A stretch of DNA of 54,276 nucleotides from a virus (IMGVR_UViG_3300029720_000017); one strand, 5' to 3'. Shown: positions 1-54,276, counted from the first letter of the stretch. The notes: generated from the letters alone by a model not told the origin. Made by a program: numbers and translations.

Positions 1-166
1 CCTTTCTTAACCGATAGTGTCCATATCCGCCTGATAGATGGTTTCCACAGCCTCGCCCAGCTGCTGCGTCAGGCTGTCTATCTCGTTGTTGGCTTCCTCC
101 AGTGCCGTCAGCACCTCTTTGCCGTCACGGTAGAACTTGCCCTCCGTGTACGTGTCACCCATGCCC
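1..166. repeat. terminal overlap copy 1, identical to 54111-54276
   Basis: The string cctttcttaaccgatagtgtccatatccgc... occurs at 1 and again at 54111, and identity runs to the window end. Confidence 0.95.
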
Positions 167-273
167 ACCGGCTTGTCACCGGTGTACACGGCGGAGGGAA
201 AGAACTGCTCGTTCCGCTTGTCCATTTCGATGATGTTGATAACAACACCGTTTTCAACCAATGCGTATCTCAT
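7..273 (-). CDS. hypothetical small protein next to the tail fibres, with a C-terminal coiled-coil
   Basis: ATG at 273 with AAGGAG 8 nt upstream. The N-terminus MRYALVENGVVINII is a type common in small fibre-adjacent phage proteins. Last gene before the junction. Confidence 0.6.
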   Translation of the reverse strand: MRYALVENGVVINIIEMDKRNEQFFPSAVYTGDKPVGMGDTYTEGKFYRDGKEVLTALEEANNEIDSLTQQLGEAVETIYQADMDTIG

Positions 274-276
274 ATC

Positions 277-573
277 TCACGCTCCTTTTGTCAGCGTCAC
301 AGGCCCCTCTCCACTTACGATGTCGCCGAAAGAGGTCGTGCCGCCCTCGCTGCCTATCGCCACGTCGTAGGTGCCATCCAGCACCGCCGTGGCGCTTTTG
401 CCGTCTGCTGTGGTCACTGTTGCCGCCGTGGGCTTGTCAAAGGTCGCCTGTCCGCTTTCCAGCAGCACAACGCTCCCGTCGTCCCTCATGCTGTGCCGTG
501 CCGTGTAGCTGACCGGGAAGTACACCGTACCCCCGCTGATGCCCACTGCGATGGGTTTTCCTGTAATAGCCAT
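277..573 (-). CDS. hypothetical tail-fibre-cluster protein (98 aa)
   Basis: I chose the internal ATG at 573 because AGGAGG lies 6 nt upstream and the upstream gene stops at 585. The ORF-track start at 615 would overlap that gene. Confidence 0.6.
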   Translation of the reverse strand: MAITGKPIAVGISGGTVYFPVSYTARHSMRDDGSVVLLESGQATFDKPTAATVTTADGKSATAVLDGTYDVAIGSEGGTTSFGDIVSGEGPVTLTKGA

Positions 574-584
574 GCAGCACCTCC

Positions 585-1712
585 TTACTGTTTTGTCGCG
601 TTGCTCGCCAGCCACGCGCGGAATTCATCGGACGCTGTTGCTCCGGTGGGGAACGTTAGCACAGCGGGCTGACGGTCTTTTGTATTTTGCCATTCATTGG
701 TGTAAAAGTCATATACTGCAAGGTACTGTTCAGTCGCATCGGTGGAACGCCAAATTCCGAAAAAGGAAGCCGTTGTAGTAGGCAGACCAACCACACGAAC
801 ACCCTTTGCATTGTAGCTTGCAACCGTATAACCCGGCATGGTGAAATTCACCAGTTCTTTGATGGCGGTTGCGGGCTGATAAATCCGGTTATTCATAACC
901 CACGTCCCAGCCAACTCCGGCAGCTCCACGCTCTCACGGAAACACATGATACCGGAACCGCCAGACGCCCCGTGAATATACTTTGTGGAAGTCACTGTTG
1001 CGCCGCCGCCACCGCCACCACCGGTGTTAGCCATACCAGCTGCTGCTGCCTGACTTCCTGTGCCGGATATCCAGCCGCCTGTACCTCCACCACCAGCACC
1101 GCCCGCAGACACTACCGCACTTTGCGCAGACATATACCGCCCACCACCGCCGCCGCCAGCGTACAGTTTACCAAAGCTTTCGCCAAATTCGCGCGTTGTG
1201 AAACCCTGTCCGTTTCCGCCAGTTGCACTCGACGGATATCCAACTTCACCATTATTTCCGTCAGAGCCGCCGGAGCCGTAATCTGAATTAGAGGAAACGC
1301 CACCACCTCCGCCGGAGCCACCCTTACCTCCCTGTACACCTGCATACACGCCGCCATTCACGGTGTAAGCACCAAAGCCAGTCACTCCACCTGGGCGGTT
1401 GGGTGCAACGCCGCCAGCTCCAATGGCCACTTCAAATGAATCATTAGCCTTAACGATAATACTTCGCACGGTTCTGGTATAACCACCGCCGCCGCCTCCG
1501 AACCCGGAAGCCTGCGCGGATGTGCTAATATAACCAGACGCGCCGCCGCCAACCATAAATAGGTCGATAACTTTCGGCTCAAGGAACACAATAGTTCCAC
1601 TCGTCAGCAGCTCTACCACGCCATCTTTTCGCACCACGTAGTCCCCTGTGTAGGTAAATTTCATCTTCGGCTTACCACCGGCACAAACAGGGGAACCATA
1701 GATTGTGCTCAT
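585..1712 (-). CDS. glycine-rich tail fibre / host-recognition protein
   Basis: 375 aa with repeated poly-Gly blocks (FGGGGGGY, GGKGGSGGGGG, AGGGGGGRY, NTGGGGGGGAT) and a non-Gly C-terminal domain. Located in the fibre cluster. Confidence 0.6.
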   Translation of the reverse strand: MSTIYGSPVCAGGKPKMKFTYTGDYVVRKDGVVELLTSGTIVFLEPKVIDLFMVGGGASGYISTSAQASGFGGGGGGYTRTVRSIIVKANDSFEVAIGAGGVAPNRPGGVTGFGAYTVNGGVYAGVQGGKGGSGGGGGVSSNSDYGSGGSDGNNGEVGYPSSATGGNGQGFTTREFGESFGKLYAGGGGGGRYMSAQSAVVSAGGAGGGGTGGWISGTGSQAAAAGMANTGGGGGGGATVTSTKYIHGASGGSGIMCFRESVELPELAGTWVMNNRIYQPATAIKELVNFTMPGYTVASYNAKGVRVVGLPTTTASFFGIWRSTDATEQYLAVYDFYTNEWQNTKDRQPAVLTFPTGATASDEFRAWLASNATKQ

Positions 1713-1734
1713 TTGAAAATCTCCCTTCCGTGTA

Positions 1735-2445
1735 TCAATTCTGATACACCATCATTTTTGTCGCTTGAATTGTCATAGTGGTCGTAGGTGCCTTACCCAG
1801 AGAAGTGACTACAACAGTACCATCAGTATTTTCCACTGTCATAACGGTGACACCAGCCTCATTGAGAGCAGATATCTGTTCAGGCGAGGGCTGCAAATCA
1901 TACTTGTACTTAGGGTTTTCACCTATGAGCACCGTCTGAGTAAACTCACTGGAGGACACCTCCGTCCATGTGGTAGATAGAGTGATAGACAGAAGAATGA
2001 CCTTCGGCTCATAATCAGCGGGTTCAGGAGGCTCACTGGCACCTTCATAAGTGTATATAAACACCAATCTCAGAGCCATAGCCACGCTGGGAGTTCCACC
2101 AATACAAGTCACGATAATGTTACCATCTACGTTATTAGCCTGCATGAGAGTCACACCATCGTTGACAATCTGTGCGAGTTGCTCCACTGTGAGTGAGACG
2201 TCCACCCGGTAATGAGTGTCTTGACCGGTAAGAACGGTCTGTGTATAGGGGTCTTCTCCTGACCAAGAGGTGGACAGCGTAACAGTTTCTTCAAATACCT
2301 TGGGTTGATATGAAGCTACACCGACTGCTCGCTGTCCATCTGCTTGGTAGAAGACTTTGCCCTCACTAACACTCGCCGGGGTCGCCGTCGTATCGGTGAC
2401 GTCCATCAATGTCTCACCGAAGTACTCTACCCGGCTGTTAGCCAC
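1735..2445 (-). CDS. tail fibre-like protein with an internally duplicated ~88-aa domain
   Basis: GTG start at 2445 with GGAG 10 nt upstream. Residues ~45-135 and ~145-232 are clearly homologous to each other and to the C-terminus of the 3618-4664 product. Confidence 0.65.
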   Translation of the reverse strand: MANSRVEYFGETLMDVTDTTATPASVSEGKVFYQADGQRAVGVASYQPKVFEETVTLSTSWSGEDPYTQTVLTGQDTHYRVDVSLTVEQLAQIVNDGVTLMQANNVDGNIIVTCIGGTPSVAMALRLVFIYTYEGASEPPEPADYEPKVILLSITLSTTWTEVSSSEFTQTVLIGENPKYKYDLQPSPEQISALNEAGVTVMTVENTDGTVVVTSLGKAPTTTMTIQATKMMVYQN

Positions 2446-2450
2446 TCACA

Positions 2451-3038
2451 TCACGCTCCAATCGTTACGGTCTGACCGCCAGCAGGATTGTCGGCGTAAG
2501 AAATGGGAACACCGTTCACCACCACTTCAGTCAAGTGGTCGTAGCCTTCATCGGGCAGAACAGAGAACTGGTCTTTGGCAGGAGTAACGGTCTTCTTCTG
2601 GCCGTTCACCAGCTCACCAGCGTAGTCACCAGTGACACCGAGGATTTCAACACCGCTCTTGATGTTGCCCGCAATCAGCTTGGCAGCTTCAGTTTCGTCC
2701 AGACCAGCAGTACCGGAACCATCATGGTAGCCAGCCGGGATGGGAACGGTGACGCCCTTCTGAGTAACTTTCAGGGCAACAGCGCCCTTGTTAGGCATAG
2801 TACCAGTGACCTTCTGGCCGCCGACATACGCGGTCTTACCCAGCAGAATTTCCGCAGCAGTTGCAGTCGCATTGGAAGTATCGGAGTCGAAGGTACAAGT
2901 ACCAACAACAGGAGCACCAGTCTTGTCATGAGCGGTGATACCCTTCAGCAGCTTGTCAGCAGTAACGTTGTCGCCTGTCAAGTCCATCAGTACCTGACCA
3001 TAGAAGATTATTTTGGAATTGTACTTGGTTTCGGGCAT
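2451..3038 (-). CDS. tail fibre-like protein
   Basis: AGGAGG RBS. The N-terminal motif FYGQVLMDLTGDNVTADKLLKGITAHDKTGAPVVGT resembles the N-terminus of the 1735-2445 product and recurs internally (LLGKTAYVGGQKVTGT, IKSGVEILGVTGD). Confidence 0.6.
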   Translation of the reverse strand: MPETKYNSKIIFYGQVLMDLTGDNVTADKLLKGITAHDKTGAPVVGTCTFDSDTSNATATAAEILLGKTAYVGGQKVTGTMPNKGAVALKVTQKGVTVPIPAGYHDGSGTAGLDETEAAKLIAGNIKSGVEILGVTGDYAGELVNGQKKTVTPAKDQFSVLPDEGYDHLTEVVVNGVPISYADNPAGGQTVTIGA

Positions 3039-3042
3039 TTTG

Positions 3043-3312
3043 TTATCCTCCTATTGTAATAGTTTTGCCACACGAAGGGTTATCAACGACGTAACGCGGG
3101 ATGGCTTTGAACGTTACATCGTTCTTCATGAGTTTATCCTTGGTCAGTAGTACAGAATCCTCCAGCCCCGGATACAGCTCGTATGAACCCTTGTACACCT
3201 CAGAGGCCACTCCTGTAACCACACCAAAATCGATGTCAAACAGGTACTCTTGAGGAGTGAATTGAGCTTCAAACAGGTTGTCTACCGCCGTGAACTGGAC
3301 ATCAACTATCAT
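3043..3312 (-). CDS. hypothetical fibre-cluster protein (89 aa)
   Basis: ATG at 3312 lies 9 nt after AGGAGG, whereas the ORF-track GTG at 3321 abuts the RBS. The C-terminus DNPSCGKTITIGG resembles the C-terminus DNPAGGQTVTIGA of the 2451-3038 product. Confidence 0.6.
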   Translation of the reverse strand: MIVDVQFTAVDNLFEAQFTPQEYLFDIDFGVVTGVASEVYKGSYELYPGLEDSVLLTKDKLMKNDVTFKAIPRYVVDNPSCGKTITIGG

Positions 3313-3616
3313 CCAGCTCACCCTCCTTCAACACATCCTCCACGCTACAACTTATGATACCGGAATTCAACCGAGAGGAGCCAATACCCACTCTCAACTG
3401 AATCTTTACTGGATACACCGCCTTGAACAGAGCTGTTTCCTCTTCTGTAAGAGTAACCGAAATGGAGTTATCTCTAAGAGTGACATCCTCAAGGTGTTTC
3501 TCCATCAAAATGGTATCAGCCTGTTCATAAACGATAGACAGCAAAGTGATGGTAGAAGGGTCAAAAGGGACGGTGAAGATATGCGTCGGAGTAGTGTACC
3601 GTCCAACTCTTGCCAT
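3302..3616 (-). CDS. hypothetical baseplate/fibre-associated protein
   Basis: GGAGGTG RBS and tight packing in the tail module. No motif I can name. Confidence 0.55.
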   Translation of the reverse strand: MARVGRYTTPTHIFTVPFDPSTITLLSIVYEQADTILMEKHLEDVTLRDNSISVTLTEEETALFKAVYPVKIQLRVGIGSSRLNSGIISCSVEDVLKEGELDDS

Positions 3617-3617
3617 A

Positions 3618-4664
3618 TTACATCACCTCCGTCAGTGTTGCTTGTATGGTTAGGTCTATAGAGGGCTTGTTTTTCAGAGCCTTGGCTGTGAATACACCAT
3701 TGATATTGTCTACCTTGAGAGCCAAAACACCATCTTCAACGATTTGCATAATAATCGTATCATCTGGCTGGAGGTCTACCAAATCATTAGCTGTACCCGA
3801 AGGGATGCTCACAATCTGAGTATAGGGGGATTCACTGCCAACCCAGCCAGCAGCTGTCATGCTGATAGTTACCTTACGAGGCTTGAGAGCTGTTTTTGCC
3901 TTGGGGATACCAGAATCGACCAGATTACCAGAAGAGTCAAGGCTCGGAAGATTACCTTCCGTCGCGTTGACTACCTTATCCGCCTTGGTATCATCCAAGT
4001 CATCAATCAGGTTGAGTAAGTGTCCAGCCGTATCAGCGTCCAGGATGTCCTTAATGGTTGCAAACCATGCCCGGAAGTCAGCCTCATTGACGGTCTTGAA
4101 CTGATTCAAGTCGCTCTGAATCTGATTGTACAGGGTAGTCGTGTCCACTTGAGTAACCGCGCCAGTAACGATACCACAGATGGCGGTGTTCATACGAGTG
4201 TCCTCGATTGCGGCCTGAGTGATAGTCGTCGCTCCTGCATTTACATTTACGATAGCCACACACAGGTCATAGTAGTCGGCCGTTCTTACAGGGCTGGGAG
4301 CCACAGCAGACGCGCCAGGATTGCCCTGAATTTTGTAAGCCTTGACTACACGACCGGCCTTGTCCCACCGAATAATGATGGCATCCTTACGGTTGAGAAC
4401 ACCATCTGCAACACCGATGTCAAAGGAGATGGCCGCAGTATTCTCATAGGTGTAGCCATTGATGTATCCATAACCGGGCTGTAACAGCACCGTCATATTG
4501 GGACTGGGTGCCGCAGTTACCTGCAAGCCAGTGCTTGGATTGGGGAAGACTCCGTTGGCTATGAAGCGGGAGAAATACGCAGCGAAGTCTTCTGCAAGAT
4601 ATTCTCTGTCATAGTTTCCGCTGGAGTCTGCTACTGCATTGAAAAATCCGCTTTTCTCAGCCAT
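3618..4664 (-). CDS. tail fibre / receptor-binding protein
   Basis: The N-terminus GFFNAV..YDREYLAEDFAAYFSRFIANGVF is a type seen in Firmicutes siphophage fibre/baseplate proteins. It also has a coiled-coil neck and a C-terminal copy (aa 261-346) of the domain duplicated in the 1735-2445 product. Confidence 0.6.
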   Translation of the reverse strand: MAEKSGFFNAVADSSGNYDREYLAEDFAAYFSRFIANGVFPNPSTGLQVTAAPSPNMTVLLQPGYGYINGYTYENTAAISFDIGVADGVLNRKDAIIIRWDKAGRVVKAYKIQGNPGASAVAPSPVRTADYYDLCVAIVNVNAGATTITQAAIEDTRMNTAICGIVTGAVTQVDTTTLYNQIQSDLNQFKTVNEADFRAWFATIKDILDADTAGHLLNLIDDLDDTKADKVVNATEGNLPSLDSSGNLVDSGIPKAKTALKPRKVTISMTAAGWVGSESPYTQIVSIPSGTANDLVDLQPDDTIIMQIVEDGVLALKVDNINGVFTAKALKNKPSIDLTIQATLTEVM

Positions 4665-5770
4665 TACATCATCCTCACTTTCAGTTTCTGTGTCAAGGTG
4701 AGAGGTCCAAACCCGAATGTCAAGTTCAGGGACTCACCCTTGGAGCTATAAGAGTGCTCAGCCTCAGTGATAATGGCGTCAAGCTGGATACCCAGCTGAG
4801 AGTCAAACACTGTGACCTTGTCACCGAGGAAATAATCAACACCATACCGAATGTTTCCTTGGGTGTTGATTGTTCCGTCGAAGCTCTCTACCCTTCGGCA
4901 CTCAGCCAGCTTCTCCGAGCCGCGCTGTTTGAGGACTTCAAGGTATTCTTCTGCTGTCATTGCCATACCATTGTTATCGGTACTTTGAAGGTCTCTGGCA
5001 TCTACAAAGATTTCTTTACGGGACTTCCCGCTTACTTCACCGACCGTGGTATAGGTACGCTCAATTCCTTCGCCCTCACCAGCTATAAGAGCCACATTAC
5101 GAGAGTCTTGGGTATTGAGATTGTACTCGGACTCCAGCATGTTTTCAAAGAGGTAAGAGAACAGACATGGAGCTACTTCCGTCTGGTTGATAGTTCTGTC
5201 TGTACCCTTGTACACTTTGAAGACCATTCTTTTATTCGGGAGCTCCAGCCGCAGCTGGAAGCCCAAGTTGTCAGGACTACACAGAGCAATCAGATTGTCT
5301 CCCACTACTCCGCCAGTGTCCTGCAGAGCGGTCTTTACACCGAGCTGAACTGCCTTATCCGCATCCAGAGCCACGATGTCCGAGATAGCGCGGGCAGCGA
5401 TAGTCGGCGCGGTGACGTGTTTTTCCACCATATCGTACGCTATATCGCTCGGGAAGCCCGACTTAGTGTATAACCCCCAGCATATCCTCCGGAACAAAAA
5501 TTCCTCAAGCAAGTTGCCCTTCACGGTCAGTTCCGGGACGCCTTTGGAACTGATGGTTTTCTGCACCACTCCGATGATACCGGCGATACCCTTGTCCATG
5601 TCAAACAGAACAATTCGCTCTTCCTGTACCAGTGTAGTATTCGTGCTGTCAAGAGGGAGATTGAGCTGGAAAGTACCGAGGGAGCAGTACCCCTCTGTAT
5701 AAATGACTGCTACCGGATTAGAGAGAAAGCCTTGGAGTTCGTAGTCCTGTGTAAGGATTGCAATATCCAT
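4664..5770 (-). CDS. tail-tip protein, Siphovirus Gp37-like
   Basis: The N-terminus MDIAILTQDYELQGFL..GTFQLNLP...ELTVKGNLLEEFLFRRI matches my recollection of the ReqiPepy6 Gp37-like family. It lies directly after Dit. Confidence 0.6.
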   Translation of the reverse strand: MDIAILTQDYELQGFLSNPVAVIYTEGYCSLGTFQLNLPLDSTNTTLVQEERIVLFDMDKGIAGIIGVVQKTISSKGVPELTVKGNLLEEFLFRRICWGLYTKSGFPSDIAYDMVEKHVTAPTIAARAISDIVALDADKAVQLGVKTALQDTGGVVGDNLIALCSPDNLGFQLRLELPNKRMVFKVYKGTDRTINQTEVAPCLFSYLFENMLESEYNLNTQDSRNVALIAGEGEGIERTYTTVGEVSGKSRKEIFVDARDLQSTDNNGMAMTAEEYLEVLKQRGSEKLAECRRVESFDGTINTQGNIRYGVDYFLGDKVTVFDSQLGIQLDAIITEAEHSYSSKGESLNLTFGFGPLTLTQKLKVRMM

Positions 5771-6651
5771 TACTTCTGCACCTCCAGATACCCGGTATCA
5801 TAGTACACCTCCACAGAGAGGTTTACCACACCCTCTTCCGCGCCATAACGGATATAAGTTTCTCCCACCGGAAGGGAGAAAAAGGTGGAGCTGAGGTCAA
5901 GAAGATTGAATGCATTGGTTTCTACACCGTTGGAGATTTTCTTGACCGTCTTGTTGTTAGGCACTGTACTGACTCGGAGGGTCTCATCAGCCTCCATTGT
6001 CTCAACCAGTCGAATCTTCTCCTGAGTGAGGATATTGAGGATGTAGGGATTTTTGACAGTGCCAGAGGCTTCAAACGTTACCACAAACCCGCACGGCATG
6101 GAGCCATCGTTGTTCAGAGCTGTGATACTGGCTGGACTCCGTAGACCCATGATGATACCCTTGTCTTTAGGGATAATCAGCGGGAAATGGAACTTGGGCA
6201 GCCAGTCAGCAATGAGAACGTTGGTGCCGTTCTCCGTATGGAACAGAGGGTCAGGGCAGAACAGCGAAATCATGAACTTACACAGGACTTCATTGTTGGT
6301 ACTGATGTCTGTGCCATAGGAGATAGTTTTGGTGGGAATACCATCAATCTGGTACTCCTCGTAATGGAGTCGAAGCTGCTGCAAAGGATTGACAAACCGA
6401 TTGAGGAAATTTTTCCTTCTGGTCATGTCAGCCTGAGAGTCAGCCACCACCCAACCGATGATGTTGATGGTACGAGACTCGAGAGTAGTGCCTGTCACAT
6501 ACACGCCCACCTGATTGATGTACTTGTATGTGTTGCGGGAGCTCTGGATAGTTCCAAAGTCCGCGCTGTCCAGTACGTACTCACGATTGCTGATGTTTAT
6601 GGGAAGGGAGGTGCCTATGGACAGATTTTCGAGAACAATACTTTCAATCAT
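5770..6651 (-). CDS. distal tail protein (Dit, phage tail family)
   Basis: 293 aa immediately downstream of the tape measure, with an AGGAGGTG RBS. Size and position are typical. Confidence 0.7.
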   Translation of the reverse strand: MIESIVLENLSIGTSLPINISNREYVLDSADFGTIQSSRNTYKYINQVGVYVTGTTLESRTINIIGWVVADSQADMTRRKNFLNRFVNPLQQLRLHYEEYQIDGIPTKTISYGTDISTNNEVLCKFMISLFCPDPLFHTENGTNVLIADWLPKFHFPLIIPKDKGIIMGLRSPASITALNNDGSMPCGFVVTFEASGTVKNPYILNILTQEKIRLVETMEADETLRVSTVPNNKTVKKISNGVETNAFNLLDLSSTFFSLPVGETYIRYGAEEGVVNLSVEVYYDTGYLEVQK

Positions 6652-6663
6652 GTAGACACCTCC

Positions 6664-8964
6664 TTACACCAAACCTTCAGCGAGTTCTATCTTGACCCGC
6701 TTGAATTCACGCGCCGCAGTCACCGGGTCAATGGCTTCGGGCGAGTAGAAGTTGAATGTGTCACCATTGGACTCACCGTATCTTTGGTTTTCCTGCTTGG
6801 TCAGGATACGTTCACCCTGATGTACCCGCACGGTCATGTCACGAGGAACATAATCCAAACCAGAAGCATAAGAACCTCTAACCCCACTTGTGGCATCGCT
6901 GTATCCTTCCTTGGCTGCACCGAAGATGCTCTTGATTTTCTGAACCACACCATCAATCCAAGAAGAGATTTTCTGCCAGATGGATTTCAGGCCGTCCCAC
7001 AAACCAGTGAAGATATCAGCGCCAATCTGGAACAGTGCCTTGGGTAGAGTTTTCAAGTAGTTGATTGCCTTGGTAAACCACTCCTTGAATTTGCCGGGGA
7101 GCTTTTTCAATCCTTCAACAAACGCCTTGAGGAAGTTGGCGATGGCTTCCTTAGCCTTGTTGTAGATATCAACAGCCCACTGAACGATACGATTGAAAGC
7201 CTCAACCAGCCATTCCCAGATGCGACCGGGGAGCTCCGAGAACCATGTACCGATGTCAGAAATAATCTGAGGAATTGCTTCCTTGAGATGATTCCACATA
7301 TCAGTAGTCCACTGGACAACCTTACCCACAGCGAAGCCCAACCAGTATGCAATCCGTTCAGGAAGGGTAGCAAACCAGTTCACTACTTCATCAAGGAACT
7401 GACCAATTTTGGTAGGCAAGTTCTTGAAGAACGAGATGACATCCTGGATGGCTTGGTCAAACCAGTCCACAACTGCATTGAATACAGCTTTAATCCCTTC
7501 CCACAGGTCTATCCAAAACTGACGGAACTCCTCACAGTTGTTCCACAGGTAGATGAAAGCAGCCACCAGAGCTGCGATTGCTGTGATTATCAACCCTATG
7601 GGATTTGCTGCCATAATAGCATTCAACCCTGCAAATAAGGTTTGTAACTTTGGAAGTAGGGCAATGATTCGTGTTACAAAGCCAACTACTTTACCCAAGA
7701 TAAGGAGGACTGGACCAACAACAGCAGTGATTTTGAGGATGTTGATAATCACTTGTTTCTGCTTATCTGTAAGGCTTGAAAGCCAGCCAATAACTTTCTG
7801 AAGTGTCTGATTGAGAGAGTCAAGCATAGGAGTCAACAGCTCTCCAAAGGATGCCGCAAGGTTTTGAGCGCTGTTGCGAAGCATAGCCAACTTAGATTCA
7901 GTTGTTCCATACCGGGTCTCCGCTTCGTTTACCAGAGCTGTATTCTCTTCCCATGCCTTGTTTGCAGTATCAATAGAGTCTGCAAGCAGGTCAGAAGCCA
8001 AACCCAGAGACTTCAACATATTGGACTGACGGATACCAGTCAAACCGAGGTTATCAAGTACCAATACAGCGGACTCGCCGCTCTCGTCCAGTTTACCCAA
8101 CCCTGTGATAAAAGACTGGATAGCAGTTATTGGAGAAGTTTCCCAAGCGGTTGCAAATTCTTTGGAAGTCATGCCGGAGACTCGAGCGAACTCAGCCAGC
8201 TTTTCTCCTCCAGTTGCTACGGCTTTTTCAATCTCATTGAAGGTCTGTGTCATAGCAGTACCACCAGCCTCGGCCTCGATACCAACAGAAGACATAGCCG
8301 TAGCCAGAGCCATCAACTCAGCTTCCGTAAGACCAGCCAGTTTACCACCAGCAGCCAATCTATTGGTCATAGCCACAATCTCAGACTCAGTGGTAGCAAA
8401 ATTGTTACCCAAATCAACGATTGTTGCACCGAACCGAGAGACATCCTCGCTGGAGGTGCCCATGATGTTCATTACTCGCGCAATAGAAGTAGCTGCCTCT
8501 TCCGAGCTCAGGTTGGTTGCATCTCCCAGCATCACCATGGTCTTCGTGAACTGAAGCAAGCTGTCTGTGCCACGGACACCCAGCTGACCAGCCACTTCCA
8601 TAACACCGGCAATCTCAGAGGCCGACTGAGGCATGGTACTACTCATCTTTTTGATACCATCGCTTAGAGCAGCGAACTCTTCTTCCGTGGCATCCACGGT
8701 CTTACGAACACCGGTAAATGCGGACTCAAAGTCGACCGCTGCTTTCGTAGCTACCGTTCCCAATCCAGCAAGAGGAACAGTAACGTTCTTGGTCAAGGTC
8801 TTACCAGCAGAGGTGAACGCAGAACCAAGTCCTGTTAATTTATCTGTTACAGTTGCTCCTTCACTCTTAAATACGTTCAGCTGAGATAGAGCGCCCTTAA
8901 TGCCATCCTTAAAGCTGGTTGTATCAAGCAGAAGATAGCCAACTGCACTTCCGAGATTTATCAA
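6664..8964 (-). CDS. tail tape measure protein
   Basis: 766 aa with a TP901-type core (MPQSASEIAGVMEVAGQLGVRG), a long helical/TM-rich centre and W-rich repeats. TTG start with AAGGGGGTG upstream. Confidence 0.9.
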   Translation of the reverse strand: MINLGSAVGYLLLDTTSFKDGIKGALSQLNVFKSEGATVTDKLTGLGSAFTSAGKTLTKNVTVPLAGLGTVATKAAVDFESAFTGVRKTVDATEEEFAALSDGIKKMSSTMPQSASEIAGVMEVAGQLGVRGTDSLLQFTKTMVMLGDATNLSSEEAATSIARVMNIMGTSSEDVSRFGATIVDLGNNFATTESEIVAMTNRLAAGGKLAGLTEAELMALATAMSSVGIEAEAGGTAMTQTFNEIEKAVATGGEKLAEFARVSGMTSKEFATAWETSPITAIQSFITGLGKLDESGESAVLVLDNLGLTGIRQSNMLKSLGLASDLLADSIDTANKAWEENTALVNEAETRYGTTESKLAMLRNSAQNLAASFGELLTPMLDSLNQTLQKVIGWLSSLTDKQKQVIINILKITAVVGPVLLILGKVVGFVTRIIALLPKLQTLFAGLNAIMAANPIGLIITAIAALVAAFIYLWNNCEEFRQFWIDLWEGIKAVFNAVVDWFDQAIQDVISFFKNLPTKIGQFLDEVVNWFATLPERIAYWLGFAVGKVVQWTTDMWNHLKEAIPQIISDIGTWFSELPGRIWEWLVEAFNRIVQWAVDIYNKAKEAIANFLKAFVEGLKKLPGKFKEWFTKAINYLKTLPKALFQIGADIFTGLWDGLKSIWQKISSWIDGVVQKIKSIFGAAKEGYSDATSGVRGSYASGLDYVPRDMTVRVHQGERILTKQENQRYGESNGDTFNFYSPEAIDPVTAAREFKRVKIELAEGLV

Positions 8965-8976
8965 GGTTTCACCCCC

Positions 8977-9249
8977 TTACGTGTATTGAGAGTAGAGGTC
9001 ACTGAACGAACGGTACTTTGTACGGAACACAGGCTCCTCCTCTGAGTCTATCTTATTCATAATGTATGCACAAGCTTCATCAAAACAGTAGGCCGTGTAC
9101 TCATCCAAAGCACCCATCAATTCAGAGGGTCTCACCTTGTACCGTTGAGCGATACCGAGAATTCTCAGTATGTCACGACTCCCCACGAAAGGGCTGGAGT
9201 GCCTTGATACCCTGCTGGGTGTAGTTGAAGATGAACATGTACTGCTCAT
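8977..9249 (-). CDS. tail assembly chaperone extension (gpT-like), expressed only by frameshift from the 9173-9559 frame
   Basis: The ORF overlaps the 3' end of the gpG-like gene and ends 10 nt before the tape measure start. It has no RBS of its own. Its frame is +1 relative to gpG. Confidence 0.6.
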   Translation of the reverse strand: MSSTCSSSTTPSRVSRHSSPFVGSRDILRILGIAQRYKVRPSELMGALDEYTAYCFDEACAYIMNKIDSEEEPVFRTKYRSFSDLYSQYT

Positions 9250-9559
9250 CAGTCAGCTCCACACCAACTTTCTGAAGCTGTTCATAGGTCGGCTCAATGA
9301 ACGCAGCCGCGCACAGAACGTCAACTACACTCAATACGTCCTTCATAACGGAATCATCAGTTGCATCCACACCACCCTTGATGAACAGAGAATTGGCCGT
9401 GCTCAACAGAGCATTGGGAATCTTGCCGGACTTGGCGAGAGCCATCATAGAGGGTCTACGCAGCCGAGCTACGAAGGGCTGACCCTCAGCAAAGGGCGGG
9501 AGCTGTACGATAGCACCCCGACCATACTCCTGAAGAGATTCCAGAGAGGTAATGTCCAT
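9173..9559 (-). CDS. tail assembly chaperone (gpG-like)
   Basis: 128 aa between the major tail protein and the tape measure, with an AGGAGGTG RBS. An overlapping downstream ORF lies in another frame. Confidence 0.75.
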   Translation of the reverse strand: MDITSLESLQEYGRGAIVQLPPFAEGQPFVARLRRPSMMALAKSGKIPNALLSTANSLFIKGGVDATDDSVMKDVLSVVDVLCAAAFIEPTYEQLQKVGVELTDEQYMFIFNYTQQGIKALQPFRGES

Positions 9560-9573
9560 AGAAATACACCTCC

Positions 9574-10173
9574 TTAACCCGCAGCCTTGGGCAGCTCATC
9601 GGGACCGATGTAACTGATTTTGTAGGGAGCCTGACCATCGGCCGGAGCAGAGTTGATGGTGTACTCGGGGGCGCGGAAAGCACCGTCCTGAGAGTTGAGC
9701 TGGATGGGAGTACCCTGACAATTCGGGTATGCAATCTTCTCGTACCCGGTCAGAATGCCCGCAGCATTGTAGATGGCGGAATAGGCGTTGATGGTAACGA
9801 CCTTGCCCTTCTCCTTGGAGCCAGCCACAGGAGGAGTGTAGGAGCTCACGCCGAAGCCCTTATCCTCGTCACCCTCAGCAGTATGCTCAGCAGTCGTCCA
9901 GTACTTGACCGTGCCACCCTGCAGAATCTTGACCTGCTCGGGGTTGAAGACGTTATCGGTCAGGACGATGGTGTTACCAGTGATGGTAGTGACCGTGGGC
10001 TTCTGAGCAATCAGACGACCCTTGACCACCAGCTTCACGGCGTCCTGGGTATCCGCCTGAACAGTGACCTGAATCTGGGAGGCCGTATCCAGAATGAGCT
10101 CGTTGGTGCCGTCGTCCAGAGTTACCAGAGCGACATCAATAGTGGGGATTTCATTGCCCTTTTTGATAGCCAT
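9574..10173 (-). CDS. major tail protein
   Basis: 199 aa directly upstream of the chaperone pair, with a strong RBS. Composition is beta-rich and typical of siphophage tube proteins. Confidence 0.75.
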   Translation of the reverse strand: MAIKKGNEIPTIDVALVTLDDGTNELILDTASQIQVTVQADTQDAVKLVVKGRLIAQKPTVTTITGNTIVLTDNVFNPEQVKILQGGTVKYWTTAEHTAEGDEDKGFGVSSYTPPVAGSKEKGKVVTINAYSAIYNAAGILTGYEKIAYPNCQGTPIQLNSQDGAFRAPEYTINSAPADGQAPYKISYIGPDELPKAAG

Positions 10174-10184
10174 ATTGTACCTCC

Positions 10185-10547
10185 TTAGTTGTTGTAGTAT
10201 TTACGATAATTGACGTACCGTGTTGATACCATGTGACCCTTGACGGAGTCATCATAGAAGGACGGTGTCCGATAGTGCATGGATTTCACCATCGGAAACA
10301 ATTCTTTCATAGCAGCTTCAACAGAGTCGACATAAGTCTCCAGAGTTGTAAACTGGTCTTTCGGTACATAACACAGTACGTCATACAGGTTTTGTGTGGT
10401 GCTGAATCCTTGGAATTGAGTTGTACCCTCGTCCCGGAGCACCAGATAGGGCTTGATGCATTCACCCTGATGCTGCGCGGGGGTGTATACATCGAAGCCT
10501 TTGCTCTTCAAATGCTTGAAGATGTCTTTATAGCGCGTATTTTCCAT
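10185..10547 (-). CDS. tail terminator / tail completion protein
   Basis: 120 aa between the gp10-like gene and the major tail protein. Called by position. Confidence 0.5.
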   Translation of the reverse strand: MENTRYKDIFKHLKSKGFDVYTPAQHQGECIKPYLVLRDEGTTQFQGFSTTQNLYDVLCYVPKDQFTTLETYVDSVEAAMKELFPMVKSMHYRTPSFYDDSVKGHMVSTRYVNYRKYYNN

Positions 10548-10918
10548 TACAGTTTACCCAGCCTTTCAAGGAGTCGTTGGAATCCCGGCATTATCTCATT
10601 GTTACCGACATAGTTGATTGTTGGGTCAATGATTGCGAACCGTTTCTCATGTGCCAGCTCCAACCAAATACCGTAATCAACACCGTGAGCCAGAGATAAC
10701 TCATATCCCTTCTCAACCTTGTAAGAGGAGCCTGTAAGACGCTGTCGTGCGTGTCCGGTACGGTCTGTCCATGGGCGGTGCTGCTTGGCATAGTTCTGGA
10801 GCTTGAGAGCAGAGGTCTGAGCATACGCTGAAATAGCGGCATCCGACTTGCTCTCAAATTTCTCCATTCCTTTGACGAGGTCAGAGATGTCGAGGTTAAA
10901 ATCAAACCCGTTAGGCAC
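10547..10918 (-). CDS. HK97 gp10-family neck protein
   Basis: I chose the GTG at 10918, which lies 9 nt after AGGAGG. The product begins VPNGFDFNLDISDLVKGMEKF and contains WTDRTGHARQRL, typical of the gp10 family. The longer ORF-track start would overlap the upstream gene by 120 nt. Confidence 0.6.
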   Translation of the reverse strand: MPNGFDFNLDISDLVKGMEKFESKSDAAISAYAQTSALKLQNYAKQHRPWTDRTGHARQRLTGSSYKVEKGYELSLAHGVDYGIWLELAHEKRFAIIDPTINYVGNNEIMPGFQRLLERLGKL

Positions 10919-11282
10919 CTTCTTGAACCTCCTCCAAGTAAACCTCGCAGACAATACCCGACTCAGACACGTCCTTGATTTCACCGATGTTGTACTTTTT
11001 ACCCCTGATAGAGCATGTGTACTCGGTATCAATCATATCAACAGCTTCACGCAGACACAAAATCATGGGATCTGCTTTGGAACGAATAACTGCGCCATCA
11101 ACAGCGGACTTCTTCAGGTAGGAAACGTTCTCGTGATAAATCCCCTTGAACGTTACTGTGGATACGGCCACACCGGTGGGCTCCCCGAAGTCGTTCTTAC
11201 CTTCCTTGTCAAATACAAACCATTGACCTTGGGTATTGATGCACCGCCGAACTTTGTTCAGCTGGAAATTGGAAGCATACAT
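10911..11282 (-). CDS. head closure / head-tail adaptor protein
   Basis: 123 aa. Position and size match the SPP1 gp16-type. Confidence 0.5.
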   Translation of the reverse strand: MYASNFQLNKVRRCINTQGQWFVFDKEGKNDFGEPTGVAVSTVTFKGIYHENVSYLKKSAVDGAVIRSKADPMILCLREAVDMIDTEYTCSIRGKKYNIGEIKDVSESGIVCEVYLEEVQEGA

Positions 11283-11540
11283 TTAGAACGCTCCTTTCAG
11301 AATACCCGAGTTGTTGGGTCTGTACTTGGCAGCCAGCCGCCGGAAGTACTTGGAGCTGTCCGCAGCACTCAACCCGGACACCTGCAAAGTAGTATCTTCA
11401 GCCTTGATGAGCAAACACTGATACGCCGTCAGGTCGTAATTGCCGCCATTCTCCCGCAGATAGAAGTCGAGCTGTTCATCCGTGAAGAAGGGGATGTCTG
11501 CTTCTCGCAGTACAATCTTCAGGTCTTCAATGTTACTCAT
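11283..11540 (-). CDS. head-tail connector protein (gp6/gp15-like)
   Basis: 85 aa, positioned after the capsid gene. Confidence 0.45.
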   Translation of the reverse strand: MSNIEDLKIVLREADIPFFTDEQLDFYLRENGGNYDLTAYQCLLIKAEDTTLQVSGLSAADSSKYFRRLAAKYRPNNSGILKGAF

Positions 11541-11549
11541 ACAGTTACC

Positions 11550-11924
11550 TCAGCTTTCCCGGTGCTGCTTGATGAGAAGCCGCAGCTCTTTCTTGGAACG
11601 AATACCGTCATGGTCGATACCCAGCTGGTCGGCATAGTCGCAGAGCTCTTCGAAGCCCAGCTCACTCAGAGGGATTTCGGAATAGTCAACAGGCTCGTCG
11701 TCCTCTTCTTCATCCTCCAGCTCGTCATCTTCCAGACCATCCTCTTCGTCCTGAGCAGAATCATCGAGGTGGGGCATTTCCGGAGCCGGGGGGTAGTTAT
11801 CTACCCCCAGCTCGGAAGTGACCGCTTCGTCCTCGAGAGGACGGAATCCTGCGGATTTATACATACACTCGTATGCACCGCGAGAGACCATCAGGGTAGT
11901 TACCCCATTCGTGATGCGAAGCAT
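11550..11924 (-). CDS. acidic protein with a Rho_N/SAP-like C-terminal motif
   Basis: ATG at 11924 follows AAGGAGGTG. It has an acidic D/E tract and the C-terminus LSELGFEELCDYADQLGIDHDGIRSKKELRLLIKQ. Confidence 0.55.
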   Translation of the reverse strand: MLRITNGVTTLMVSRGAYECMYKSAGFRPLEDEAVTSELGVDNYPPAPEMPHLDDSAQDEEDGLEDDELEDEEEDDEPVDYSEIPLSELGFEELCDYADQLGIDHDGIRSKKELRLLIKQHRES

Positions 11925-11938
11925 ACGGTCACACCTCC

Positions 11939-12979
11939 TTAAGACGCGATGACGTCCAGGATGTACACGCTGTCCGCAGACTCGAAGGAGGGCAGACAAA
12001 TCATGGTGACCTTGGTCTCCACGTTCACGGGGTCGGTCTTCTGGACAGTGGTAACAGCCACGCCAGTGTCAGTGATAGACACGTTGGCGGCACCAGTACC
12101 CATCAGGTCGGACTCCTCGGGAGTGGTACCGAACCACGTATTACCCAGAGTGCCCTCGGGGAACAGGACGACGGTGTCATCAGGTACAAACTGAGTAGCC
12201 GTACCGGCATCGTTCTTGTAACGCTTGCCGTAGACGATGAGCTCCAGACCCAGCTCATCCATCAGGTACTGGCTCAGGCGGGCATCGGACAGGGCAGAGA
12301 CCTGACCATTGGACAGGACGAAGATGGACTTGATGATTTTCTCGTTAACACGCAGGTAGCCCCACGTCTTACGAGTGCAGACACCACGAGTGGGACGCAC
12401 ACCAGTGTCATCCTCAATCTTGTCCATGGCCTTACGCATATCCTCAATGGGGTCAGAAGTCGTGGTGCTCCAGGAAGTAGTCACCTCGGACTTGTGGTCA
12501 CTGGGGATACCGTAGTCGTAGTTGTACGCCTGACCGTTGGCAGTGATAGCGATGGCACCAGTGGTCAGAGCCATCATTCTCATCTGCTCACGGCGGGCAC
12601 GAGCGCCCTCCAGCAGATGCATCTCGTCGGCGAACACACGATTCATGACGGCATCGATGTACGCCTGATTGCCGGTCTCCATGACCATATTCAGCTGCTG
12701 ACGCAGCTCTTCGTCGATGTAGGTGCTCTCCTTGAAGAAGGGCATCTCAGCAGACAGCTTGTCGAAGCCGATACGCGGACGAGGCACCGCGCCGACATCG
12801 AATGCGGAGGGCTTCAGCACGACGGGCAGACCGTTGGCACCCTTAATCCAGTCGAGCTTCAGACCCAGCTTCTTGTCAGCGGGGAACAGCTCCTCGCCCA
12901 GATAGGGAGGCATGTCCTGACGGTGCTCTTCCCAGTAGGAAGTCAGCTCCGGGGCTTTGACGAGGTCAAAAATAGTCAT
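11939..12979 (-). CDS. major capsid protein, lambda gpE-like family
   Basis: 346 aa. MTIFDLVKAPELTSYW...LFPADKKLGLKLDWIKGANGLPVVLKPSAFD matches the Phage_cap_E pattern as I recall it. Confidence 0.8.
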   Translation of the reverse strand: MTIFDLVKAPELTSYWEEHRQDMPPYLGEELFPADKKLGLKLDWIKGANGLPVVLKPSAFDVGAVPRPRIGFDKLSAEMPFFKESTYIDEELRQQLNMVMETGNQAYIDAVMNRVFADEMHLLEGARARREQMRMMALTTGAIAITANGQAYNYDYGIPSDHKSEVTTSWSTTTSDPIEDMRKAMDKIEDDTGVRPTRGVCTRKTWGYLRVNEKIIKSIFVLSNGQVSALSDARLSQYLMDELGLELIVYGKRYKNDAGTATQFVPDDTVVLFPEGTLGNTWFGTTPEESDLMGTGAANVSITDTGVAVTTVQKTDPVNVETKVTMICLPSFESADSVYILDVIAS

Positions 12980-13001
12980 CTTGTAATTCTCCTTTCTTTG
13001 G

Positions 13002-13400
13002 TTACTTCAGGAAGGTGATGTTCTTCATCTCACTCTTCCGGGTCGCCGTGATGAGCGCGGCAGTGGTGGTGTCCAGCTTGTTCAGGTCAACGAAGCCCCA
13101 AATCAGCAGGGTGCCGTTGTTGTCACCGTTGGTAACGTCAACGTCATGCAGCAGAACGCCAGTAGCGGCCTTGCCGTCGTTGCCAGCAGAGGTAGCATCC
13201 TTGGCCTGAACAAAAGCCGTTTCACGAGCGGTCAGGTCACCACTCAAGGGAGTGCCCGCAGGGACAATCTTCTTGCCATCGCGGGTGACAGAGTAGGCGT
13301 CATCGACCACGATACTGACAGACATCTGGTTCTGAACGTTGAACAGAATCTGTACAGGAGCCGCGCCGGTGACTTTGGTAATGCCGGTGTTGTTGAACAT
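13002..13400 (-). CDS. head decoration-like protein
   Basis: 132 aa immediately upstream of an E-type capsid gene, the usual place for a decoration protein. Confidence 0.45.
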   Translation of the reverse strand: MFNNTGITKVTGAAPVQILFNVQNQMSVSIVVDDAYSVTRDGKKIVPAGTPLSGDLTARETAFVQAKDATSAGNDGKAATGVLLHDVDVTNGDNNGTLLIWGFVDLNKLDTTTAALITATRKSEMKNITFLK

Positions 13401-13415
13401 TTTGTTTCCTCCTTA

Positions 13416-14093
13416 TCAGTTTTTGAAATAGTTGCTCTTACCGCCGGAGGTCTTGTGTGCCTTTGCGAGTCGGGCACCCAAACCCTCTTCATCGGTGGAT
13501 TTACGATTGGAACCTCTGGTGGAACCACCTGTTCCAGTGTTCTTCTGGGTCTCACCAAACATCGTGGGGTACTTGGTCTTCAGCTCTTCCAGCACCTTGG
13601 TGATGGGCTTTTCCTCCGTCACCTTGGGAGCCGCCAGTGTAATGATGTCATCAACGCAGTCGGGATTTACCCCGGCCGACAGTGCAGCGACCTTCATTTC
13701 CAGCTGAGTTGCCTTGGCATTGGCTTCGTCACGAGCAGCCTCCGCAGCCTTTTTCGCTTCTGCATCCAGCTGCTGCTGGGTCTTACCCGCGTCAAGAGTC
13801 TTCTTGATGGTGGCCATCTGAGTTTTGAAGTCCTTGTCGTCCTTGTACTCCAAACCCAGCTCTTTCAGGATAGCCTGTCTTGCAGTACGCTTCTCATTTG
13901 CCATCATAGCATTGAGCTGCTCCTGTGTGTAGGACTTTCCCTCTTGCTGCTGATTGTTCTGATTGCCCTGAGTATTCTGCTGACCGCCTTCACCGCCACC
14001 AGAGTTACCCTGAGAGCCACCGTCGCCACCTTCTCCGCCCTCAGCGAAGAATTGGAGACCAATGTGCTTGAGACTCATAGATTCCTGTTTCAT
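13416..14093 (-). CDS. scaffolding protein with an L27-like LQFFA N-terminal motif
   Basis: The N-terminus is MKQESMSLKHIGLQFFAEGG, followed by a G/Q-rich linker and a long coiled-coil. It lies upstream of the capsid genes. Confidence 0.7.
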   Translation of the reverse strand: MKQESMSLKHIGLQFFAEGGEGGDGGSQGNSGGGEGGQQNTQGNQNNQQQEGKSYTQEQLNAMMANEKRTARQAILKELGLEYKDDKDFKTQMATIKKTLDAGKTQQQLDAEAKKAAEAARDEANAKATQLEMKVAALSAGVNPDCVDDIITLAAPKVTEEKPITKVLEELKTKYPTMFGETQKNTGTGGSTRGSNRKSTDEEGLGARLAKAHKTSGGKSNYFKN

Positions 14094-14120
14094 AGTGATT
14101 CCTCCTTGTAATACCCATGC

Positions 14121-14522
14121 TCACCGTGCATGGTAACGGTAATCCAGTTGATGAATTTCGCCCTCAATCTGGTAAAGGGCACCATCAAGCTGTTTTGCGA
14201 GCTCAGCCCGCATGCAGCTCAATTTACTATCAATCTTGCCAATTCTGTAGGCAAGCTTCATGGGGACGGGCTTGTTCATGGCGAAGAACTTTGCCCTCTT
14301 GAGGTACAGCTCCTTGGCCTCGGAAAGAACTTCCTTGGTGAACTGGTCATCCACCTGTACGATGGACTCCTTACCGCAGCAGGGGCAGGTCAGAACCGTC
14401 ATTGTGATGTCCCGGCCTTTCTCATTCAGCAGGAATGTGGCATGCACCACCTTCTCGGAAATGTTGCCGGAGACCTCAACCATGGCGTGACACAAATCAC
14501 ACCGGGTAACATTTGTTTTCAT
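14121..14522 (-). CDS. zinc-ribbon protein (CxxH...CPCC), hypothetical
   Basis: GGAGGA RBS. Contains CDLCH and CPCCG pairs and is the first gene after the promoter at 14566-14594. Confidence 0.6.
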   Translation of the reverse strand: MKTNVTRCDLCHAMVEVSGNISEKVVHATFLLNEKGRDITMTVLTCPCCGKESIVQVDDQFTKEVLSEAKELYLKRAKFFAMNKPVPMKLAYRIGKIDSKLSCMRAELAKQLDGALYQIEGEIHQLDYRYHAR

Positions 14523-14540
14523 ACCGTCCTCCAGAAAAGA

Positions 14541-14553
14541 ATACTAATAGTAT
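14541..14553. promoter_or_regulatory. palindromic site ATACTAATAGTAT downstream of the 14566 promoter
   Basis: Same arms, with one change in the spacer. It lies between the -10 and the RBS of gene 14121-14522. Confidence 0.55.
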
Positions 14554-14565
14554 AATTCTACCACA

Positions 14566-14594
14566 ATTATACTCTTAGTTATCGAAAAAGTAAA
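14566..14594 (-). promoter_or_regulatory. internal promoter for the scaffold/capsid genes (TTTACT-N17-TATAAT)
   Basis: agtaaa at 14589-14594 and attata at 14566-14571. Confidence 0.7.
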
Positions 14595-14619
14595 GCCCTC
14601 CTGTGGGAAAAGGAGGGCT
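14594..14619 (-). terminator. intrinsic terminator ending the ARH moron
   Basis: Stem agccctcc/ggagggct with a 10-nt loop. On the minus strand it is followed by TTTACTTTTT. Confidence 0.7.
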
Positions 14620-14652
14620 TTTCAGAGTTATAATTCTCTCAGGAATTCAGTT

Positions 14653-15486
14653 TTATACCAGCCACGCAGCCACGTGAGAAAGCTCGTCTGAAACGGTCTT
14701 CTCGAGGACCTCGAGCCACTGTGAGGGGATGGCAGAGTAACCATATAGGGCACCGGCGAGACCACCAGCGAGAGCCGCTATCGTGTCAGCGTCGCCACCG
14801 TCGTTCACGGCACCGAAGATGGCCTCCCGGAAGTCTCTCGTGTTATTTACCCAATACAGGGCATTGTTCAGAGTATTTATAACATGACCAGTAGGTTCCA
14901 TGTGAACACAGGGAGGAATCGCCCGGTCATCCATCATGTTGTTCACTGCCCGATAATACTTTACGATAGCTTCATCGCACACATCATTGGTATGGGTGAG
15001 CTTGGACTGTTCCCGTGCCAGACTGAGGTCTTTGGCAAGGCAGGGCACCAGACACCGCATCAGGCCACCGTTACCATAGTCCTGACGGCCACGCTTGCGC
15101 TGACGTTCCATATTCCTAACACTCCAAATGTCCCATCTGTGTCCTCTGTTCCCGGAGATGGCTGCATGACAGGTACTGCCAACATCAATCGGACCATCGT
15201 CCAACCAGTTCTCAAAGTTCTTGGCAATCTGAGTCATTCGACCGCTGAAAGTCAGCCTGTCCATCATGCCTCTTGCCACACAGAGCATCATCTGTGTATC
15301 ATCAGTAACCATACCGATGTCAATATTCAGCCAGCCACCACCGATGATGTCAGTCACCTGACCATACTGCTTCTTGATGCCCTCAGCGGTCATGAACTCC
15401 GTCGTGGCACCCATAGCATCACCGATGGCAAACCCATACAGGGCACCCATTATCTTGTCAATTCTCTTATTCTCATTCGTGTTCAT
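14653..15486 (-). CDS. ADP-ribosylglycohydrolase (ARH/DraG family)
   Basis: Contains GALYGFAIGDAMGATTEF near the N-terminus and GGDADTIAALAGGLAGALYG near the C-terminus, both family hallmarks. Confidence 0.85.
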   Translation of the reverse strand: MNTNENKRIDKIMGALYGFAIGDAMGATTEFMTAEGIKKQYGQVTDIIGGGWLNIDIGMVTDDTQMMLCVARGMMDRLTFSGRMTQIAKNFENWLDDGPIDVGSTCHAAISGNRGHRWDIWSVRNMERQRKRGRQDYGNGGLMRCLVPCLAKDLSLAREQSKLTHTNDVCDEAIVKYYRAVNNMMDDRAIPPCVHMEPTGHVINTLNNALYWVNNTRDFREAIFGAVNDGGDADTIAALAGGLAGALYGYSAIPSQWLEVLEKTVSDELSHVAAWLV

Positions 15487-15670
15487 ACTTAGGACAACCT
15501 CCTCCCAGCAGGGTATCTACCAACTTTACCGTGTACCTTTTGCACCGAGACACATTCCCCAGCACCTTGGTATCATCCAGTCTGTATATGCAGTCCTTGC
15601 ATATCAAGTCCTTATTGGAGATACCCATAACTGCCTGACTCTCAGACTCTATACGTTCTTTCATGCTCAT
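15473..15670 (-). CDS. small Cys-rich hypothetical protein
   Basis: AGGAGG RBS 7 nt upstream. Contains CKDC...C...C and overlaps its neighbours at both ends, consistent with translational coupling. Confidence 0.55.
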   Translation of the reverse strand: MSMKERIESESQAVMGISNKDLICKDCIYRLDDTKVLGNVSRCKRYTVKLVDTLLGGGCPKYEHE

Positions 15671-15948
15671 AGTACAGCCTCCTTACTGCCAACGACCATC
15701 GTACAATTCCTCGACGGCCATATCACGCCAATACACATTCCGGCGAATCCAACCGTTACTCTGATGGGTCCAACCTCAATGAAGTCGCTCTCAATATCGA
15801 TAAAGGTTGTCTCGTCCTTTACATTCTTGCCTATGAGAACCGTGGGGTACTTCTTCTCATTGTCCATCAGCTCAATCAATTCAGCATAAGAATTGAAGTT
15901 GATGTACATAGACTTGTTCTCAGCGACCTCTACAGCAATATTTTCCAT
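15667..15948 (-). CDS. hypothetical protein, first gene of the ARH moron
   Basis: The second ATG at 15948 lies 7 nt after GGAGG, whereas the first ATG at 15954 abuts the RBS. It is directly downstream of the promoter at 15998-16026. Confidence 0.55.
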   Translation of the reverse strand: MENIAVEVAENKSMYINFNSYAELIELMDNEKKYPTVLIGKNVKDETTFIDIESDFIEVGPIRVTVGFAGMCIGVIWPSRNCTMVVGSKEAVL

Positions 15949-15997
15949 GCTCATTCCTCCAAGTAGAATTTACAGGCTCTTCTCACCTGTCACCCCT

Positions 15998-16026
15998 ATT
16001 ATAACTCCGTTCCTTGGAAAAGTAAA
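15998..16026 (-). promoter_or_regulatory. moron promoter (TTTACT-N17-TATAAT)
   Basis: agtaaa at 16021-16026 and attata at 15998-16003. It abuts the MuF-ART stop codon. Confidence 0.7.
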
Positions 16027-16029
16027 GCA

Positions 16030-17634
16030 CTATTTTTGATTTTTGACCAAAATTTCCATAAACACACGAATTACAGAGTTTCTGTGACCATCGGACTCCT
16101 CAATCTTGTTTATACGCACCGTTGTACCGGCATTGAGTAACGTTTCACCCTCGCCTGTACCGAACTGAGAAATGGACATGATAGAGGACGCCTGTGTACC
16201 CTTGGGAGCATAGAAAACAATCTCGACATCCCCTCCAAACCCCTTATTCCAGTCAGAAGAGGTACTGGTAAATCCAGCATATTGGCCAACCTTGCCTTGA
16301 AACAGCTTGTTCAAAGACTTAACTGACATCCCTTCTAATATGCTCTTATTATCAAAAAAGTCTCCATCAAGAAAACCAGCCAAGTCTCCAAGGTCTGTAC
16401 CGCGACGCAGTATTAAATCCTTTTCCAAAGCAGCTTTCTTCAGTGCAGATTGACACCGCTGTATGTCACCAGCGTACCAATCACCATGCTTATTATCAGC
16501 AGCCTCTTTACCTCTCTTCGCAGCAGTACGCAGCCAACCATTCATCTCTTTATAGCTACTACCTGTGTATTCTCTCAAGGAAGCCTTTTCTGCCTCGGTA
16601 AATCTTTCAAAGGCCGACTCTTCCATTTCCAACATTCCCGACGTAGTTTGACGTTCAAACAGACTTATCCACTCCTTAGAGGAAGGAATTTTCTGTATGT
16701 TGGTACCGGACTGTACATTGTCCTTAACTTCGGAGGCGATACCGCCCATACCCTCAATCCACTTATCCAAAGACGGGTCAGCCTTACCTTCAACCCAGTC
16801 AGCCAACCGGTCTGCGATTTCAGTCATACTCTGCGGAATGTATGCCTCAAAGGTACACATGCCGTTAGGGTGGTCAAGAGGGAGACTATCTTTGGGAAAG
16901 TGTTTACCATCTCGCTCCATACATACTTCACAGGTACGATTGCCCCCCGCAGACAACCAGACGTAATCCTCAACGAAGGGATTGTTTTTGGTAGTTCGTA
17001 CAAAGGCTTGTTGATAGGCGTGAGACACCATTGTACGAGCCAACCGTTGAGCATTGTAGTCAACTCTCTTGGCCGCGCCGGGGTACACCTTAGACCAGTC
17101 CCAGTCTTTTCTTGCTTCAGGATTCAGGTACTTCTCCAAATCCTTGGCTATGTCATAGGCACTCTTATTCTCTGCGATACCTTGTGCTACAACTGCGTTT
17201 ATATTGTACTGAGTCTTCATGTGATTTTTCCACAGGGCACGGCTCAGGCTCCACTTCCCCTCGTAGAGCTGACCACTTGCTACCGACTTAACAATGTCAG
17301 CCGGAACAAAACTGTATGCACCTTTAATCCCAAGACCCAGTTTATCTACGAATTTACCATTGTCGTCTACCACGGCCTGAGCCGCTGACTTCATATTGCC
17401 CTCAATCTCGCCCTTGAGAGACATCTCTGCTTTCTTGAGCTCCTTCTCGAGCTCCTTCTGTAAGTTCTTCAAGTGTTCCTCGTACAGAGGGGCAGAGGGT
17501 GTCTTAGGCAGCGTTTTGGCCTTTTTAGCAACGGATTTCGCAGCATTCTTATAGATGTCTACGATGTGCTTCTGCTGCTCTTTTGTAAGCTTTACTCTCT
17601 CCAGCTCAGCTGTATTCAGGTTAAACGTTGCCAT
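16030..17634 (-). CDS. MuF/SPP1 gp7-like head morphogenesis protein fused to a C3-like ADP-ribosyltransferase domain
   Basis: MuF core: AQRLARTMV...NRTCEVCMERDGKHF...HPNGMC. The C-terminal domain has YTGSSYKEMNGWLR, LRRGT (R), FTSTS (STS) and GEGETLL (ExE). Confidence 0.8.
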   Translation of the reverse strand: MATFNLNTAELERVKLTKEQQKHIVDIYKNAAKSVAKKAKTLPKTPSAPLYEEHLKNLQKELEKELKKAEMSLKGEIEGNMKSAAQAVVDDNGKFVDKLGLGIKGAYSFVPADIVKSVASGQLYEGKWSLSRALWKNHMKTQYNINAVVAQGIAENKSAYDIAKDLEKYLNPEARKDWDWSKVYPGAAKRVDYNAQRLARTMVSHAYQQAFVRTTKNNPFVEDYVWLSAGGNRTCEVCMERDGKHFPKDSLPLDHPNGMCTFEAYIPQSMTEIADRLADWVEGKADPSLDKWIEGMGGIASEVKDNVQSGTNIQKIPSSKEWISLFERQTTSGMLEMEESAFERFTEAEKASLREYTGSSYKEMNGWLRTAAKRGKEAADNKHGDWYAGDIQRCQSALKKAALEKDLILRRGTDLGDLAGFLDGDFFDNKSILEGMSVKSLNKLFQGKVGQYAGFTSTSSDWNKGFGGDVEIVFYAPKGTQASSIMSISQFGTGEGETLLNAGTTVRINKIEESDGHRNSVIRVFMEILVKNQK

Positions 17635-17653
17635 AAGACACCCTCCTCAGTAG

Positions 17654-19063
17654 TTAATTCTCACCCAACAACTTTTTCCAAGTTGCCTCGCCCACAATAC
17701 CGTCTACAGACAAACCAGCGTGGGACTGGAATGCCCTCACAGACGACTCCGTACCAGAACCAAACTCACCGTCAGCGCCATACCCGCCGCAGTTGTAGCC
17801 ATAACCCAGAAGCAGCGTCTGCAGGACAGCCACTTTACCGGCCTTGGCACCATTTTGGAGCTCAGGGAAACCGATAGTGACACAGTCCTTCTGCACCGGC
17901 TCAGGAGTGGGCTCAGGCTCAGGAACATAGGTCAGACCACAGAACTCACACAGAGCCTTGCAATCTGCCACCGCACATTCCTTCATGTGGAGATGGAACC
18001 ACTCTGCATCATCCACATTGTCATGGAATACGTGCTCCTGGTAGACTGCCCATGCCTTGGTATCCTCCAGCTCATGCAGGTCACCACGAACCGTAGTCTT
18101 GCAACCGTAGGGATAGAACTCCTTACGATACTTGACCATCAGCTCTGCCAGCTTCTTCCCGTTGGGACTGTCCGGATGGTACATGGAGGTGAAACCCTTG
18201 GCTTTGCCGCGACCAGTCGGTCCAGTGGTGCTTCCGTTGGTGTGGGATACATAGTGGATTTTCGCACCCCACTGATTGGACTCCTTGATGGCGCGGTACA
18301 TATACACCTCGCCGTCCTCATTGGACATAGGCGTCCGGCGCGGACCTCTCTTGGTGTCAAAGCCACAGCGCTCCAGCATGGGCTGCAAAATGTCCATGAA
18401 CTCGTTATTCTCCAACGTTTCATAGCACTGTTTACCATCAGGTCGAGCATAGCAGCACTCGTTCGCACGGTGATACGCAGGGCTGAGGTAAATCTTGGGC
18501 TTCTTTACCGGAGGCGTGGTATCGTCCTCAGTGTTCGTGTAGTCAGGGTATCCGAAGGTATACGTGGACTTGGTCGTGTACTCTTTCTCATACACGCCAC
18601 CGCCATTGGGAATGACACCGGCATCGGGATTGGTGTTACCCTCAATGGAACGGAACCTCTTTCCATTCACCCAAGAGACAATACCGGTATGGTCCTCACC
18701 GAAGAACACCTGAGCACCAACCTGAGGAGTGCTGCCGAGTCTACCAATAGCCTTGAAGAACCCCTTGGAGTACTTGCAGCCAGCACCAGTAGAGTCAGAG
18801 GGCTGATTCAACAGCCGCTTGGCTTCGTCTACTCCAAATGCCTGTACAAAGCACCAGTCTACAAAACAGTCACACCATGCATACCCCTGTTTCGGACCGT
18901 TGTAGAAGTGAGGGATGGCATCAAGGTCTCTGGCATACTTGGTGAAGTTCCTGTAACCAGCGTTGGCCGTCTTGCTATCAAGATACTTCGCCTCATCGGT
19001 GACTTTCTCCAGATAACCCAACTCGGCCTGAGCTATCTGGAGAACCTTTGCCGCGCTGCTCAT
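17654..19063 (-). CDS. three-domain endolysin: CHAP-like, MurNAc-L-Ala amidase-like and PG_binding_1
   Basis: The N-terminus GYAWCDCFVDW...HTGIV is CHAP-like. There is a central amidase-like region. The C-terminus GADGEFGSGTESSVRAFQSHAGLSVDGIVGEATWKKL is a peptidoglycan-binding repeat. The start overlaps the holin stop (ATGA). Confidence 0.8.
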   Translation of the reverse strand: MSSAAKVLQIAQAELGYLEKVTDEAKYLDSKTANAGYRNFTKYARDLDAIPHFYNGPKQGYAWCDCFVDWCFVQAFGVDEAKRLLNQPSDSTGAGCKYSKGFFKAIGRLGSTPQVGAQVFFGEDHTGIVSWVNGKRFRSIEGNTNPDAGVIPNGGGVYEKEYTTKSTYTFGYPDYTNTEDDTTPPVKKPKIYLSPAYHRANECCYARPDGKQCYETLENNEFMDILQPMLERCGFDTKRGPRRTPMSNEDGEVYMYRAIKESNQWGAKIHYVSHTNGSTTGPTGRGKAKGFTSMYHPDSPNGKKLAELMVKYRKEFYPYGCKTTVRGDLHELEDTKAWAVYQEHVFHDNVDDAEWFHLHMKECAVADCKALCEFCGLTYVPEPEPTPEPVQKDCVTIGFPELQNGAKAGKVAVLQTLLLGYGYNCGGYGADGEFGSGTESSVRAFQSHAGLSVDGIVGEATWKKLLGEN

Positions 19064-19275
19064 GCAGCCTCCTTAAGACCCTTGTTGTAGCTTGCGGAAC
19101 TGAACCCCAACACCGCGCCGAGGAACACCGTGATGCAGGAAATGGTGCTCACAATCTGCTCGGCATACGGCCAGCCCCAAACCCCGGCCAGACCGGAGTA
19201 CAGGGCGGAGATGGCGGGCAGGACGATAATCACCACCCACTTCAGGACGTCGTACATTTTGTTGCTCAACTTCAT
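19060..19275 (-). CDS. holin, Dp-1-like family
   Basis: From the second ATG (19275, 7 nt after AGGAG) the product starts MKLSNKMYDVLKWVVIIVLPAISALY, which resembles the pneumophage Dp-1 holin. Two TM segments. Confidence 0.7.
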   Translation of the reverse strand: MKLSNKMYDVLKWVVIIVLPAISALYSGLAGVWGWPYAEQIVSTISCITVFLGAVLGFSSASYNKGLKEAA

Positions 19276-19319
19276 GTTCATTCTCCTTTCATTATGTTAC
19301 AGCTTTCGCCAAGAGAGAC

Positions 19320-20879
19320 TTATTCATTGACAGGAGGCTCCTCTTCTTCCTCTTCCTCAGGATTGTTCTCACCGGTGCCCTGAGGGGGCTCAGTATTCAG
19401 CTCCATAAAGGCATCCTCCAAAATCTGGCGCTCAAGGGCAATCTGCCGCAGCTCCTCATCGGCCTCTTCGTCTGTAAGGTTGCGCCATTTCTTCATGTAG
19501 GCTTTCTTGGACATCGTCTGGGCATTGACCTCAGCCAAATCCACCTGTTTCTCCTCGGACTCATCCTCGGGGAGGGGGTACTGATTGTCAACGCGGACGG
19601 TATAGTCCACATCAGGTAACTGCTCTTCAATGTACTTGGCACCGGCTTCAGGATACAGACGAGCACCCTCAATAATGCACCGAACCATCAGCTCCAGAGC
19701 AGGACGCCACACCAGCATCTTGTCTTCGCAGCGGACAATCAGGTCCCAGTAGATGGCCTTGAGAGTCTTACCGGAAGATACAACACCCTTCAGAGCCTCA
19801 GGGCTGACATTGGGGACGGCACACTGTTCGTGAGTCATGCTCTTGATACGGTCAAGGGTCGTACCCAGAGCCGCGCTGTAACTCATCGGGGAATCCAGAA
19901 CGCCTACCTGTGCTGCACGGTCTGTGGCCTGATTCTGGTCGGATGCGATATCCCAGAAAGCACCCGCAGAAATACTCAAGCTCTTGGTACTCTCAGGGGA
20001 GGCATCCACCGTGTACCGGATAGGATTCATGCCCTTGCGCTCTGCATCCATATCAGCAGCGGCCAACTTACTGTACCATGCCTCATACTCGCTGAGCAGC
20101 TCAACCTCGGACATACCAATCAGGTCACCAGTCAGACCGTCGTTGACGATGACACAAGCAGGAATGAACTCGAACAGAGTGGCAGTCGGCTCAGACAGAG
20201 TCTCAATGAGTTCGCCCATGCCATTGTAGATTTCCTCAGAGTACCAGCACACACCATTCTCCAGCCAGTACTTCTTCTTGTAGATACGCTGGTCTTGCTT
20301 GGACTTCTCGTCGTTGATGCCGTAGAAAGCCACGATTTTGGTGAGCTTGTTGTAATCTTGAGGGTCAACGTCATACACGAACTCAAGGCTCGGAAGGAAG
20401 CTGACCTGCATACCCTCCTCTGTGTTGACATTGAACATCAGAGCTACCCGCTTACCGATGAAGCAGTCTTTTGCAGCCTGAACCAGCGCAGAACGGAAGT
20501 TGTTTTCCTTCAGCACACTATCCACCAGCTCCTGATAGATGGTGGCTGCTTCCTTGGCTTTTTCTCTCTGCTCTTTGGTATCACCCAAATCCACATCCAC
20601 AAACAGGTCAGGGGACTTGGAGAACAGAAAACGCGCTTCCTTGTCTATCAAGGCTCTTGTGATTTTGTACCGCAGGTCTGCCGGAGTGTAGTCCTTTGTA
20701 CTCTCAACAGGGTACTGGACACCTTTCTCGTAGGTATCATACAGCTGTATGATTTTATACATATCCCGCAGAACGGCGGAACCATACATGCCCTCCAACT
20801 CGGCCTTGATAAGCGAGGAGGGGACATTCAACAGGCGGGACACCTCTATGGAGACATCCCTGTTTACGCTTGCTGCCAT
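19320..20879 (-). CDS. portal protein, SPP1 gp6-like
   Basis: 519 aa immediately after terL with overlapping start/stop and an acidic C-terminal tail. Confidence 0.8.
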   Translation of the reverse strand: MAASVNRDVSIEVSRLLNVPSSLIKAELEGMYGSAVLRDMYKIIQLYDTYEKGVQYPVESTKDYTPADLRYKITRALIDKEARFLFSKSPDLFVDVDLGDTKEQREKAKEAATIYQELVDSVLKENNFRSALVQAAKDCFIGKRVALMFNVNTEEGMQVSFLPSLEFVYDVDPQDYNKLTKIVAFYGINDEKSKQDQRIYKKKYWLENGVCWYSEEIYNGMGELIETLSEPTATLFEFIPACVIVNDGLTGDLIGMSEVELLSEYEAWYSKLAAADMDAERKGMNPIRYTVDASPESTKSLSISAGAFWDIASDQNQATDRAAQVGVLDSPMSYSAALGTTLDRIKSMTHEQCAVPNVSPEALKGVVSSGKTLKAIYWDLIVRCEDKMLVWRPALELMVRCIIEGARLYPEAGAKYIEEQLPDVDYTVRVDNQYPLPEDESEEKQVDLAEVNAQTMSKKAYMKKWRNLTDEEADEELRQIALERQILEDAFMELNTEPPQGTGENNPEEEEEEEPPVNE

Positions 20880-22192
20880 TATGATTCTCCTTTCCGACTA
20901 TTTCTGGGCAGATACTTGATATCTGCGACCTCATACACGTCCAAAGCATACCAGATAGCCGAGAAGGTATGAGGGTCTATGTTAAACTCGTCATAAACGA
21001 GATTGCCTTGGTTGTCCTTGGCATAGGTCAGAGTACGAAGTTCTCGTATCGTGTTGGGACAGTTGGGACTGCAGATGATACGCCGGAAGCGCTTGACCTT
21101 CCTTGTATTCGCCAGTCTTGAGCCCGCCCATTTGTGGCACCCACGCATCCTGAAACCGGATTGACGATAAAAAGCGATGGCTTTGGGGTCTTCACAGTCG
21201 GCGATAATTTGTACCTTGTCCAGTCCATCCTTTTTGAGCTCCTTTTCCGTCTTGTCGTCTGTCATCTTGTTCTTGTAGTACTCATAATAGATGTACAGAA
21301 CCTTGGCTGCATCGTCCACAGCACACTTGATTACAGCATTGTAAGACTCTTCAAATCCAAAGTCCATACCACAGAACCGGAATTTCTCAGGGATACCCTT
21401 CACCGCTGCAATCACCTCAGCATGGCTCTTGGCAACCTCAAACTGAGGCAGTACCTGTCTACCGTTCAGACCGAAGCGACCAAGACGAGCCACCCTATAC
21501 AGGTCAGGGTCATACTCCCTCATCTCATTCAGAGTGTCAATGTAGGACTGAGGGAGGAACAGGTTGTCATCGGCGACGCTATGGTGATAATAGACCCCGT
21601 TCTTGACGATGGTACGCCGCTTGTACAGCAGCTCGTCGTCTAAGACAACATGTTCCCGCCCCTCTTCGTCTACGCGCTTGAAGAAGTGAGTGTAGACCCA
21701 GTTTTCCGTACCGACGGGATTTGTGCTCAGGATGAAGTGCAGAGGCAAGGTGGGGTGACGCAAACGACCGAGGAGTTCTTTGTAACCGTCGTACTTGATT
21801 TCAGAGCACTCCTCAAGCCATACAATCGTCACACCGTTGATGGACTTCAGCTTGGAGGGCTTATCCATTCCCTTGAAGATGATTTTGCTACCGTTGGGGA
21901 ACCGTATACCGAGCGGAGAGGTCGTGCAGCGCACTTTCTTGGCACTCTGACCAACCAAATCCAGCTCATCAAGGATTTCCACCAGCAGGTCGTAGCAGGA
22001 CTCTCTCAGGGTATCATACACCTCACGCACAACCAGCACCTTGCGCTTCTCCATAAGGCACTTGAAAATGATTTTACAGGCGATGTGATAAGACTTGGAC
22101 GAGCCATACCCTCCTACAAGGAGGTACTTACTGTAATCCCAGTCCCAGATGAAATTTTCAAACCGAGGATTGACCTCCTTGTAGAGTTCCAT
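20879..22192 (-). CDS. terL: terminase large subunit, PBSX family
   Basis: Walker A-like [17 protein letters not shown] (Walker B-like), and length and order typical of PBSX-type TerL. Confidence 0.85.
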
Positions 22193-22202
22193 GGCTTACC
22201 CC

Positions 22203-22598
22203 TTACTTCTTTTTCTTGGCCTTTGTGATGGTGGTCTTAGTCTTGTACATATCCGAAACTGAGCCAAACTTTTTGGGTCCCGTCATATAAGTTTCCTGGA
22301 CTATGTAGGTATTTCCCTTGTTACCCTGCTTGATATAGGTATACGTCTTGGAGCCATCAGCATTCACAACCGTTTTACCGGTATCAATGGTGCTGCCTAT
22401 GCTCTTGTAGATACGCTCATTGGTGCCCTGAACCGTGTATCTGGTATCGGATTCTTTGACTGTTACGGACTCGCCCTTGGTGTAAGTTCCACTGAGAGTC
22501 TGTACAGTGTTACCTCCGGAGGCTCCTCCTCCACCACCCTTGCCGCCGCCACCACCACGGCCTCCAAAGAATTGCAGATTGATTTTCAGCATGGTCAT
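22203..22598 (-). CDS. hypothetical protein with a ribosomal-protein-L27-like N-terminus
   Basis: M(TM)LKINLQFFGGRGGGGGKGGGGG, then a beta-rich body and a KKKK tail. It sits between DUF4417 and terL. Confidence 0.6.
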   Translation of the reverse strand: MTMLKINLQFFGGRGGGGGKGGGGGASGGNTVQTLSGTYTKGESVTVKESDTRYTVQGTNERIYKSIGSTIDTGKTVVNADGSKTYTYIKQGNKGNTYIVQETYMTGPKKFGSVSDMYKTKTTITKAKKKK

Positions 22599-22624
22599 CG
22601 TCCTCCTTATTATATAAGTGTGTT

Positions 22625-23299
22625 TTACAGGCCAGCCCGATACTTGTCGATTCTGACCTTCATTTCGCTTTCCTGATGCACATAAGGGATACCTCCAACC
22701 CGCTGACGGATGTCATCGTCAATGACACCATACAGAATCAGCTGACTGGGCTTGAGTCGCTTGAGCATCTCGCTGAATCCCCGATTGAACAGCATCCTCG
22801 CATTGGAATTTTGCATGCAGCCTACCGTGGATACACAGATACAGGAACCCTCAGGCATACCATCGAAGCAGTATTCAAAAGACTCTTCGTCGCTCCACTG
22901 AGCAGAGGGTACAACCCGAATGCCCAGAGAATTCATGTAAGAAGCCAACCACATATTTCTGTAGTAGTTCCAGATACGCATGGCACGAGGCATTGTCGTG
23001 TACTGGCTGAGGTCAGGCTGGATAATACCCTTGTACTGACCGAGGATGCCAGCATAGAAGTCCGGATTGTCCCAAACCCTCTCAATATACTGGTCAGGCA
23101 GGTAGAAATGAACCAGCTCGTCCTCTCTATCTACCATGTTTTCGGGCTTGGTACAGTAGTTAAACCCGATGAGGTGCTGCTTGTCCAGCTTCTTGAACTT
23201 CACCCCCGGAATTTTAGGTACATCATACCGTCCAACCAACTCCGGAGAGAATTTCTTTGTCTTCATAAAGTGTAGGAAGTCCTTTTCGCCAATAACCAT
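22625..23299 (-). CDS. DUF4417 domain protein
   Basis: LVHFY..D...ERVW..PD...PDLSQYTTMP...IWNYYRNMWLASY...GIRVVPSAQWSDEESFEYCFDGMP matches my recollection of DUF4417. Confidence 0.65.
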   Translation of the reverse strand: MVIGEKDFLHFMKTKKFSPELVGRYDVPKIPGVKFKKLDKQHLIGFNYCTKPENMVDREDELVHFYLPDQYIERVWDNPDFYAGILGQYKGIIQPDLSQYTTMPRAMRIWNYYRNMWLASYMNSLGIRVVPSAQWSDEESFEYCFDGMPEGSCICVSTVGCMQNSNARMLFNRGFSEMLKRLKPSQLILYGVIDDDIRQRVGGIPYVHQESEMKVRIDKYRAGL

Positions 23300-24006
23300 C
23301 AGTTGTCATCTCCTTTCGCTTTTGCTCGGACTACGTTGATTGTAATGGAGTCATCTCCATCGCCCTCTTCAAGCAGCTTTTTCTTCATGTTGAACTCATC
23401 CAGACGCAGCTTCATCTCTCGGCTCATCTTGTCAATCTCAGCTCTCTCCCTGGAAGTTACCCACTTGGCACCATAGGCACAATCAAGGACATGCCTTGCA
23501 CCGCCTTGACCGTCTCTATCATACAGGCGGCTTTCAACATACTCCTCAATACGCTGTCTTGCGGTATTCAATACACGCGCAAAAGTACTCATATCATCTG
23601 TGTCACAGCGCATTTCATCCAGAATGTTGTCTATAGCGCCACCTCTATATTCCATCATCGTTGTAGTTGAGAGTCCAAGGGCTCTTGCAAATCCTGAGAC
23701 CGTGTATGGACGGACTTGTACCCTGACAGGGCGACCATCCTCACCCATTACAATCTCACCATTCTTGTTAAATGTGTAACCCATGCAAGACTCAAAATAA
23801 GCCTCACACTTGGCTTGCAAATCTTCAACCGACAGAAACAGAGCTCTTCTACCGGGATTGTCAGTCATGCCTCTTTTCAAGGGCAACCGAATCCCTCTGA
23901 AGTCCAGTACCACATGTCTGGCGTCCAGCCAGCGTGACCGTATGACCGGATGTGCCGGGGCGTCGATAATCACTTTATGAATCCGTTCCTTCGCACGAGT
24001 GGCCAT
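23299..24006 (-). CDS. terS: terminase small subunit
   Basis: ATG at 24006 lies 8 nt after AGGAGG. RPYTVSGFARALGLSTTTMMEY and ARQRIEEYVESRLY are terS-like HTH/core motifs. First gene of the late block. Confidence 0.7.
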   Translation of the reverse strand: MATRAKERIHKVIIDAPAHPVIRSRWLDARHVVLDFRGIRLPLKRGMTDNPGRRALFLSVEDLQAKCEAYFESCMGYTFNKNGEIVMGEDGRPVRVQVRPYTVSGFARALGLSTTTMMEYRGGAIDNILDEMRCDTDDMSTFARVLNTARQRIEEYVESRLYDRDGQGGARHVLDCAYGAKWVTSRERAEIDKMSREMKLRLDEFNMKKKLLEEGDGDDSITINVVRAKAKGDDN

Positions 24007-24038
24007 CACGTTCACCTCCTTTCCAATTTCGACGAATA

Positions 24039-24051
24039 ATACTAAAAGTAT
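24039..24051. promoter_or_regulatory. palindromic site ATACTAAAAGTAT in the terS leader
   Basis: Exact 5+3+5 palindrome about 40 nt downstream of the terS promoter -10. Confidence 0.6.
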
Positions 24052-24084
24052 TCATCGTACTGCTCAATCGTTTTCCACAGTCCA

Positions 24085-24113
24085 ATTATACTACTTCTCG
24101 TGAAAAAAGTAAA
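24085..24113 (-). promoter_or_regulatory. late-block promoter upstream of terS (TTTACT-N17-TATAAT on the minus strand)
   Basis: agtaaa at 24108-24113 and attata at 24085-24090 on the plus strand, with a 17-nt spacer. Confidence 0.7.
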
Positions 24114-24172
24114 CCATTTTATTTTATAAGTTATGCTCCTCAATAAAAGTTTCTCTGCGAGAAATAAAAATA

Positions 24173-24185
24173 ATACTAAAAGTAT
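24173..24185. promoter_or_regulatory. palindromic site ATACTAAAAGTAT upstream of the terS promoter
   Basis: Exact copy, with its centre 134 bp from the site at 24039-24051. Confidence 0.6.
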
Positions 24186-24219
24186 AATTCTTGAGCCCTC
24201 ATGATGCGATTTTCGGGTC

Positions 24220-24647
24220 AAAAATAGTCGGAAATTGTAGAGTTCCGACTATTTTTATTTCAAAAATAGGCGGAAAATTATGAGCCTCAAGATACAAGGA
24301 TTTATTGAGAATTACTCCGCCAGGAAAAGCAAAAACGGTCGGATTCGTCCCAAGCATGTCCACATTTTCCATTGAGGCATCCTCCGCCTATTTTTACACC
24401 CCCTTACTTCATTATGCGAGAAAAATAAATTATAAATAATAAGAAGAGTATAATAAGTACATATAATTTATATAAATAAATCCGGGAAAAATCGGGCGAC
24501 CGACTGCTCAATGTGATTCCACACTTTCTGCGCCTATTTTTGCGAATTTCTGATTACTCCGTCGAGTAATTCTCAATAACGTGTAATAATATATTTCCGT
24601 TTCTCCGACCGTTTTCCGACTATTTTTCTCATAATTCCGACCGTTTT
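24220..24647. repeat. array of 11-12-bp CCG(A/C)C(T/C/G)(A/G)TTTT motifs in both orientations, with nested inverted repeats
   Basis: aaaaatagtcgg at 24220; ccgactattttt at 24245 and 24616; aaaaataggcgg at 24262; aaaaacggtcgg at 24331; ccgcctattttt at 24384; gcgcctattttt at 24530; ccgaccgtttt at 24605 and 24637. Inverted repeat tattgagaattactc at 24303 and its reverse complement at 24564. Confidence 0.8.
24418..24484. other. extreme AT-rich tract (possible DNA unwinding element)
   Basis: aaaaataaattataaataataagaagagtataataagtacatataatttatataaataaa. Confidence 0.5.
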
Positions 24648-24767
24648 CCATTTCCCCACCGAGTAATCCTCAAGTCCTCAAGCCCGCTCCCGCTACACTT
24701 TCTCCACCTTATCCACACCTTTCCGAAAATTTTCTCAAAAATTTTCCAAAAATTTTGCAAAAAGGGC

Positions 24768-24796
24768 TTTACTTTTGCATCCGGAGGAGTTATAAT
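24768..24796 (+). promoter_or_regulatory. early promoter P1 (TTTACT-N17-TATAAT) with an upstream A/T-tract UP-like element
   Basis: TTTACT at 24768-24773 and TATAAT at 24791-24796. aaaatttt-type tracts at 24726-24762. Confidence 0.75.
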
Positions 24797-24961
24797 TGTG
24801 TCACAAAGTTGAGCTGAGGATAAAACAGAATGCTCCCTGAGCAATATCCTCCCTCTTTCGGGCAGGTGCGCTAAACAGCTGCGAAAGGCAACCTCAGCTC
24901 AACTTCACCCCACACCACTTCACACCACTTCTAAACAGTTCGAATCTGAAAGGAGACCACT

Positions 24962-25171
24962 ATGCTGAACTCTATCAAAGACCTCTGGAATGTTATTGAG
25001 AATGACCCCACTTACGACGGCTGTGCCGTAGACCTGCCGAGTGGAAAGTGCATCGGCACCACCTCTGGTGGCTGGCAGCCTGTTCTGTACTCCAGTCCCG
25101 AGGACGACCATCCCACTCACATCACTTGGGAACAGGCTCTCAAGCTGTACAACGAAGAGTTCAATGCCTAA
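24962..25171 (+). CDS. hypothetical early protein
   Basis: RBS context tctgaaaggagaccactATG. First gene after the promoter at 24768. Confidence 0.6.
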   Translation: MLNSIKDLWNVIENDPTYDGCAVDLPSGKCIGTTSGGWQPVLYSSPEDDHPTHITWEQALKLYNEEFNA

Positions 25172-25184
25172 TAGGAGGACAGCC

Positions 25185-25502
25185 ATGAACACCAACATCC
25201 GTTACCTCATCAAAGTCACCGCCACAGCGCGTCCCAACAATCCTGACTTCGCTGGGGAAGTACATACTGCCTACTATGGCAAAGACCAGAAGCTCATCGC
25301 CGGGACTTACACTTACATGAGCTCCACTCCAATGAAAGGAGATGTCCTTTCCTATGGCTACAGAGTAACTCCTTCTAAGCATGCTCTGGACTTCTGGAAC
25401 GTTACAATGAACACCCCCATCGGGGACAACCCCATCTTTTGGGACTACAAGGCCGAGGTCGTCAAGTACGACCTCGCCTCCCAGAGCCTCATCACACTGT
25501 AA
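25185..25502 (+). CDS. hypothetical early protein (105 aa)
   Basis: ATG 6 nt after AGGAGG. This is the internal start of ORF 25041-25502. Confidence 0.6.
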   Translation: MNTNIRYLIKVTATARPNNPDFAGEVHTAYYGKDQKLIAGTYTYMSSTPMKGDVLSYGYRVTPSKHALDFWNVTMNTPIGDNPIFWDYKAEVVKYDLASQSLITL

Positions 25503-25540
25503 CCACTCCACCCCGCCCAAATCTGAAAGGAGACCACACT

Positions 25541-25963
25541 ATGTCTACCACCGCCCGCCATACCATCGCCAACAACGTTGACCTGCACATGAGAGTCCTC
25601 AAGCGCAGATACGAGGACATCGTCGCTTATGGCAAAGACGCCACCAATGACCTCCGCGTTGCGTACAACATCTACAACCAGACTATGAACATGTACCGTC
25701 TATTCCGTAAGGTTCCTGCATACGACAATGACCCCGGAGCTGCCGCACTCAGTTGTGCTGTGAACGAGGCCGTGAAGAAGAACCTGCAAGAGATTGAGGA
25801 CATCCTGTTCCGCTTCTATGGTATCAACTACTACTCCGCACTGGGGCATTTTGGCTGGTATCACACCGTTAATGAATCTCTCATTCCCAGAGACCAGCAG
25901 CCGGAGCTCATTCGTAACTTCCCTTGTTCCATCTGCTTCCCTACCAAGGAGGACAATGACTAA
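25541..25963 (+). CDS. hypothetical early protein (140 aa)
   Basis: RBS context tctgaaaggagaccacactATG. Confidence 0.6.
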   Translation: MSTTARHTIANNVDLHMRVLKRRYEDIVAYGKDATNDLRVAYNIYNQTMNMYRLFRKVPAYDNDPGAAALSCAVNEAVKKNLQEIEDILFRFYGINYYSALGHFGWYHTVNESLIPRDQQPELIRNFPCSICFPTKEDND

Positions 25964-26085
25964 TGGACACCATCACCTTCATCCTTACATACGCCGGAGC
26001 TGCTGCCATAGCGTACCTCATCACACGTCTCATCACTGCGATAGACCACCCCACCACCCACAACCGAAAGGAGCGTACAAGATGA
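25963..26085 (+). CDS. small single-TM protein (40 aa)
   Basis: My own reading gives MDTITFILTYAGAAAIAYLITRLITAIDHPTTHNRKERTR. Start and stop overlap the neighbouring genes (TAATG and ATGA). Confidence 0.45.
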   Translation: MDTITFILTYAGAAAIAYLITRLITAIDHPTTHNRKERTR

Positions 26086-26327
26086 CCACCAGACTTCCCG
26101 ACCTAACTTACCCGAGTTACAAGGCGCGATACAGACACCCCATCACTGGAAATACTCTGCCCTGCTCCCTCGCTTACAACCCTGCTCTTAAGCGCCTGAC
26201 CATTCACCCGCTGGGCTCCAACCTCAGCCCGATACACTATGCTGACATCTCTCCCGAGGACTATGATGCCATCGTTACAGAGTTGAAGTCCTTCGGCAAT
26301 GATGCGACCATTCTCATGTTCGGGTGA
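26082..26327 (+). CDS. hypothetical early protein (81 aa)
   Basis: AAAGGAG RBS and ATGA coupling. Confidence 0.55.
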   Translation: MTTRLPDLTYPSYKARYRHPITGNTLPCSLAYNPALKRLTIHPLGSNLSPIHYADISPEDYDAIVTELKSFGNDATILMFG

Positions 26328-26587
26328 TGCCTATGGATGACTTCAAGTTCGCTCTCAAACCGGGGCAGCCTAAACCACCCTGTCCATACCCCTGCCCTCA
26401 GCGCACAACCACCTGTCACTCCACCTGTTCCAAGTGGCTCACATACGAGCACGACCTTCATGAGTTCCGTAAGACACAGAAGAATCCCTCGGACACTATA
26501 TACACCGGGAGTTACACCCGTGCGGGAATCACCCGGAATCGGGCACTTTCCAAGGAAATTTCGCGTGGGAAGCTCCGCCGGGGATAA
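26327..26587 (+). CDS. Cys-rich hypothetical protein
   Basis: TGATG overlap with the upstream gene. Contains CPYPCPQRTTTCHSTC. The start (26324, 26327 or 26333) is uncertain. Confidence 0.5.
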   Translation: MPMDDFKFALKPGQPKPPCPYPCPQRTTTCHSTCSKWLTYEHDLHEFRKTQKNPSDTIYTGSYTRAGITRNRALSKEISRGKLRRG

Positions 26588-26647
26588 CTACGTACCTCAC
26601 CCCTCGCGTACCGTCTCGAGGATTATAAGATGAAAGGAGACCACCGC

Positions 26648-26938
26648 ATGAATTTTATCCCGATGACCTATTCCCAGCTGACCGACCTGTACCTTACCCC
26701 TCCCCAATATGCCAAGATGCACGACCTCAAGGCCGAGCTCACCAAGTTCCTCGAGCTCAATTCTTACTCTGCCAAGGTCGAGCTGGAGCCGGGGGAATAC
26801 AAGAGTTACCTCAGCGCACAGAGTGCTCTCTTCTCCGCTGCGAGCCGATGGAAGATGCCTATTCAGGTTACGGTCATTCGCGGGGAGCTGTATCTCATCA
26901 ACCTCAACATCAAACCACACAAGGAGGCCACAACATGA
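26648..26938 (+). CDS. hypothetical protein, paralogue of 26935-27216
   Basis: RBS tgaaaggagaccaccgcATG. The C-terminus WKMPIQVTVIRGELYLINL parallels FNMPIRVRIINNELYLINT in the next gene. Confidence 0.6.
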   Translation: MNFIPMTYSQLTDLYLTPPQYAKMHDLKAELTKFLELNSYSAKVELEPGEYKSYLSAQSALFSAASRWKMPIQVTVIRGELYLINLNIKPHKEATT

Positions 26939-27216
26939 ACTTCACCGAATTCTTTGATGACTCTACGCAGTTGCCTACTCCCGTTAGAAACAAGACCTGT
27001 TACACCGACCTGCACAACATCCTCAAGTACTTCTTGTACATCGACACCTACGCAGTCAAGGTCGAGAACTGGCCGCACAATAGCATGTTCTCAGCCCGAG
27101 CGAGTATCTACCGAACCATAAAGAGATTCAACATGCCCATACGCGTTCGTATCATCAACAACGAACTGTACCTTATCAACACTCTGAAGGAGGACAACAA
27201 CCATGCACATTCTTGA
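26935..27216 (+). CDS. hypothetical protein, paralogue of 26648-26938
   Basis: AAGGAGG RBS. See the shared motifs listed for 26648-26938. Confidence 0.6.
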   Translation: MNFTEFFDDSTQLPTPVRNKTCYTDLHNILKYFLYIDTYAVKVENWPHNSMFSARASIYRTIKRFNMPIRVRIINNELYLINTLKEDNNHAHS

Positions 27217-27538
27217 GAACATCCAGACCCTGTCAGAATTTCTGACCAAGGAGACCTATCTCATCCTTGAGAACAGATTCCGTAACAAGCCCAGACCCAT
27301 CCGTCGCACTGTGTACAAGTTCAGCACAGACATCGTCAAGTACGAGGGGATGAAACTCCCATTCCTCGGTAACGAAACGGTCGTGGCATTTTACGATGAT
27401 GGCAACGACATTGAGCCGACCATGTTCGTGTCTGACAACTTCTATACCCTGTACCACACCAGCTCCCTGTGGAAGACCATCCAAGAGGACTGTAAGATGG
27501 CTTACGACCTCAACCATATCCAGCTCATTGATTTTTAA
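27203..27538 (+). CDS. hypothetical early protein
   Basis: AGGAGG RBS, 111 aa. Confidence 0.6.
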   Translation: MHILENIQTLSEFLTKETYLILENRFRNKPRPIRRTVYKFSTDIVKYEGMKLPFLGNETVVAFYDDGNDIEPTMFVSDNFYTLYHTSSLWKTIQEDCKMAYDLNHIQLIDF

Positions 27539-27552
27539 GGAGGACAACAAAC

Positions 27553-27861
27553 ATGAAAGCTAAACAGTATGCAAGCGAGTACATCGCCAAGCTCAACCAC
27601 TCCAAGACCGAAGAGGAAATCAACCACGCCACCGTAGAGCTGCTCGTCCAGCTGATGAAAGAGGGTGAAGACCTCAAGCAGAAACGTCATGTTCGGTTCG
27701 ACAGGGGCTTCCTACCCATCTGCAAAGAGCTCAATCAGAAGTGGAACGTCATCGCTGACCTCGTCGAGAAAGAGATGGGTATGACGGTTCTGGTACCTAA
27801 CGCATACAGGGACTTCCTGTTCCTGAAAATCCCCGGTATGGAGGAAGCGTGGAGAAAGTGA
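27553..27861 (+). CDS. hypothetical early protein
   Basis: AAGGAGG RBS, 102 aa, helical. Confidence 0.6.
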   Translation: MKAKQYASEYIAKLNHSKTEEEINHATVELLVQLMKEGEDLKQKRHVRFDRGFLPICKELNQKWNVIADLVEKEMGMTVLVPNAYRDFLFLKIPGMEEAWRK

Positions 27862-28037
27862 GTGAATCCACCCTGCTGAGATACGGGTCGGTGCTGAAGA
27901 GTAACAACTTTACCACCTCCCGAGGGTTCTACACCATTCGCATCATCAGCTACGAGGGTCAGTTGTATTTCCACAAGATGAAAGATGGAAATCTGGTTGA
28001 GCTTATCAACCTTACAGAAATGGAGAAACGAGTATGA
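27849..28037 (+). CDS. hypothetical small protein
   Basis: Start is GTG at 27849 or 27858 and is not resolved. Confidence 0.4.
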
Positions 28038-28279
28038 CGACTATAAACATTGGGTACAGCAACTTCGTCAATGCCGACCATGTAGTTGCTATCGTCAGTC
28101 CGGAGTCAGCGCCTATCAAGCGCATGGTGCAGGAGGCTAAAGACTCTGGCCGCTGTGTAGACGCCACCTACGGACACCGCACCAGAGCCGTGCTGGTCAT
28201 GGACAATGGAGCTATCGTCCTGTCAGCGGTCCAACCTGCAACCATCATCAATCGCAACGGTCAGAAGGAGGACAAGTGA
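28034..28279 (+). CDS. remA: RemA/DUF370-family regulator homologue
   Basis: [65 protein letters not shown] is near-collinear with B. subtilis RemA as I recall it ([38 protein letters not shown]). Confidence 0.85.
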
Positions 28280-28470
28280 TGAAACCTATTCCTTTTGATA
28301 AGCGGGTATGCGTCTGTGGAGGAACACAATTCCACATGATGCCCAGAACGTTCCTCAACGGTCAAACCGCTGTTGGATTGTACTGTTCTGAGTGCGGACA
28401 GTGGCAGAAGTGGATGAACAAGAAAGACCGTAGTAGATTTGAAGCTCTACAATACAAGGAGGAGAAGTGA
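28279..28470 (+). CDS. zinc-ribbon protein (CxC...CxxC)
   Basis: Contains CVCGG and CSECG. ATG follows GTG at a TGATG junction. Confidence 0.55.
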   Translation: MKPIPFDKRVCVCGGTQFHMMPRTFLNGQTAVGLYCSECGQWQKWMNKKDRSRFEALQYKEEK

Positions 28471-28751
28471 TGAAAGAGTATATTGACCGGGCAGAGTACA
28501 GAGAAAGACTTAGCGACCTCGAAAGCTGGTGCCAAGACCTCAGAAAGCCGGGGCTGACACAAGCGTTGCAGATGTTCGACGAAATTCCTGCCGCTGATGT
28601 AACAGAAGTAATACCCTGCAGAGAGTGCAAGCATTACGACATGGGCGTATGCCTGAAAATCTACTCGGATGGTAACGTGCATACAGAGGCGTGGCAGAGC
28701 CGTAAGCCGGACGACTTCTGCTCCTACGGCGAGAGAAAGGAAACAGAGTAA
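28470..28751 (+). CDS. Cys-motif protein (CxxC...C...DFC), family also at 38649-38969
   Basis: Contains IPCRECKHYDMGVC...PDDFCSYGERK. Confidence 0.55.
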   Translation: MKEYIDRAEYRERLSDLESWCQDLRKPGLTQALQMFDEIPAADVTEVIPCRECKHYDMGVCLKIYSDGNVHTEAWQSRKPDDFCSYGERKETE

Positions 28752-29074
28752 TGGACGCTGTGAAGTTTATCGAGGAGCGCAGAAGAATGTGTAAGGATAC
28801 CAGAAGGTACTCACCTATTATGCTCGAGGGAATTTCGCCCAAGGACATTGTAAAAGAAGTAGAGGACTGGTCTGCTGCACACCCCAAAAAGACACGCCAG
28901 GACGTATTTCTGGAGCAGTGGCCGGAGGCAGTGCTTACTGAAGACGGTGTCATATCGATATGTCCGATTACAGTCTCTGCTGCTTACAGAAACAAAACTG
29001 GTGGCTGCGCCTCCCCAACACGCCCACAATGTGATGTCTGCTGCCGCGAGTTCTGGACAAAGGTGGTGGAGTAA
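28751..29074 (+). CDS. Cys-motif protein, paralogue of 29806-30015
   Basis: Contains ICPITVSAAY...C...CDVCCREFW. Confidence 0.55.
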   Translation: MDAVKFIEERRRMCKDTRRYSPIMLEGISPKDIVKEVEDWSAAHPKKTRQDVFLEQWPEAVLTEDGVISICPITVSAAYRNKTGGCASPTRPQCDVCCREFWTKVVE

Positions 29075-29205
29075 TGGACAACCTCTTACAGAATCTTGCT
29101 TCAGCATTATGGATTGTCATAGGCATTCAGGTTCTTGTCTGGCTGAAGCATTGGAACAAGAAGTTCAGTGAGCTGTACGATGAGCTGAAAGGGGAGATGA
29201 AGTAA
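29074..29205 (+). CDS. small TM protein (43 aa)
   Basis: My own reading gives MDNLLQNLASALWIVIGIQVLVWLKHWNKKFSELYDELKGEMK. TAATG junctions at both ends. Confidence 0.4.
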   Translation: MDNLLQNLASALWIVIGIQVLVWLKHWNKKFSELYDELKGEMK

Positions 29206-29369
29206 TGGCAAGCAATATGGAGGACTATTGGGGTAACGAAATCAGGTCGTATAAAAGGCAATTGCACACAGGACCCGACGATACACATGACTGGTGGAAA
29301 TGGAGAGAGTTCCTGAAGTTGGGACGAATCATGAACGCCGAAATTAAATGCAAAGTGAGGATGTCATGA
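29205..29369 (+). CDS. small hypothetical protein (54 aa)
   Basis: My own reading gives MASNMEDYWGNEIRSYKRQLH... Coupled junctions. Confidence 0.4.
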   Translation: MASNMEDYWGNEIRSYKRQLHTGPDDTHDWWKWREFLKLGRIMNAEIKCKVRMS

Positions 29370-29545
29370 TGGGAGAGCACAAGCATAATCCCACGGCCAT
29401 AGCAGCCAAGAATGGCGAACTACCACCGAAGAAGAAACCTATGGGCACGGCGGAGAGTAGGGCGTGGGTGTATACATGGATACGAGAGCATACACCATTA
29501 GGAATTATGCAACAAGAGATAAGGAGAAACTCTTATGATATGTAA
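29366..29545 (+). CDS. small hypothetical protein (59 aa)
   Basis: ATG follows GTGAGGA. This is the internal start of ORF 29348-29545. Confidence 0.45.
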   Translation: MMGEHKHNPTAIAAKNGELPPKKKPMGTAESRAWVYTWIREHTPLGIMQQEIRRNSYDM

Positions 29546-29804
29546 CTGTAGAATATGCATAGAGAACGAGGACGGTTACTGCTCTTGCTCAAGCTGTGTA
29601 ACCATTTCTGAAGATGGTAGCTGTGAGACAGAGAAAAGGAAGAGTGATGATAAGCCTACTGCTCATCTGGAGGGTGCTCGTTGGAAGTACTTCCGGAAAC
29701 AGGGGATAGCTGTCTGTACTGCTTGCAGCTTCGAGCGGAAACTTGATGACAACTTCGGTAGAGCTATGGCTTGTCCAAACTGTGGTGCAAGAATGGAGGA
29801 GTAA
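29535..29804 (+). CDS. Cys-rich zinc-ribbon protein
   Basis: AAGGAG RBS. Contains CNCRIC...CSCSSC...CTAC...CPNCG. Confidence 0.55.
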   Translation: MICNCRICIENEDGYCSCSSCVTISEDGSCETEKRKSDDKPTAHLEGARWKYFRKQGIAVCTACSFERKLDDNFGRAMACPNCGARMEE

Positions 29805-29805
29805 C

Positions 29806-30015
29806 ATGTCTGAGCCTTACATCACCAGAAAGCAGAAACTGTTGGAGCTCTTTCCTAATACAGAACTCTTGGAGAATGGTGCTCCCAATATCTGCCCGCT
29901 GAGAGTCTCTAAACAATACCAGATGGCTCTTCCTAAGGAATGCCTTGCAGAGACCATGAAGTGTGAGGACTGCTTACAGAGCTTCTGGCAGGGACGATAC
30001 ACAGGAGGCGACTAA
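29806..30015 (+). CDS. Cys-motif protein, paralogue of 28751-29074
   Basis: Contains ICPLRVSKQY...C...CEDCLQSFW. GGAGGAG RBS. Confidence 0.55.
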   Translation: MSEPYITRKQKLLELFPNTELLENGAPNICPLRVSKQYQMALPKECLAETMKCEDCLQSFWQGRYTGGD

Positions 30016-30028
30016 TGGAGGAACGGAA

Positions 30029-30187
30029 ATGAAAGCAGCAACCATCATTCTCAGTATCTGTTGCTTTATAGGGTTCTTGAGCCCCCTGTACTACAGACTG
30101 GCTGAAAAGACACCCTTGTGGGCTCTAATCATACTCTTTGTGCTCGGAAGCTCATTAGCAATCTACATCAATCTTTTGGAGGCCTGA
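30029..30187 (+). CDS. small two-TM membrane protein (52 aa)
   Basis: GGAGGAA RBS. Sequence MKAATIILSICCFIGFLSPLYY...LWALIILFVLGSSLAIYI. Confidence 0.5.
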   Translation: MKAATIILSICCFIGFLSPLYYRLAEKTPLWALIILFVLGSSLAIYINLLEA

Positions 30188-30188
30188 T

Positions 30189-30374
30189 ATGAAGACAATG
30201 GTTGTATTCAGTAGAGAAGATTTTGAGGGCTTATCAGCTCTGCTTCAGAACGCTGTACATGATGCTGAAGTCCTTGAAAAGAACAACTCAAGTTACCTTA
30301 CCAGTAGACTGATAGACACTCTGCATAACGTACAACAATACTTGAAGGAGGACAACGACAATGGAGATGACTAA
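30189..30374 (+). CDS. hypothetical small protein
   Basis: GGAGG RBS, 61 aa. Confidence 0.5.
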   Translation: MKTMVVFSREDFEGLSALLQNAVHDAEVLEKNNSSYLTSRLIDTLHNVQQYLKEDNDNGDD

Positions 30375-30882
30375 GCGGATTGTAGAAATCATGAAGGTTC
30401 TTAGAAAACTCGGTATGCACGAAAATCTAATCGGGTTCCTCTATACTGTTACCGCCGTGGATGCCATACTCAATAGTGACCATGTGCTTCGGACCATGGA
30501 AATCTATGAAGCGGTAGAAGAGGCAGTTGGAATCCCTGCCAGCCGAGTGGAACGAAGCATTCGTCACTCGATAAAGACCCTATATGCAACCTCAAAGACA
30601 GTTCGGAATTCCCTAATCTTGGGGACGTCCTGTTGTTCATACAAGGACATCCCTTCCAATTCAACCTTCCTGTCTTCTGTAGCCAACTACATCCGTATGC
30701 AGGAGTATGAGGACACTAACAGAGTCACCTACTATTCCCGGCCTATAAACGCTGATGGAGACCCTGTATTTGCTCCTGACCTTGCGGAAAGGAAGTACGT
30801 AGCTGGATGGGGTGGTGGAGCGGAAACTGGTAGATACTGCCCCAATTTAACGGAGGTGATTACCCGTGATATAGAAGCCTGA
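30361..30882 (+). CDS. Spo0A C-terminal (DNA-binding) domain protein with no receiver domain
   Basis: LGMHENLIGFLYTVTAVDAIL...IYEAVEEAVGIPASRVERSIRHSIKTLY parallels Spo0A-C (HIKGYLYLREAI...ASRVERAIRHAIEVAW). It starts directly at that domain and has a ~60-aa unrelated C-terminal tail. Confidence 0.8.
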   Translation: MEMTKRIVEIMKVLRKLGMHENLIGFLYTVTAVDAILNSDHVLRTMEIYEAVEEAVGIPASRVERSIRHSIKTLYATSKTVRNSLILGTSCCSYKDIPSNSTFLSSVANYIRMQEYEDTNRVTYYSRPINADGDPVFAPDLAERKYVAGWGGGAETGRYCPNLTEVITRDIEA

Positions 30883-30921
30883 TTTATCTGATATAATGAA
30901 GCGTCTGTCTGAGTAGAGATG

Positions 30922-30958
30922 CCCCTGATGGGAGAAATCCTGTCAGGGGTACTCTTTT
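30922..30958 (+). terminator. intrinsic terminator after the Spo0A-C gene
   Basis: Stem cccctga/tcagggg followed by tactctttt. Confidence 0.6.
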
Positions 30959-30999
30959 GGAGATTTTTGAAAATTTTTCAAGAAATTTTGTAAAAGGAC

Positions 31000-31028
31000 T
31001 TTACTTTTGTAAAAGATGGAGTTATAAT
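31000..31028 (+). promoter_or_regulatory. promoter P2 (TTTACT-N17-TATAAT)
   Basis: TTTACT at 31000 and TATAAT at 31023. Its ~80-bp context is near-identical to that of P5. Confidence 0.75.
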
Positions 31029-31073
31029 TGTATCATAAATCAAGAATAACACCACTTCAAGGAGGACTATAAA

Positions 31074-31244
31074 ATGTTTGTTATTATGAAGAATGGTAAG
31101 TACACCAAAGATTTCACCAATGGAGAAAAGCTGACATCCAACTATTCTTGGGCAGAGAAGTTCACCAGCAAGAAAGCCGCTACCATTATTGCTCAGCAGT
31201 ATGGTAAAAACCATGGTAAGGGATTCAAGGTTGTAGAGATTTGA
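31074..31244 (+). CDS. small basic hypothetical protein (56 aa)
   Basis: My own reading gives MFVIMKNGKYTKDFTNGEKL... AAGGAGG RBS. First gene after the promoter at 31000. Confidence 0.5.
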   Translation: MFVIMKNGKYTKDFTNGEKLTSNYSWAEKFTSKKAATIIAQQYGKNHGKGFKVVEI

Positions 31245-31316
31245 CCCAACTGATGAGAGCTGGATTGTAACCAGCAGAAACCGAATCACAACACCTATTC
31301 CAAGGAGGATATAAAG

Positions 31317-31685
31317 ATGGTTACGATTTACAAGGACAAGCGCACCAACAGACTGTGGGCACTGGATGAGATGCTCACGATGGGCACCAAGGTTCACATG
31401 GTTCCTCTTACCGGTAAAGAGGACAAGTTCGTTTCTCAAAGCACTCTCAAGCGCTGGTATACCAAGTGGGATGAGGCCAACATGGTCGTGGAGCTCAAGG
31501 CGTTCACCGGAATGACCCTTGGCTGGTTCAAGGTCGAAGAAGAGACCAAGGACACCATCAGTTTCTGGACCAAGGCAAACAAGTACCTGACCTTCGACAA
31601 GAAGACTGACGCTCAAGTAAACGCCAAGAATCCCAAGTTCGCTAACCACATCGGGATGACCTATGGTTATCCCACCGTATTCTAA
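31317..31685 (+). CDS. hypothetical protein
   Basis: AAGGAGG RBS, 122 aa. Confidence 0.6.
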   Translation: MVTIYKDKRTNRLWALDEMLTMGTKVHMVPLTGKEDKFVSQSTLKRWYTKWDEANMVVELKAFTGMTLGWFKVEEETKDTISFWTKANKYLTFDKKTDAQVNAKNPKFANHIGMTYGYPTVF

Positions 31686-31698
31686 GGAGGACAATACA

Positions 31699-32358
31699 AT
31701 GGCTAATATGGACAAGATTGCTGACAAGATTCAAAAGCTGCTCAATCTGGCGGGAAACAATCCCAATGAGGAAGAGGCTCAGGCTGCTCTCCTAAAGGCT
31801 CAGGAGCTCATGGCTCAGTACAACGTGGATATGGAGGCTCTTGGTGACAAGGAGAAAATCAAGTACTCCTTCGAAGTCTCTAACGTCAAGGCCAACCCCA
31901 GAGCCAGAAAGCTGCTCAACATCATCGCCGATGCTTTTGCTTGCAAGGCTCTCATCTCCGCTGGCCGTCACTGTGGCTTCTTTGGACGGGAGGATAATGC
32001 CAAGGCCGCCAAGGAGTGTATGGAGTTCATGCATCGTACCATGGAGCGTGGTATCAACCGGGTCTGCAAGGAGCACGGTCTTAAGTCCTCAGCTGTGGCC
32101 GGTGCCTCTGACATTTATAATGGGTATGCAGCTGGATTCCTCTCTGGTCTTAAAGAGACTGTGGATGCTCAGACCGTGGCTCTGGCCGTGGTTGTTACTC
32201 AGGACGTCAAGGACGCCTTTGCTAACCGTTTCCCCAACATCGGACAGTTCAAGGGGAAGAATACCACATGGAATCCTGCTTACAAGGATGCTTTTTACTC
32301 TGGTGTGGCTGATGGCCGTTCCGCTATGGGGAAGCGCTCCCTGAAGGCTGGGAACTAA
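31699..32358 (+). CDS. DUF2786-type protein
   Basis: ATG follows AAGGAGG. KIQKLLNLAGNNPNEEEAQAALLKAQELMAQY is the DUF2786 signature. Confidence 0.7.
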   Translation: MANMDKIADKIQKLLNLAGNNPNEEEAQAALLKAQELMAQYNVDMEALGDKEKIKYSFEVSNVKANPRARKLLNIIADAFACKALISAGRHCGFFGREDNAKAAKECMEFMHRTMERGINRVCKEHGLKSSAVAGASDIYNGYAAGFLSGLKETVDAQTVALAVVVTQDVKDAFANRFPNIGQFKGKNTTWNPAYKDAFYSGVADGRSAMGKRSLKAGN

Positions 32359-32383
32359 ACATGAAAAGGTACGAAAGGGGTAG

Positions 32384-32456
32384 AATGAGACAGGAATTAT
32401 GAGGAAATTCACCCAAATTCTTGTCTCATTTCCCGGATTTTCCGGCTTTCTTTTTC
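32384..32456 (+). terminator. possible terminator region after the DUF2786 gene
   Basis: Stem aatgagaca/tgtctcatt with a long loop, then ccgg-atttt-ccgg and ctttcttttt. Confidence 0.4.
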
Positions 32457-32475
32457 TGGCCGGAGGAGTTATAAT
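32447..32475 (+). promoter_or_regulatory. promoter P3 (TTTCTT-N17-TATAAT), weaker -35
   Basis: ggaggagTTATAAT is shared with P1. The -35 matches in 4 of 6 positions. Confidence 0.55.
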
Positions 32476-32505
32476 TACCTACAGATTGAGCGAGGAGGAT
32501 GAATA

Positions 32506-33102
32506 ATGGATTTTAACTTTGCTGTAAAGAACAGGAGTGAAGAGGAGCGTATACAGCTGCTTCAGAGCACCCTTGTGATGAGCGGAATCAGTCCTAAGAG
32601 CTTTCCTATGGATTGGCTTGCCAGTACTGACTACTTCCGTGCCCCGGCCTCTAAGAAGTTTCATGCAGCATACCCCGGAGGCCTGTATGAGCATAGTCTG
32701 AACGTCACCTATAAACTGCTCCAATTCACTGAAGCTGGTCTGTGTTCTCCGTGGGGACGGCCGGAAAGTCCTATCATTGTAGGTATGCTGCATGACGCAA
32801 CCAAGATTGGACGGTATGCAGAATTCAAAGAGGTCAACCCCGATACTGGAGAGATGGAGATTTTCTACAAGGACAATCCCGACTACGTAAACCTCGGCGG
32901 ACATGGAAATGACTCTGTTCTCAAGCTCAAGCAGGTCATGAGGCTCACGGAGGAAGAGGAGCTGTGTATCAGGTATCACATGGGTGCTTATGAGACCGAT
33001 GATTGGGACGGCTTTGACAAGGCCATCCGCAAGTTCCCGAACGTACTATTCACCCATACCGCTGACATGTATGCCTCCAAGTGCATGGAGGTGACTCCGT
33101 GA
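32506..33102 (+). CDS. HD-domain phosphohydrolase
   Basis: Contains KKFHAAYPGGLYEHSLNV and GMLHDATKIG (H...HD...D pattern). Confidence 0.7.
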   Translation: MDFNFAVKNRSEEERIQLLQSTLVMSGISPKSFPMDWLASTDYFRAPASKKFHAAYPGGLYEHSLNVTYKLLQFTEAGLCSPWGRPESPIIVGMLHDATKIGRYAEFKEVNPDTGEMEIFYKDNPDYVNLGGHGNDSVLKLKQVMRLTEEEELCIRYHMGAYETDDWDGFDKAIRKFPNVLFTHTADMYASKCMEVTP

Positions 33103-34133
33103 GGAACAAGCCGGGGGACATTCCCTACCTCGGCGTTCGCAAGGAGCTGGTACTGACGGCTGAGCCTACCTTAGATGAGGAAGTCCTGCTACACCTGTAT
33201 CGGTTCATCACTCGGCGGTATAAAGTCCATATCAAGAAGGACATCCAAGGTCTACCAGCTCCTTGGACAAAAGACCCGGTCATACAGAACTATCGGTTTA
33301 CCAATGTCAGACGGGAGCATGACAAGGAAACTCGTTGGCTGATACAAAATATCGTCAACAATCCAAACGTTACCTATGAGGACAAGCTCCTCAACTGCGT
33401 GCTTTTCCGACTCTACAATAAACATGAAACATCAGAGCTGCTATCTCAACCTATTCCCTTTACTCATATTATAGAGAAGAACGGTGTATGGGATCCGGAT
33501 TCCTATCGAGCACTCTTTGCCGCACAGGATTGCATATACCCTGAGCGAGTTTTCTTTACTGGAGTGTTCATGGTGAGTGGGTTGCTTCGTATCGCTAACC
33601 AGTACACTCCCGAAGGAACGGACGAAGAGGACACCAGAATGCGACCTCTGTGGCTTCTGAGACATCTGGTAGACCTGCACTTACCCGACCGGATAAAACG
33701 CTGCAAGACGGCTCGAGAGGTCTGCAGAGTCCTTTCTCGAATTGATGGTATTGGGGTGTTCCTTGGGTACCAGATGTTCGTGGATATGACCTACATACCG
33801 GAGTTCCCTTTCAGTGAGAACGAGTACGTAGTGGCTGGCCGTGGTTGTCAAAGGGGCTGCGAGTATCTGTTTGAAGACTCCGATGACATGACTTACGAAG
33901 AGTGTATCTTTTGGCTGCGAGACCATCTTGAGGACATCTTTGCCGAGCATACAAAGGGAAAATTTAGCTGCAAGACCCTGTTCCATGACCTCCCTCCTTA
34001 TGACCAGCAGTTCAATGTCATGAGCATAGAGAATTGTCTGTGCGAACTCAGTAAATACACCAGAGTTCTACGTAAAGAGGGAAGACCAAGAAAACGTTAT
34101 CAAGGAGGACAAGATGAAAAAGACAAGAAATGA
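33099..34133 (+). CDS. candidate DNA base-hypermodification enzyme (aGPT-pyrophosphorylase-like)
   Basis: GTG at 33099 lies 5 nt after GGAGGTG with a GTGA overlap. The motif PWTKDPVIQNYRFTNVRREHDKETRW matches my recollection of the alpha-glutamyl/putrescinyl-thymine pyrophosphorylase family signature. This assignment needs an HMM check. Confidence 0.5.
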   Translation: MRNKPGDIPYLGVRKELVLTAEPTLDEEVLLHLYRFITRRYKVHIKKDIQGLPAPWTKDPVIQNYRFTNVRREHDKETRWLIQNIVNNPNVTYEDKLLNCVLFRLYNKHETSELLSQPIPFTHIIEKNGVWDPDSYRALFAAQDCIYPERVFFTGVFMVSGLLRIANQYTPEGTDEEDTRMRPLWLLRHLVDLHLPDRIKRCKTAREVCRVLSRIDGIGVFLGYQMFVDMTYIPEFPFSENEYVVAGRGCQRGCEYLFEDSDDMTYEECIFWLRDHLEDIFAEHTKGKFSCKTLFHDLPPYDQQFNVMSIENCLCELSKYTRVLRKEGRPRKRYQGGQDEKDKK

Positions 34134-34716
34134 GCTGCGACGAGACCGGATTTATGACATCATCATAACCATTGTGATGGTACTGGTGCTCATTGCCGTG
34201 GGTATCCAAATCGGTGCTTGGATTGAAAATGCCAAGTATGAGCCCAAGGAGAGCAAACAGGTCTACTACGAAGCCAGTGATTGTGCCTTTGAGATGCCTG
34301 AAGACCCACTGGAGACTTATCTCATTGAACGAGCAATCATGGCCAAGCCTACTCCCGCTGTAATGGGTTATGACTATGATTATGTGTGTCGTGTTGTTAT
34401 GGCTGAGACCGGGGGCGAGTACAATGAAGACCTTACACTGGCAGTATGTCAGGCTATTGCCAATGCCGCTGTAGAAAACAACTGGACTCCCGAGGAAGTC
34501 TGTATCAAGTACAAGTACACCAGACCCCACGAGTATACCAGTGACTTCATTCAAAACATCTGTGACCGAGTGTTTATTCAGGGCGAAGTATATGAGGCCT
34601 CTGGAAATGCTCAGGTTTTCTACAATCCCAGTTATGGTCACAGCAGCTACCATGAGAGTCAGAGCTTTGTGTGTGAAATTGGTGGTGTTCGGTTCTTTGA
34701 GAGGGTGAGTGTATGA
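34114..34716 (+). CDS. membrane-anchored cell-wall hydrolase, SleB-like (Hydrolase_2)
   Basis: N-terminal TM segment IYDIIITIVMVLVLIAVGIQIGAW. The catalytic-domain motifs VCRVVMAETGGE, LAVCQAIANA, VFYNP and IGGVRFF parallel SleB C-terminal motifs. Confidence 0.65.
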   Translation: MKKTRNELRRDRIYDIIITIVMVLVLIAVGIQIGAWIENAKYEPKESKQVYYEASDCAFEMPEDPLETYLIERAIMAKPTPAVMGYDYDYVCRVVMAETGGEYNEDLTLAVCQAIANAAVENNWTPEEVCIKYKYTRPHEYTSDFIQNICDRVFIQGEVYEASGNAQVFYNPSYGHSSYHESQSFVCEIGGVRFFERVSV

Positions 34717-35531
34717 TACCTGTATTCGTACCTTCCTACAAGCGTCCCAAGGCTAAATTCCTTGTACGCGCCATGGAGCAGGAATTTCCTCTGTATGTCT
34801 TTGTGCGTAAAGAGGAGAGGGATGCCTACGCATGGATAAAGGAGCGCCCTGATACTACTCTGGTATTGCTGTCCAACGTTTCTAACATTGGTGAGACTCG
34901 CAGAGCCATGTTCCGCTATGCTGTACACCATCGGATACCTAAAATCATCATGGTGGACGATGACGTTACCCGTTTAGACTTGTCTATGGTTGACCCGGTA
35001 TCCGGAAGGGTAAAGGCTTCCGGCAATGTGACTGGTCATACTGAGAGCTGGAACAAGGTCATTACTCGGTTTGAAAATCTCTGGGGTAAACAGGCCATGT
35101 TCGGTGCCTCTTATAGACCCTTCAGTTGGTCTATGTCTGAGGAGGAAATTCTCAAGCTGAGTAGAGGTCAGCTTCAGCAGGTCGTTGGTATCAATGTCAA
35201 ACAGATTTACAAGGCTGGCCTGAATTATCAGAGCAATACAGTCGTTGGAAATGAAGACCTGTTCCTCCAGCTGGAGTGCTATCAGCAGGGATTGGAGTGT
35301 GTCAAAACCAATGCTATTCAGTATGACTGTCCCGCTATGGGTGCCGGAGAAGGAGGCTGTAATGCTTCGGAGCTCGGTTCTCTTGCAGAAAAGCAGAGAG
35401 TCAGGGTAGAGGCATTTCTCAAGGCATGTAATAATTCTCCCGCTGTACGAGTGGCTACTACCAGAAGCGGGATTGAGAGTATCAAGTTCAACTGGAAAGA
35501 GATAAACAAGATGATGGAGGGAGTACTATGA
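34713..35531 (+). CDS. GT-A-like glycosyltransferase (candidate DNA glycosyltransferase)
   Basis: MIPVFVPSYKRP at the N-terminus and IIMVDDDV (DxD-type). The genomic context is nucleotide-metabolism genes. Confidence 0.5.
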   Translation: MIPVFVPSYKRPKAKFLVRAMEQEFPLYVFVRKEERDAYAWIKERPDTTLVLLSNVSNIGETRRAMFRYAVHHRIPKIIMVDDDVTRLDLSMVDPVSGRVKASGNVTGHTESWNKVITRFENLWGKQAMFGASYRPFSWSMSEEEILKLSRGQLQQVVGINVKQIYKAGLNYQSNTVVGNEDLFLQLECYQQGLECVKTNAIQYDCPAMGAGEGGCNASELGSLAEKQRVRVEAFLKACNNSPAVRVATTRSGIESIKFNWKEINKMMEGVL

Positions 35532-36004
35532 ATACAAACAGTTGGTTGGATATGGCGGAGATGTACGCTCAGAAGAAGAGCGGTTGTAACAAAGTCGCCG
35601 TAGGTTGTGCCATTGTTAGTCCTGACCGGAGGCAGCTTTTGACTCTGGGAGCAAATCAGGCCATGCCTGACCTGTGCAAGTCGGAGCGTGGCTGTCTGCG
35701 GATGGAGCTCTATGGTGAAGACAGTAAAGCACACCGGAACTCTGGTGATTGCAGAGCCATTCACAGTGAGATTGATGCCATCTCTGGCGCGGCTGAGTGG
35801 GGTGTGTCTCTGCGTGGGGCTATTGCCTTTGTTACTCGGTATCCTTGCGAAAGTTGTGCCAAGGCACTGATTCGTGCCGGTATCAAGGAAGTCTACTATG
35901 GCGGGACTGCTACTGTGAGCGAATATACCAGATACCTGTTCGAGATGTACAAAGTCCGATGCTATCATATTACAGGCTGGCGTGAAGACCTGTCTGACCG
36001 ATAA
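35528..36004 (+). CDS. dCMP deaminase (ComEB/T4 cd-like)
   Basis: HSEIDAI (HxE) and YPCESCAKALIRAGIKEVYY (PCxxC) zinc-deaminase motifs. Confidence 0.8.
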   Translation: MNTNSWLDMAEMYAQKKSGCNKVAVGCAIVSPDRRQLLTLGANQAMPDLCKSERGCLRMELYGEDSKAHRNSGDCRAIHSEIDAISGAAEWGVSLRGAIAFVTRYPCESCAKALIRAGIKEVYYGGTATVSEYTRYLFEMYKVRCYHITGWREDLSDR

Positions 36005-36017
36005 GGAGGAGAATACC

Positions 36018-36521
36018 ATGGCAGATGTAAAGCTAAATCGAGACCAATTGAATGTGCTGGCGAAAGCAAGAATGACCTATGGTGATACTGCACAGATTCT
36101 GGTATCCAATGAGGAGCTCTGTGAGCTGGCTGCGGTATGTGCCAAGTTCCCTCGCTATGAGTCCCCTAACAAGGCTCGAGAAGAGCTCTATGACAAGGCT
36201 GTGGATGAGGTGGCTGACGTCATCATCGTCCTTGACCACATCATCAACATCTTTGGTGTAAAGGACACTGACCTGAGTGCCCGCATCAATGGCAAGATTG
36301 CTCGTTTGACAAACTGGTTGAACAAATCCACCTCTATGGAGCAGACTACCATAGATAGAAACGTCCCTCAGGATGACCCGGAGCAATTATCTCTCTTTGA
36401 GACGATGGGTTGTCCCTGTGTGGGGTGTAGCTACTACAAGAATTTCCTGGAGCTGAAGCTCGGTGGGAAGTGCTATGAGTGCCGAGGAACTGGCAAAAAC
36501 TTCAATCCAAGGGAGGACTAA
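36018..36521 (+). CDS. MazG-like nucleoside triphosphate pyrophosphohydrolase
   Basis: ATG follows AAGGAGGAG. EELCELAA...DEVADVIIVLDHI is the all-alpha MazG EExxE...D pattern. A C-terminal CxxC...CxxC tail is appended. Confidence 0.65.
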   Translation: MADVKLNRDQLNVLAKARMTYGDTAQILVSNEELCELAAVCAKFPRYESPNKAREELYDKAVDEVADVIIVLDHIINIFGVKDTDLSARINGKIARLTNWLNKSTSMEQTTIDRNVPQDDPEQLSLFETMGCPCVGCSYYKNFLELKLGGKCYECRGTGKNFNPRED

Positions 36522-36524
36522 TCC

Positions 36525-38462
36525 ATGCCCATGACATTGAGCGAGTTCAATCGCTTGATAGGACAAGACTCATACGTCCGCTGCATGGGTAAAAAGCGGC
36601 TGGACACAGCGATTGTGAATGAAGCTGCTGCAGATGCTCATCTGTTCTCCGGAGGTCAGATTGGCTGGTGGGTTCGTACCGGATACATAGTCGTTGACAT
36701 AGACGAGGGTAAAGCAGAAGCTCTTAAAGTCATCAAGGCTCTTGGTCTCAAGACTCTGATGGCGAAGACTCCAAAGGGGTTGCATCTGTATTTCAAATGT
36801 GATAAGGAATACCCTCAGAAGGTCGGTATGGTTCTGCCCTGTGGTCTGAAGTGTGACTTCCGTTGTGCAAACAAGGGGTACGTGATTCTTCCGTGGGGTA
36901 CAGATGGTCGTTCCTTCAACAAGTGCCGACAGATTGCAGAGCTCCCGCCGGAGTGGACACCTATGGTCAACCGGAAGGAGACCCTCCTTGGACTGAAGGA
37001 TGGCGATGGCCGGAATGCTACCTTATTTGCACATTTGATGGCATACAAAAATCGTGGAGCAGACGATGACCAGATTGAGCGCATAGCGCACGTCATAAAC
37101 CAGTATATCTTTGACGAGCCTATGGCGGATAAGGAACTGGAGCGTATCATAGAGAATACCAAGAACTATGAAGCGGCCAAGCAGTTCGACAATCCGTATC
37201 TCCTGTACAATGGCAAGGGCATTCCCAATGGCGTGAACTACCGAGCCATTTGTGATGCCTTTGTCAATCGAGGGGACATCTTTGTTCTGGGTGGTGAATG
37301 CTACCAGTACAAGGAGGGTGTATACTCTGAGGCCAGCAGCTTCGTTCGGAATGCTATCAAGGACATGATTGTGGTTGACAACCTCATTACTCAGACCCGC
37401 ATAATGGAAGCCTATCGGCTCATCACTGATGATACACGGTTACAGAGGACAGCACTGGAACTCAACCGGGACAAGAATCTCATCAACTTCCAGAACGGTG
37501 TATGGGACATAGAACGGAAAGTGCTACTTCCACATGATAGCAAGTATCTTCAGACTCTGCAGATACCTCATGAGGTCGGGGAGTACGTACCCTTTAAGGA
37601 GACCCGGCTCTATGACTTCTTCCAGAAGACTAAACTTCCTAAGGAAGACATCAAGATGCTGCTCAAGTACATGGCCTACTGTCTAACCTTGGACTACGGT
37701 CTGAAGACCTTTATGATTCTCTGTGGTCAGTCCAATACAGGTAAATCAGTTCTCATCCGGTTCTTTGAGACGCTGGTTGGTAAACAAAACGTGTCCTCTT
37801 TGAGTATGCATGAGCTCAACATGAGGTTTTATCCGGCTCAGCTCTATAACCGGCTATTGAATTCCTGTGCTGATAACTCTTCACTTCCTTTGTCCTCAAT
37901 TGAAAATTTGAAGAAGATTACTGGTGGTGACCAGATAATGCACGAGCGCAAAGGTAAAGAGCCATTCTTCTTTGTGCCGTTCTGCAAGCTGATTTTTTCC
38001 TTCAACCAGCTCCCGCTCCAGTTGGAAGAGAAATCCAATGCATTCTATAAGCGCATGAGAATTCTGTTTATGAATAGGGAGCTGTTCTTGAACAACGAAT
38101 ACGTCAATGACCTGTGCAGTGAAGAAAGTGTCTCTCAGATAATTCCCTACCTGTTACACCTACTTCCACTGAAGGAGATTCCTCGTACAAGTATGAGTGA
38201 CCGGTATGTGGAAGCCTTGCGTCAGGATAGTGATAGCATTCATGCATTCGTTTCCAATCATTGCGAGCTCGGTAATGACTGCATAGTGGAGAAGAATGCT
38301 CTGTATGAAGCCTATTGTCGGTTCTGTATTGATACAGGGCGAGAAAGCCATAAAAAGCACGCATTCGCTCGTAACATGAGAGCCAGAGGCTTTAAGGATT
38401 TGAGAGACAGTAAATCCCGGGACTATGTCTGGTCCGGTATTGCTTTAAAGAAAGGGGTGTAA
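36525..38462 (+). CDS. primase-polymerase / P4-D5-type primase-helicase
   Basis: Prim-Pol motifs VVDID and GLHLYF, a PriCT-like region (GRNATLFAHLMAYK) and Walker A CGQSNTGKS. Confidence 0.85.
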   Translation: MPMTLSEFNRLIGQDSYVRCMGKKRLDTAIVNEAAADAHLFSGGQIGWWVRTGYIVVDIDEGKAEALKVIKALGLKTLMAKTPKGLHLYFKCDKEYPQKVGMVLPCGLKCDFRCANKGYVILPWGTDGRSFNKCRQIAELPPEWTPMVNRKETLLGLKDGDGRNATLFAHLMAYKNRGADDDQIERIAHVINQYIFDEPMADKELERIIENTKNYEAAKQFDNPYLLYNGKGIPNGVNYRAICDAFVNRGDIFVLGGECYQYKEGVYSEASSFVRNAIKDMIVVDNLITQTRIMEAYRLITDDTRLQRTALELNRDKNLINFQNGVWDIERKVLLPHDSKYLQTLQIPHEVGEYVPFKETRLYDFFQKTKLPKEDIKMLLKYMAYCLTLDYGLKTFMILCGQSNTGKSVLIRFFETLVGKQNVSSLSMHELNMRFYPAQLYNRLLNSCADNSSLPLSSIENLKKITGGDQIMHERKGKEPFFFVPFCKLIFSFNQLPLQLEEKSNAFYKRMRILFMNRELFLNNEYVNDLCSEESVSQIIPYLLHLLPLKEIPRTSMSDRYVEALRQDSDSIHAFVSNHCELGNDCIVEKNALYEAYCRFCIDTGRESHKKHAFARNMRARGFKDLRDSKSRDYVWSGIALKKGV

Positions 38463-38671
38463 TGATGGAAAGAAAGCCTGTTCCCGGATTTGAAGGGAGC
38501 TACGAAATAGATGCCAATGGTGCTGTGTACAACATGAAGGGACATCCTATAAAGCCCACCAGCACCCCCTATGGAGCTGCTGTTGACCTTTGTGCATACG
38601 GACAGAGGGAGCTGCTGCTCATAGCAGATATTCTCAAGGAGGTTTTCCATGGCAAGAATCACAGTGCTTGA
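38462..38671 (+). CDS. NUMOD4-only remnant of an HNH homing endonuclease
   Basis: PVPGFEGSYEIDANGAVYNMKGHPIKP is a NUMOD4 motif. The ORF is 69 aa with no nuclease domain. Confidence 0.55.
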   Translation: MMERKPVPGFEGSYEIDANGAVYNMKGHPIKPTSTPYGAAVDLCAYGQRELLLIADILKEVFHGKNHSA

Positions 38672-38969
38672 TGCCTACCGTGTAGCGATTAAGACCTTGG
38701 AGGGTCTGCCTGATAAGAGTCTGGTCAGTAAGACCGGAAAAAGAGTCACAATTCATGAGGTCGCAGGGGTTCTCCGTACGGTTGCCCACTGGTGCTACCC
38801 TGAGCTGTCCTCTGAGGACATCCAGAAGGTCGTCAGGTGTGAAAAGTGCGAGCACTATCATCGTTACCGTAAGAAGAGTGAGTACAAGTCTCCCATTGTA
38901 TACATGTGTGATATCGACAAGGTTCGTCGTCCGCCGGACTTTTTCTGTAAGGATGGTGTAGAGAAATGA
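38649..38969 (+). CDS. Cys-motif protein (CxxC...C...DFFC)
   Basis: Contains VRCEKCEHY...YMCDIDKVRRPPDFFCKDGVEK, the same family as 28470-28751. Confidence 0.55.
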   Translation: MARITVLDAYRVAIKTLEGLPDKSLVSKTGKRVTIHEVAGVLRTVAHWCYPELSSEDIQKVVRCEKCEHYHRYRKKSEYKSPIVYMCDIDKVRRPPDFFCKDGVEK

Positions 38970-39328
38970 AACAGAAGATAGGGCGTGTCGGCTCTACAGA
39001 AGAGCCTATTTCTGATGCTCAGGTTGTGTTTCATGCTGTTTACAACCTTCTGTATGAAAAGATAGAGCAGGAGCCGAACAAGGGTATTGTCGTTTCCAAG
39101 GGCAATCCCAACCAACGAAAAGTCTCTTGGTCTAAGGTGCTGCGAATGGCTCACATGCTTGAAGACTTCTTTGCTCTGAGGAGTCAGCGCTGTGGGGAAG
39201 AAGTCTGCCAGACCTGTAAGTACTGGGAATCCATTTCTGAGGTATCTCCTTGGATGGGAGCCTGTAAAAAGTACACAAAACGCATGCACGCATTAGAGCG
39301 TTGTAAGAAATGGAGGGAGTCCTCATGA
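38966..39328 (+). CDS. Cys-motif hypothetical protein
   Basis: Contains VCQTCKYW...GACKKY...RCKKW. Confidence 0.5.
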   Translation: MKQKIGRVGSTEEPISDAQVVFHAVYNLLYEKIEQEPNKGIVVSKGNPNQRKVSWSKVLRMAHMLEDFFALRSQRCGEEVCQTCKYWESISEVSPWMGACKKYTKRMHALERCKKWRESS

Positions 39329-41031
39329 GTTACCAGTATGCCACAATCGATATTGAGACTACCGGTCTTAACCGTTACAAGGACTCCATCACGTGGATTG
39401 GTGTGGGTCTTGCGAAAACCATTGATGATGACCTGTCCAAAATTCTCATCTATGACGGCACCTCCAAGTCGGACATGCAAAAGTTTCGCAACGTGATGAA
39501 GCACGTCAGGGAAGCCAAGGCCAAGACAGTGTTTCAGAACGGAAAGTTCGATACTCTGTTTATCGAGCAGCAGCTCGGTCTGAAAATCCCTATTCATGAG
39601 GATACCATGCTCATGGGAACTGCCTATGACCTCGTAGCTGAGCATGGTCTGAAGAAGATGGCTCAGGCGTACCTCGGCGTCCCTGACTGGGATATCTCCA
39701 AGAAGGAAAAGCTCGGTGGAGACCGGGAAACTGTTGTCCCATACCTAAAATGCGACGTCAAGTACACATGGCAGCTTTTCCAATACCTGTGTGCTCACAT
39801 GAATTCCCAGCAGATGAAAATCTATACAGACCTGCTTCGTCCTGCTTACAGGGCATACCGAGACATCGAACGGAATGGCCTGTACCTTGACCTGAGTGCC
39901 CTGAAGTCCGTACAGAAGAAGTACGGTGACGAGGAGAAGCGGCTTGCCAAGGAGCTCAAGGCTCACCATGACATCAATTGGAATAGCTCTGCTCAGGTTG
40001 CTCATGCGCTGTTTGACCTTGATGGTATACCGTCTCTGTACAAAACAGGCAAAGGTGCTCCTTCTGTGGCTGCGGATGTCTTGAAGGAACTGTCTATGCA
40101 GGGATATGAAGTTCCCAAGCTGTTACTCCAGTACAAAGACGCTGCTACCAGAAATAAAATGTTCCTCAACCGATGGGAAAGTGACTGCTATGAAAGTAGG
40201 ATACACCCAAACTTCAACCTCACCAATGTAGTCTCAGGCCGTACCAGCTGTAACAATCCCAACCTCCAGCAAGTTCCCAGAACAAAGGATATCAGAGGTC
40301 TGTTTGCAGGTGCCCCCGGTATGATTCTTTTTGAGGCTGACTACTCACAGTTGGAGTTGAGAATAGCTGCCCACTATGCCAATGAGAAGACCATGCTGAA
40401 CATCTACCGTAACAATGGTGATATCCATACAGAGACTGCCAAGCTGTTCACTAATGGTCGCGAGCCTACTAAGGAAGAGCGCGGCAAGGCCAAGGCCGTG
40501 AATTTCGGTTTTCTGTATGGTATGCAGGCCAAGAAGTTCGTGAAGTACGCCTTAGACAGCTACGGACAAACCTTCACTCAGCACGAGGCCGAGCACATCC
40601 GTGACCTGTTCTTTGCCAAGTACTCTCGCCTATTGCCATGGCATAAGGAACAAGAAGCACTCTGCGAGATGCAGGGTGGTGTAGCTAATATGTTCGGCCG
40701 GTTCCGTCGTCTGCCCCTGATTTACTCAGGGAACAAGTGGGAACGCGCCAGTGCTGCCCGTCGTGCTATCAATACCCCGGTTCAAGGCTCTGGCTCTGAC
40801 CTTCTCATTTCTGCTGTAACTCAAATCAACAAGGAGCTCAAGGGGATTGCATGGGTCGGAGCTACCGTACACGACTCCATCATTGGAGAGTGCCGTGAAG
40901 AGGACAAGGAATTCGTGGATAAGACCATCCGCCGGATTATGAAGCACCCTCCTGTCTTGGACAAGTTTGGAGTGGAGCTGCGTGTCCCCTTGGATGTGGA
41001 CATTGGATGGGGTCCTTGGGGAACTCACTAA
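39325..41031 (+). CDS. polA: family A DNA polymerase with a 3'-5' exonuclease domain
   Basis: Exo I ATIDIETTG; motif A DYSQLELRIAAH; motif B RGKAKAVNFGFLYGM; motif C TVHDSI. ATG follows GGAGGGAG. Confidence 0.9.
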   Translation: MSYQYATIDIETTGLNRYKDSITWIGVGLAKTIDDDLSKILIYDGTSKSDMQKFRNVMKHVREAKAKTVFQNGKFDTLFIEQQLGLKIPIHEDTMLMGTAYDLVAEHGLKKMAQAYLGVPDWDISKKEKLGGDRETVVPYLKCDVKYTWQLFQYLCAHMNSQQMKIYTDLLRPAYRAYRDIERNGLYLDLSALKSVQKKYGDEEKRLAKELKAHHDINWNSSAQVAHALFDLDGIPSLYKTGKGAPSVAADVLKELSMQGYEVPKLLLQYKDAATRNKMFLNRWESDCYESRIHPNFNLTNVVSGRTSCNNPNLQQVPRTKDIRGLFAGAPGMILFEADYSQLELRIAAHYANEKTMLNIYRNNGDIHTETAKLFTNGREPTKEERGKAKAVNFGFLYGMQAKKFVKYALDSYGQTFTQHEAEHIRDLFFAKYSRLLPWHKEQEALCEMQGGVANMFGRFRRLPLIYSGNKWERASAARRAINTPVQGSGSDLLISAVTQINKELKGIAWVGATVHDSIIGECREEDKEFVDKTIRRIMKHPPVLDKFGVELRVPLDVDIGWGPWGTH

Positions 41032-41121
41032 AATAGTGCGAAAACTGTAGAAAAACAAAGACCAGGGATGAGAGATAAAGCCAGTCAGCAAAATTTCCTC
41101 AAAAATACTCAATTTTGGGGC

Positions 41122-41150
41122 TTTACTTTTTCAATCCGCCATGTTATAAT
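41122..41150 (+). promoter_or_regulatory. promoter P4 (TTTACT-N17-TATAAT)
   Basis: TTTACT at 41122 and TATAAT at 41145. Confidence 0.7.
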
Positions 41151-41211
41151 ACACAATGTAAACAGGAGCTGACCGCTTCAACAAAACAATAATCTTAAGG
41201 AGGATACAACA

Positions 41212-41658
41212 ATGTTGGATGTCAAGAAGGGCGATAAGGTCATCGTCAAGGGTTTTACCGGTATCAAGCTGTGCGTTTCTGAGGTCGCTGAGGCTACCAA
41301 GAAGACCATCACTGTCCTGAAGAAGGATGGCAGCGAGATGGTCTTTGACCGTAAGACCTGCAAGCAGATTAACGTCGAGGAGGGTAAGGAGAAGTACGCC
41401 AACTCCGTCATGGAGGATGATGGCAGTTATGTCGCTCCTTCTACCAAGAAGGTCGTCAAGAAGAAGGGCAAGAAGGTCGCCAAGCCTGTCACCAAGAAGG
41501 CCAAGCCTGAGCCCGAAGACGATGAGGATGAGGACGACGAGGAGGAAGAGGAAGTCAAGCCCGCCAAGAAGTCCAAGCCCGCCAAGAAAGCAGCCAAGAA
41601 GTCCAAGAAGGTCGTTGAGGAAGACGACGATGACGACTTCGAGGATATGGATGACTGA
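41212..41658 (+). CDS. small protein with a polyampholyte K-rich/acidic C-terminal tail
   Basis: AAGGAGG RBS and own promoter. The N-terminal ~75-aa globular part is followed by KKVVKKKGKKVAKP..EDDEDEDDEEEEE..KKSKPAKKAAKKSKK..DDDDDFEDMDD. Confidence 0.7.
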   Translation: MLDVKKGDKVIVKGFTGIKLCVSEVAEATKKTITVLKKDGSEMVFDRKTCKQINVEEGKEKYANSVMEDDGSYVAPSTKKVVKKKGKKVAKPVTKKAKPEPEDDEDEDDEEEEEVKPAKKSKPAKKAAKKSKKVVEEDDDDDFEDMDD

Positions 41659-41886
41659 TTCAACGGCTGGGGGCCTCTAATGCAGCTCAAGACTGGTGGG
41701 AAAGCCTTTACTGGCGAGTAACTCGGTGTACACCACTCAAAAGTGTACCTCGCTTGAACGGTGACAAGCCCGTGTAAATGCAGAGTCGAGGAGTGCGTGT
41801 GTTGAACCCCCACACGCCATATAACGGGAGGCTCCGTCTTGCCGCCTTTCTGGGAGGTAGAGAGTCGACGGCGGAGCCTCTTCTAT

Positions 41887-41961
41887 GCAGATGTAGCTCA
41901 ATGGTAGAGCATTCGGCTGTTAACCGAAGGGTTGTTGGTTCGAGCCCAACCGTCTGCGCCA
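41887..41961 (+). tRNA. tRNA-Asn: tRNA-Asn (anticodon GUU), CCA encoded
   Basis: Hand-folded cloverleaf. Acceptor GCAGATG/CGTCTGC, D stem GCTC/GAGC, anticodon stem TTCGG/CCGAA with loop CTGTTAA, variable loop GGGTT, T arm GTTGG-TTCGAGC-CCAAC, discriminator G and CCA. Confidence 0.85.
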
Positions 41962-42138
41962 CCGTCGGTACAGCACGACGGCCAATACTCTTTCCCCTAC
42001 TGGAAGCTGTGACCGTAAGTAAGTTCTGACCTCGGTCAGAGAGTACAGCTCACCTGCGTAATCTGGGTGCTCCGAAACCAATCGGCAGGTCTATTTCTAT
42101 GAAGGGAGGAAAGAACCATACATATCAGCTATTCCAGG

Positions 42139-43071
42139 ATGTCCACTTACCTCAACTGTCCTTATCAGCACTGGTTACGATACGTCAGACGGCTGGAGAA
42201 GAAAGCGCCGGAAAGACCTCTGTACTTCGGCACTGATTTCCACAAGCTGCTGGAACTTCGGAACGACCCAGCTGCATTGAAGGAGGCCAAGCAAGTCATC
42301 AAGGATACCTACTACGAGTTACCGGCTTCACAGCAGGGTGTACTCGGTGAGAACTACATTGATGACCTGTTTACCATCTTTAAGGACTATCGACGTCTGT
42401 ACAAGGACGTTCGTCAGCCTCAAGTCACCGAAAAGGAATTCGAGCTGGAAGTTGGACGTATAAACAACGAGCCTATTATCTTTGTTGGGAAGATTGACGA
42501 GCTGTACCTCATGAAGAGACAGGGAGTCAAGTACATCACCATCGGTGAACACAAGACGTTCACCAACAAGCCAAACGCCGAAACCTTGGTTATGAACACA
42601 CAGAAGTGTCTCTACGCAAAGGCGGCGTATCTTTTGAAGGGTGTATTACCTGACAAGGTAAAATGGGATTACATTAAGTCCACTCCAGCGGCTGAGCCGA
42701 TTTGGCTTGAGAAGACAGGACGGTTCAGTGAGGCTACGTCCACCAAAATCACTCCTATGAGCTGGCGGCGAGCCTGTAAGAGTAGAAACATCATTGACCC
42801 AGAAATTCTCCATAAAGGAGACCGATACAAGGACAACATCACAGAGTTCTTCTTCCAAGTTGAGCTCCCCATAGACCCGAAGATGGTGGATATCATCTGG
42901 GATGGGTATCTGTATACCGCCCAGAACATCATCCGTTGCGGGGCTAATAACAAGACTCATAATGTTACCCGGAACTGCTCTTGGTGTAGTTACCATGACA
43001 TCTGTTATGCCGAGATGACCGGGGGTGACGTTGAGTATACTATCGCAAAAGACTTTGTAGAGAAGGAGTGA
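42139..43071 (+). CDS. Cas4/RecB-like PD-(D/E)XK exonuclease with a 4-Cys cluster
   Basis: N-terminal Cys in YLNCPYQHW, GKIDELY...GEHKT (D...ExK) and the C-terminal CSWCSYHDIC. The true start may lie upstream of the ATG (see findings). Confidence 0.75.
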   Translation: MSTYLNCPYQHWLRYVRRLEKKAPERPLYFGTDFHKLLELRNDPAALKEAKQVIKDTYYELPASQQGVLGENYIDDLFTIFKDYRRLYKDVRQPQVTEKEFELEVGRINNEPIIFVGKIDELYLMKRQGVKYITIGEHKTFTNKPNAETLVMNTQKCLYAKAAYLLKGVLPDKVKWDYIKSTPAAEPIWLEKTGRFSEATSTKITPMSWRRACKSRNIIDPEILHKGDRYKDNITEFFFQVELPIDPKMVDIIWDGYLYTAQNIIRCGANNKTHNVTRNCSWCSYHDICYAEMTGGDVEYTIAKDFVEKE

Positions 43072-43075
43072 TTCC

Positions 43076-43813
43076 ATGGGTCTATTAGACTCCGCTGTCG
43101 ACATCCACGAACTCGGTCAACGTAATTTCTGGGTGCTGTACGGCAAATCCAACAGCGGCAAGACGTATGTCGCATCCACATTCCCCAAGCCCCTGCTGTA
43201 TGTACAGATAGGTGATGATGGCTCCAACACGATTGCTCATGTGGATGGTATAAAGGCCATCTCCATTGAGAATGTGGAGCAGTTCAAAACACTCTGTGAA
43301 GAGCTCAAGAAAGACAAGAAGTACGCAACCATTGTTGTTGATACATTTTCCATGGTGGTCAACGAATGGGTGCAGCAGAAGGTCACTACCAAGGGCAAGA
43401 AGATGACTCAGCAGCTCTGGGGCGACCTGAAGACCGAACAGGAGGAGCTCATCAAGTCCCTTCATCGGTTAGCAAAGAAGCACATTGTCGTGGCTACCTG
43501 CCATGAGAGCATGGATGCAATCGAGGGTATGGAGGACGAGATTACCCCGGACATCCGTCCGTCTGTGTCCAAGGGTGCTCGTACCTACCTTGAGGGCATG
43601 GCTAACTACGGTATCCACACAACTAAAATCGTCAAGGAAGTCACCAAGGGTAACGAGACCAAGGAAGTTGTCAAGTATGCAGCCGACATCGGTCCCAATC
43701 CTTACTACTGGACCAAGCTCCAGATTGACCCGAGTGTCAAAGTTCCCAAGCGTATCATCAATCCGACCTACGACAAGTTCATGGAAGTCATTGGGTCGGT
43801 TGACAATAACTAA
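43076..43813 (+). CDS. Sak4-like RecA-fold ATPase (AAA_24)
   Basis: Walker A GKSNSGKT and Walker B IVVDTFS. It lies between a nuclease and a DUF669 gene, as in many phage recombination modules. Confidence 0.7.
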   Translation: MGLLDSAVDIHELGQRNFWVLYGKSNSGKTYVASTFPKPLLYVQIGDDGSNTIAHVDGIKAISIENVEQFKTLCEELKKDKKYATIVVDTFSMVVNEWVQQKVTTKGKKMTQQLWGDLKTEQEELIKSLHRLAKKHIVVATCHESMDAIEGMEDEITPDIRPSVSKGARTYLEGMANYGIHTTKIVKEVTKGNETKEVVKYAADIGPNPYYWTKLQIDPSVKVPKRIINPTYDKFMEVIGSVDNN

Positions 43814-43830
43814 TTTTGGAGGTACCTACT

Positions 43831-44505
43831 ATGAGCAGAAGAATGAAAGTCGATATGACCGGTGTTGAGAGTTACTCTCGTTGCCCGGAGGGTCAGTTCC
43901 CCGCCAAGCTGGTCAAGCTGGAAGAATGCAGCATTCAGGGTTCTGGTGACGATGGTCTCAAGGCCAAGTTTAAAGTCACCAGTGGTTCTGGCAAGGGCAG
44001 TAACGTCTTTGAGACCTTCTCTCTGGCCGAAAAGGCTCTGTGGAAGCTGAAGATGATGCTGGAGGCCATGGGTATGAAGGCTGTCGGCAAGATGACCCTT
44101 GATTTGGACAAGCTGGAGGGCAAGTCCGTCGGTATCGAGGTCGTCCATGATGAGTACAATGGCCGTAAACAGGCCAAGATTGCTCAGTACCTCAAGCTGA
44201 GCGAGCTGGAGGATACTGAGGCCGATGAGGATGATGAGGACGATGACGATGAAGATGAGGATGAGGAGCCGGTGAAGAAGCCCGCCAAGAAAGCTCCCAC
44301 CAAGAAGTCCAAGAAGCAGCCCGAGCCTGAGGATGACGACGAGGACGAAGATGAGGATGACGATGATGAGGACGAGGAAGAGGAAAAGCCCGCCCCCAAG
44401 AAGTCCTCTAAGAAAGCTCCTGCCAAGGCTTCCAAAAAGACCAGCAAGAAGTCCAAAAAGGACGAAGACGATGACGAGGACGACTGGGAGGACGATGAGG
44501 ACTAA
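43831..44505 (+). CDS. DUF669-type (SSB-like) protein with a long polyampholyte tail
   Basis: ATG follows GGAGGT. The N-terminal ~120 aa are DUF669-like. The tail alternates D/E runs with KKPAKKAPTKKSKK blocks and ends DDWEDDED. Confidence 0.65.
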   Translation: MSRRMKVDMTGVESYSRCPEGQFPAKLVKLEECSIQGSGDDGLKAKFKVTSGSGKGSNVFETFSLAEKALWKLKMMLEAMGMKAVGKMTLDLDKLEGKSVGIEVVHDEYNGRKQAKIAQYLKLSELEDTEADEDDEDDDDEDEDEEPVKKPAKKAPTKKSKKQPEPEDDDEDEDEDDDDEDEEEEKPAPKKSSKKAPAKASKKTSKKSKKDEDDDEDDWEDDED

Positions 44506-44563
44506 TCCCATCTGACTTCTACCGGGGGAGGGGTGACCCTCCCCCAATACAAGGAGGAACACT

Positions 44564-44905
44564 ATGGACAAGATTACAATCCATTCCGAGCTTTGCACAG
44601 AGATGCATGCCCTGTACAAGCACAAAAATGCTGACTACGGAGATAGCTTTGCTCGGCTCCGAAAGCGTTACCCGAACTTTGTGTGTATGCGGCTGTTTGA
44701 CAAGCTCAACCGTCTGGACACCATCATCCAGCCGGGGTATGAGTGTAAGGTGTCTGACGAGAAAATTGAGGACACCCTGATGGATATCGCCAACTATGCT
44801 ATCATGGAGCTGACTGAGCGTAGAGCTGAACGCCCTTTCGCTGAAGAAGTGATGAGACGAGCTCGTAATAGCGAGCCTGTGGTCATCAAGAACACCGATA
44901 TCTGA
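44564..44905 (+). CDS. DUF1599 / nucleotide-modification-associated domain 1 protein
   Basis: KHKNADYGDSF....MRLFDKLNRL is the DUF1599 pattern. It lies directly upstream of the ThyA homologue. Confidence 0.65.
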   Translation: MDKITIHSELCTEMHALYKHKNADYGDSFARLRKRYPNFVCMRLFDKLNRLDTIIQPGYECKVSDEKIEDTLMDIANYAIMELTERRAERPFAEEVMRRARNSEPVVIKNTDI

Positions 44906-44918
44906 TAGGAGGAAAATC

Positions 44919-45635
44919 ATGGCTGTAACTGTATTCAATGCAAAAACCGTAAACGAGGCTTGGGAACAGGCTTTCGAGGCTCTGAAGGCTCAGGCCAATG
45001 AGGGCTTCAATGATACCTCTCGCGATGGAGGGGTTGTGGGTGAGATTACCGATGCAGTCTTCTGCATTGAAGACCCCACTCGCAACATCGTGACCAGTCC
45101 CATTCGCAAGATGCCTATGCGCTATGCCGTGGGCGAGCTTGCATGGTATCTATCTGGCTCCAACAAGGCTTCCGACATCGGTCGCTTTGCTAAGAAGTGG
45201 CTGGAAATTTCTGACGACGGCGAGACCAACAACTCCGCGTATGGTTATCGTATTTTCACAAAGTTCGGCTTTGACCAGTGGAAGCACGTCAAGAACATGC
45301 TGCAGAAAGACCCCAACTCCCGTCAGGCAGTTATCCACATCAAGGACGCTGATAACAAACTTACCAAGGATACCCCATGCACGGTCTATCTGCAGTTCTT
45401 CATTCGGAATGGCAAGCTGAATCTCTCTGTTCACATGCGCTCCAATGACATCTGGATGGGTGTACCCTATGACATGTTCAGTTTCTGTTTCCTGCAGATG
45501 AAGATGGCTATGGAGCTGGGGGTTGAGATTGGTGAGTATCATCATTATGCCGGTTCTTTGCACATGTATGCTCGGGACTGGGAAGCCGCCAAGAAGAACA
45601 TGGGTGAGGTCTGCTGTACTGAGCTGAAGAGGTGA
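44919..45635 (+). CDS. thymidylate-synthase-fold pyrimidine C5 transferase, probably dCMP-specific (hydroxymethylase or methylase)
   Basis: PCTVYLQFFIRNGKLNLSVHMRSNDIWMGVPYDMFSF aligns residue by residue with E. coli ThyA [37 protein letters not shown]. An Asp replaces the specificity-determining Asn. Confidence 0.75.
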   Translation: MAVTVFNAKTVNEAWEQAFEALKAQANEGFNDTSRDGGVVGEITDAVFCIEDPTRNIVTSPIRKMPMRYAVGELAWYLSGSNKASDIGRFAKKWLEISDDGETNNSAYGYRIFTKFGFDQWKHVKNMLQKDPNSRQAVIHIKDADNKLTKDTPCTVYLQFFIRNGKLNLSVHMRSNDIWMGVPYDMFSFCFLQMKMAMELGVEIGEYHHYAGSLHMYARDWEAAKKNMGEVCCTELKR

Positions 45636-45639
45636 CCTG

Positions 45640-46014
45640 ATGTCATACAACAGGATTACCAAGGGACCAGAGCTCATTAAAGTGATGGTCAAAATCCTTG
45701 ACGAGAACAAGGACATACTGGTATGGGACCATTTCTGTTACGCGCCCAAAGACCTGTACCTCAAGTTCTTGGAAAACCGGGGCATTGAGCGATTCGAGAT
45801 GGCAGAGTACCTCCAGCGTTGGTGCCTGTTGGACTTCAACTGTGATTTGCCTATGACCAGAGCGCAAGACATAACCGTGCTCAAGGAACTGATACTGGAC
45901 AAGTACTCCAAAATCTTCCCTTACCTGTCTCGTCCGAGCAAGACAGACCGGCAAGGGTGGATTAGAGTGTGGCTGTCCGAACACATGGAAAGAGAAATGA
46001 GGAAAAAGAAATGA
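45640..46014 (+). CDS. hypothetical protein
   Basis: GAGGTGA RBS, 124 aa, no motif I can name. Confidence 0.55.
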   Translation: MSYNRITKGPELIKVMVKILDENKDILVWDHFCYAPKDLYLKFLENRGIERFEMAEYLQRWCLLDFNCDLPMTRAQDITVLKELILDKYSKIFPYLSRPSKTDRQGWIRVWLSEHMEREMRKKK

Positions 46015-46397
46015 TTGACAAGAGTACCTACAATGAGGGTGCCCTGTTCCCTCAGATTGCTGCTGTGGACTTTGATGGTCTGCTGGTGGAGAACAAGTTT
46101 CCCGAGATTGGTGAAATTCGTCAGCCGATGTTCAATGCCGTAAAGTGCCTCCAGGAAAACGGCTGGAAAATCATCCTGTGGAGCTGCCGTACCGGGGATA
46201 TGCTGAAGGACGCTGTGGAGTTCTGTGTTCAGCACGGTCTCGTTCCTGATGCTGTGAATGAAAACCTCAAGGAAGTTCAAGAATACTTCGGCGGCGATAC
46301 TCGTAAGGTCTTTGCCAACATGTACTTGGATGACCGGAGTGCAAATTACCGGAGCGACCTTGGAGTATTCGCAACTATCCCACCGGAGACTCTGTAA
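46011..46397 (+). CDS. HAD-superfamily phosphatase-like protein
   Basis: ATG at 46011 with an ATGA overlap. AAVDFDGLL is a DxDx(T/V/L)-type motif I. Small capless fold size. Confidence 0.5.
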   Translation: MIDKSTYNEGALFPQIAAVDFDGLLVENKFPEIGEIRQPMFNAVKCLQENGWKIILWSCRTGDMLKDAVEFCVQHGLVPDAVNENLKEVQEYFGGDTRKVFANMYLDDRSANYRSDLGVFATIPPETL

Positions 46398-46399
46398 TC

Positions 46400-46753
46400 A
46401 TGAAAGAGAGCAGCTTTCAGAGCAGAGCACTCCAGTACCTCAACTCCATACCGGGGTGCAGGGCTGAGAACGTTTCTGGTAATGCTATGCAGTCCGGTAG
46501 ACCCGACATCAACGGCTGCTACTGTGGCCGTATGTTCAAGCTGGAACTGAAGGTTCCTGACCACAAGAATGTAGCCACCAAGAAACAGGAACTGGAGCTC
46601 CAGAAGTGGGCAGCTGCGGGTGCTGTTGTGGGTGTTATCTACTCTATGGAGTCTCTCAAGAAATTCATGGAGTGCTTAGAGCACCCTGTTTACCCTGTCC
46701 GTGAGAAACGGTTCAAAGAGGAGAATGGTTGTGAGTCTTGGTTCAAGCTCTAA
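46400..46753 (+). CDS. VRR-NUC domain nuclease
   Basis: GRPDINGCY...FKLELK (D...ExK), with an SNF2 helicase immediately downstream as is usual for phage VRR-NUC. Confidence 0.7.
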   Translation: MKESSFQSRALQYLNSIPGCRAENVSGNAMQSGRPDINGCYCGRMFKLELKVPDHKNVATKKQELELQKWAAAGAVVGVIYSMESLKKFMECLEHPVYPVREKRFKEENGCESWFKL

Positions 46754-48155
46754 CTTCATACTCAAGACCAAGCCTTGGGCACACCAGCTCAAGGCTCTTG
46801 AGTATCTATACCCTCGGGACGCTGCTGCTCTGTATACCAAACCGGGCAGCGGCAAAACCAAAATCATGATTGACCTCATTGTCAACCGAGGGTTCAAGCG
46901 TGTATTAGTAGTAGCTCCTAAAAAGCCCTGTGAAGTGTGGAAGCCTCAGATACAGCTACACTCTGACATCCCGCCGGAAAACATACATGAATTGTATTCT
47001 CTCAGCGGGAAGAAGAAGGCTGAGCTGCTAAAGACCTTCAAGACTGTACAACCGGGCGAGGGCTGCTCCATCTTCATCTGTAACTATGATTCCGTCTGGC
47101 AAAAGCCTGTTGATAAAGTCTGGTTCTACAAGAAGCTGGGAATTGACTGCGTTATCTGCGATGAGAGTCACCGCATCAAGTCTCCATCAAGCAAGTGTTC
47201 CTGTTTCCTTGCTCGTCTCGGAAAGGTTGTTCCGCATCGGTATCTACTGACCGGTACACCGCTGGCTGAAAATCCTATGGATGTGTATGCTCAGTACAGA
47301 TTCCTTGACCGGTCTATCTATGGTACCAACTACCGAGCATTCTGTGAGCAGTACCAGAATATTGACATCAACCTGAGTGCTCGTGTTGGCTTTCCAATTC
47401 TGGACAAGAAGCAGCCTTATAAAAACCTTGATGACCTCAAGGAGAAGATGTTCAGTTGCGCTTTCTATATGAACTCTACGGTCAAGCTCCCAAAAACGAC
47501 CAGAATGGTTGTCAAGATACCCATGCCCGCCGGATTGGAGTACTTGTACAAGGAGCTTGATAAAGAAGGTGCTCTGGAGATGGAAGAGGGCTTCTTGACC
47601 GTGAACAATGCTCTGTCCATGGTCATACGGAAACAGCAGGTAACAAGTGGGTATCTCCCTCTGGAACGAGATGATGGTACAACCGAGCTCAAGCGTATCA
47701 GTACATATAGGCGTACATTTTTATACAAGTTCCTCAAGCAGTTACCGGAGTCAGAGCCTGTTGTCATCTTTGCGAAGTTCCAAAAAGACCTGTATTCTAT
47801 CCGCAAGGTCGCAGAACGTCTTGGTTGCGGGTATTCAGAGGTGTCTGGCCGGGAAAATACCCTCAGGGACTGGAAGTCTGGAAAGACCCGAGTTCTGGGT
47901 GTACAGTATACAGCAGGGTCAGAGAGTATTGACCTCACTCGTGCTCATCTCTGTATATTCTACACCCTTGACCACTCTTTGGGGAAGTATGAGCAAGCGC
48001 GGGCACGAGTACATAGACCGGGTCAAGAGAGCCCATGCATTTACTACCACTTCACCGCTGTGATGTCTTCCGGTCGGACGGTTGACCAAGACATTGTACA
48101 ATGTTGGAAAGACAAGAAAAATTACATAGACCTTATCATGAGAGGAGCCTTGTAA
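46725..48155 (+). CDS. SNF2-family helicase
   Basis: Contains PWAHQLKALEYL, GSGKT, DESHRIK and a C-terminal helicase domain. The start is ATG 46725 or GTG 46731; the latter has better RBS spacing. Confidence 0.85.
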   Translation: MVVSLGSSSNFILKTKPWAHQLKALEYLYPRDAAALYTKPGSGKTKIMIDLIVNRGFKRVLVVAPKKPCEVWKPQIQLHSDIPPENIHELYSLSGKKKAELLKTFKTVQPGEGCSIFICNYDSVWQKPVDKVWFYKKLGIDCVICDESHRIKSPSSKCSCFLARLGKVVPHRYLLTGTPLAENPMDVYAQYRFLDRSIYGTNYRAFCEQYQNIDINLSARVGFPILDKKQPYKNLDDLKEKMFSCAFYMNSTVKLPKTTRMVVKIPMPAGLEYLYKELDKEGALEMEEGFLTVNNALSMVIRKQQVTSGYLPLERDDGTTELKRISTYRRTFLYKFLKQLPESEPVVIFAKFQKDLYSIRKVAERLGCGYSEVSGRENTLRDWKSGKTRVLGVQYTAGSESIDLTRAHLCIFYTLDHSLGKYEQARARVHRPGQESPCIYYHFTAVMSSGRTVDQDIVQCWKDKKNYIDLIMRGAL

Positions 48156-48177
48156 ATACAGGGTTCCTCTTTATTTT
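48141..48177 (+). terminator. intrinsic terminator overlapping the SNF2 stop codon
   Basis: Stem agaggagcc/gggttcctct (9 bp, one G-U pair) followed by ttatttt. Confidence 0.6.
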
Positions 48178-48209
48178 GAAAATTTTCTCAAAATTTTTGT
48201 AAAAAGTGC

Positions 48210-48238
48210 TTTACTTTTCCAAAAGATAGAGTTATAAT
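48210..48238 (+). promoter_or_regulatory. promoter P5 (TTTACT-N17-TATAAT)
   Basis: TTTACT at 48210 and TATAAT at 48233. Upstream A/T tracts. Confidence 0.75.
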
Positions 48239-48286
48239 TGTATCATAAATTAAATCAACCCCCTCAATTCTGAAAGGAGCTCTACA

Positions 48287-48685
48287 ATGAAAAACGATAT
48301 GATTAAAATCACCTGCATCGATGGCACTAACTTCCTGACTTCTCTGGATTACACCACTGAAAAGATGACTGAGCTGATTGATGAGTCCAGCAAACAGATG
48401 CCGGAAAGAAAGCTGTCCTACAAAGTATTCAAGTCCGGCGAGATGCCTCTGGAGGAGCTGCCCGAACTGATTCAGACTCAAGTCAAATCCGTTCTTCGTG
48501 CGTATCCCCGCTGCACGGTGACTTATGAATATGGCAAGTTCTCCGTCAGCGCCGGTTGCTGTATCAAGAATCACTACAACTTTGACCACTATGTGGCTGG
48601 GACTTACTGGGACAGCGATGTCTACACCCTCGAGGAGCGTCGGCAGAACTACAAAGAAGAGTTCGGATATGCACCTTGCTTCTAA
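48287..48685 (+). CDS. hypothetical protein
   Basis: RBS context tctgaaaggagctctacaATG. First gene after the promoter at 48210. Confidence 0.6.
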   Translation: MKNDMIKITCIDGTNFLTSLDYTTEKMTELIDESSKQMPERKLSYKVFKSGEMPLEELPELIQTQVKSVLRAYPRCTVTYEYGKFSVSAGCCIKNHYNFDHYVAGTYWDSDVYTLEERRQNYKEEFGYAPCF

Positions 48686-48787
48686 GCTGTACCAAGATGT
48701 TTCTGATATGGAAATTCGCTTTTGGAAATACACTATTTAGAAGAAAGCGAGCAGAACTACATTGAAGAACTTTAAGGAGGTAACACC

Positions 48788-49675
48788 ATGAAAGAGTACA
48801 CCGTCAAGAACAATGATTTCACCGAATTCGACATCAATCCTGACCTGACCTTGGACAGAGTTGACCGTAATGGTACCCACTACTACACCAATAACCGTTG
48901 CCCCAAGTGCGGCGGAGAGAAGTACATCTCCTATTACACCCATGTTGACGGCGGTGTTTGCTTCCTCTGCGGCGGTACTGGTGTTCATCCCACCAAGGTG
49001 GTCGTCAGAACCGAAGAGTACGCCGCCAAGCTGGATGCCAAGCGTCTGGAGAAAGCTCGCAAGACTGCTGGAGCTCGGAATGCCGAGTACCTTCATCGTC
49101 AAGGCTTCAACGCCGATGGTATGACTTGGGTAGTCATGGGTGAGACCTATTCTCGCAAGGACGAGCTGAAGGCCGCTGGTTGTAAGTGGAGTCCTGAGTT
49201 CGGCTGGCACTTTGACCACGAGACCGAGCAGTTTGACACGGTTGTAGTGACCATCCGTACCATGATTCCGTACTTTGAGGACGAGAATGGTCAGCCTTGC
49301 ACTTCCGCTATCGGTCAGTACTCCGTTGACGGAACTCTGTATTTCCTCCGCTCCGAGTTCATTATGGACTACATGAAGTCCCTCCGCGAACAGTACATCG
49401 CTGACCACGCTCCTAAGACCGAGCATTTCGGTAACGTGGGTGATAAGGTGGAGCGAGAGGTCAAGCTCGTTCGTCGCGCTGGGTTCGACACTATGTGGGG
49501 AACGACCTTTGTGTACACCTTTGTGGACTCCGATGGTCATCAGTTCATCTGGAAGACTGGCTGTTACCTTGACCAGTCTGAGGGCAGCACCCTCACCGTC
49601 CGGGGTACGATTAAAGCCCACTCCGAGTACCGGGGTGCGCGGCAAACTGAGCTCACCCGGTGCCGAGTCGCGTAA
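48788..49675 (+). CDS. DnaJ-type zinc-finger (CxxCGG x2) protein with an OB-like C-terminal domain
   Basis: Contains CPKCGGEK and CFLCGGTG. The C-terminus FGNVGDKVEREVKL...LTVRGTIKAHSEYRGARQTELTRCRV is OB-fold-like. Last gene of the plus block. Confidence 0.6.
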   Translation: MKEYTVKNNDFTEFDINPDLTLDRVDRNGTHYYTNNRCPKCGGEKYISYYTHVDGGVCFLCGGTGVHPTKVVVRTEEYAAKLDAKRLEKARKTAGARNAEYLHRQGFNADGMTWVVMGETYSRKDELKAAGCKWSPEFGWHFDHETEQFDTVVVTIRTMIPYFEDENGQPCTSAIGQYSVDGTLYFLRSEFIMDYMKSLREQYIADHAPKTEHFGNVGDKVEREVKLVRRAGFDTMWGTTFVYTFVDSDGHQFIWKTGCYLDQSEGSTLTVRGTIKAHSEYRGARQTELTRCRVA

Positions 49676-49784
49676 ATCTCGTTCTTCCGAATTCCTCTCA
49701 TCCTATTTCGAGTCCGAGAGGAAGGGGGTGGTAAACTACTACCCCCGATTTCGGAGGACGCCTCGAGGATTTTAGACCAAAGAA

Positions 49785-49810
49785 ACTCCCCCACCACACG
49801 GCGGGGGAGT
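49785..49810. terminator. bidirectional terminator between the convergent blocks
   Basis: Stem actccccc/gggggagt (8 bp). T-rich on both strands after the stem. Confidence 0.65.
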
Positions 49811-49950
49811 ACTTTATTGAACACCATGGGGTGGCAGGGGGACAATTCGGTGCTCCTCCTCGCTCCACACGAACATCTCCGTACCGGGCTGCACCGTACA
49901 GACAGGAGCGTACTTGTTAGGTGATACCCTCACGAAGAGCTGTGGAGGGT

Positions 49951-50556
49951 TCAGCACAGAATCTTTCCTACATCCTTGCACTTTTCCTCATACCTCTCAT
50001 GATATTCTTCCTGAAGCATACCAACGTAACCGAAGTCATAGTCAGCAGCTTTCAGTTCAATGCAGAGTCGTTCCAGATACTTCAGCTCCAAGTCCACGTC
50101 GCACACGAGGCAATTGATTTCGTTGAAGTCGGCTACACAACCCCAGTCAAGCAGCATTCTCGCGCTTTTCTCATACAGGGCTTTGGTATCCGTCTCCCAC
50201 TCCTTGTACTGCTCCATGGCTCTCTGCACGGCCTGTTTCCTCACCGCAGGGGTGACGGCCATACGATTGTACTGGTACCAGTCATAGGGGATGATGTCAA
50301 CTGGCTCCACGTCCTCGTTGGGAAGCAGCATGCCATGATGGTTGATGTAGTACCGCTTGAGTTTGCGGTGCATACAGGACTCCTCCAGATACTGGTACTC
50401 GTGCATCCGTTTGAAGCCTCTCAGACCAAGAAAATCGAAGAGGTCAGCCATGTCGTTGTGGAACATGAGAGCTAAGACCTGACGGGAGTTTACCGCAGTG
50501 AACAGTTCTTTGACATCCTTGGGACTGTACTCTGCAATAGACAGTTTTCCGTTCAT
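49951..50556 (-). CDS. ferritin-like four-helix-bundle protein
   Basis: ALMFHNDMADLFDFLGLRGFKRMHEYQYLEESCMHRKLKRYYI resembles ferritin helix A/B (..GF....Q..EE..H..K). AGGAGG RBS. Confidence 0.45.
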   Translation of the reverse strand: MNGKLSIAEYSPKDVKELFTAVNSRQVLALMFHNDMADLFDFLGLRGFKRMHEYQYLEESCMHRKLKRYYINHHGMLLPNEDVEPVDIIPYDWYQYNRMAVTPAVRKQAVQRAMEQYKEWETDTKALYEKSARMLLDWGCVADFNEINCLVCDVDLELKYLERLCIELKAADYDFGYVGMLQEEYHERYEEKCKDVGKILC

Positions 50557-50753
50557 ACTTGTCCTCCTTCCAGCTTGCTGAGCAGCAGGTCAATCTTCTC
50601 ATCTTGAATGGAAAGGTGTTTATGGATGTCGTCAACCGCAGCTTGGACGGCCTTACTCATCGTACTTTGGTCAACGTTTTCACCATAGTTGGCTACACCA
50701 ATTAGAAACGAGATGATTGCCAGTGCATCAAGCAAAGTCAACTGTTCTTTCAT
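50553..50753 (-). CDS. small protein with an N-terminal hydrophobic helix plus coiled-coil
   Basis: ATGA coupling at both ends. Sequence LLDALAIISFLIGVANY, then a helical region. Confidence 0.5.
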   Translation of the reverse strand: MKEQLTLLDALAIISFLIGVANYGENVDQSTMSKAVQAAVDDIHKHLSIQDEKIDLLLSKLEGGQV

Positions 50754-51178
50754 TCCTTGACCACTTCCATAGCGACGTTCATGGTGTTGACGGTCTGGCT
50801 GTTTACATAGATGCTCAGGATACTTTCACCCTGACCGCAGAATACACGTACCGGGGCTGTGAAGCCGAAGTTGACGATACCGTTCTCAGCCGCAGAAGAG
50901 GTCTGAACTGCACCGGGCACCAAGTTACCATCCTGATACAGAGAGACAGTAATCTGACCTTCAGCAGAAGCTGTCAGAGTCGCGTTAACGCTCACGGTGT
51001 AGTAACCAGCAGCCCTCTCGTTGCTGTCGCAGCAACCCGCATTCTTCAGCACGACCGTGTTGTTTCTCAGCCGAATGCAGCGTCCAAACTGACGAGTAGT
51101 GTTGGTCAGAGGCAGGATGTTACCCGCCTGAACTTCTTGTACACCTGTAAAAGTGTAGTAACCGAGAGATTTAGCCAT
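50750..51178 (-). CDS. C1q/TNF-like (BclA C-terminal-domain-like) jelly-roll protein
   Basis: Pattern AGNILPLTNTTRQFG.CIRL..NTVVLKNAG.YTVSVNATL...ITVSLYQDGNLVPGA...ILSIYV resembles BclA-CTD-type beta sandwiches. No collagen repeats. Strong RBS. Confidence 0.4.
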   Translation of the reverse strand: MAKSLGYYTFTGVQEVQAGNILPLTNTTRQFGRCIRLRNNTVVLKNAGCCDSNERAAGYYTVSVNATLTASAEGQITVSLYQDGNLVPGAVQTSSAAENGIVNFGFTAPVRVFCGQGESILSIYVNSQTVNTMNVAMEVVKE

Positions 51179-51206
51179 TGTATTGTACCTCCTTTATAAT
51201 GAAATA

Positions 51207-51232
51207 GGCGGGGCAGCTATTGCCACCCCGCC
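51207..51232 (-). terminator. hairpin (attenuator or terminator) inside the six-gene module
   Basis: Stem ggcgggg/ccccgcc. On the minus strand it is followed by tatttcatt. Confidence 0.5.
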
Positions 51233-51271
51233 AGAGTTCCTCGCCAAACAGGGCGTATTAACAGGATTTAC

Positions 51272-51934
51272 TTAGACCGCGGGAGAATACGAACAACCAC
51301 AGGTGTTGGCCGTATAGGGAGAGCAGGTGATGTACGCAGGACGCGCTACCGGCTGAAGCCGGTTGACCAGATACATGTTCTGGAGCAGCTGGCTGTTCTC
51401 GAACTTACTGTCCTGCAGCTTGTCACGCAGCTCCTGGATGGTGTTAGCGGTCATCATAGCGCGGGTCGCATCACCATCAGCCTTGATTGCATTGACGATG
51501 TCACAGGTGTTGCGAGCGTTCTCGTACTTGACGGAGTCAATGTTACGATTGGTCTCGCAGCAGCAGCTCTGCTGAGCGAACCGATTGTCAGAGAAGCCCT
51601 GAGCAATCTGGCTCTGCAGACTGTTCATGCCCTGAAGCATGGTAGTGTTCATGGCGTAGAAGCCATCACACAGACCATTGGACAGGCCACGTACACCGTT
51701 CTGCAGGTCGTTGAAGTTGAAGTCCTGGCACAAGTCAGCTCTGGTCAGAGCACCCTGAGCAGCCGCGCCGTTGCCGAAGCCGAAGCCACCGCCACCCCAC
51801 GCCAGCAGGAAGAACAGGAAGAAGACCCACACCCAAGTGCCACCGGCACCTCCAAACATGCTACCGTCGGTGTTGCGATTCTGGAGAGCCATGACATCAG
51901 CCACGGACATCCCACTACCAGTTTCCATACCCAT
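51272..51934 (-). CDS. membrane protein with a Gly-flanked TM segment and conserved Cys motifs
   Basis: Contains GGAGGTWVWVFFLFFLLAWGGGGFGFG (YjcZ-like), then LCQDFNFNDL, LCDGFYAMN, SCCCETN and a C-terminal CSPYTANTCGC. Confidence 0.6.
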   Translation of the reverse strand: MGMETGSGMSVADVMALQNRNTDGSMFGGAGGTWVWVFFLFFLLAWGGGGFGFGNGAAAQGALTRADLCQDFNFNDLQNGVRGLSNGLCDGFYAMNTTMLQGMNSLQSQIAQGFSDNRFAQQSCCCETNRNIDSVKYENARNTCDIVNAIKADGDATRAMMTANTIQELRDKLQDSKFENSQLLQNMYLVNRLQPVARPAYITCSPYTANTCGCSYSPAV

Positions 51935-51963
51935 TGTAGATACCTCCTTGTTAAAATTTTATC

Positions 51964-52179
51964 TCAACCCAGCGGGAACTGGGATTGAAACTGAGCCCAC
52001 ATCTGGTCAAAGTCCAGACCTCTCTGCTTACAGAGATTCATACAGGTCTGCTTGAGCTGCTCCGGGGATTTACCCTGAGCCATCTGCTGTGCCTGACGGA
52101 ACATAGGATTAGAGCCAAACTGCTTGGACATAAAGGACATGGGATTCATCATAGCACCCATCATCTGGAACGGATTCAC
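51964..52179 (-). CDS. small Met/Gln-rich protein
   Basis: GTG start 8 nt after AGGAGGG, with a GTGA overlap. Sequence MNPFQMMGAMMNPMSFMSKQFG... Confidence 0.5.
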   Translation of the reverse strand: MNPFQMMGAMMNPMSFMSKQFGSNPMFRQAQQMAQGKSPEQLKQTCMNLCKQRGLDFDQMWAQFQSQFPLG

Positions 52180-52643
52180 TGTTTATTCCCTCCTTTCAGC
52201 TTCTGCTCAATCTTAGAGAGCTTTTCCGTCAGCCCCTGTACCGCTGCATTAAAGTCCTCCTCCCGGACGTATCCTGACAGGTCAACGGTCTGCGGAGAGG
52301 CCTCGACGGGCTTTGCTACCGGGGTGTCTACACTGTACCGCTGGAAGATGATGTTGCCATCAAGACCGAGCTGCTTAGTGTAGATTTTGCCATGCGCCTT
52401 GTCAGGGAACACAAACAGAGACCCATCGAAGTCAATCATGGCGGCATTGGCCTCCTCCTCGTTGGATACCGGTCTACCCTTGAGGATAGGAGCCGCAGGG
52501 GTCTGAGGCTGCTGAGGCGGTTGCTGAGGGAAACTGTTACCCATCTGAGGGTACTGAGCCTCCATCATCTGAAGCCTCTGCTGAGCGCTTTGCATGGCCG
52601 GATTGTTGTACGGATAGGGAGTCATAGGTGCCATAGGATACAT
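52176..52643 (-). CDS. Pro/Gln-rich protein, hypothetical
   Basis: AGGAGGT RBS. The N-terminal P/Q/M-rich ~55 aa are followed by a globular part and a C-terminal coiled-coil. First gene of the six-gene module. Confidence 0.6.
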   Translation of the reverse strand: MYPMAPMTPYPYNNPAMQSAQQRLQMMEAQYPQMGNSFPQQPPQQPQTPAAPILKGRPVSNEEEANAAMIDFDGSLFVFPDKAHGKIYTKQLGLDGNIIFQRYSVDTPVAKPVEASPQTVDLSGYVREEDFNAAVQGLTEKLSKIEQKLKGGNKQ

Positions 52644-52677
52644 AGAAATTACCTCCTGTCTGGTATATTCTACCTCT

Positions 52678-52740
52678 ATTATACCTCGTCTGAATTGGCA
52701 GGAGTATACTAAAAGTATTCGTCAAGAATACTAAAAGTAT
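52678..52740 (-). promoter_or_regulatory. promoter lacking a -35 (TATAAT only), with two ATACTAAAAGTAT palindromes upstream
   Basis: attata at 52678-52683. At the -35 position the sequence reads TACTCC. Palindrome cores lie at 52706-52718 and 52728-52740. Confidence 0.55.
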
Positions 52741-52751
52741 AATTTTGGGCA

Positions 52752-52785
52752 TAAAAAGAACACCACCCTGTATAGAGTGGTGTTC
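52752..52785 (-). terminator. intrinsic terminator after the sigma-like gene
   Basis: Stem gaacaccac/gtggtgttc (9 bp) followed on the minus strand by TTTTTAT. Confidence 0.7.
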
Positions 52786-52790
52786 CTTAT

Positions 52791-53021
52791 TTAGAAAAGT
52801 TTGGACAGCTTGGAGAGAGCTTTGACGTGTCTTTTCTTGATTGTGATTTCCGCATATCCAAGTGTATCACCGATGTAGCGGAAGTCCTTGCCTTTGAGGT
52901 AGTGGAGCCTCAATATCTCCTTGTCCTCATCCGATAGGGTGGATTCGTTCAACAGGTCATCGAAGCGTCTCACACTTGGGATAGCCTCAAGGCGTTTCCT
53001 TGTATCAAGGTGAGTGCTCAA
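52791..53021 (-). CDS. sigma-70 region-4-like HTH protein (76 aa), candidate transcription regulator
   Basis: TTG start 6 nt after AAGGGGTG. LSDEDKEILRLHYLKGKDFRYIGDTLGYAEITIKKRHVKALSKL is a region 4.2-type HTH. Confidence 0.65.
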   Translation of the reverse strand: MSTHLDTRKRLEAIPSVRRFDDLLNESTLSDEDKEILRLHYLKGKDFRYIGDTLGYAEITIKKRHVKALSKLSKLF

Positions 53022-53103
53022 TCAAAACACCCCTTACTTGTACCGGCCACAGGTGGGGCAGCGACTCTGTCCCTTACCTGTACTCTTGCCTCCGATACCT
53101 GTT

Positions 53104-53520
53104 TTACCCGAGGGACTCGACTTCGTCACTGAGGCTCCCTTGCTCGGGCTGTATGTTCTGGTTCTCGTTGTTGTCACTGTTATGGTCTGCTTCGCCATAG
53201 TTTACCTCCTCAGAATTGCCTTGGACGTATTTGGCACTCTCACCAGATTGGAAAACGTTGTTACCGCTACCCTCTCCGGTGTCTTGCTCAACTGTCGTTG
53301 TAACCGTTTCAGTTGTGGTCATGTTCTTCTCGTACTGCACAAATATGATGCAGATAACGAGGTTGACCAGTATACTGACGATGAGAATCAACCGCAGCCA
53401 GAAGTCCTCGCGCCGCTTTGATTCCAGCATGGTCATCACGATGTGGTTGAGAGCTATGCTTTGGTCAAGGGCGTCTTCTTCAGTCTTCATGGTTTCCAAG
53501 TCCTGGATAGGAATGTCCAT
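53104..53520 (-). CDS. XhlA-like membrane protein with a long hydrophilic tail
   Basis: ATG at 53520 lies 9 nt after AGGAG. A helical N-terminus is followed by FWLRLILIVSILVNLVICIIF, comparable to XhlA ..W.LRLI.. plus TM. Confidence 0.45.
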   Translation of the reverse strand: MDIPIQDLETMKTEEDALDQSIALNHIVMTMLESKRREDFWLRLILIVSILVNLVICIIFVQYEKNMTTTETVTTTVEQDTGEGSGNNVFQSGESAKYVQGNSEEVNYGEADHNSDNNENQNIQPEQGSLSDEVESLG

Positions 53521-53833
53521 GCATTTCAACTCCTGTCTGTTTGATATAGTTCAGAATCTCAATGAGTACATCGTGCGTATTGTTGAGGTCACTGAGATTG
53601 TGGAACAGCGTTTTAATCTGCTCTTCATGAGAGTTGACCAAAAGGGCGAGGCTCTGCTGGCTGTTCTTTATCTCTTTGACATCGGTTTTCAACTCTGCAA
53701 TACCGGCTACTGCTTGATTGAGCTTTTGTACGACCTCGCCGTCGGCTTTGGCACGGCTGTTCATACCCACAACAAAGGTTGCAATACCAATCACACAGGC
53801 AATGATACTACAGATGAACAAAGTTGTCTCCAT
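53480..53833 (-). CDS. N-terminally anchored coiled-coil protein with an XhlA-like motif
   Basis: TM segment LFICSIIACVIGIATFVVG, then ELKTDVKEIKNSQQSL (compare XhlA ELKNDVKEIKDDL). AAAGGAGGA RBS. Confidence 0.45.
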   Translation of the reverse strand: METTLFICSIIACVIGIATFVVGMNSRAKADGEVVQKLNQAVAGIAELKTDVKEIKNSQQSLALLVNSHEEQIKTLFHNLSDLNNTHDVLIEILNYIKQTGVEMHGHSYPGLGNHED

Positions 53834-53865
53834 AGGTATTGTCCTCCTTTCTTCAGTTTTACCCT

Positions 53866-53894
53866 ATTATACTCCTCTGAAACGGAAAAGTAAA
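53866..53894 (-). promoter_or_regulatory. promoter for the XhlA-like/sigma-like unit (TTTACT-N17-TATAAT)
   Basis: agtaaa at 53889-53894 and attata at 53866-53871. Confidence 0.7.
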
Positions 53895-53918
53895 GGGGAA
53901 TTTTCGCTTTGGAAAGGA

Positions 53919-54101
53919 TTACAGTGGGGACATTTCGTTAGGCTTTTCAGTGGAGTACACTTCTCCTATAAGAGAAGACAGCTCCGTGTACTGGTCGTCC
54001 GTGATGCGCCCCACGGCGTAAAACACGTCGCACTTCTGCTGTGCCTCTTCACGGGTCTTGTAAAACCGCTTGTTGATGAGCTTCGTCATAATGTTATACA
54101 T
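53919..54101 (-). CDS. XkdX-like small protein
   Basis: 60 aa. DVFYAVGRITDDQYTELSSLI resembles the XkdX family (..G.IT.EEY..IT). It follows gene 7-273 across the junction. Confidence 0.45.
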   Translation of the reverse strand: MYNIMTKLINKRFYKTREEAQQKCDVFYAVGRITDDQYTELSSLIGEVYSTEKPNEMSPL

Positions 54102-54110
54102 AGTCGTTCT

Positions 54111-54276
54111 CCTTTCTTAACCGATAGTGTCCATATCCGCCTGATAGATGGTTTCCACAGCCTCGCCCAGCTGCTGCGTCAGGCTGTCTATCTCGTTGTT
54201 GGCTTCCTCCAGTGCCGTCAGCACCTCTTTGCCGTCACGGTAGAACTTGCCCTCCGTGTACGTGTCACCCATGCCC
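54111..54276. repeat. terminal overlap copy 2, identical to 1-166
   Basis: Same as copy 1. It duplicates the 3' 160 nt of the CDS at 7-273. Confidence 0.95.

Follow-up and report, generated by a model that had tools for sequence, protein, structure and literature searches.

Why should a promoter that lacks a −35 element carry two copies of the same short palindrome that is found beside promoters with a perfect −35? The question arises at positions 52,678 to 52,740 of the window, by which we mean the whole 54,276-nucleotide stretch of viral DNA analyzed here (IMGVR_UViG_3300029720_000017). The initial annotation proposed that a dimeric DNA-binding protein uses a 13-bp site to hold back consensus late promoters and to activate the one promoter without a −35. 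The promoter in question drives an operon whose first gene encodes a 155-aa protein, and it lies next to the gene for a 76-aa stand-alone sigma-70 domain-4 protein (sigma-4 below).

The window contains eight perfect TTTACT-N17-TATAAT promoters, four per strand (starts 24768, 31000, 41122 and 48210 on the plus strand; 14594, 16026, 24113 and 53894 on the minus strand), all sharing the extended form (G)CTTTACTTTT-N-TATAAT, as well as a degenerate fifth plus-strand promoter at 32446. Genes on the plus strand encode a 5-hmdU DNA kinase, a TET-associated glycosyltransferase-like protein, a dCMP deaminase and a thymidylate-synthase homologue, together with a primase/helicase, a family A DNA polymerase and an SNF2 helicase; the thymines of the phage appear to be hypermodified. 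The minus strand carries terS (23299-24015, transcribed from a consensus promoter of its own), a nuclease, TerL, portal, an endolysin-like protein and a MuF-ADP-ribosyltransferase fusion; an ADP-ribosylglycohydrolase operon comes next, and then the scaffold operon, identified by its scaffold and major head genes. Since no integrase family was matched among the ~70 ORFs scanned, the phage looks virulent. A megablast search for close relatives among GenBank phages matched only fragments of two unannotated faecal phages, and a TerL protein search returned no cultured phage above 60% identity.

A palindrome beside a subset of minus-strand promoters

A motif scan for ATACT-N3-AGTAT recovered five copies in the window, starting at 14541, 24039, 24173, 52706 and 52728, the same five sites that had been annotated. 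Four of these (24039, 24173, 52706 and 52728) are the exact 13-mer ATACTAAAAGTAT with an AAA center, and the 14541 copy has the center AAT; the orientation of the center is identical in all five and flips in relatives. By chance, 0.04-0.05 copies would be expected from dinucleotide shuffles and 0.02 from block shuffles. The enrichment is confined to sites with perfect arms, as those with one or two arm mismatches occur at background (6 versus 1.5 expected and 20 versus 23, respectively). Every perfect copy is intergenic, as the initial annotation had anticipated, with intergenic DNA making up ~7.5% of the window in a greedy ORF map, and every one sits beside a minus-strand promoter. The stronger claim that the site marks minus-strand promoters needs to be narrowed. 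It is indeed missing from the plus-strand early promoters, both the four consensus promoters and the degenerate fifth, but the minus-strand consensus promoters at 16026 and 53894 also lack it, so the motif marks a subset of the promoters on that strand. A weaker site (24439-24451) falls within a promoter-like stretch.

At terS, two copies flank the consensus promoter (24085..24113, minus strand), their centers 134 bp apart by our measurement as in the initial annotation. The leader copy (24039..24051) spans +28 to +40, with its center at +34 and a left arm that extends to GAATACT, and this leader position is also occupied in the related loci L153, L150 and L149. The upstream copy (24173..24185) lies at about −95 to −107, with its center at approximately −101; this copy is at the margin of a non-coding region rich in repeats. 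The terS promoter itself retains only the right arm (AGTAT) of an operator that fills the spacer in relatives. At the scaffold operon, the copy at 14541..14553 covers +7 to +19 of the transcript from the consensus promoter at 14566..14594 (minus strand), which places it between the start site and the ribosome-binding site and agrees with the annotated location between the −10 and the RBS. The same position is occupied in L149, L153 and L150, with the center inverted. A degenerate copy with two arm mismatches (14569-14581) falls within the spacer of the scaffold promoter, at the place of a perfect, −10-overlapping copy in L151/L152.

These comparisons draw on 24 loci with the 155-aa protein, 80 loci around TerL and 30 with the sigma-4 protein from a viral-contig collection, and on 70 further sigma-4 loci from a metagenome collection. 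Because several of the 155-aa and TerL loci share the same ~50-kb contigs, different promoters of one phage could be compared. A shared-9-mer comparison of the 155-aa promoter with the TerL loci was too noisy and was replaced by promoter-anchored views. A scan of the viral contigs for the exact 14-mer AATACTAAAAGTAT gave at least 120 unrelated single matches, as so short a word is not informative in that collection.

Among the relatives, the palindrome is longer, GAATACT-WWW-AGTATTC with 7-bp arms. The two-fold arms are conserved, as in an operator, and the A/T-rich center varies (TTT, AAT, ATT, TAT and AAC) and is inverted between the window and L153. In L153/L150, whose TerS proteins are 57-60% identical to that of the window, the terS promoter reads TTTACTttttcGAATACTAATAGTATAAT, with the palindrome filling the spacer and overlapping the −10; a second copy, GAATACTTTTAGTATTC or GAATACTAACAGTATTC, is centered near +25. 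The scaffold promoter of these phages has ATACTAATAGTAT at +6 to +18, its center flipped relative to the window. In L151/L152/L154, the scaffold promoter carries ATACTTATAGTATAAT across the −10 and ATACGGAG[AG]GTAT in the leader, the latter with one arm mismatch in L152/L154. Apart from the near-identical contig of L121/L145, the phages closest to the window are L149/L148, which keep window-type sites at the 155-aa and scaffold promoters; their terS promoter is flanked by two copies of the 18-mer GTATACGGATAGTAATCG instead of the palindrome. Other clades have unrelated single-copy palindromes centered on the terS −10 (GAATTTAATTATAATTAAATTC in L162 and AGATTTATTTATAATAAATCT in L164), and L155/L157 have a second palindrome, AC[CT]TATAGTAATATAGGT, that overlaps the spacer site.

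Copies in untranscribed spacers and the flipped center point to DNA-level, two-fold-symmetric recognition. The sites also overlap the core promoter or the first ~40 transcribed bases (the leaders in the window, the spacer and −10 in relatives), as expected for operators of a dimeric repressor. Judged by these locations, the placement of the palindromes at the terS and scaffold promoters is that of repressor sites, and the comparative pattern indicates that the motif is a true regulatory site, conserved and acting at the DNA level.

The promoter without a −35 and its phased array

The gene for the 155-aa protein (52176..52643, minus strand) encodes a product with a Q/P/M-rich N-terminus and no known family, and is followed in its operon by conserved 71-aa and 220-aa genes. 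Two −10 elements are arranged in tandem upstream of it on the minus strand, TATAAT (52683-52678) and TAGAAT (52672-52667), both within 52667..52683. As annotated, TTTACT is absent, with none at 17 bp; the nearest −35-like word is TATACT, 19 bp upstream of TATAAT. Relative to TATAAT, the proximal palindrome (52706..52718) is centered at −41 and the distal one (52728..52740) at −63, a distance of 22 bp or two helical turns, and here too the initial measurements were reproduced. TAGAAT lies one helical turn downstream of TATAAT and is the only −10 conserved in the relative L123/L230, which leaves the start site uncertain by 11 bp, such that the site centers could be −52 and −74. The sites at this promoter without a −35 occupy an activator position. 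We also considered TTGACG, located between the two sites, as a −35 and rejected it: the word is not kept in L123, and no −10 lies at a workable distance from it. An intrinsic terminator hairpin (52753..52786, minus strand; GAACACCAC...GTGGTGTTC and then a T run) ends the sigma-4 operon just upstream of both sites, and a hairpin is conserved there in relatives.

Read on the minus strand, the same stretch is an array with an 11-bp phase consisting of ATACTTTTAGT, ATTCTTGACGA, ATACTTTTAGT again and ATACTCCTGCC, and the proximal copy doubles as units 3-4. The word GTATAC is itself palindromic. We take the two "palindromes" at the 155-aa promoter to be array units, with neighbors that happen to complete an inverted repeat. 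The 13-mer in this array is, letter for letter, the 13-mer at the terS promoter of the window.

The array is the more widespread of the two arrangements. All 24 of the 155-aa loci have the same order of sigma-4 gene, usually a terminator hairpin, repeats, −10/promoter and 155-aa gene, and the array begins just past the sigma-4 stop codon. In most relatives, the repeats are direct, 11 bp apart and built of (T)ACTT units. The palindrome that had been annotated as the element of the 155-aa promoter is thus present in the window, but the basic element among relatives is the 11-bp-phased direct-repeat array. The array persists with an unrelated downstream gene in L245, L247, L251 and L253, and the module of sigma-4 gene plus array recurs in 35 non-redundant phage lineages. 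Across these lineages, 30 of the 40 ACTT-ACTT pairs within 40 nt are spaced at exactly 11, 22 or 33 nt (mean of 0.4 in shuffles, none of 500 matching the observed count), as are 57 of 96 TAC[TC] pairs within the same distance (mean 0.8, again 0/500). In most lineages, a distance of 19-20 bp separates the promoter-proximal unit from a TATAAT-like −10 downstream of it. Examples are GTATACTTTcggGATACTTTctGTATACTTC in L135; two copies of GATACTTTTAA followed by two more units in L132; TATACTTTCGT, TATACCCCCAA and TATACTCCTCG in L245; three copies of ACTTTTTAGAT in L263; and AATACTTTTGA, TGAACTTTTCA and TAGACTTTGAT in L289. We take the array at the 155-aa promoter to be older and more general than the palindromes.

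Candidate binding proteins

The sigma-4 protein (52791..53021, minus strand, TTG start) had been annotated as sigma region-4-like, and this assignment gained support from several directions. The protein matches Pfam Sigma70_r4 (2e-8) and an NCBIfam ECF sigma C-terminus family, with the matches to sigma profiles covering only the last ~60 positions, and its AF2 model (pLDDT 93) has domain 4 of SigB, SigL, SigD, SigH and sigma-E as top structural neighbors. The family comprises 748 homologues; among the 120 listed, nearly all are 76-79 aa, and the listed homologues are on ~50-kb phage contigs and carry no informative names. The search did not find an annotated phage homologue. Two observations bear on other identities for the protein. 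No region-2 family that would pair with region 4 in an ECF-type sigma was matched among the ~70 ORFs scanned with Pfam, and a split sigma factor with region 2 supplied by the two ORFs upstream of the sigma-4 gene was rejected, as both encode small membrane proteins. GerE/LuxR family PF00196 gave no match to the 76-aa protein, and a profile search reached GerE (1FSE) only at E 0.65.

The −35 consensus of ECF sigma factors is GGAACTT. The repeat unit xTACTT(T) resembles both this element and the phage's own −35, TTTACTTTT, and a sigma domain 4 would be expected to recognize such a −35-like unit. A covariation of helix residue 63 with the repeats (K to Q with ATACATTC) was considered, but L284 combines Q63 with ATACTTTT and so contradicts it.

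The layout has an experimental precedent in the Ltr superfamily of late activators, which includes RinA, ArpU, LtrA (of the Sigma70_r4 family), LtrB and LtrC (PMC3753634, PMC3152322). Direct repeats of 7 nt that directly follow an ltr gene are bound by its product, which activates the promoter that comes next, and the ltr terminator is likewise within the repeat-bearing intergenic region (PMC3753634). Like them, the sigma-4 protein is a small phage regulator candidate with a sigma region 4-like DNA-binding part, its direct repeats lie just distal to the gene and upstream of the next promoter, and the unit travels as a module. In an hhalign comparison, the sigma-4 family profile aligned weakly with the helix-turn-helix of phage 37 LtrA (residues 92-129; probability 63%, E 7e-5). 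The differences are also clear. The window protein has 76 aa and only the C-terminal domain, whereas phage 37 LtrA has 134 aa and an N-terminal domain; the target here is the 155-aa operon of unassigned function, ~28 kb from terS, and the sigma-4 gene, unlike ltr genes, is not just upstream of terS. Unlike the temperate Ltr phages, the window phage looks virulent, and its terS has a consensus sigma-A promoter with palindromes in repressor positions, an arrangement that Ltr systems are not known to have. The gene-plus-array module, together with the Ltr-like layout, makes the sigma-4 protein the best candidate binder.

The initial annotation had named two further candidates, a RemA homologue (28034-28279) and a Spo0A-C protein (30361-30882), and both are indeed encoded. 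The three did not fare equally. The sigma-4 protein is favored by the phased half-site repeats after its gene and by the Ltr precedent. The Spo0A-C protein occurs, among the loci compared, only in the window and L153; it is absent from most relatives with the site and cannot be the general binder. The RemA homologue is found in 13 of 15 compared TerL loci, the exceptions being L159/L160, and we consider it less likely than the sigma-4 protein. RemA is reported to wrap poorly conserved repetitive DNA (PMC8481266), and another repeat family, TCCG[AC]C[TC][AG]TTTT, located in the intergenic DNA between the early and late genes, would be a more natural RemA-type target than the 17-bp palindromes. 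A 57-aa ORF between the terS sites (24199-24372) was dismissed as a general binder, being present among the loci compared only in the near-identical L145 and full of iteron-like repeats. Beyond the named candidates, Pfam detected no classical helix-turn-helix protein among the ~70 ORFs, and PDB sequence searches with two conserved proteins, of 122 and 133 aa, returned no match. Another DNA-binding protein could be hidden among the many small ORFs that matched no family.

A proposed dual-use regulator and its alternatives

The idea of dual repression and activation put forward initially fits the positions and the comparative data. That the sites are operators for some protein is a conclusion we hold with considerably more confidence than the following scheme, in which the sigma-4 protein would be the single binder, repressing the terS and scaffold promoters and activating the 155-aa promoter; for that scheme, we put the chances at about even. 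The operator half-site, (GA)ATAC(T), resembles a −35 element and would be bound by the sigma-4 protein (52791-53021). In the putative ancestral use, the protein would sit on the 11-bp-phased (T)ACTT array after its own gene, take the place of the missing −35 and activate the next promoter, much as the Ltr late activators of Gram-positive phages do. In this phage and its closer relatives, pairs of half-sites facing each other head to head, GAATACT-WWW-AGTATTC, would then have been added at the terS and scaffold promoters, which are of sigma-A type and otherwise constitutive; lying on the promoter or just downstream of it, such a site would let bound protein block RNA polymerase. One regulator might thereby hold back the virion genes and turn on the 155-aa operon.

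Several points weigh against a single binder. One small domain would need two binding geometries, head to head and head to tail. In the L124/L153 clade, the palindromes keep ATACT while the array is built of CATACATTC units. Finally, the sigma-4 gene and the genes for two small membrane proteins ahead of it are driven by a consensus promoter without an operator (53866..53894, minus strand), so that the sigma-4 protein should be made from the start, which would leave the later release of the virion promoters without an obvious mechanism.

The main alternative, which we regard as possible though clearly less probable than the single-binder scheme, is that the palindromes are operators of another protein (a clade-specific small phage protein, RemA or a host regulator), with the sigma-4 protein serving the array only; the two palindromes at the 155-aa promoter would then be a second regulator's sites laid over the array. 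Such a division of labor would account for clades such as those of L162 and L164, which have unrelated terS palindromes centered on the −10 despite very little change in the sigma-4 recognition helix, a combination that suggests a separate, fast-evolving terS repressor and independent terS control. It would also spare the model an always-on sigma-4 repressor with no obvious late switch. The RemA homologue is widespread in the TerL loci compared, and most small early ORFs have no family match. Against it, the half-site of the palindrome is the array unit word beside the sigma-4 gene, and the 13-mers are identical within the window; no window protein tracks the presence of the palindrome across the regions compared. 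RemA is reported to wrap poorly conserved repeats rather than sharp 17-bp palindromes (PMC8481266) and is better suited by the TCCG[AC]C[TC][AG]TTTT family, and Spo0A-C is confined to the window and L153 among the loci compared.

A bolder form of the single-binder scheme would make the free-standing domain 4 a substitute for the −35 reader of sigma itself. With its help, host RNA polymerase would use promoters in which the −35-like word stands 2-3 bp farther from the −10 than it should; placed head to head, this domain would also shut the virion promoters, and the two actions together would form the whole timing switch. As the sites are T-rich on both strands, the modification state of the DNA could possibly set the timing of that switch. 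We consider this full version improbable.

It is very unlikely that the palindromes have no role and are by-products of promoter duplication or mosaic recombination, or weak antisense −10 elements on the plus strand. The suspicion arises as the right arm AGTAT belongs to a late −10 context, AGTATAAT, common to late promoters, AGTATAAT appears on the plus strand in three of the window copies, and close relatives have swapped the terS copies for the 18-mer GTATACGGATAGTAATCG. However, the plus-strand TATAAT comes without a −35 and two copies have no TATAAT at all, and the palindrome is kept, with both arms, in phages whose TerS is 50-60% identical to that of the window while the flanks diverge. 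The 18-mer itself keeps ATAC-N4-AGTA and the leader position, and the arms in relatives reach 7 bp.

Least likely of all is the RNA-level role that the initial annotation had offered as an alternative, a leader hairpin affecting mRNA stability, translation or termination: the 14541 and 24039 copies do lie between start site and ribosome-binding site and the five window copies share one strand orientation, but the stem has only 5 bp with a 3-nt loop, the leaders fold no more stably than shuffles (z = +0.15 and +0.48), the leader sites match no Rfam family, the 24173 and 52706/52728 copies are upstream of their promoters, and copies in relatives fall in untranscribed spacers with flipped centers.

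The proposed single-binder scheme has partial parallels in several known systems. GerE of Bacillus subtilis is a 74-aa LuxR-type helix-turn-helix protein that acts as a dimer on inverted repeats. Like GerE, which activates or represses according to site position, the sigma-4 protein is little beyond a four-helix, sigma region 4-related domain; unlike GerE, it scores as Sigma70_r4 and its primary sites are 11-bp-phased direct repeats. The phi29 p4 protein and lambda CI at OR repress some promoters and activate one without a good −35 from near −40. Their folds are unrelated to that of the sigma-4 protein, and in phi29 the late promoter is activated and early promoters are repressed, whereas here the virion promoters appear to be repressed. 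In the pho boxes of PhoB and the Cox boxes of P2, direct repeats phased at about a helical turn replace or flank the −35 and are bound by a small protein whose copies sit next to one another on one DNA face. The protein families differ (PhoB has a winged helix and P2 Cox the Cox fold), and those systems lack a palindromic second arrangement.

The phage is a member of a large uncultured clade of ~50-kb human-gut phages without a characterized relative, and its sequence yields a regulatory map with three classes: plain consensus promoters, consensus promoters with an operator, and a promoter without a −35 on a repeat array. If the proposed regulation is true, it poses the question of how constitutive-looking late promoters escape repression in a virulent phage. 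For the sigma-4 family (748 members of ~76 aa), putative binding sites can be read directly downstream of the gene, which would extend the Ltr principle of a regulator with adjacent repeats to a minimal single domain and to a target other than terS. If the binding is true, the protein and its sites would constitute a very small, portable activator/repressor part for Firmicutes.

Control regions of the late and early operons

In other clades of the phage group, the -10 of the terS promoter lies inside perfect palindromes that are single-copy and unrelated (6007-6028 in locus L162, 9104-9124 in L164 and 8990-9007 in L157). Judging from these sequences, control of the terS promoter seems to be general across the phage group, with the operator sequence apparently replaced from clade to clade.

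The 0.6-kb gap separating the divergent late and early operons is occupied by at least eight copies of TCCG[AC]C[TC][AG]TTTT, present in both orientations at 24210-24660, and relatives carry repeats of the same kind (CGCCTAATTTT, CGCCTATTTTT). This repeat region could serve as an origin, or another regulator such as the RemA homologue may act on it. A 57-aa ORF (24199-24372) overlaps the repeats and probably is not a real gene. The first early operon has, in its leader, a perfect 14-bp inverted repeat with arms AAGTTGAGCTGAGG (24806-24819) and CCTCAGCTCAACTT (24892-24905), which enclose 72 nt; the element matched no Rfam family.

Operons associated with the candidate operators and the sigma-4 gene

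The operon under the two candidate operators (ATACT-N3-AGTAT copies at 52706-52718 and 52728-52740) extends over 51272-52643 and encodes products whose composition is unusual. Q, M, P and F are abundant in the 155-aa and 71-aa proteins, and the 220-aa protein carries Cys clusters and a Gly-rich hydrophobic stretch; all three are conserved in every relative compared. The leader of the 155-aa gene in related loci L130, L135, L137, L140, L141 and L144 contains a long near-perfect hairpin (TAATTGAATTGTAAGG...CCTTACAATTCAATTA), located ~30-75 nt upstream of the 155-aa start and immediately past the -10. This hairpin is not present in the window.

Two genes at 53104-53833 precede the gene for the 76-aa stand-alone sigma domain-4 protein, a candidate regulator with which they are predicted to share a transcript. 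Their products (117 aa and ~138 aa) each have one predicted membrane helix and are holin-like in form, and both genes are kept in almost every one of the 24 relatives that encode the 155-aa protein.

Additional features of the gene map

Neighboring ADP-ribosyltransferase and ADP-ribosylglycohydrolase genes were observed at 16030-17634 and 14653-15486. The ADP-ribosyltransferase exoenzyme domain is fused to a MuF-like minor head protein, and the ADP-ribosylglycohydrolase gene, directly downstream, has its own consensus promoter (16026) lacking an ATACT-N3-AGTAT site. The two look like a toxin/antidote pair.

Long minus-strand ORFs at 48188-49645 probably are shadows. A consensus promoter lies on the plus strand at 48210, and a terminator at 49785-49810 is convergent; both are consistent with plus-strand genes at 48287-48685 and 48788-49675. 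None of these gave a family match. A single tRNA gene (41887-41958, plus strand) is located within the replication module.

Probable thymidine hypermodification genes

A gene set of the thymidine-hypermodification type is found at 33081-36004 and 44564-45635, comprising a 5-hmdU DNA kinase (match 2.8e-66), a TET-associated glycosyltransferase-like protein, a dCMP deaminase, a DUF1599 nucleotide-modification domain and a thymidylate-synthase homologue. Hypermodification of T in the phage DNA is probable and, if present, could influence any protein that reads the T-rich sites.
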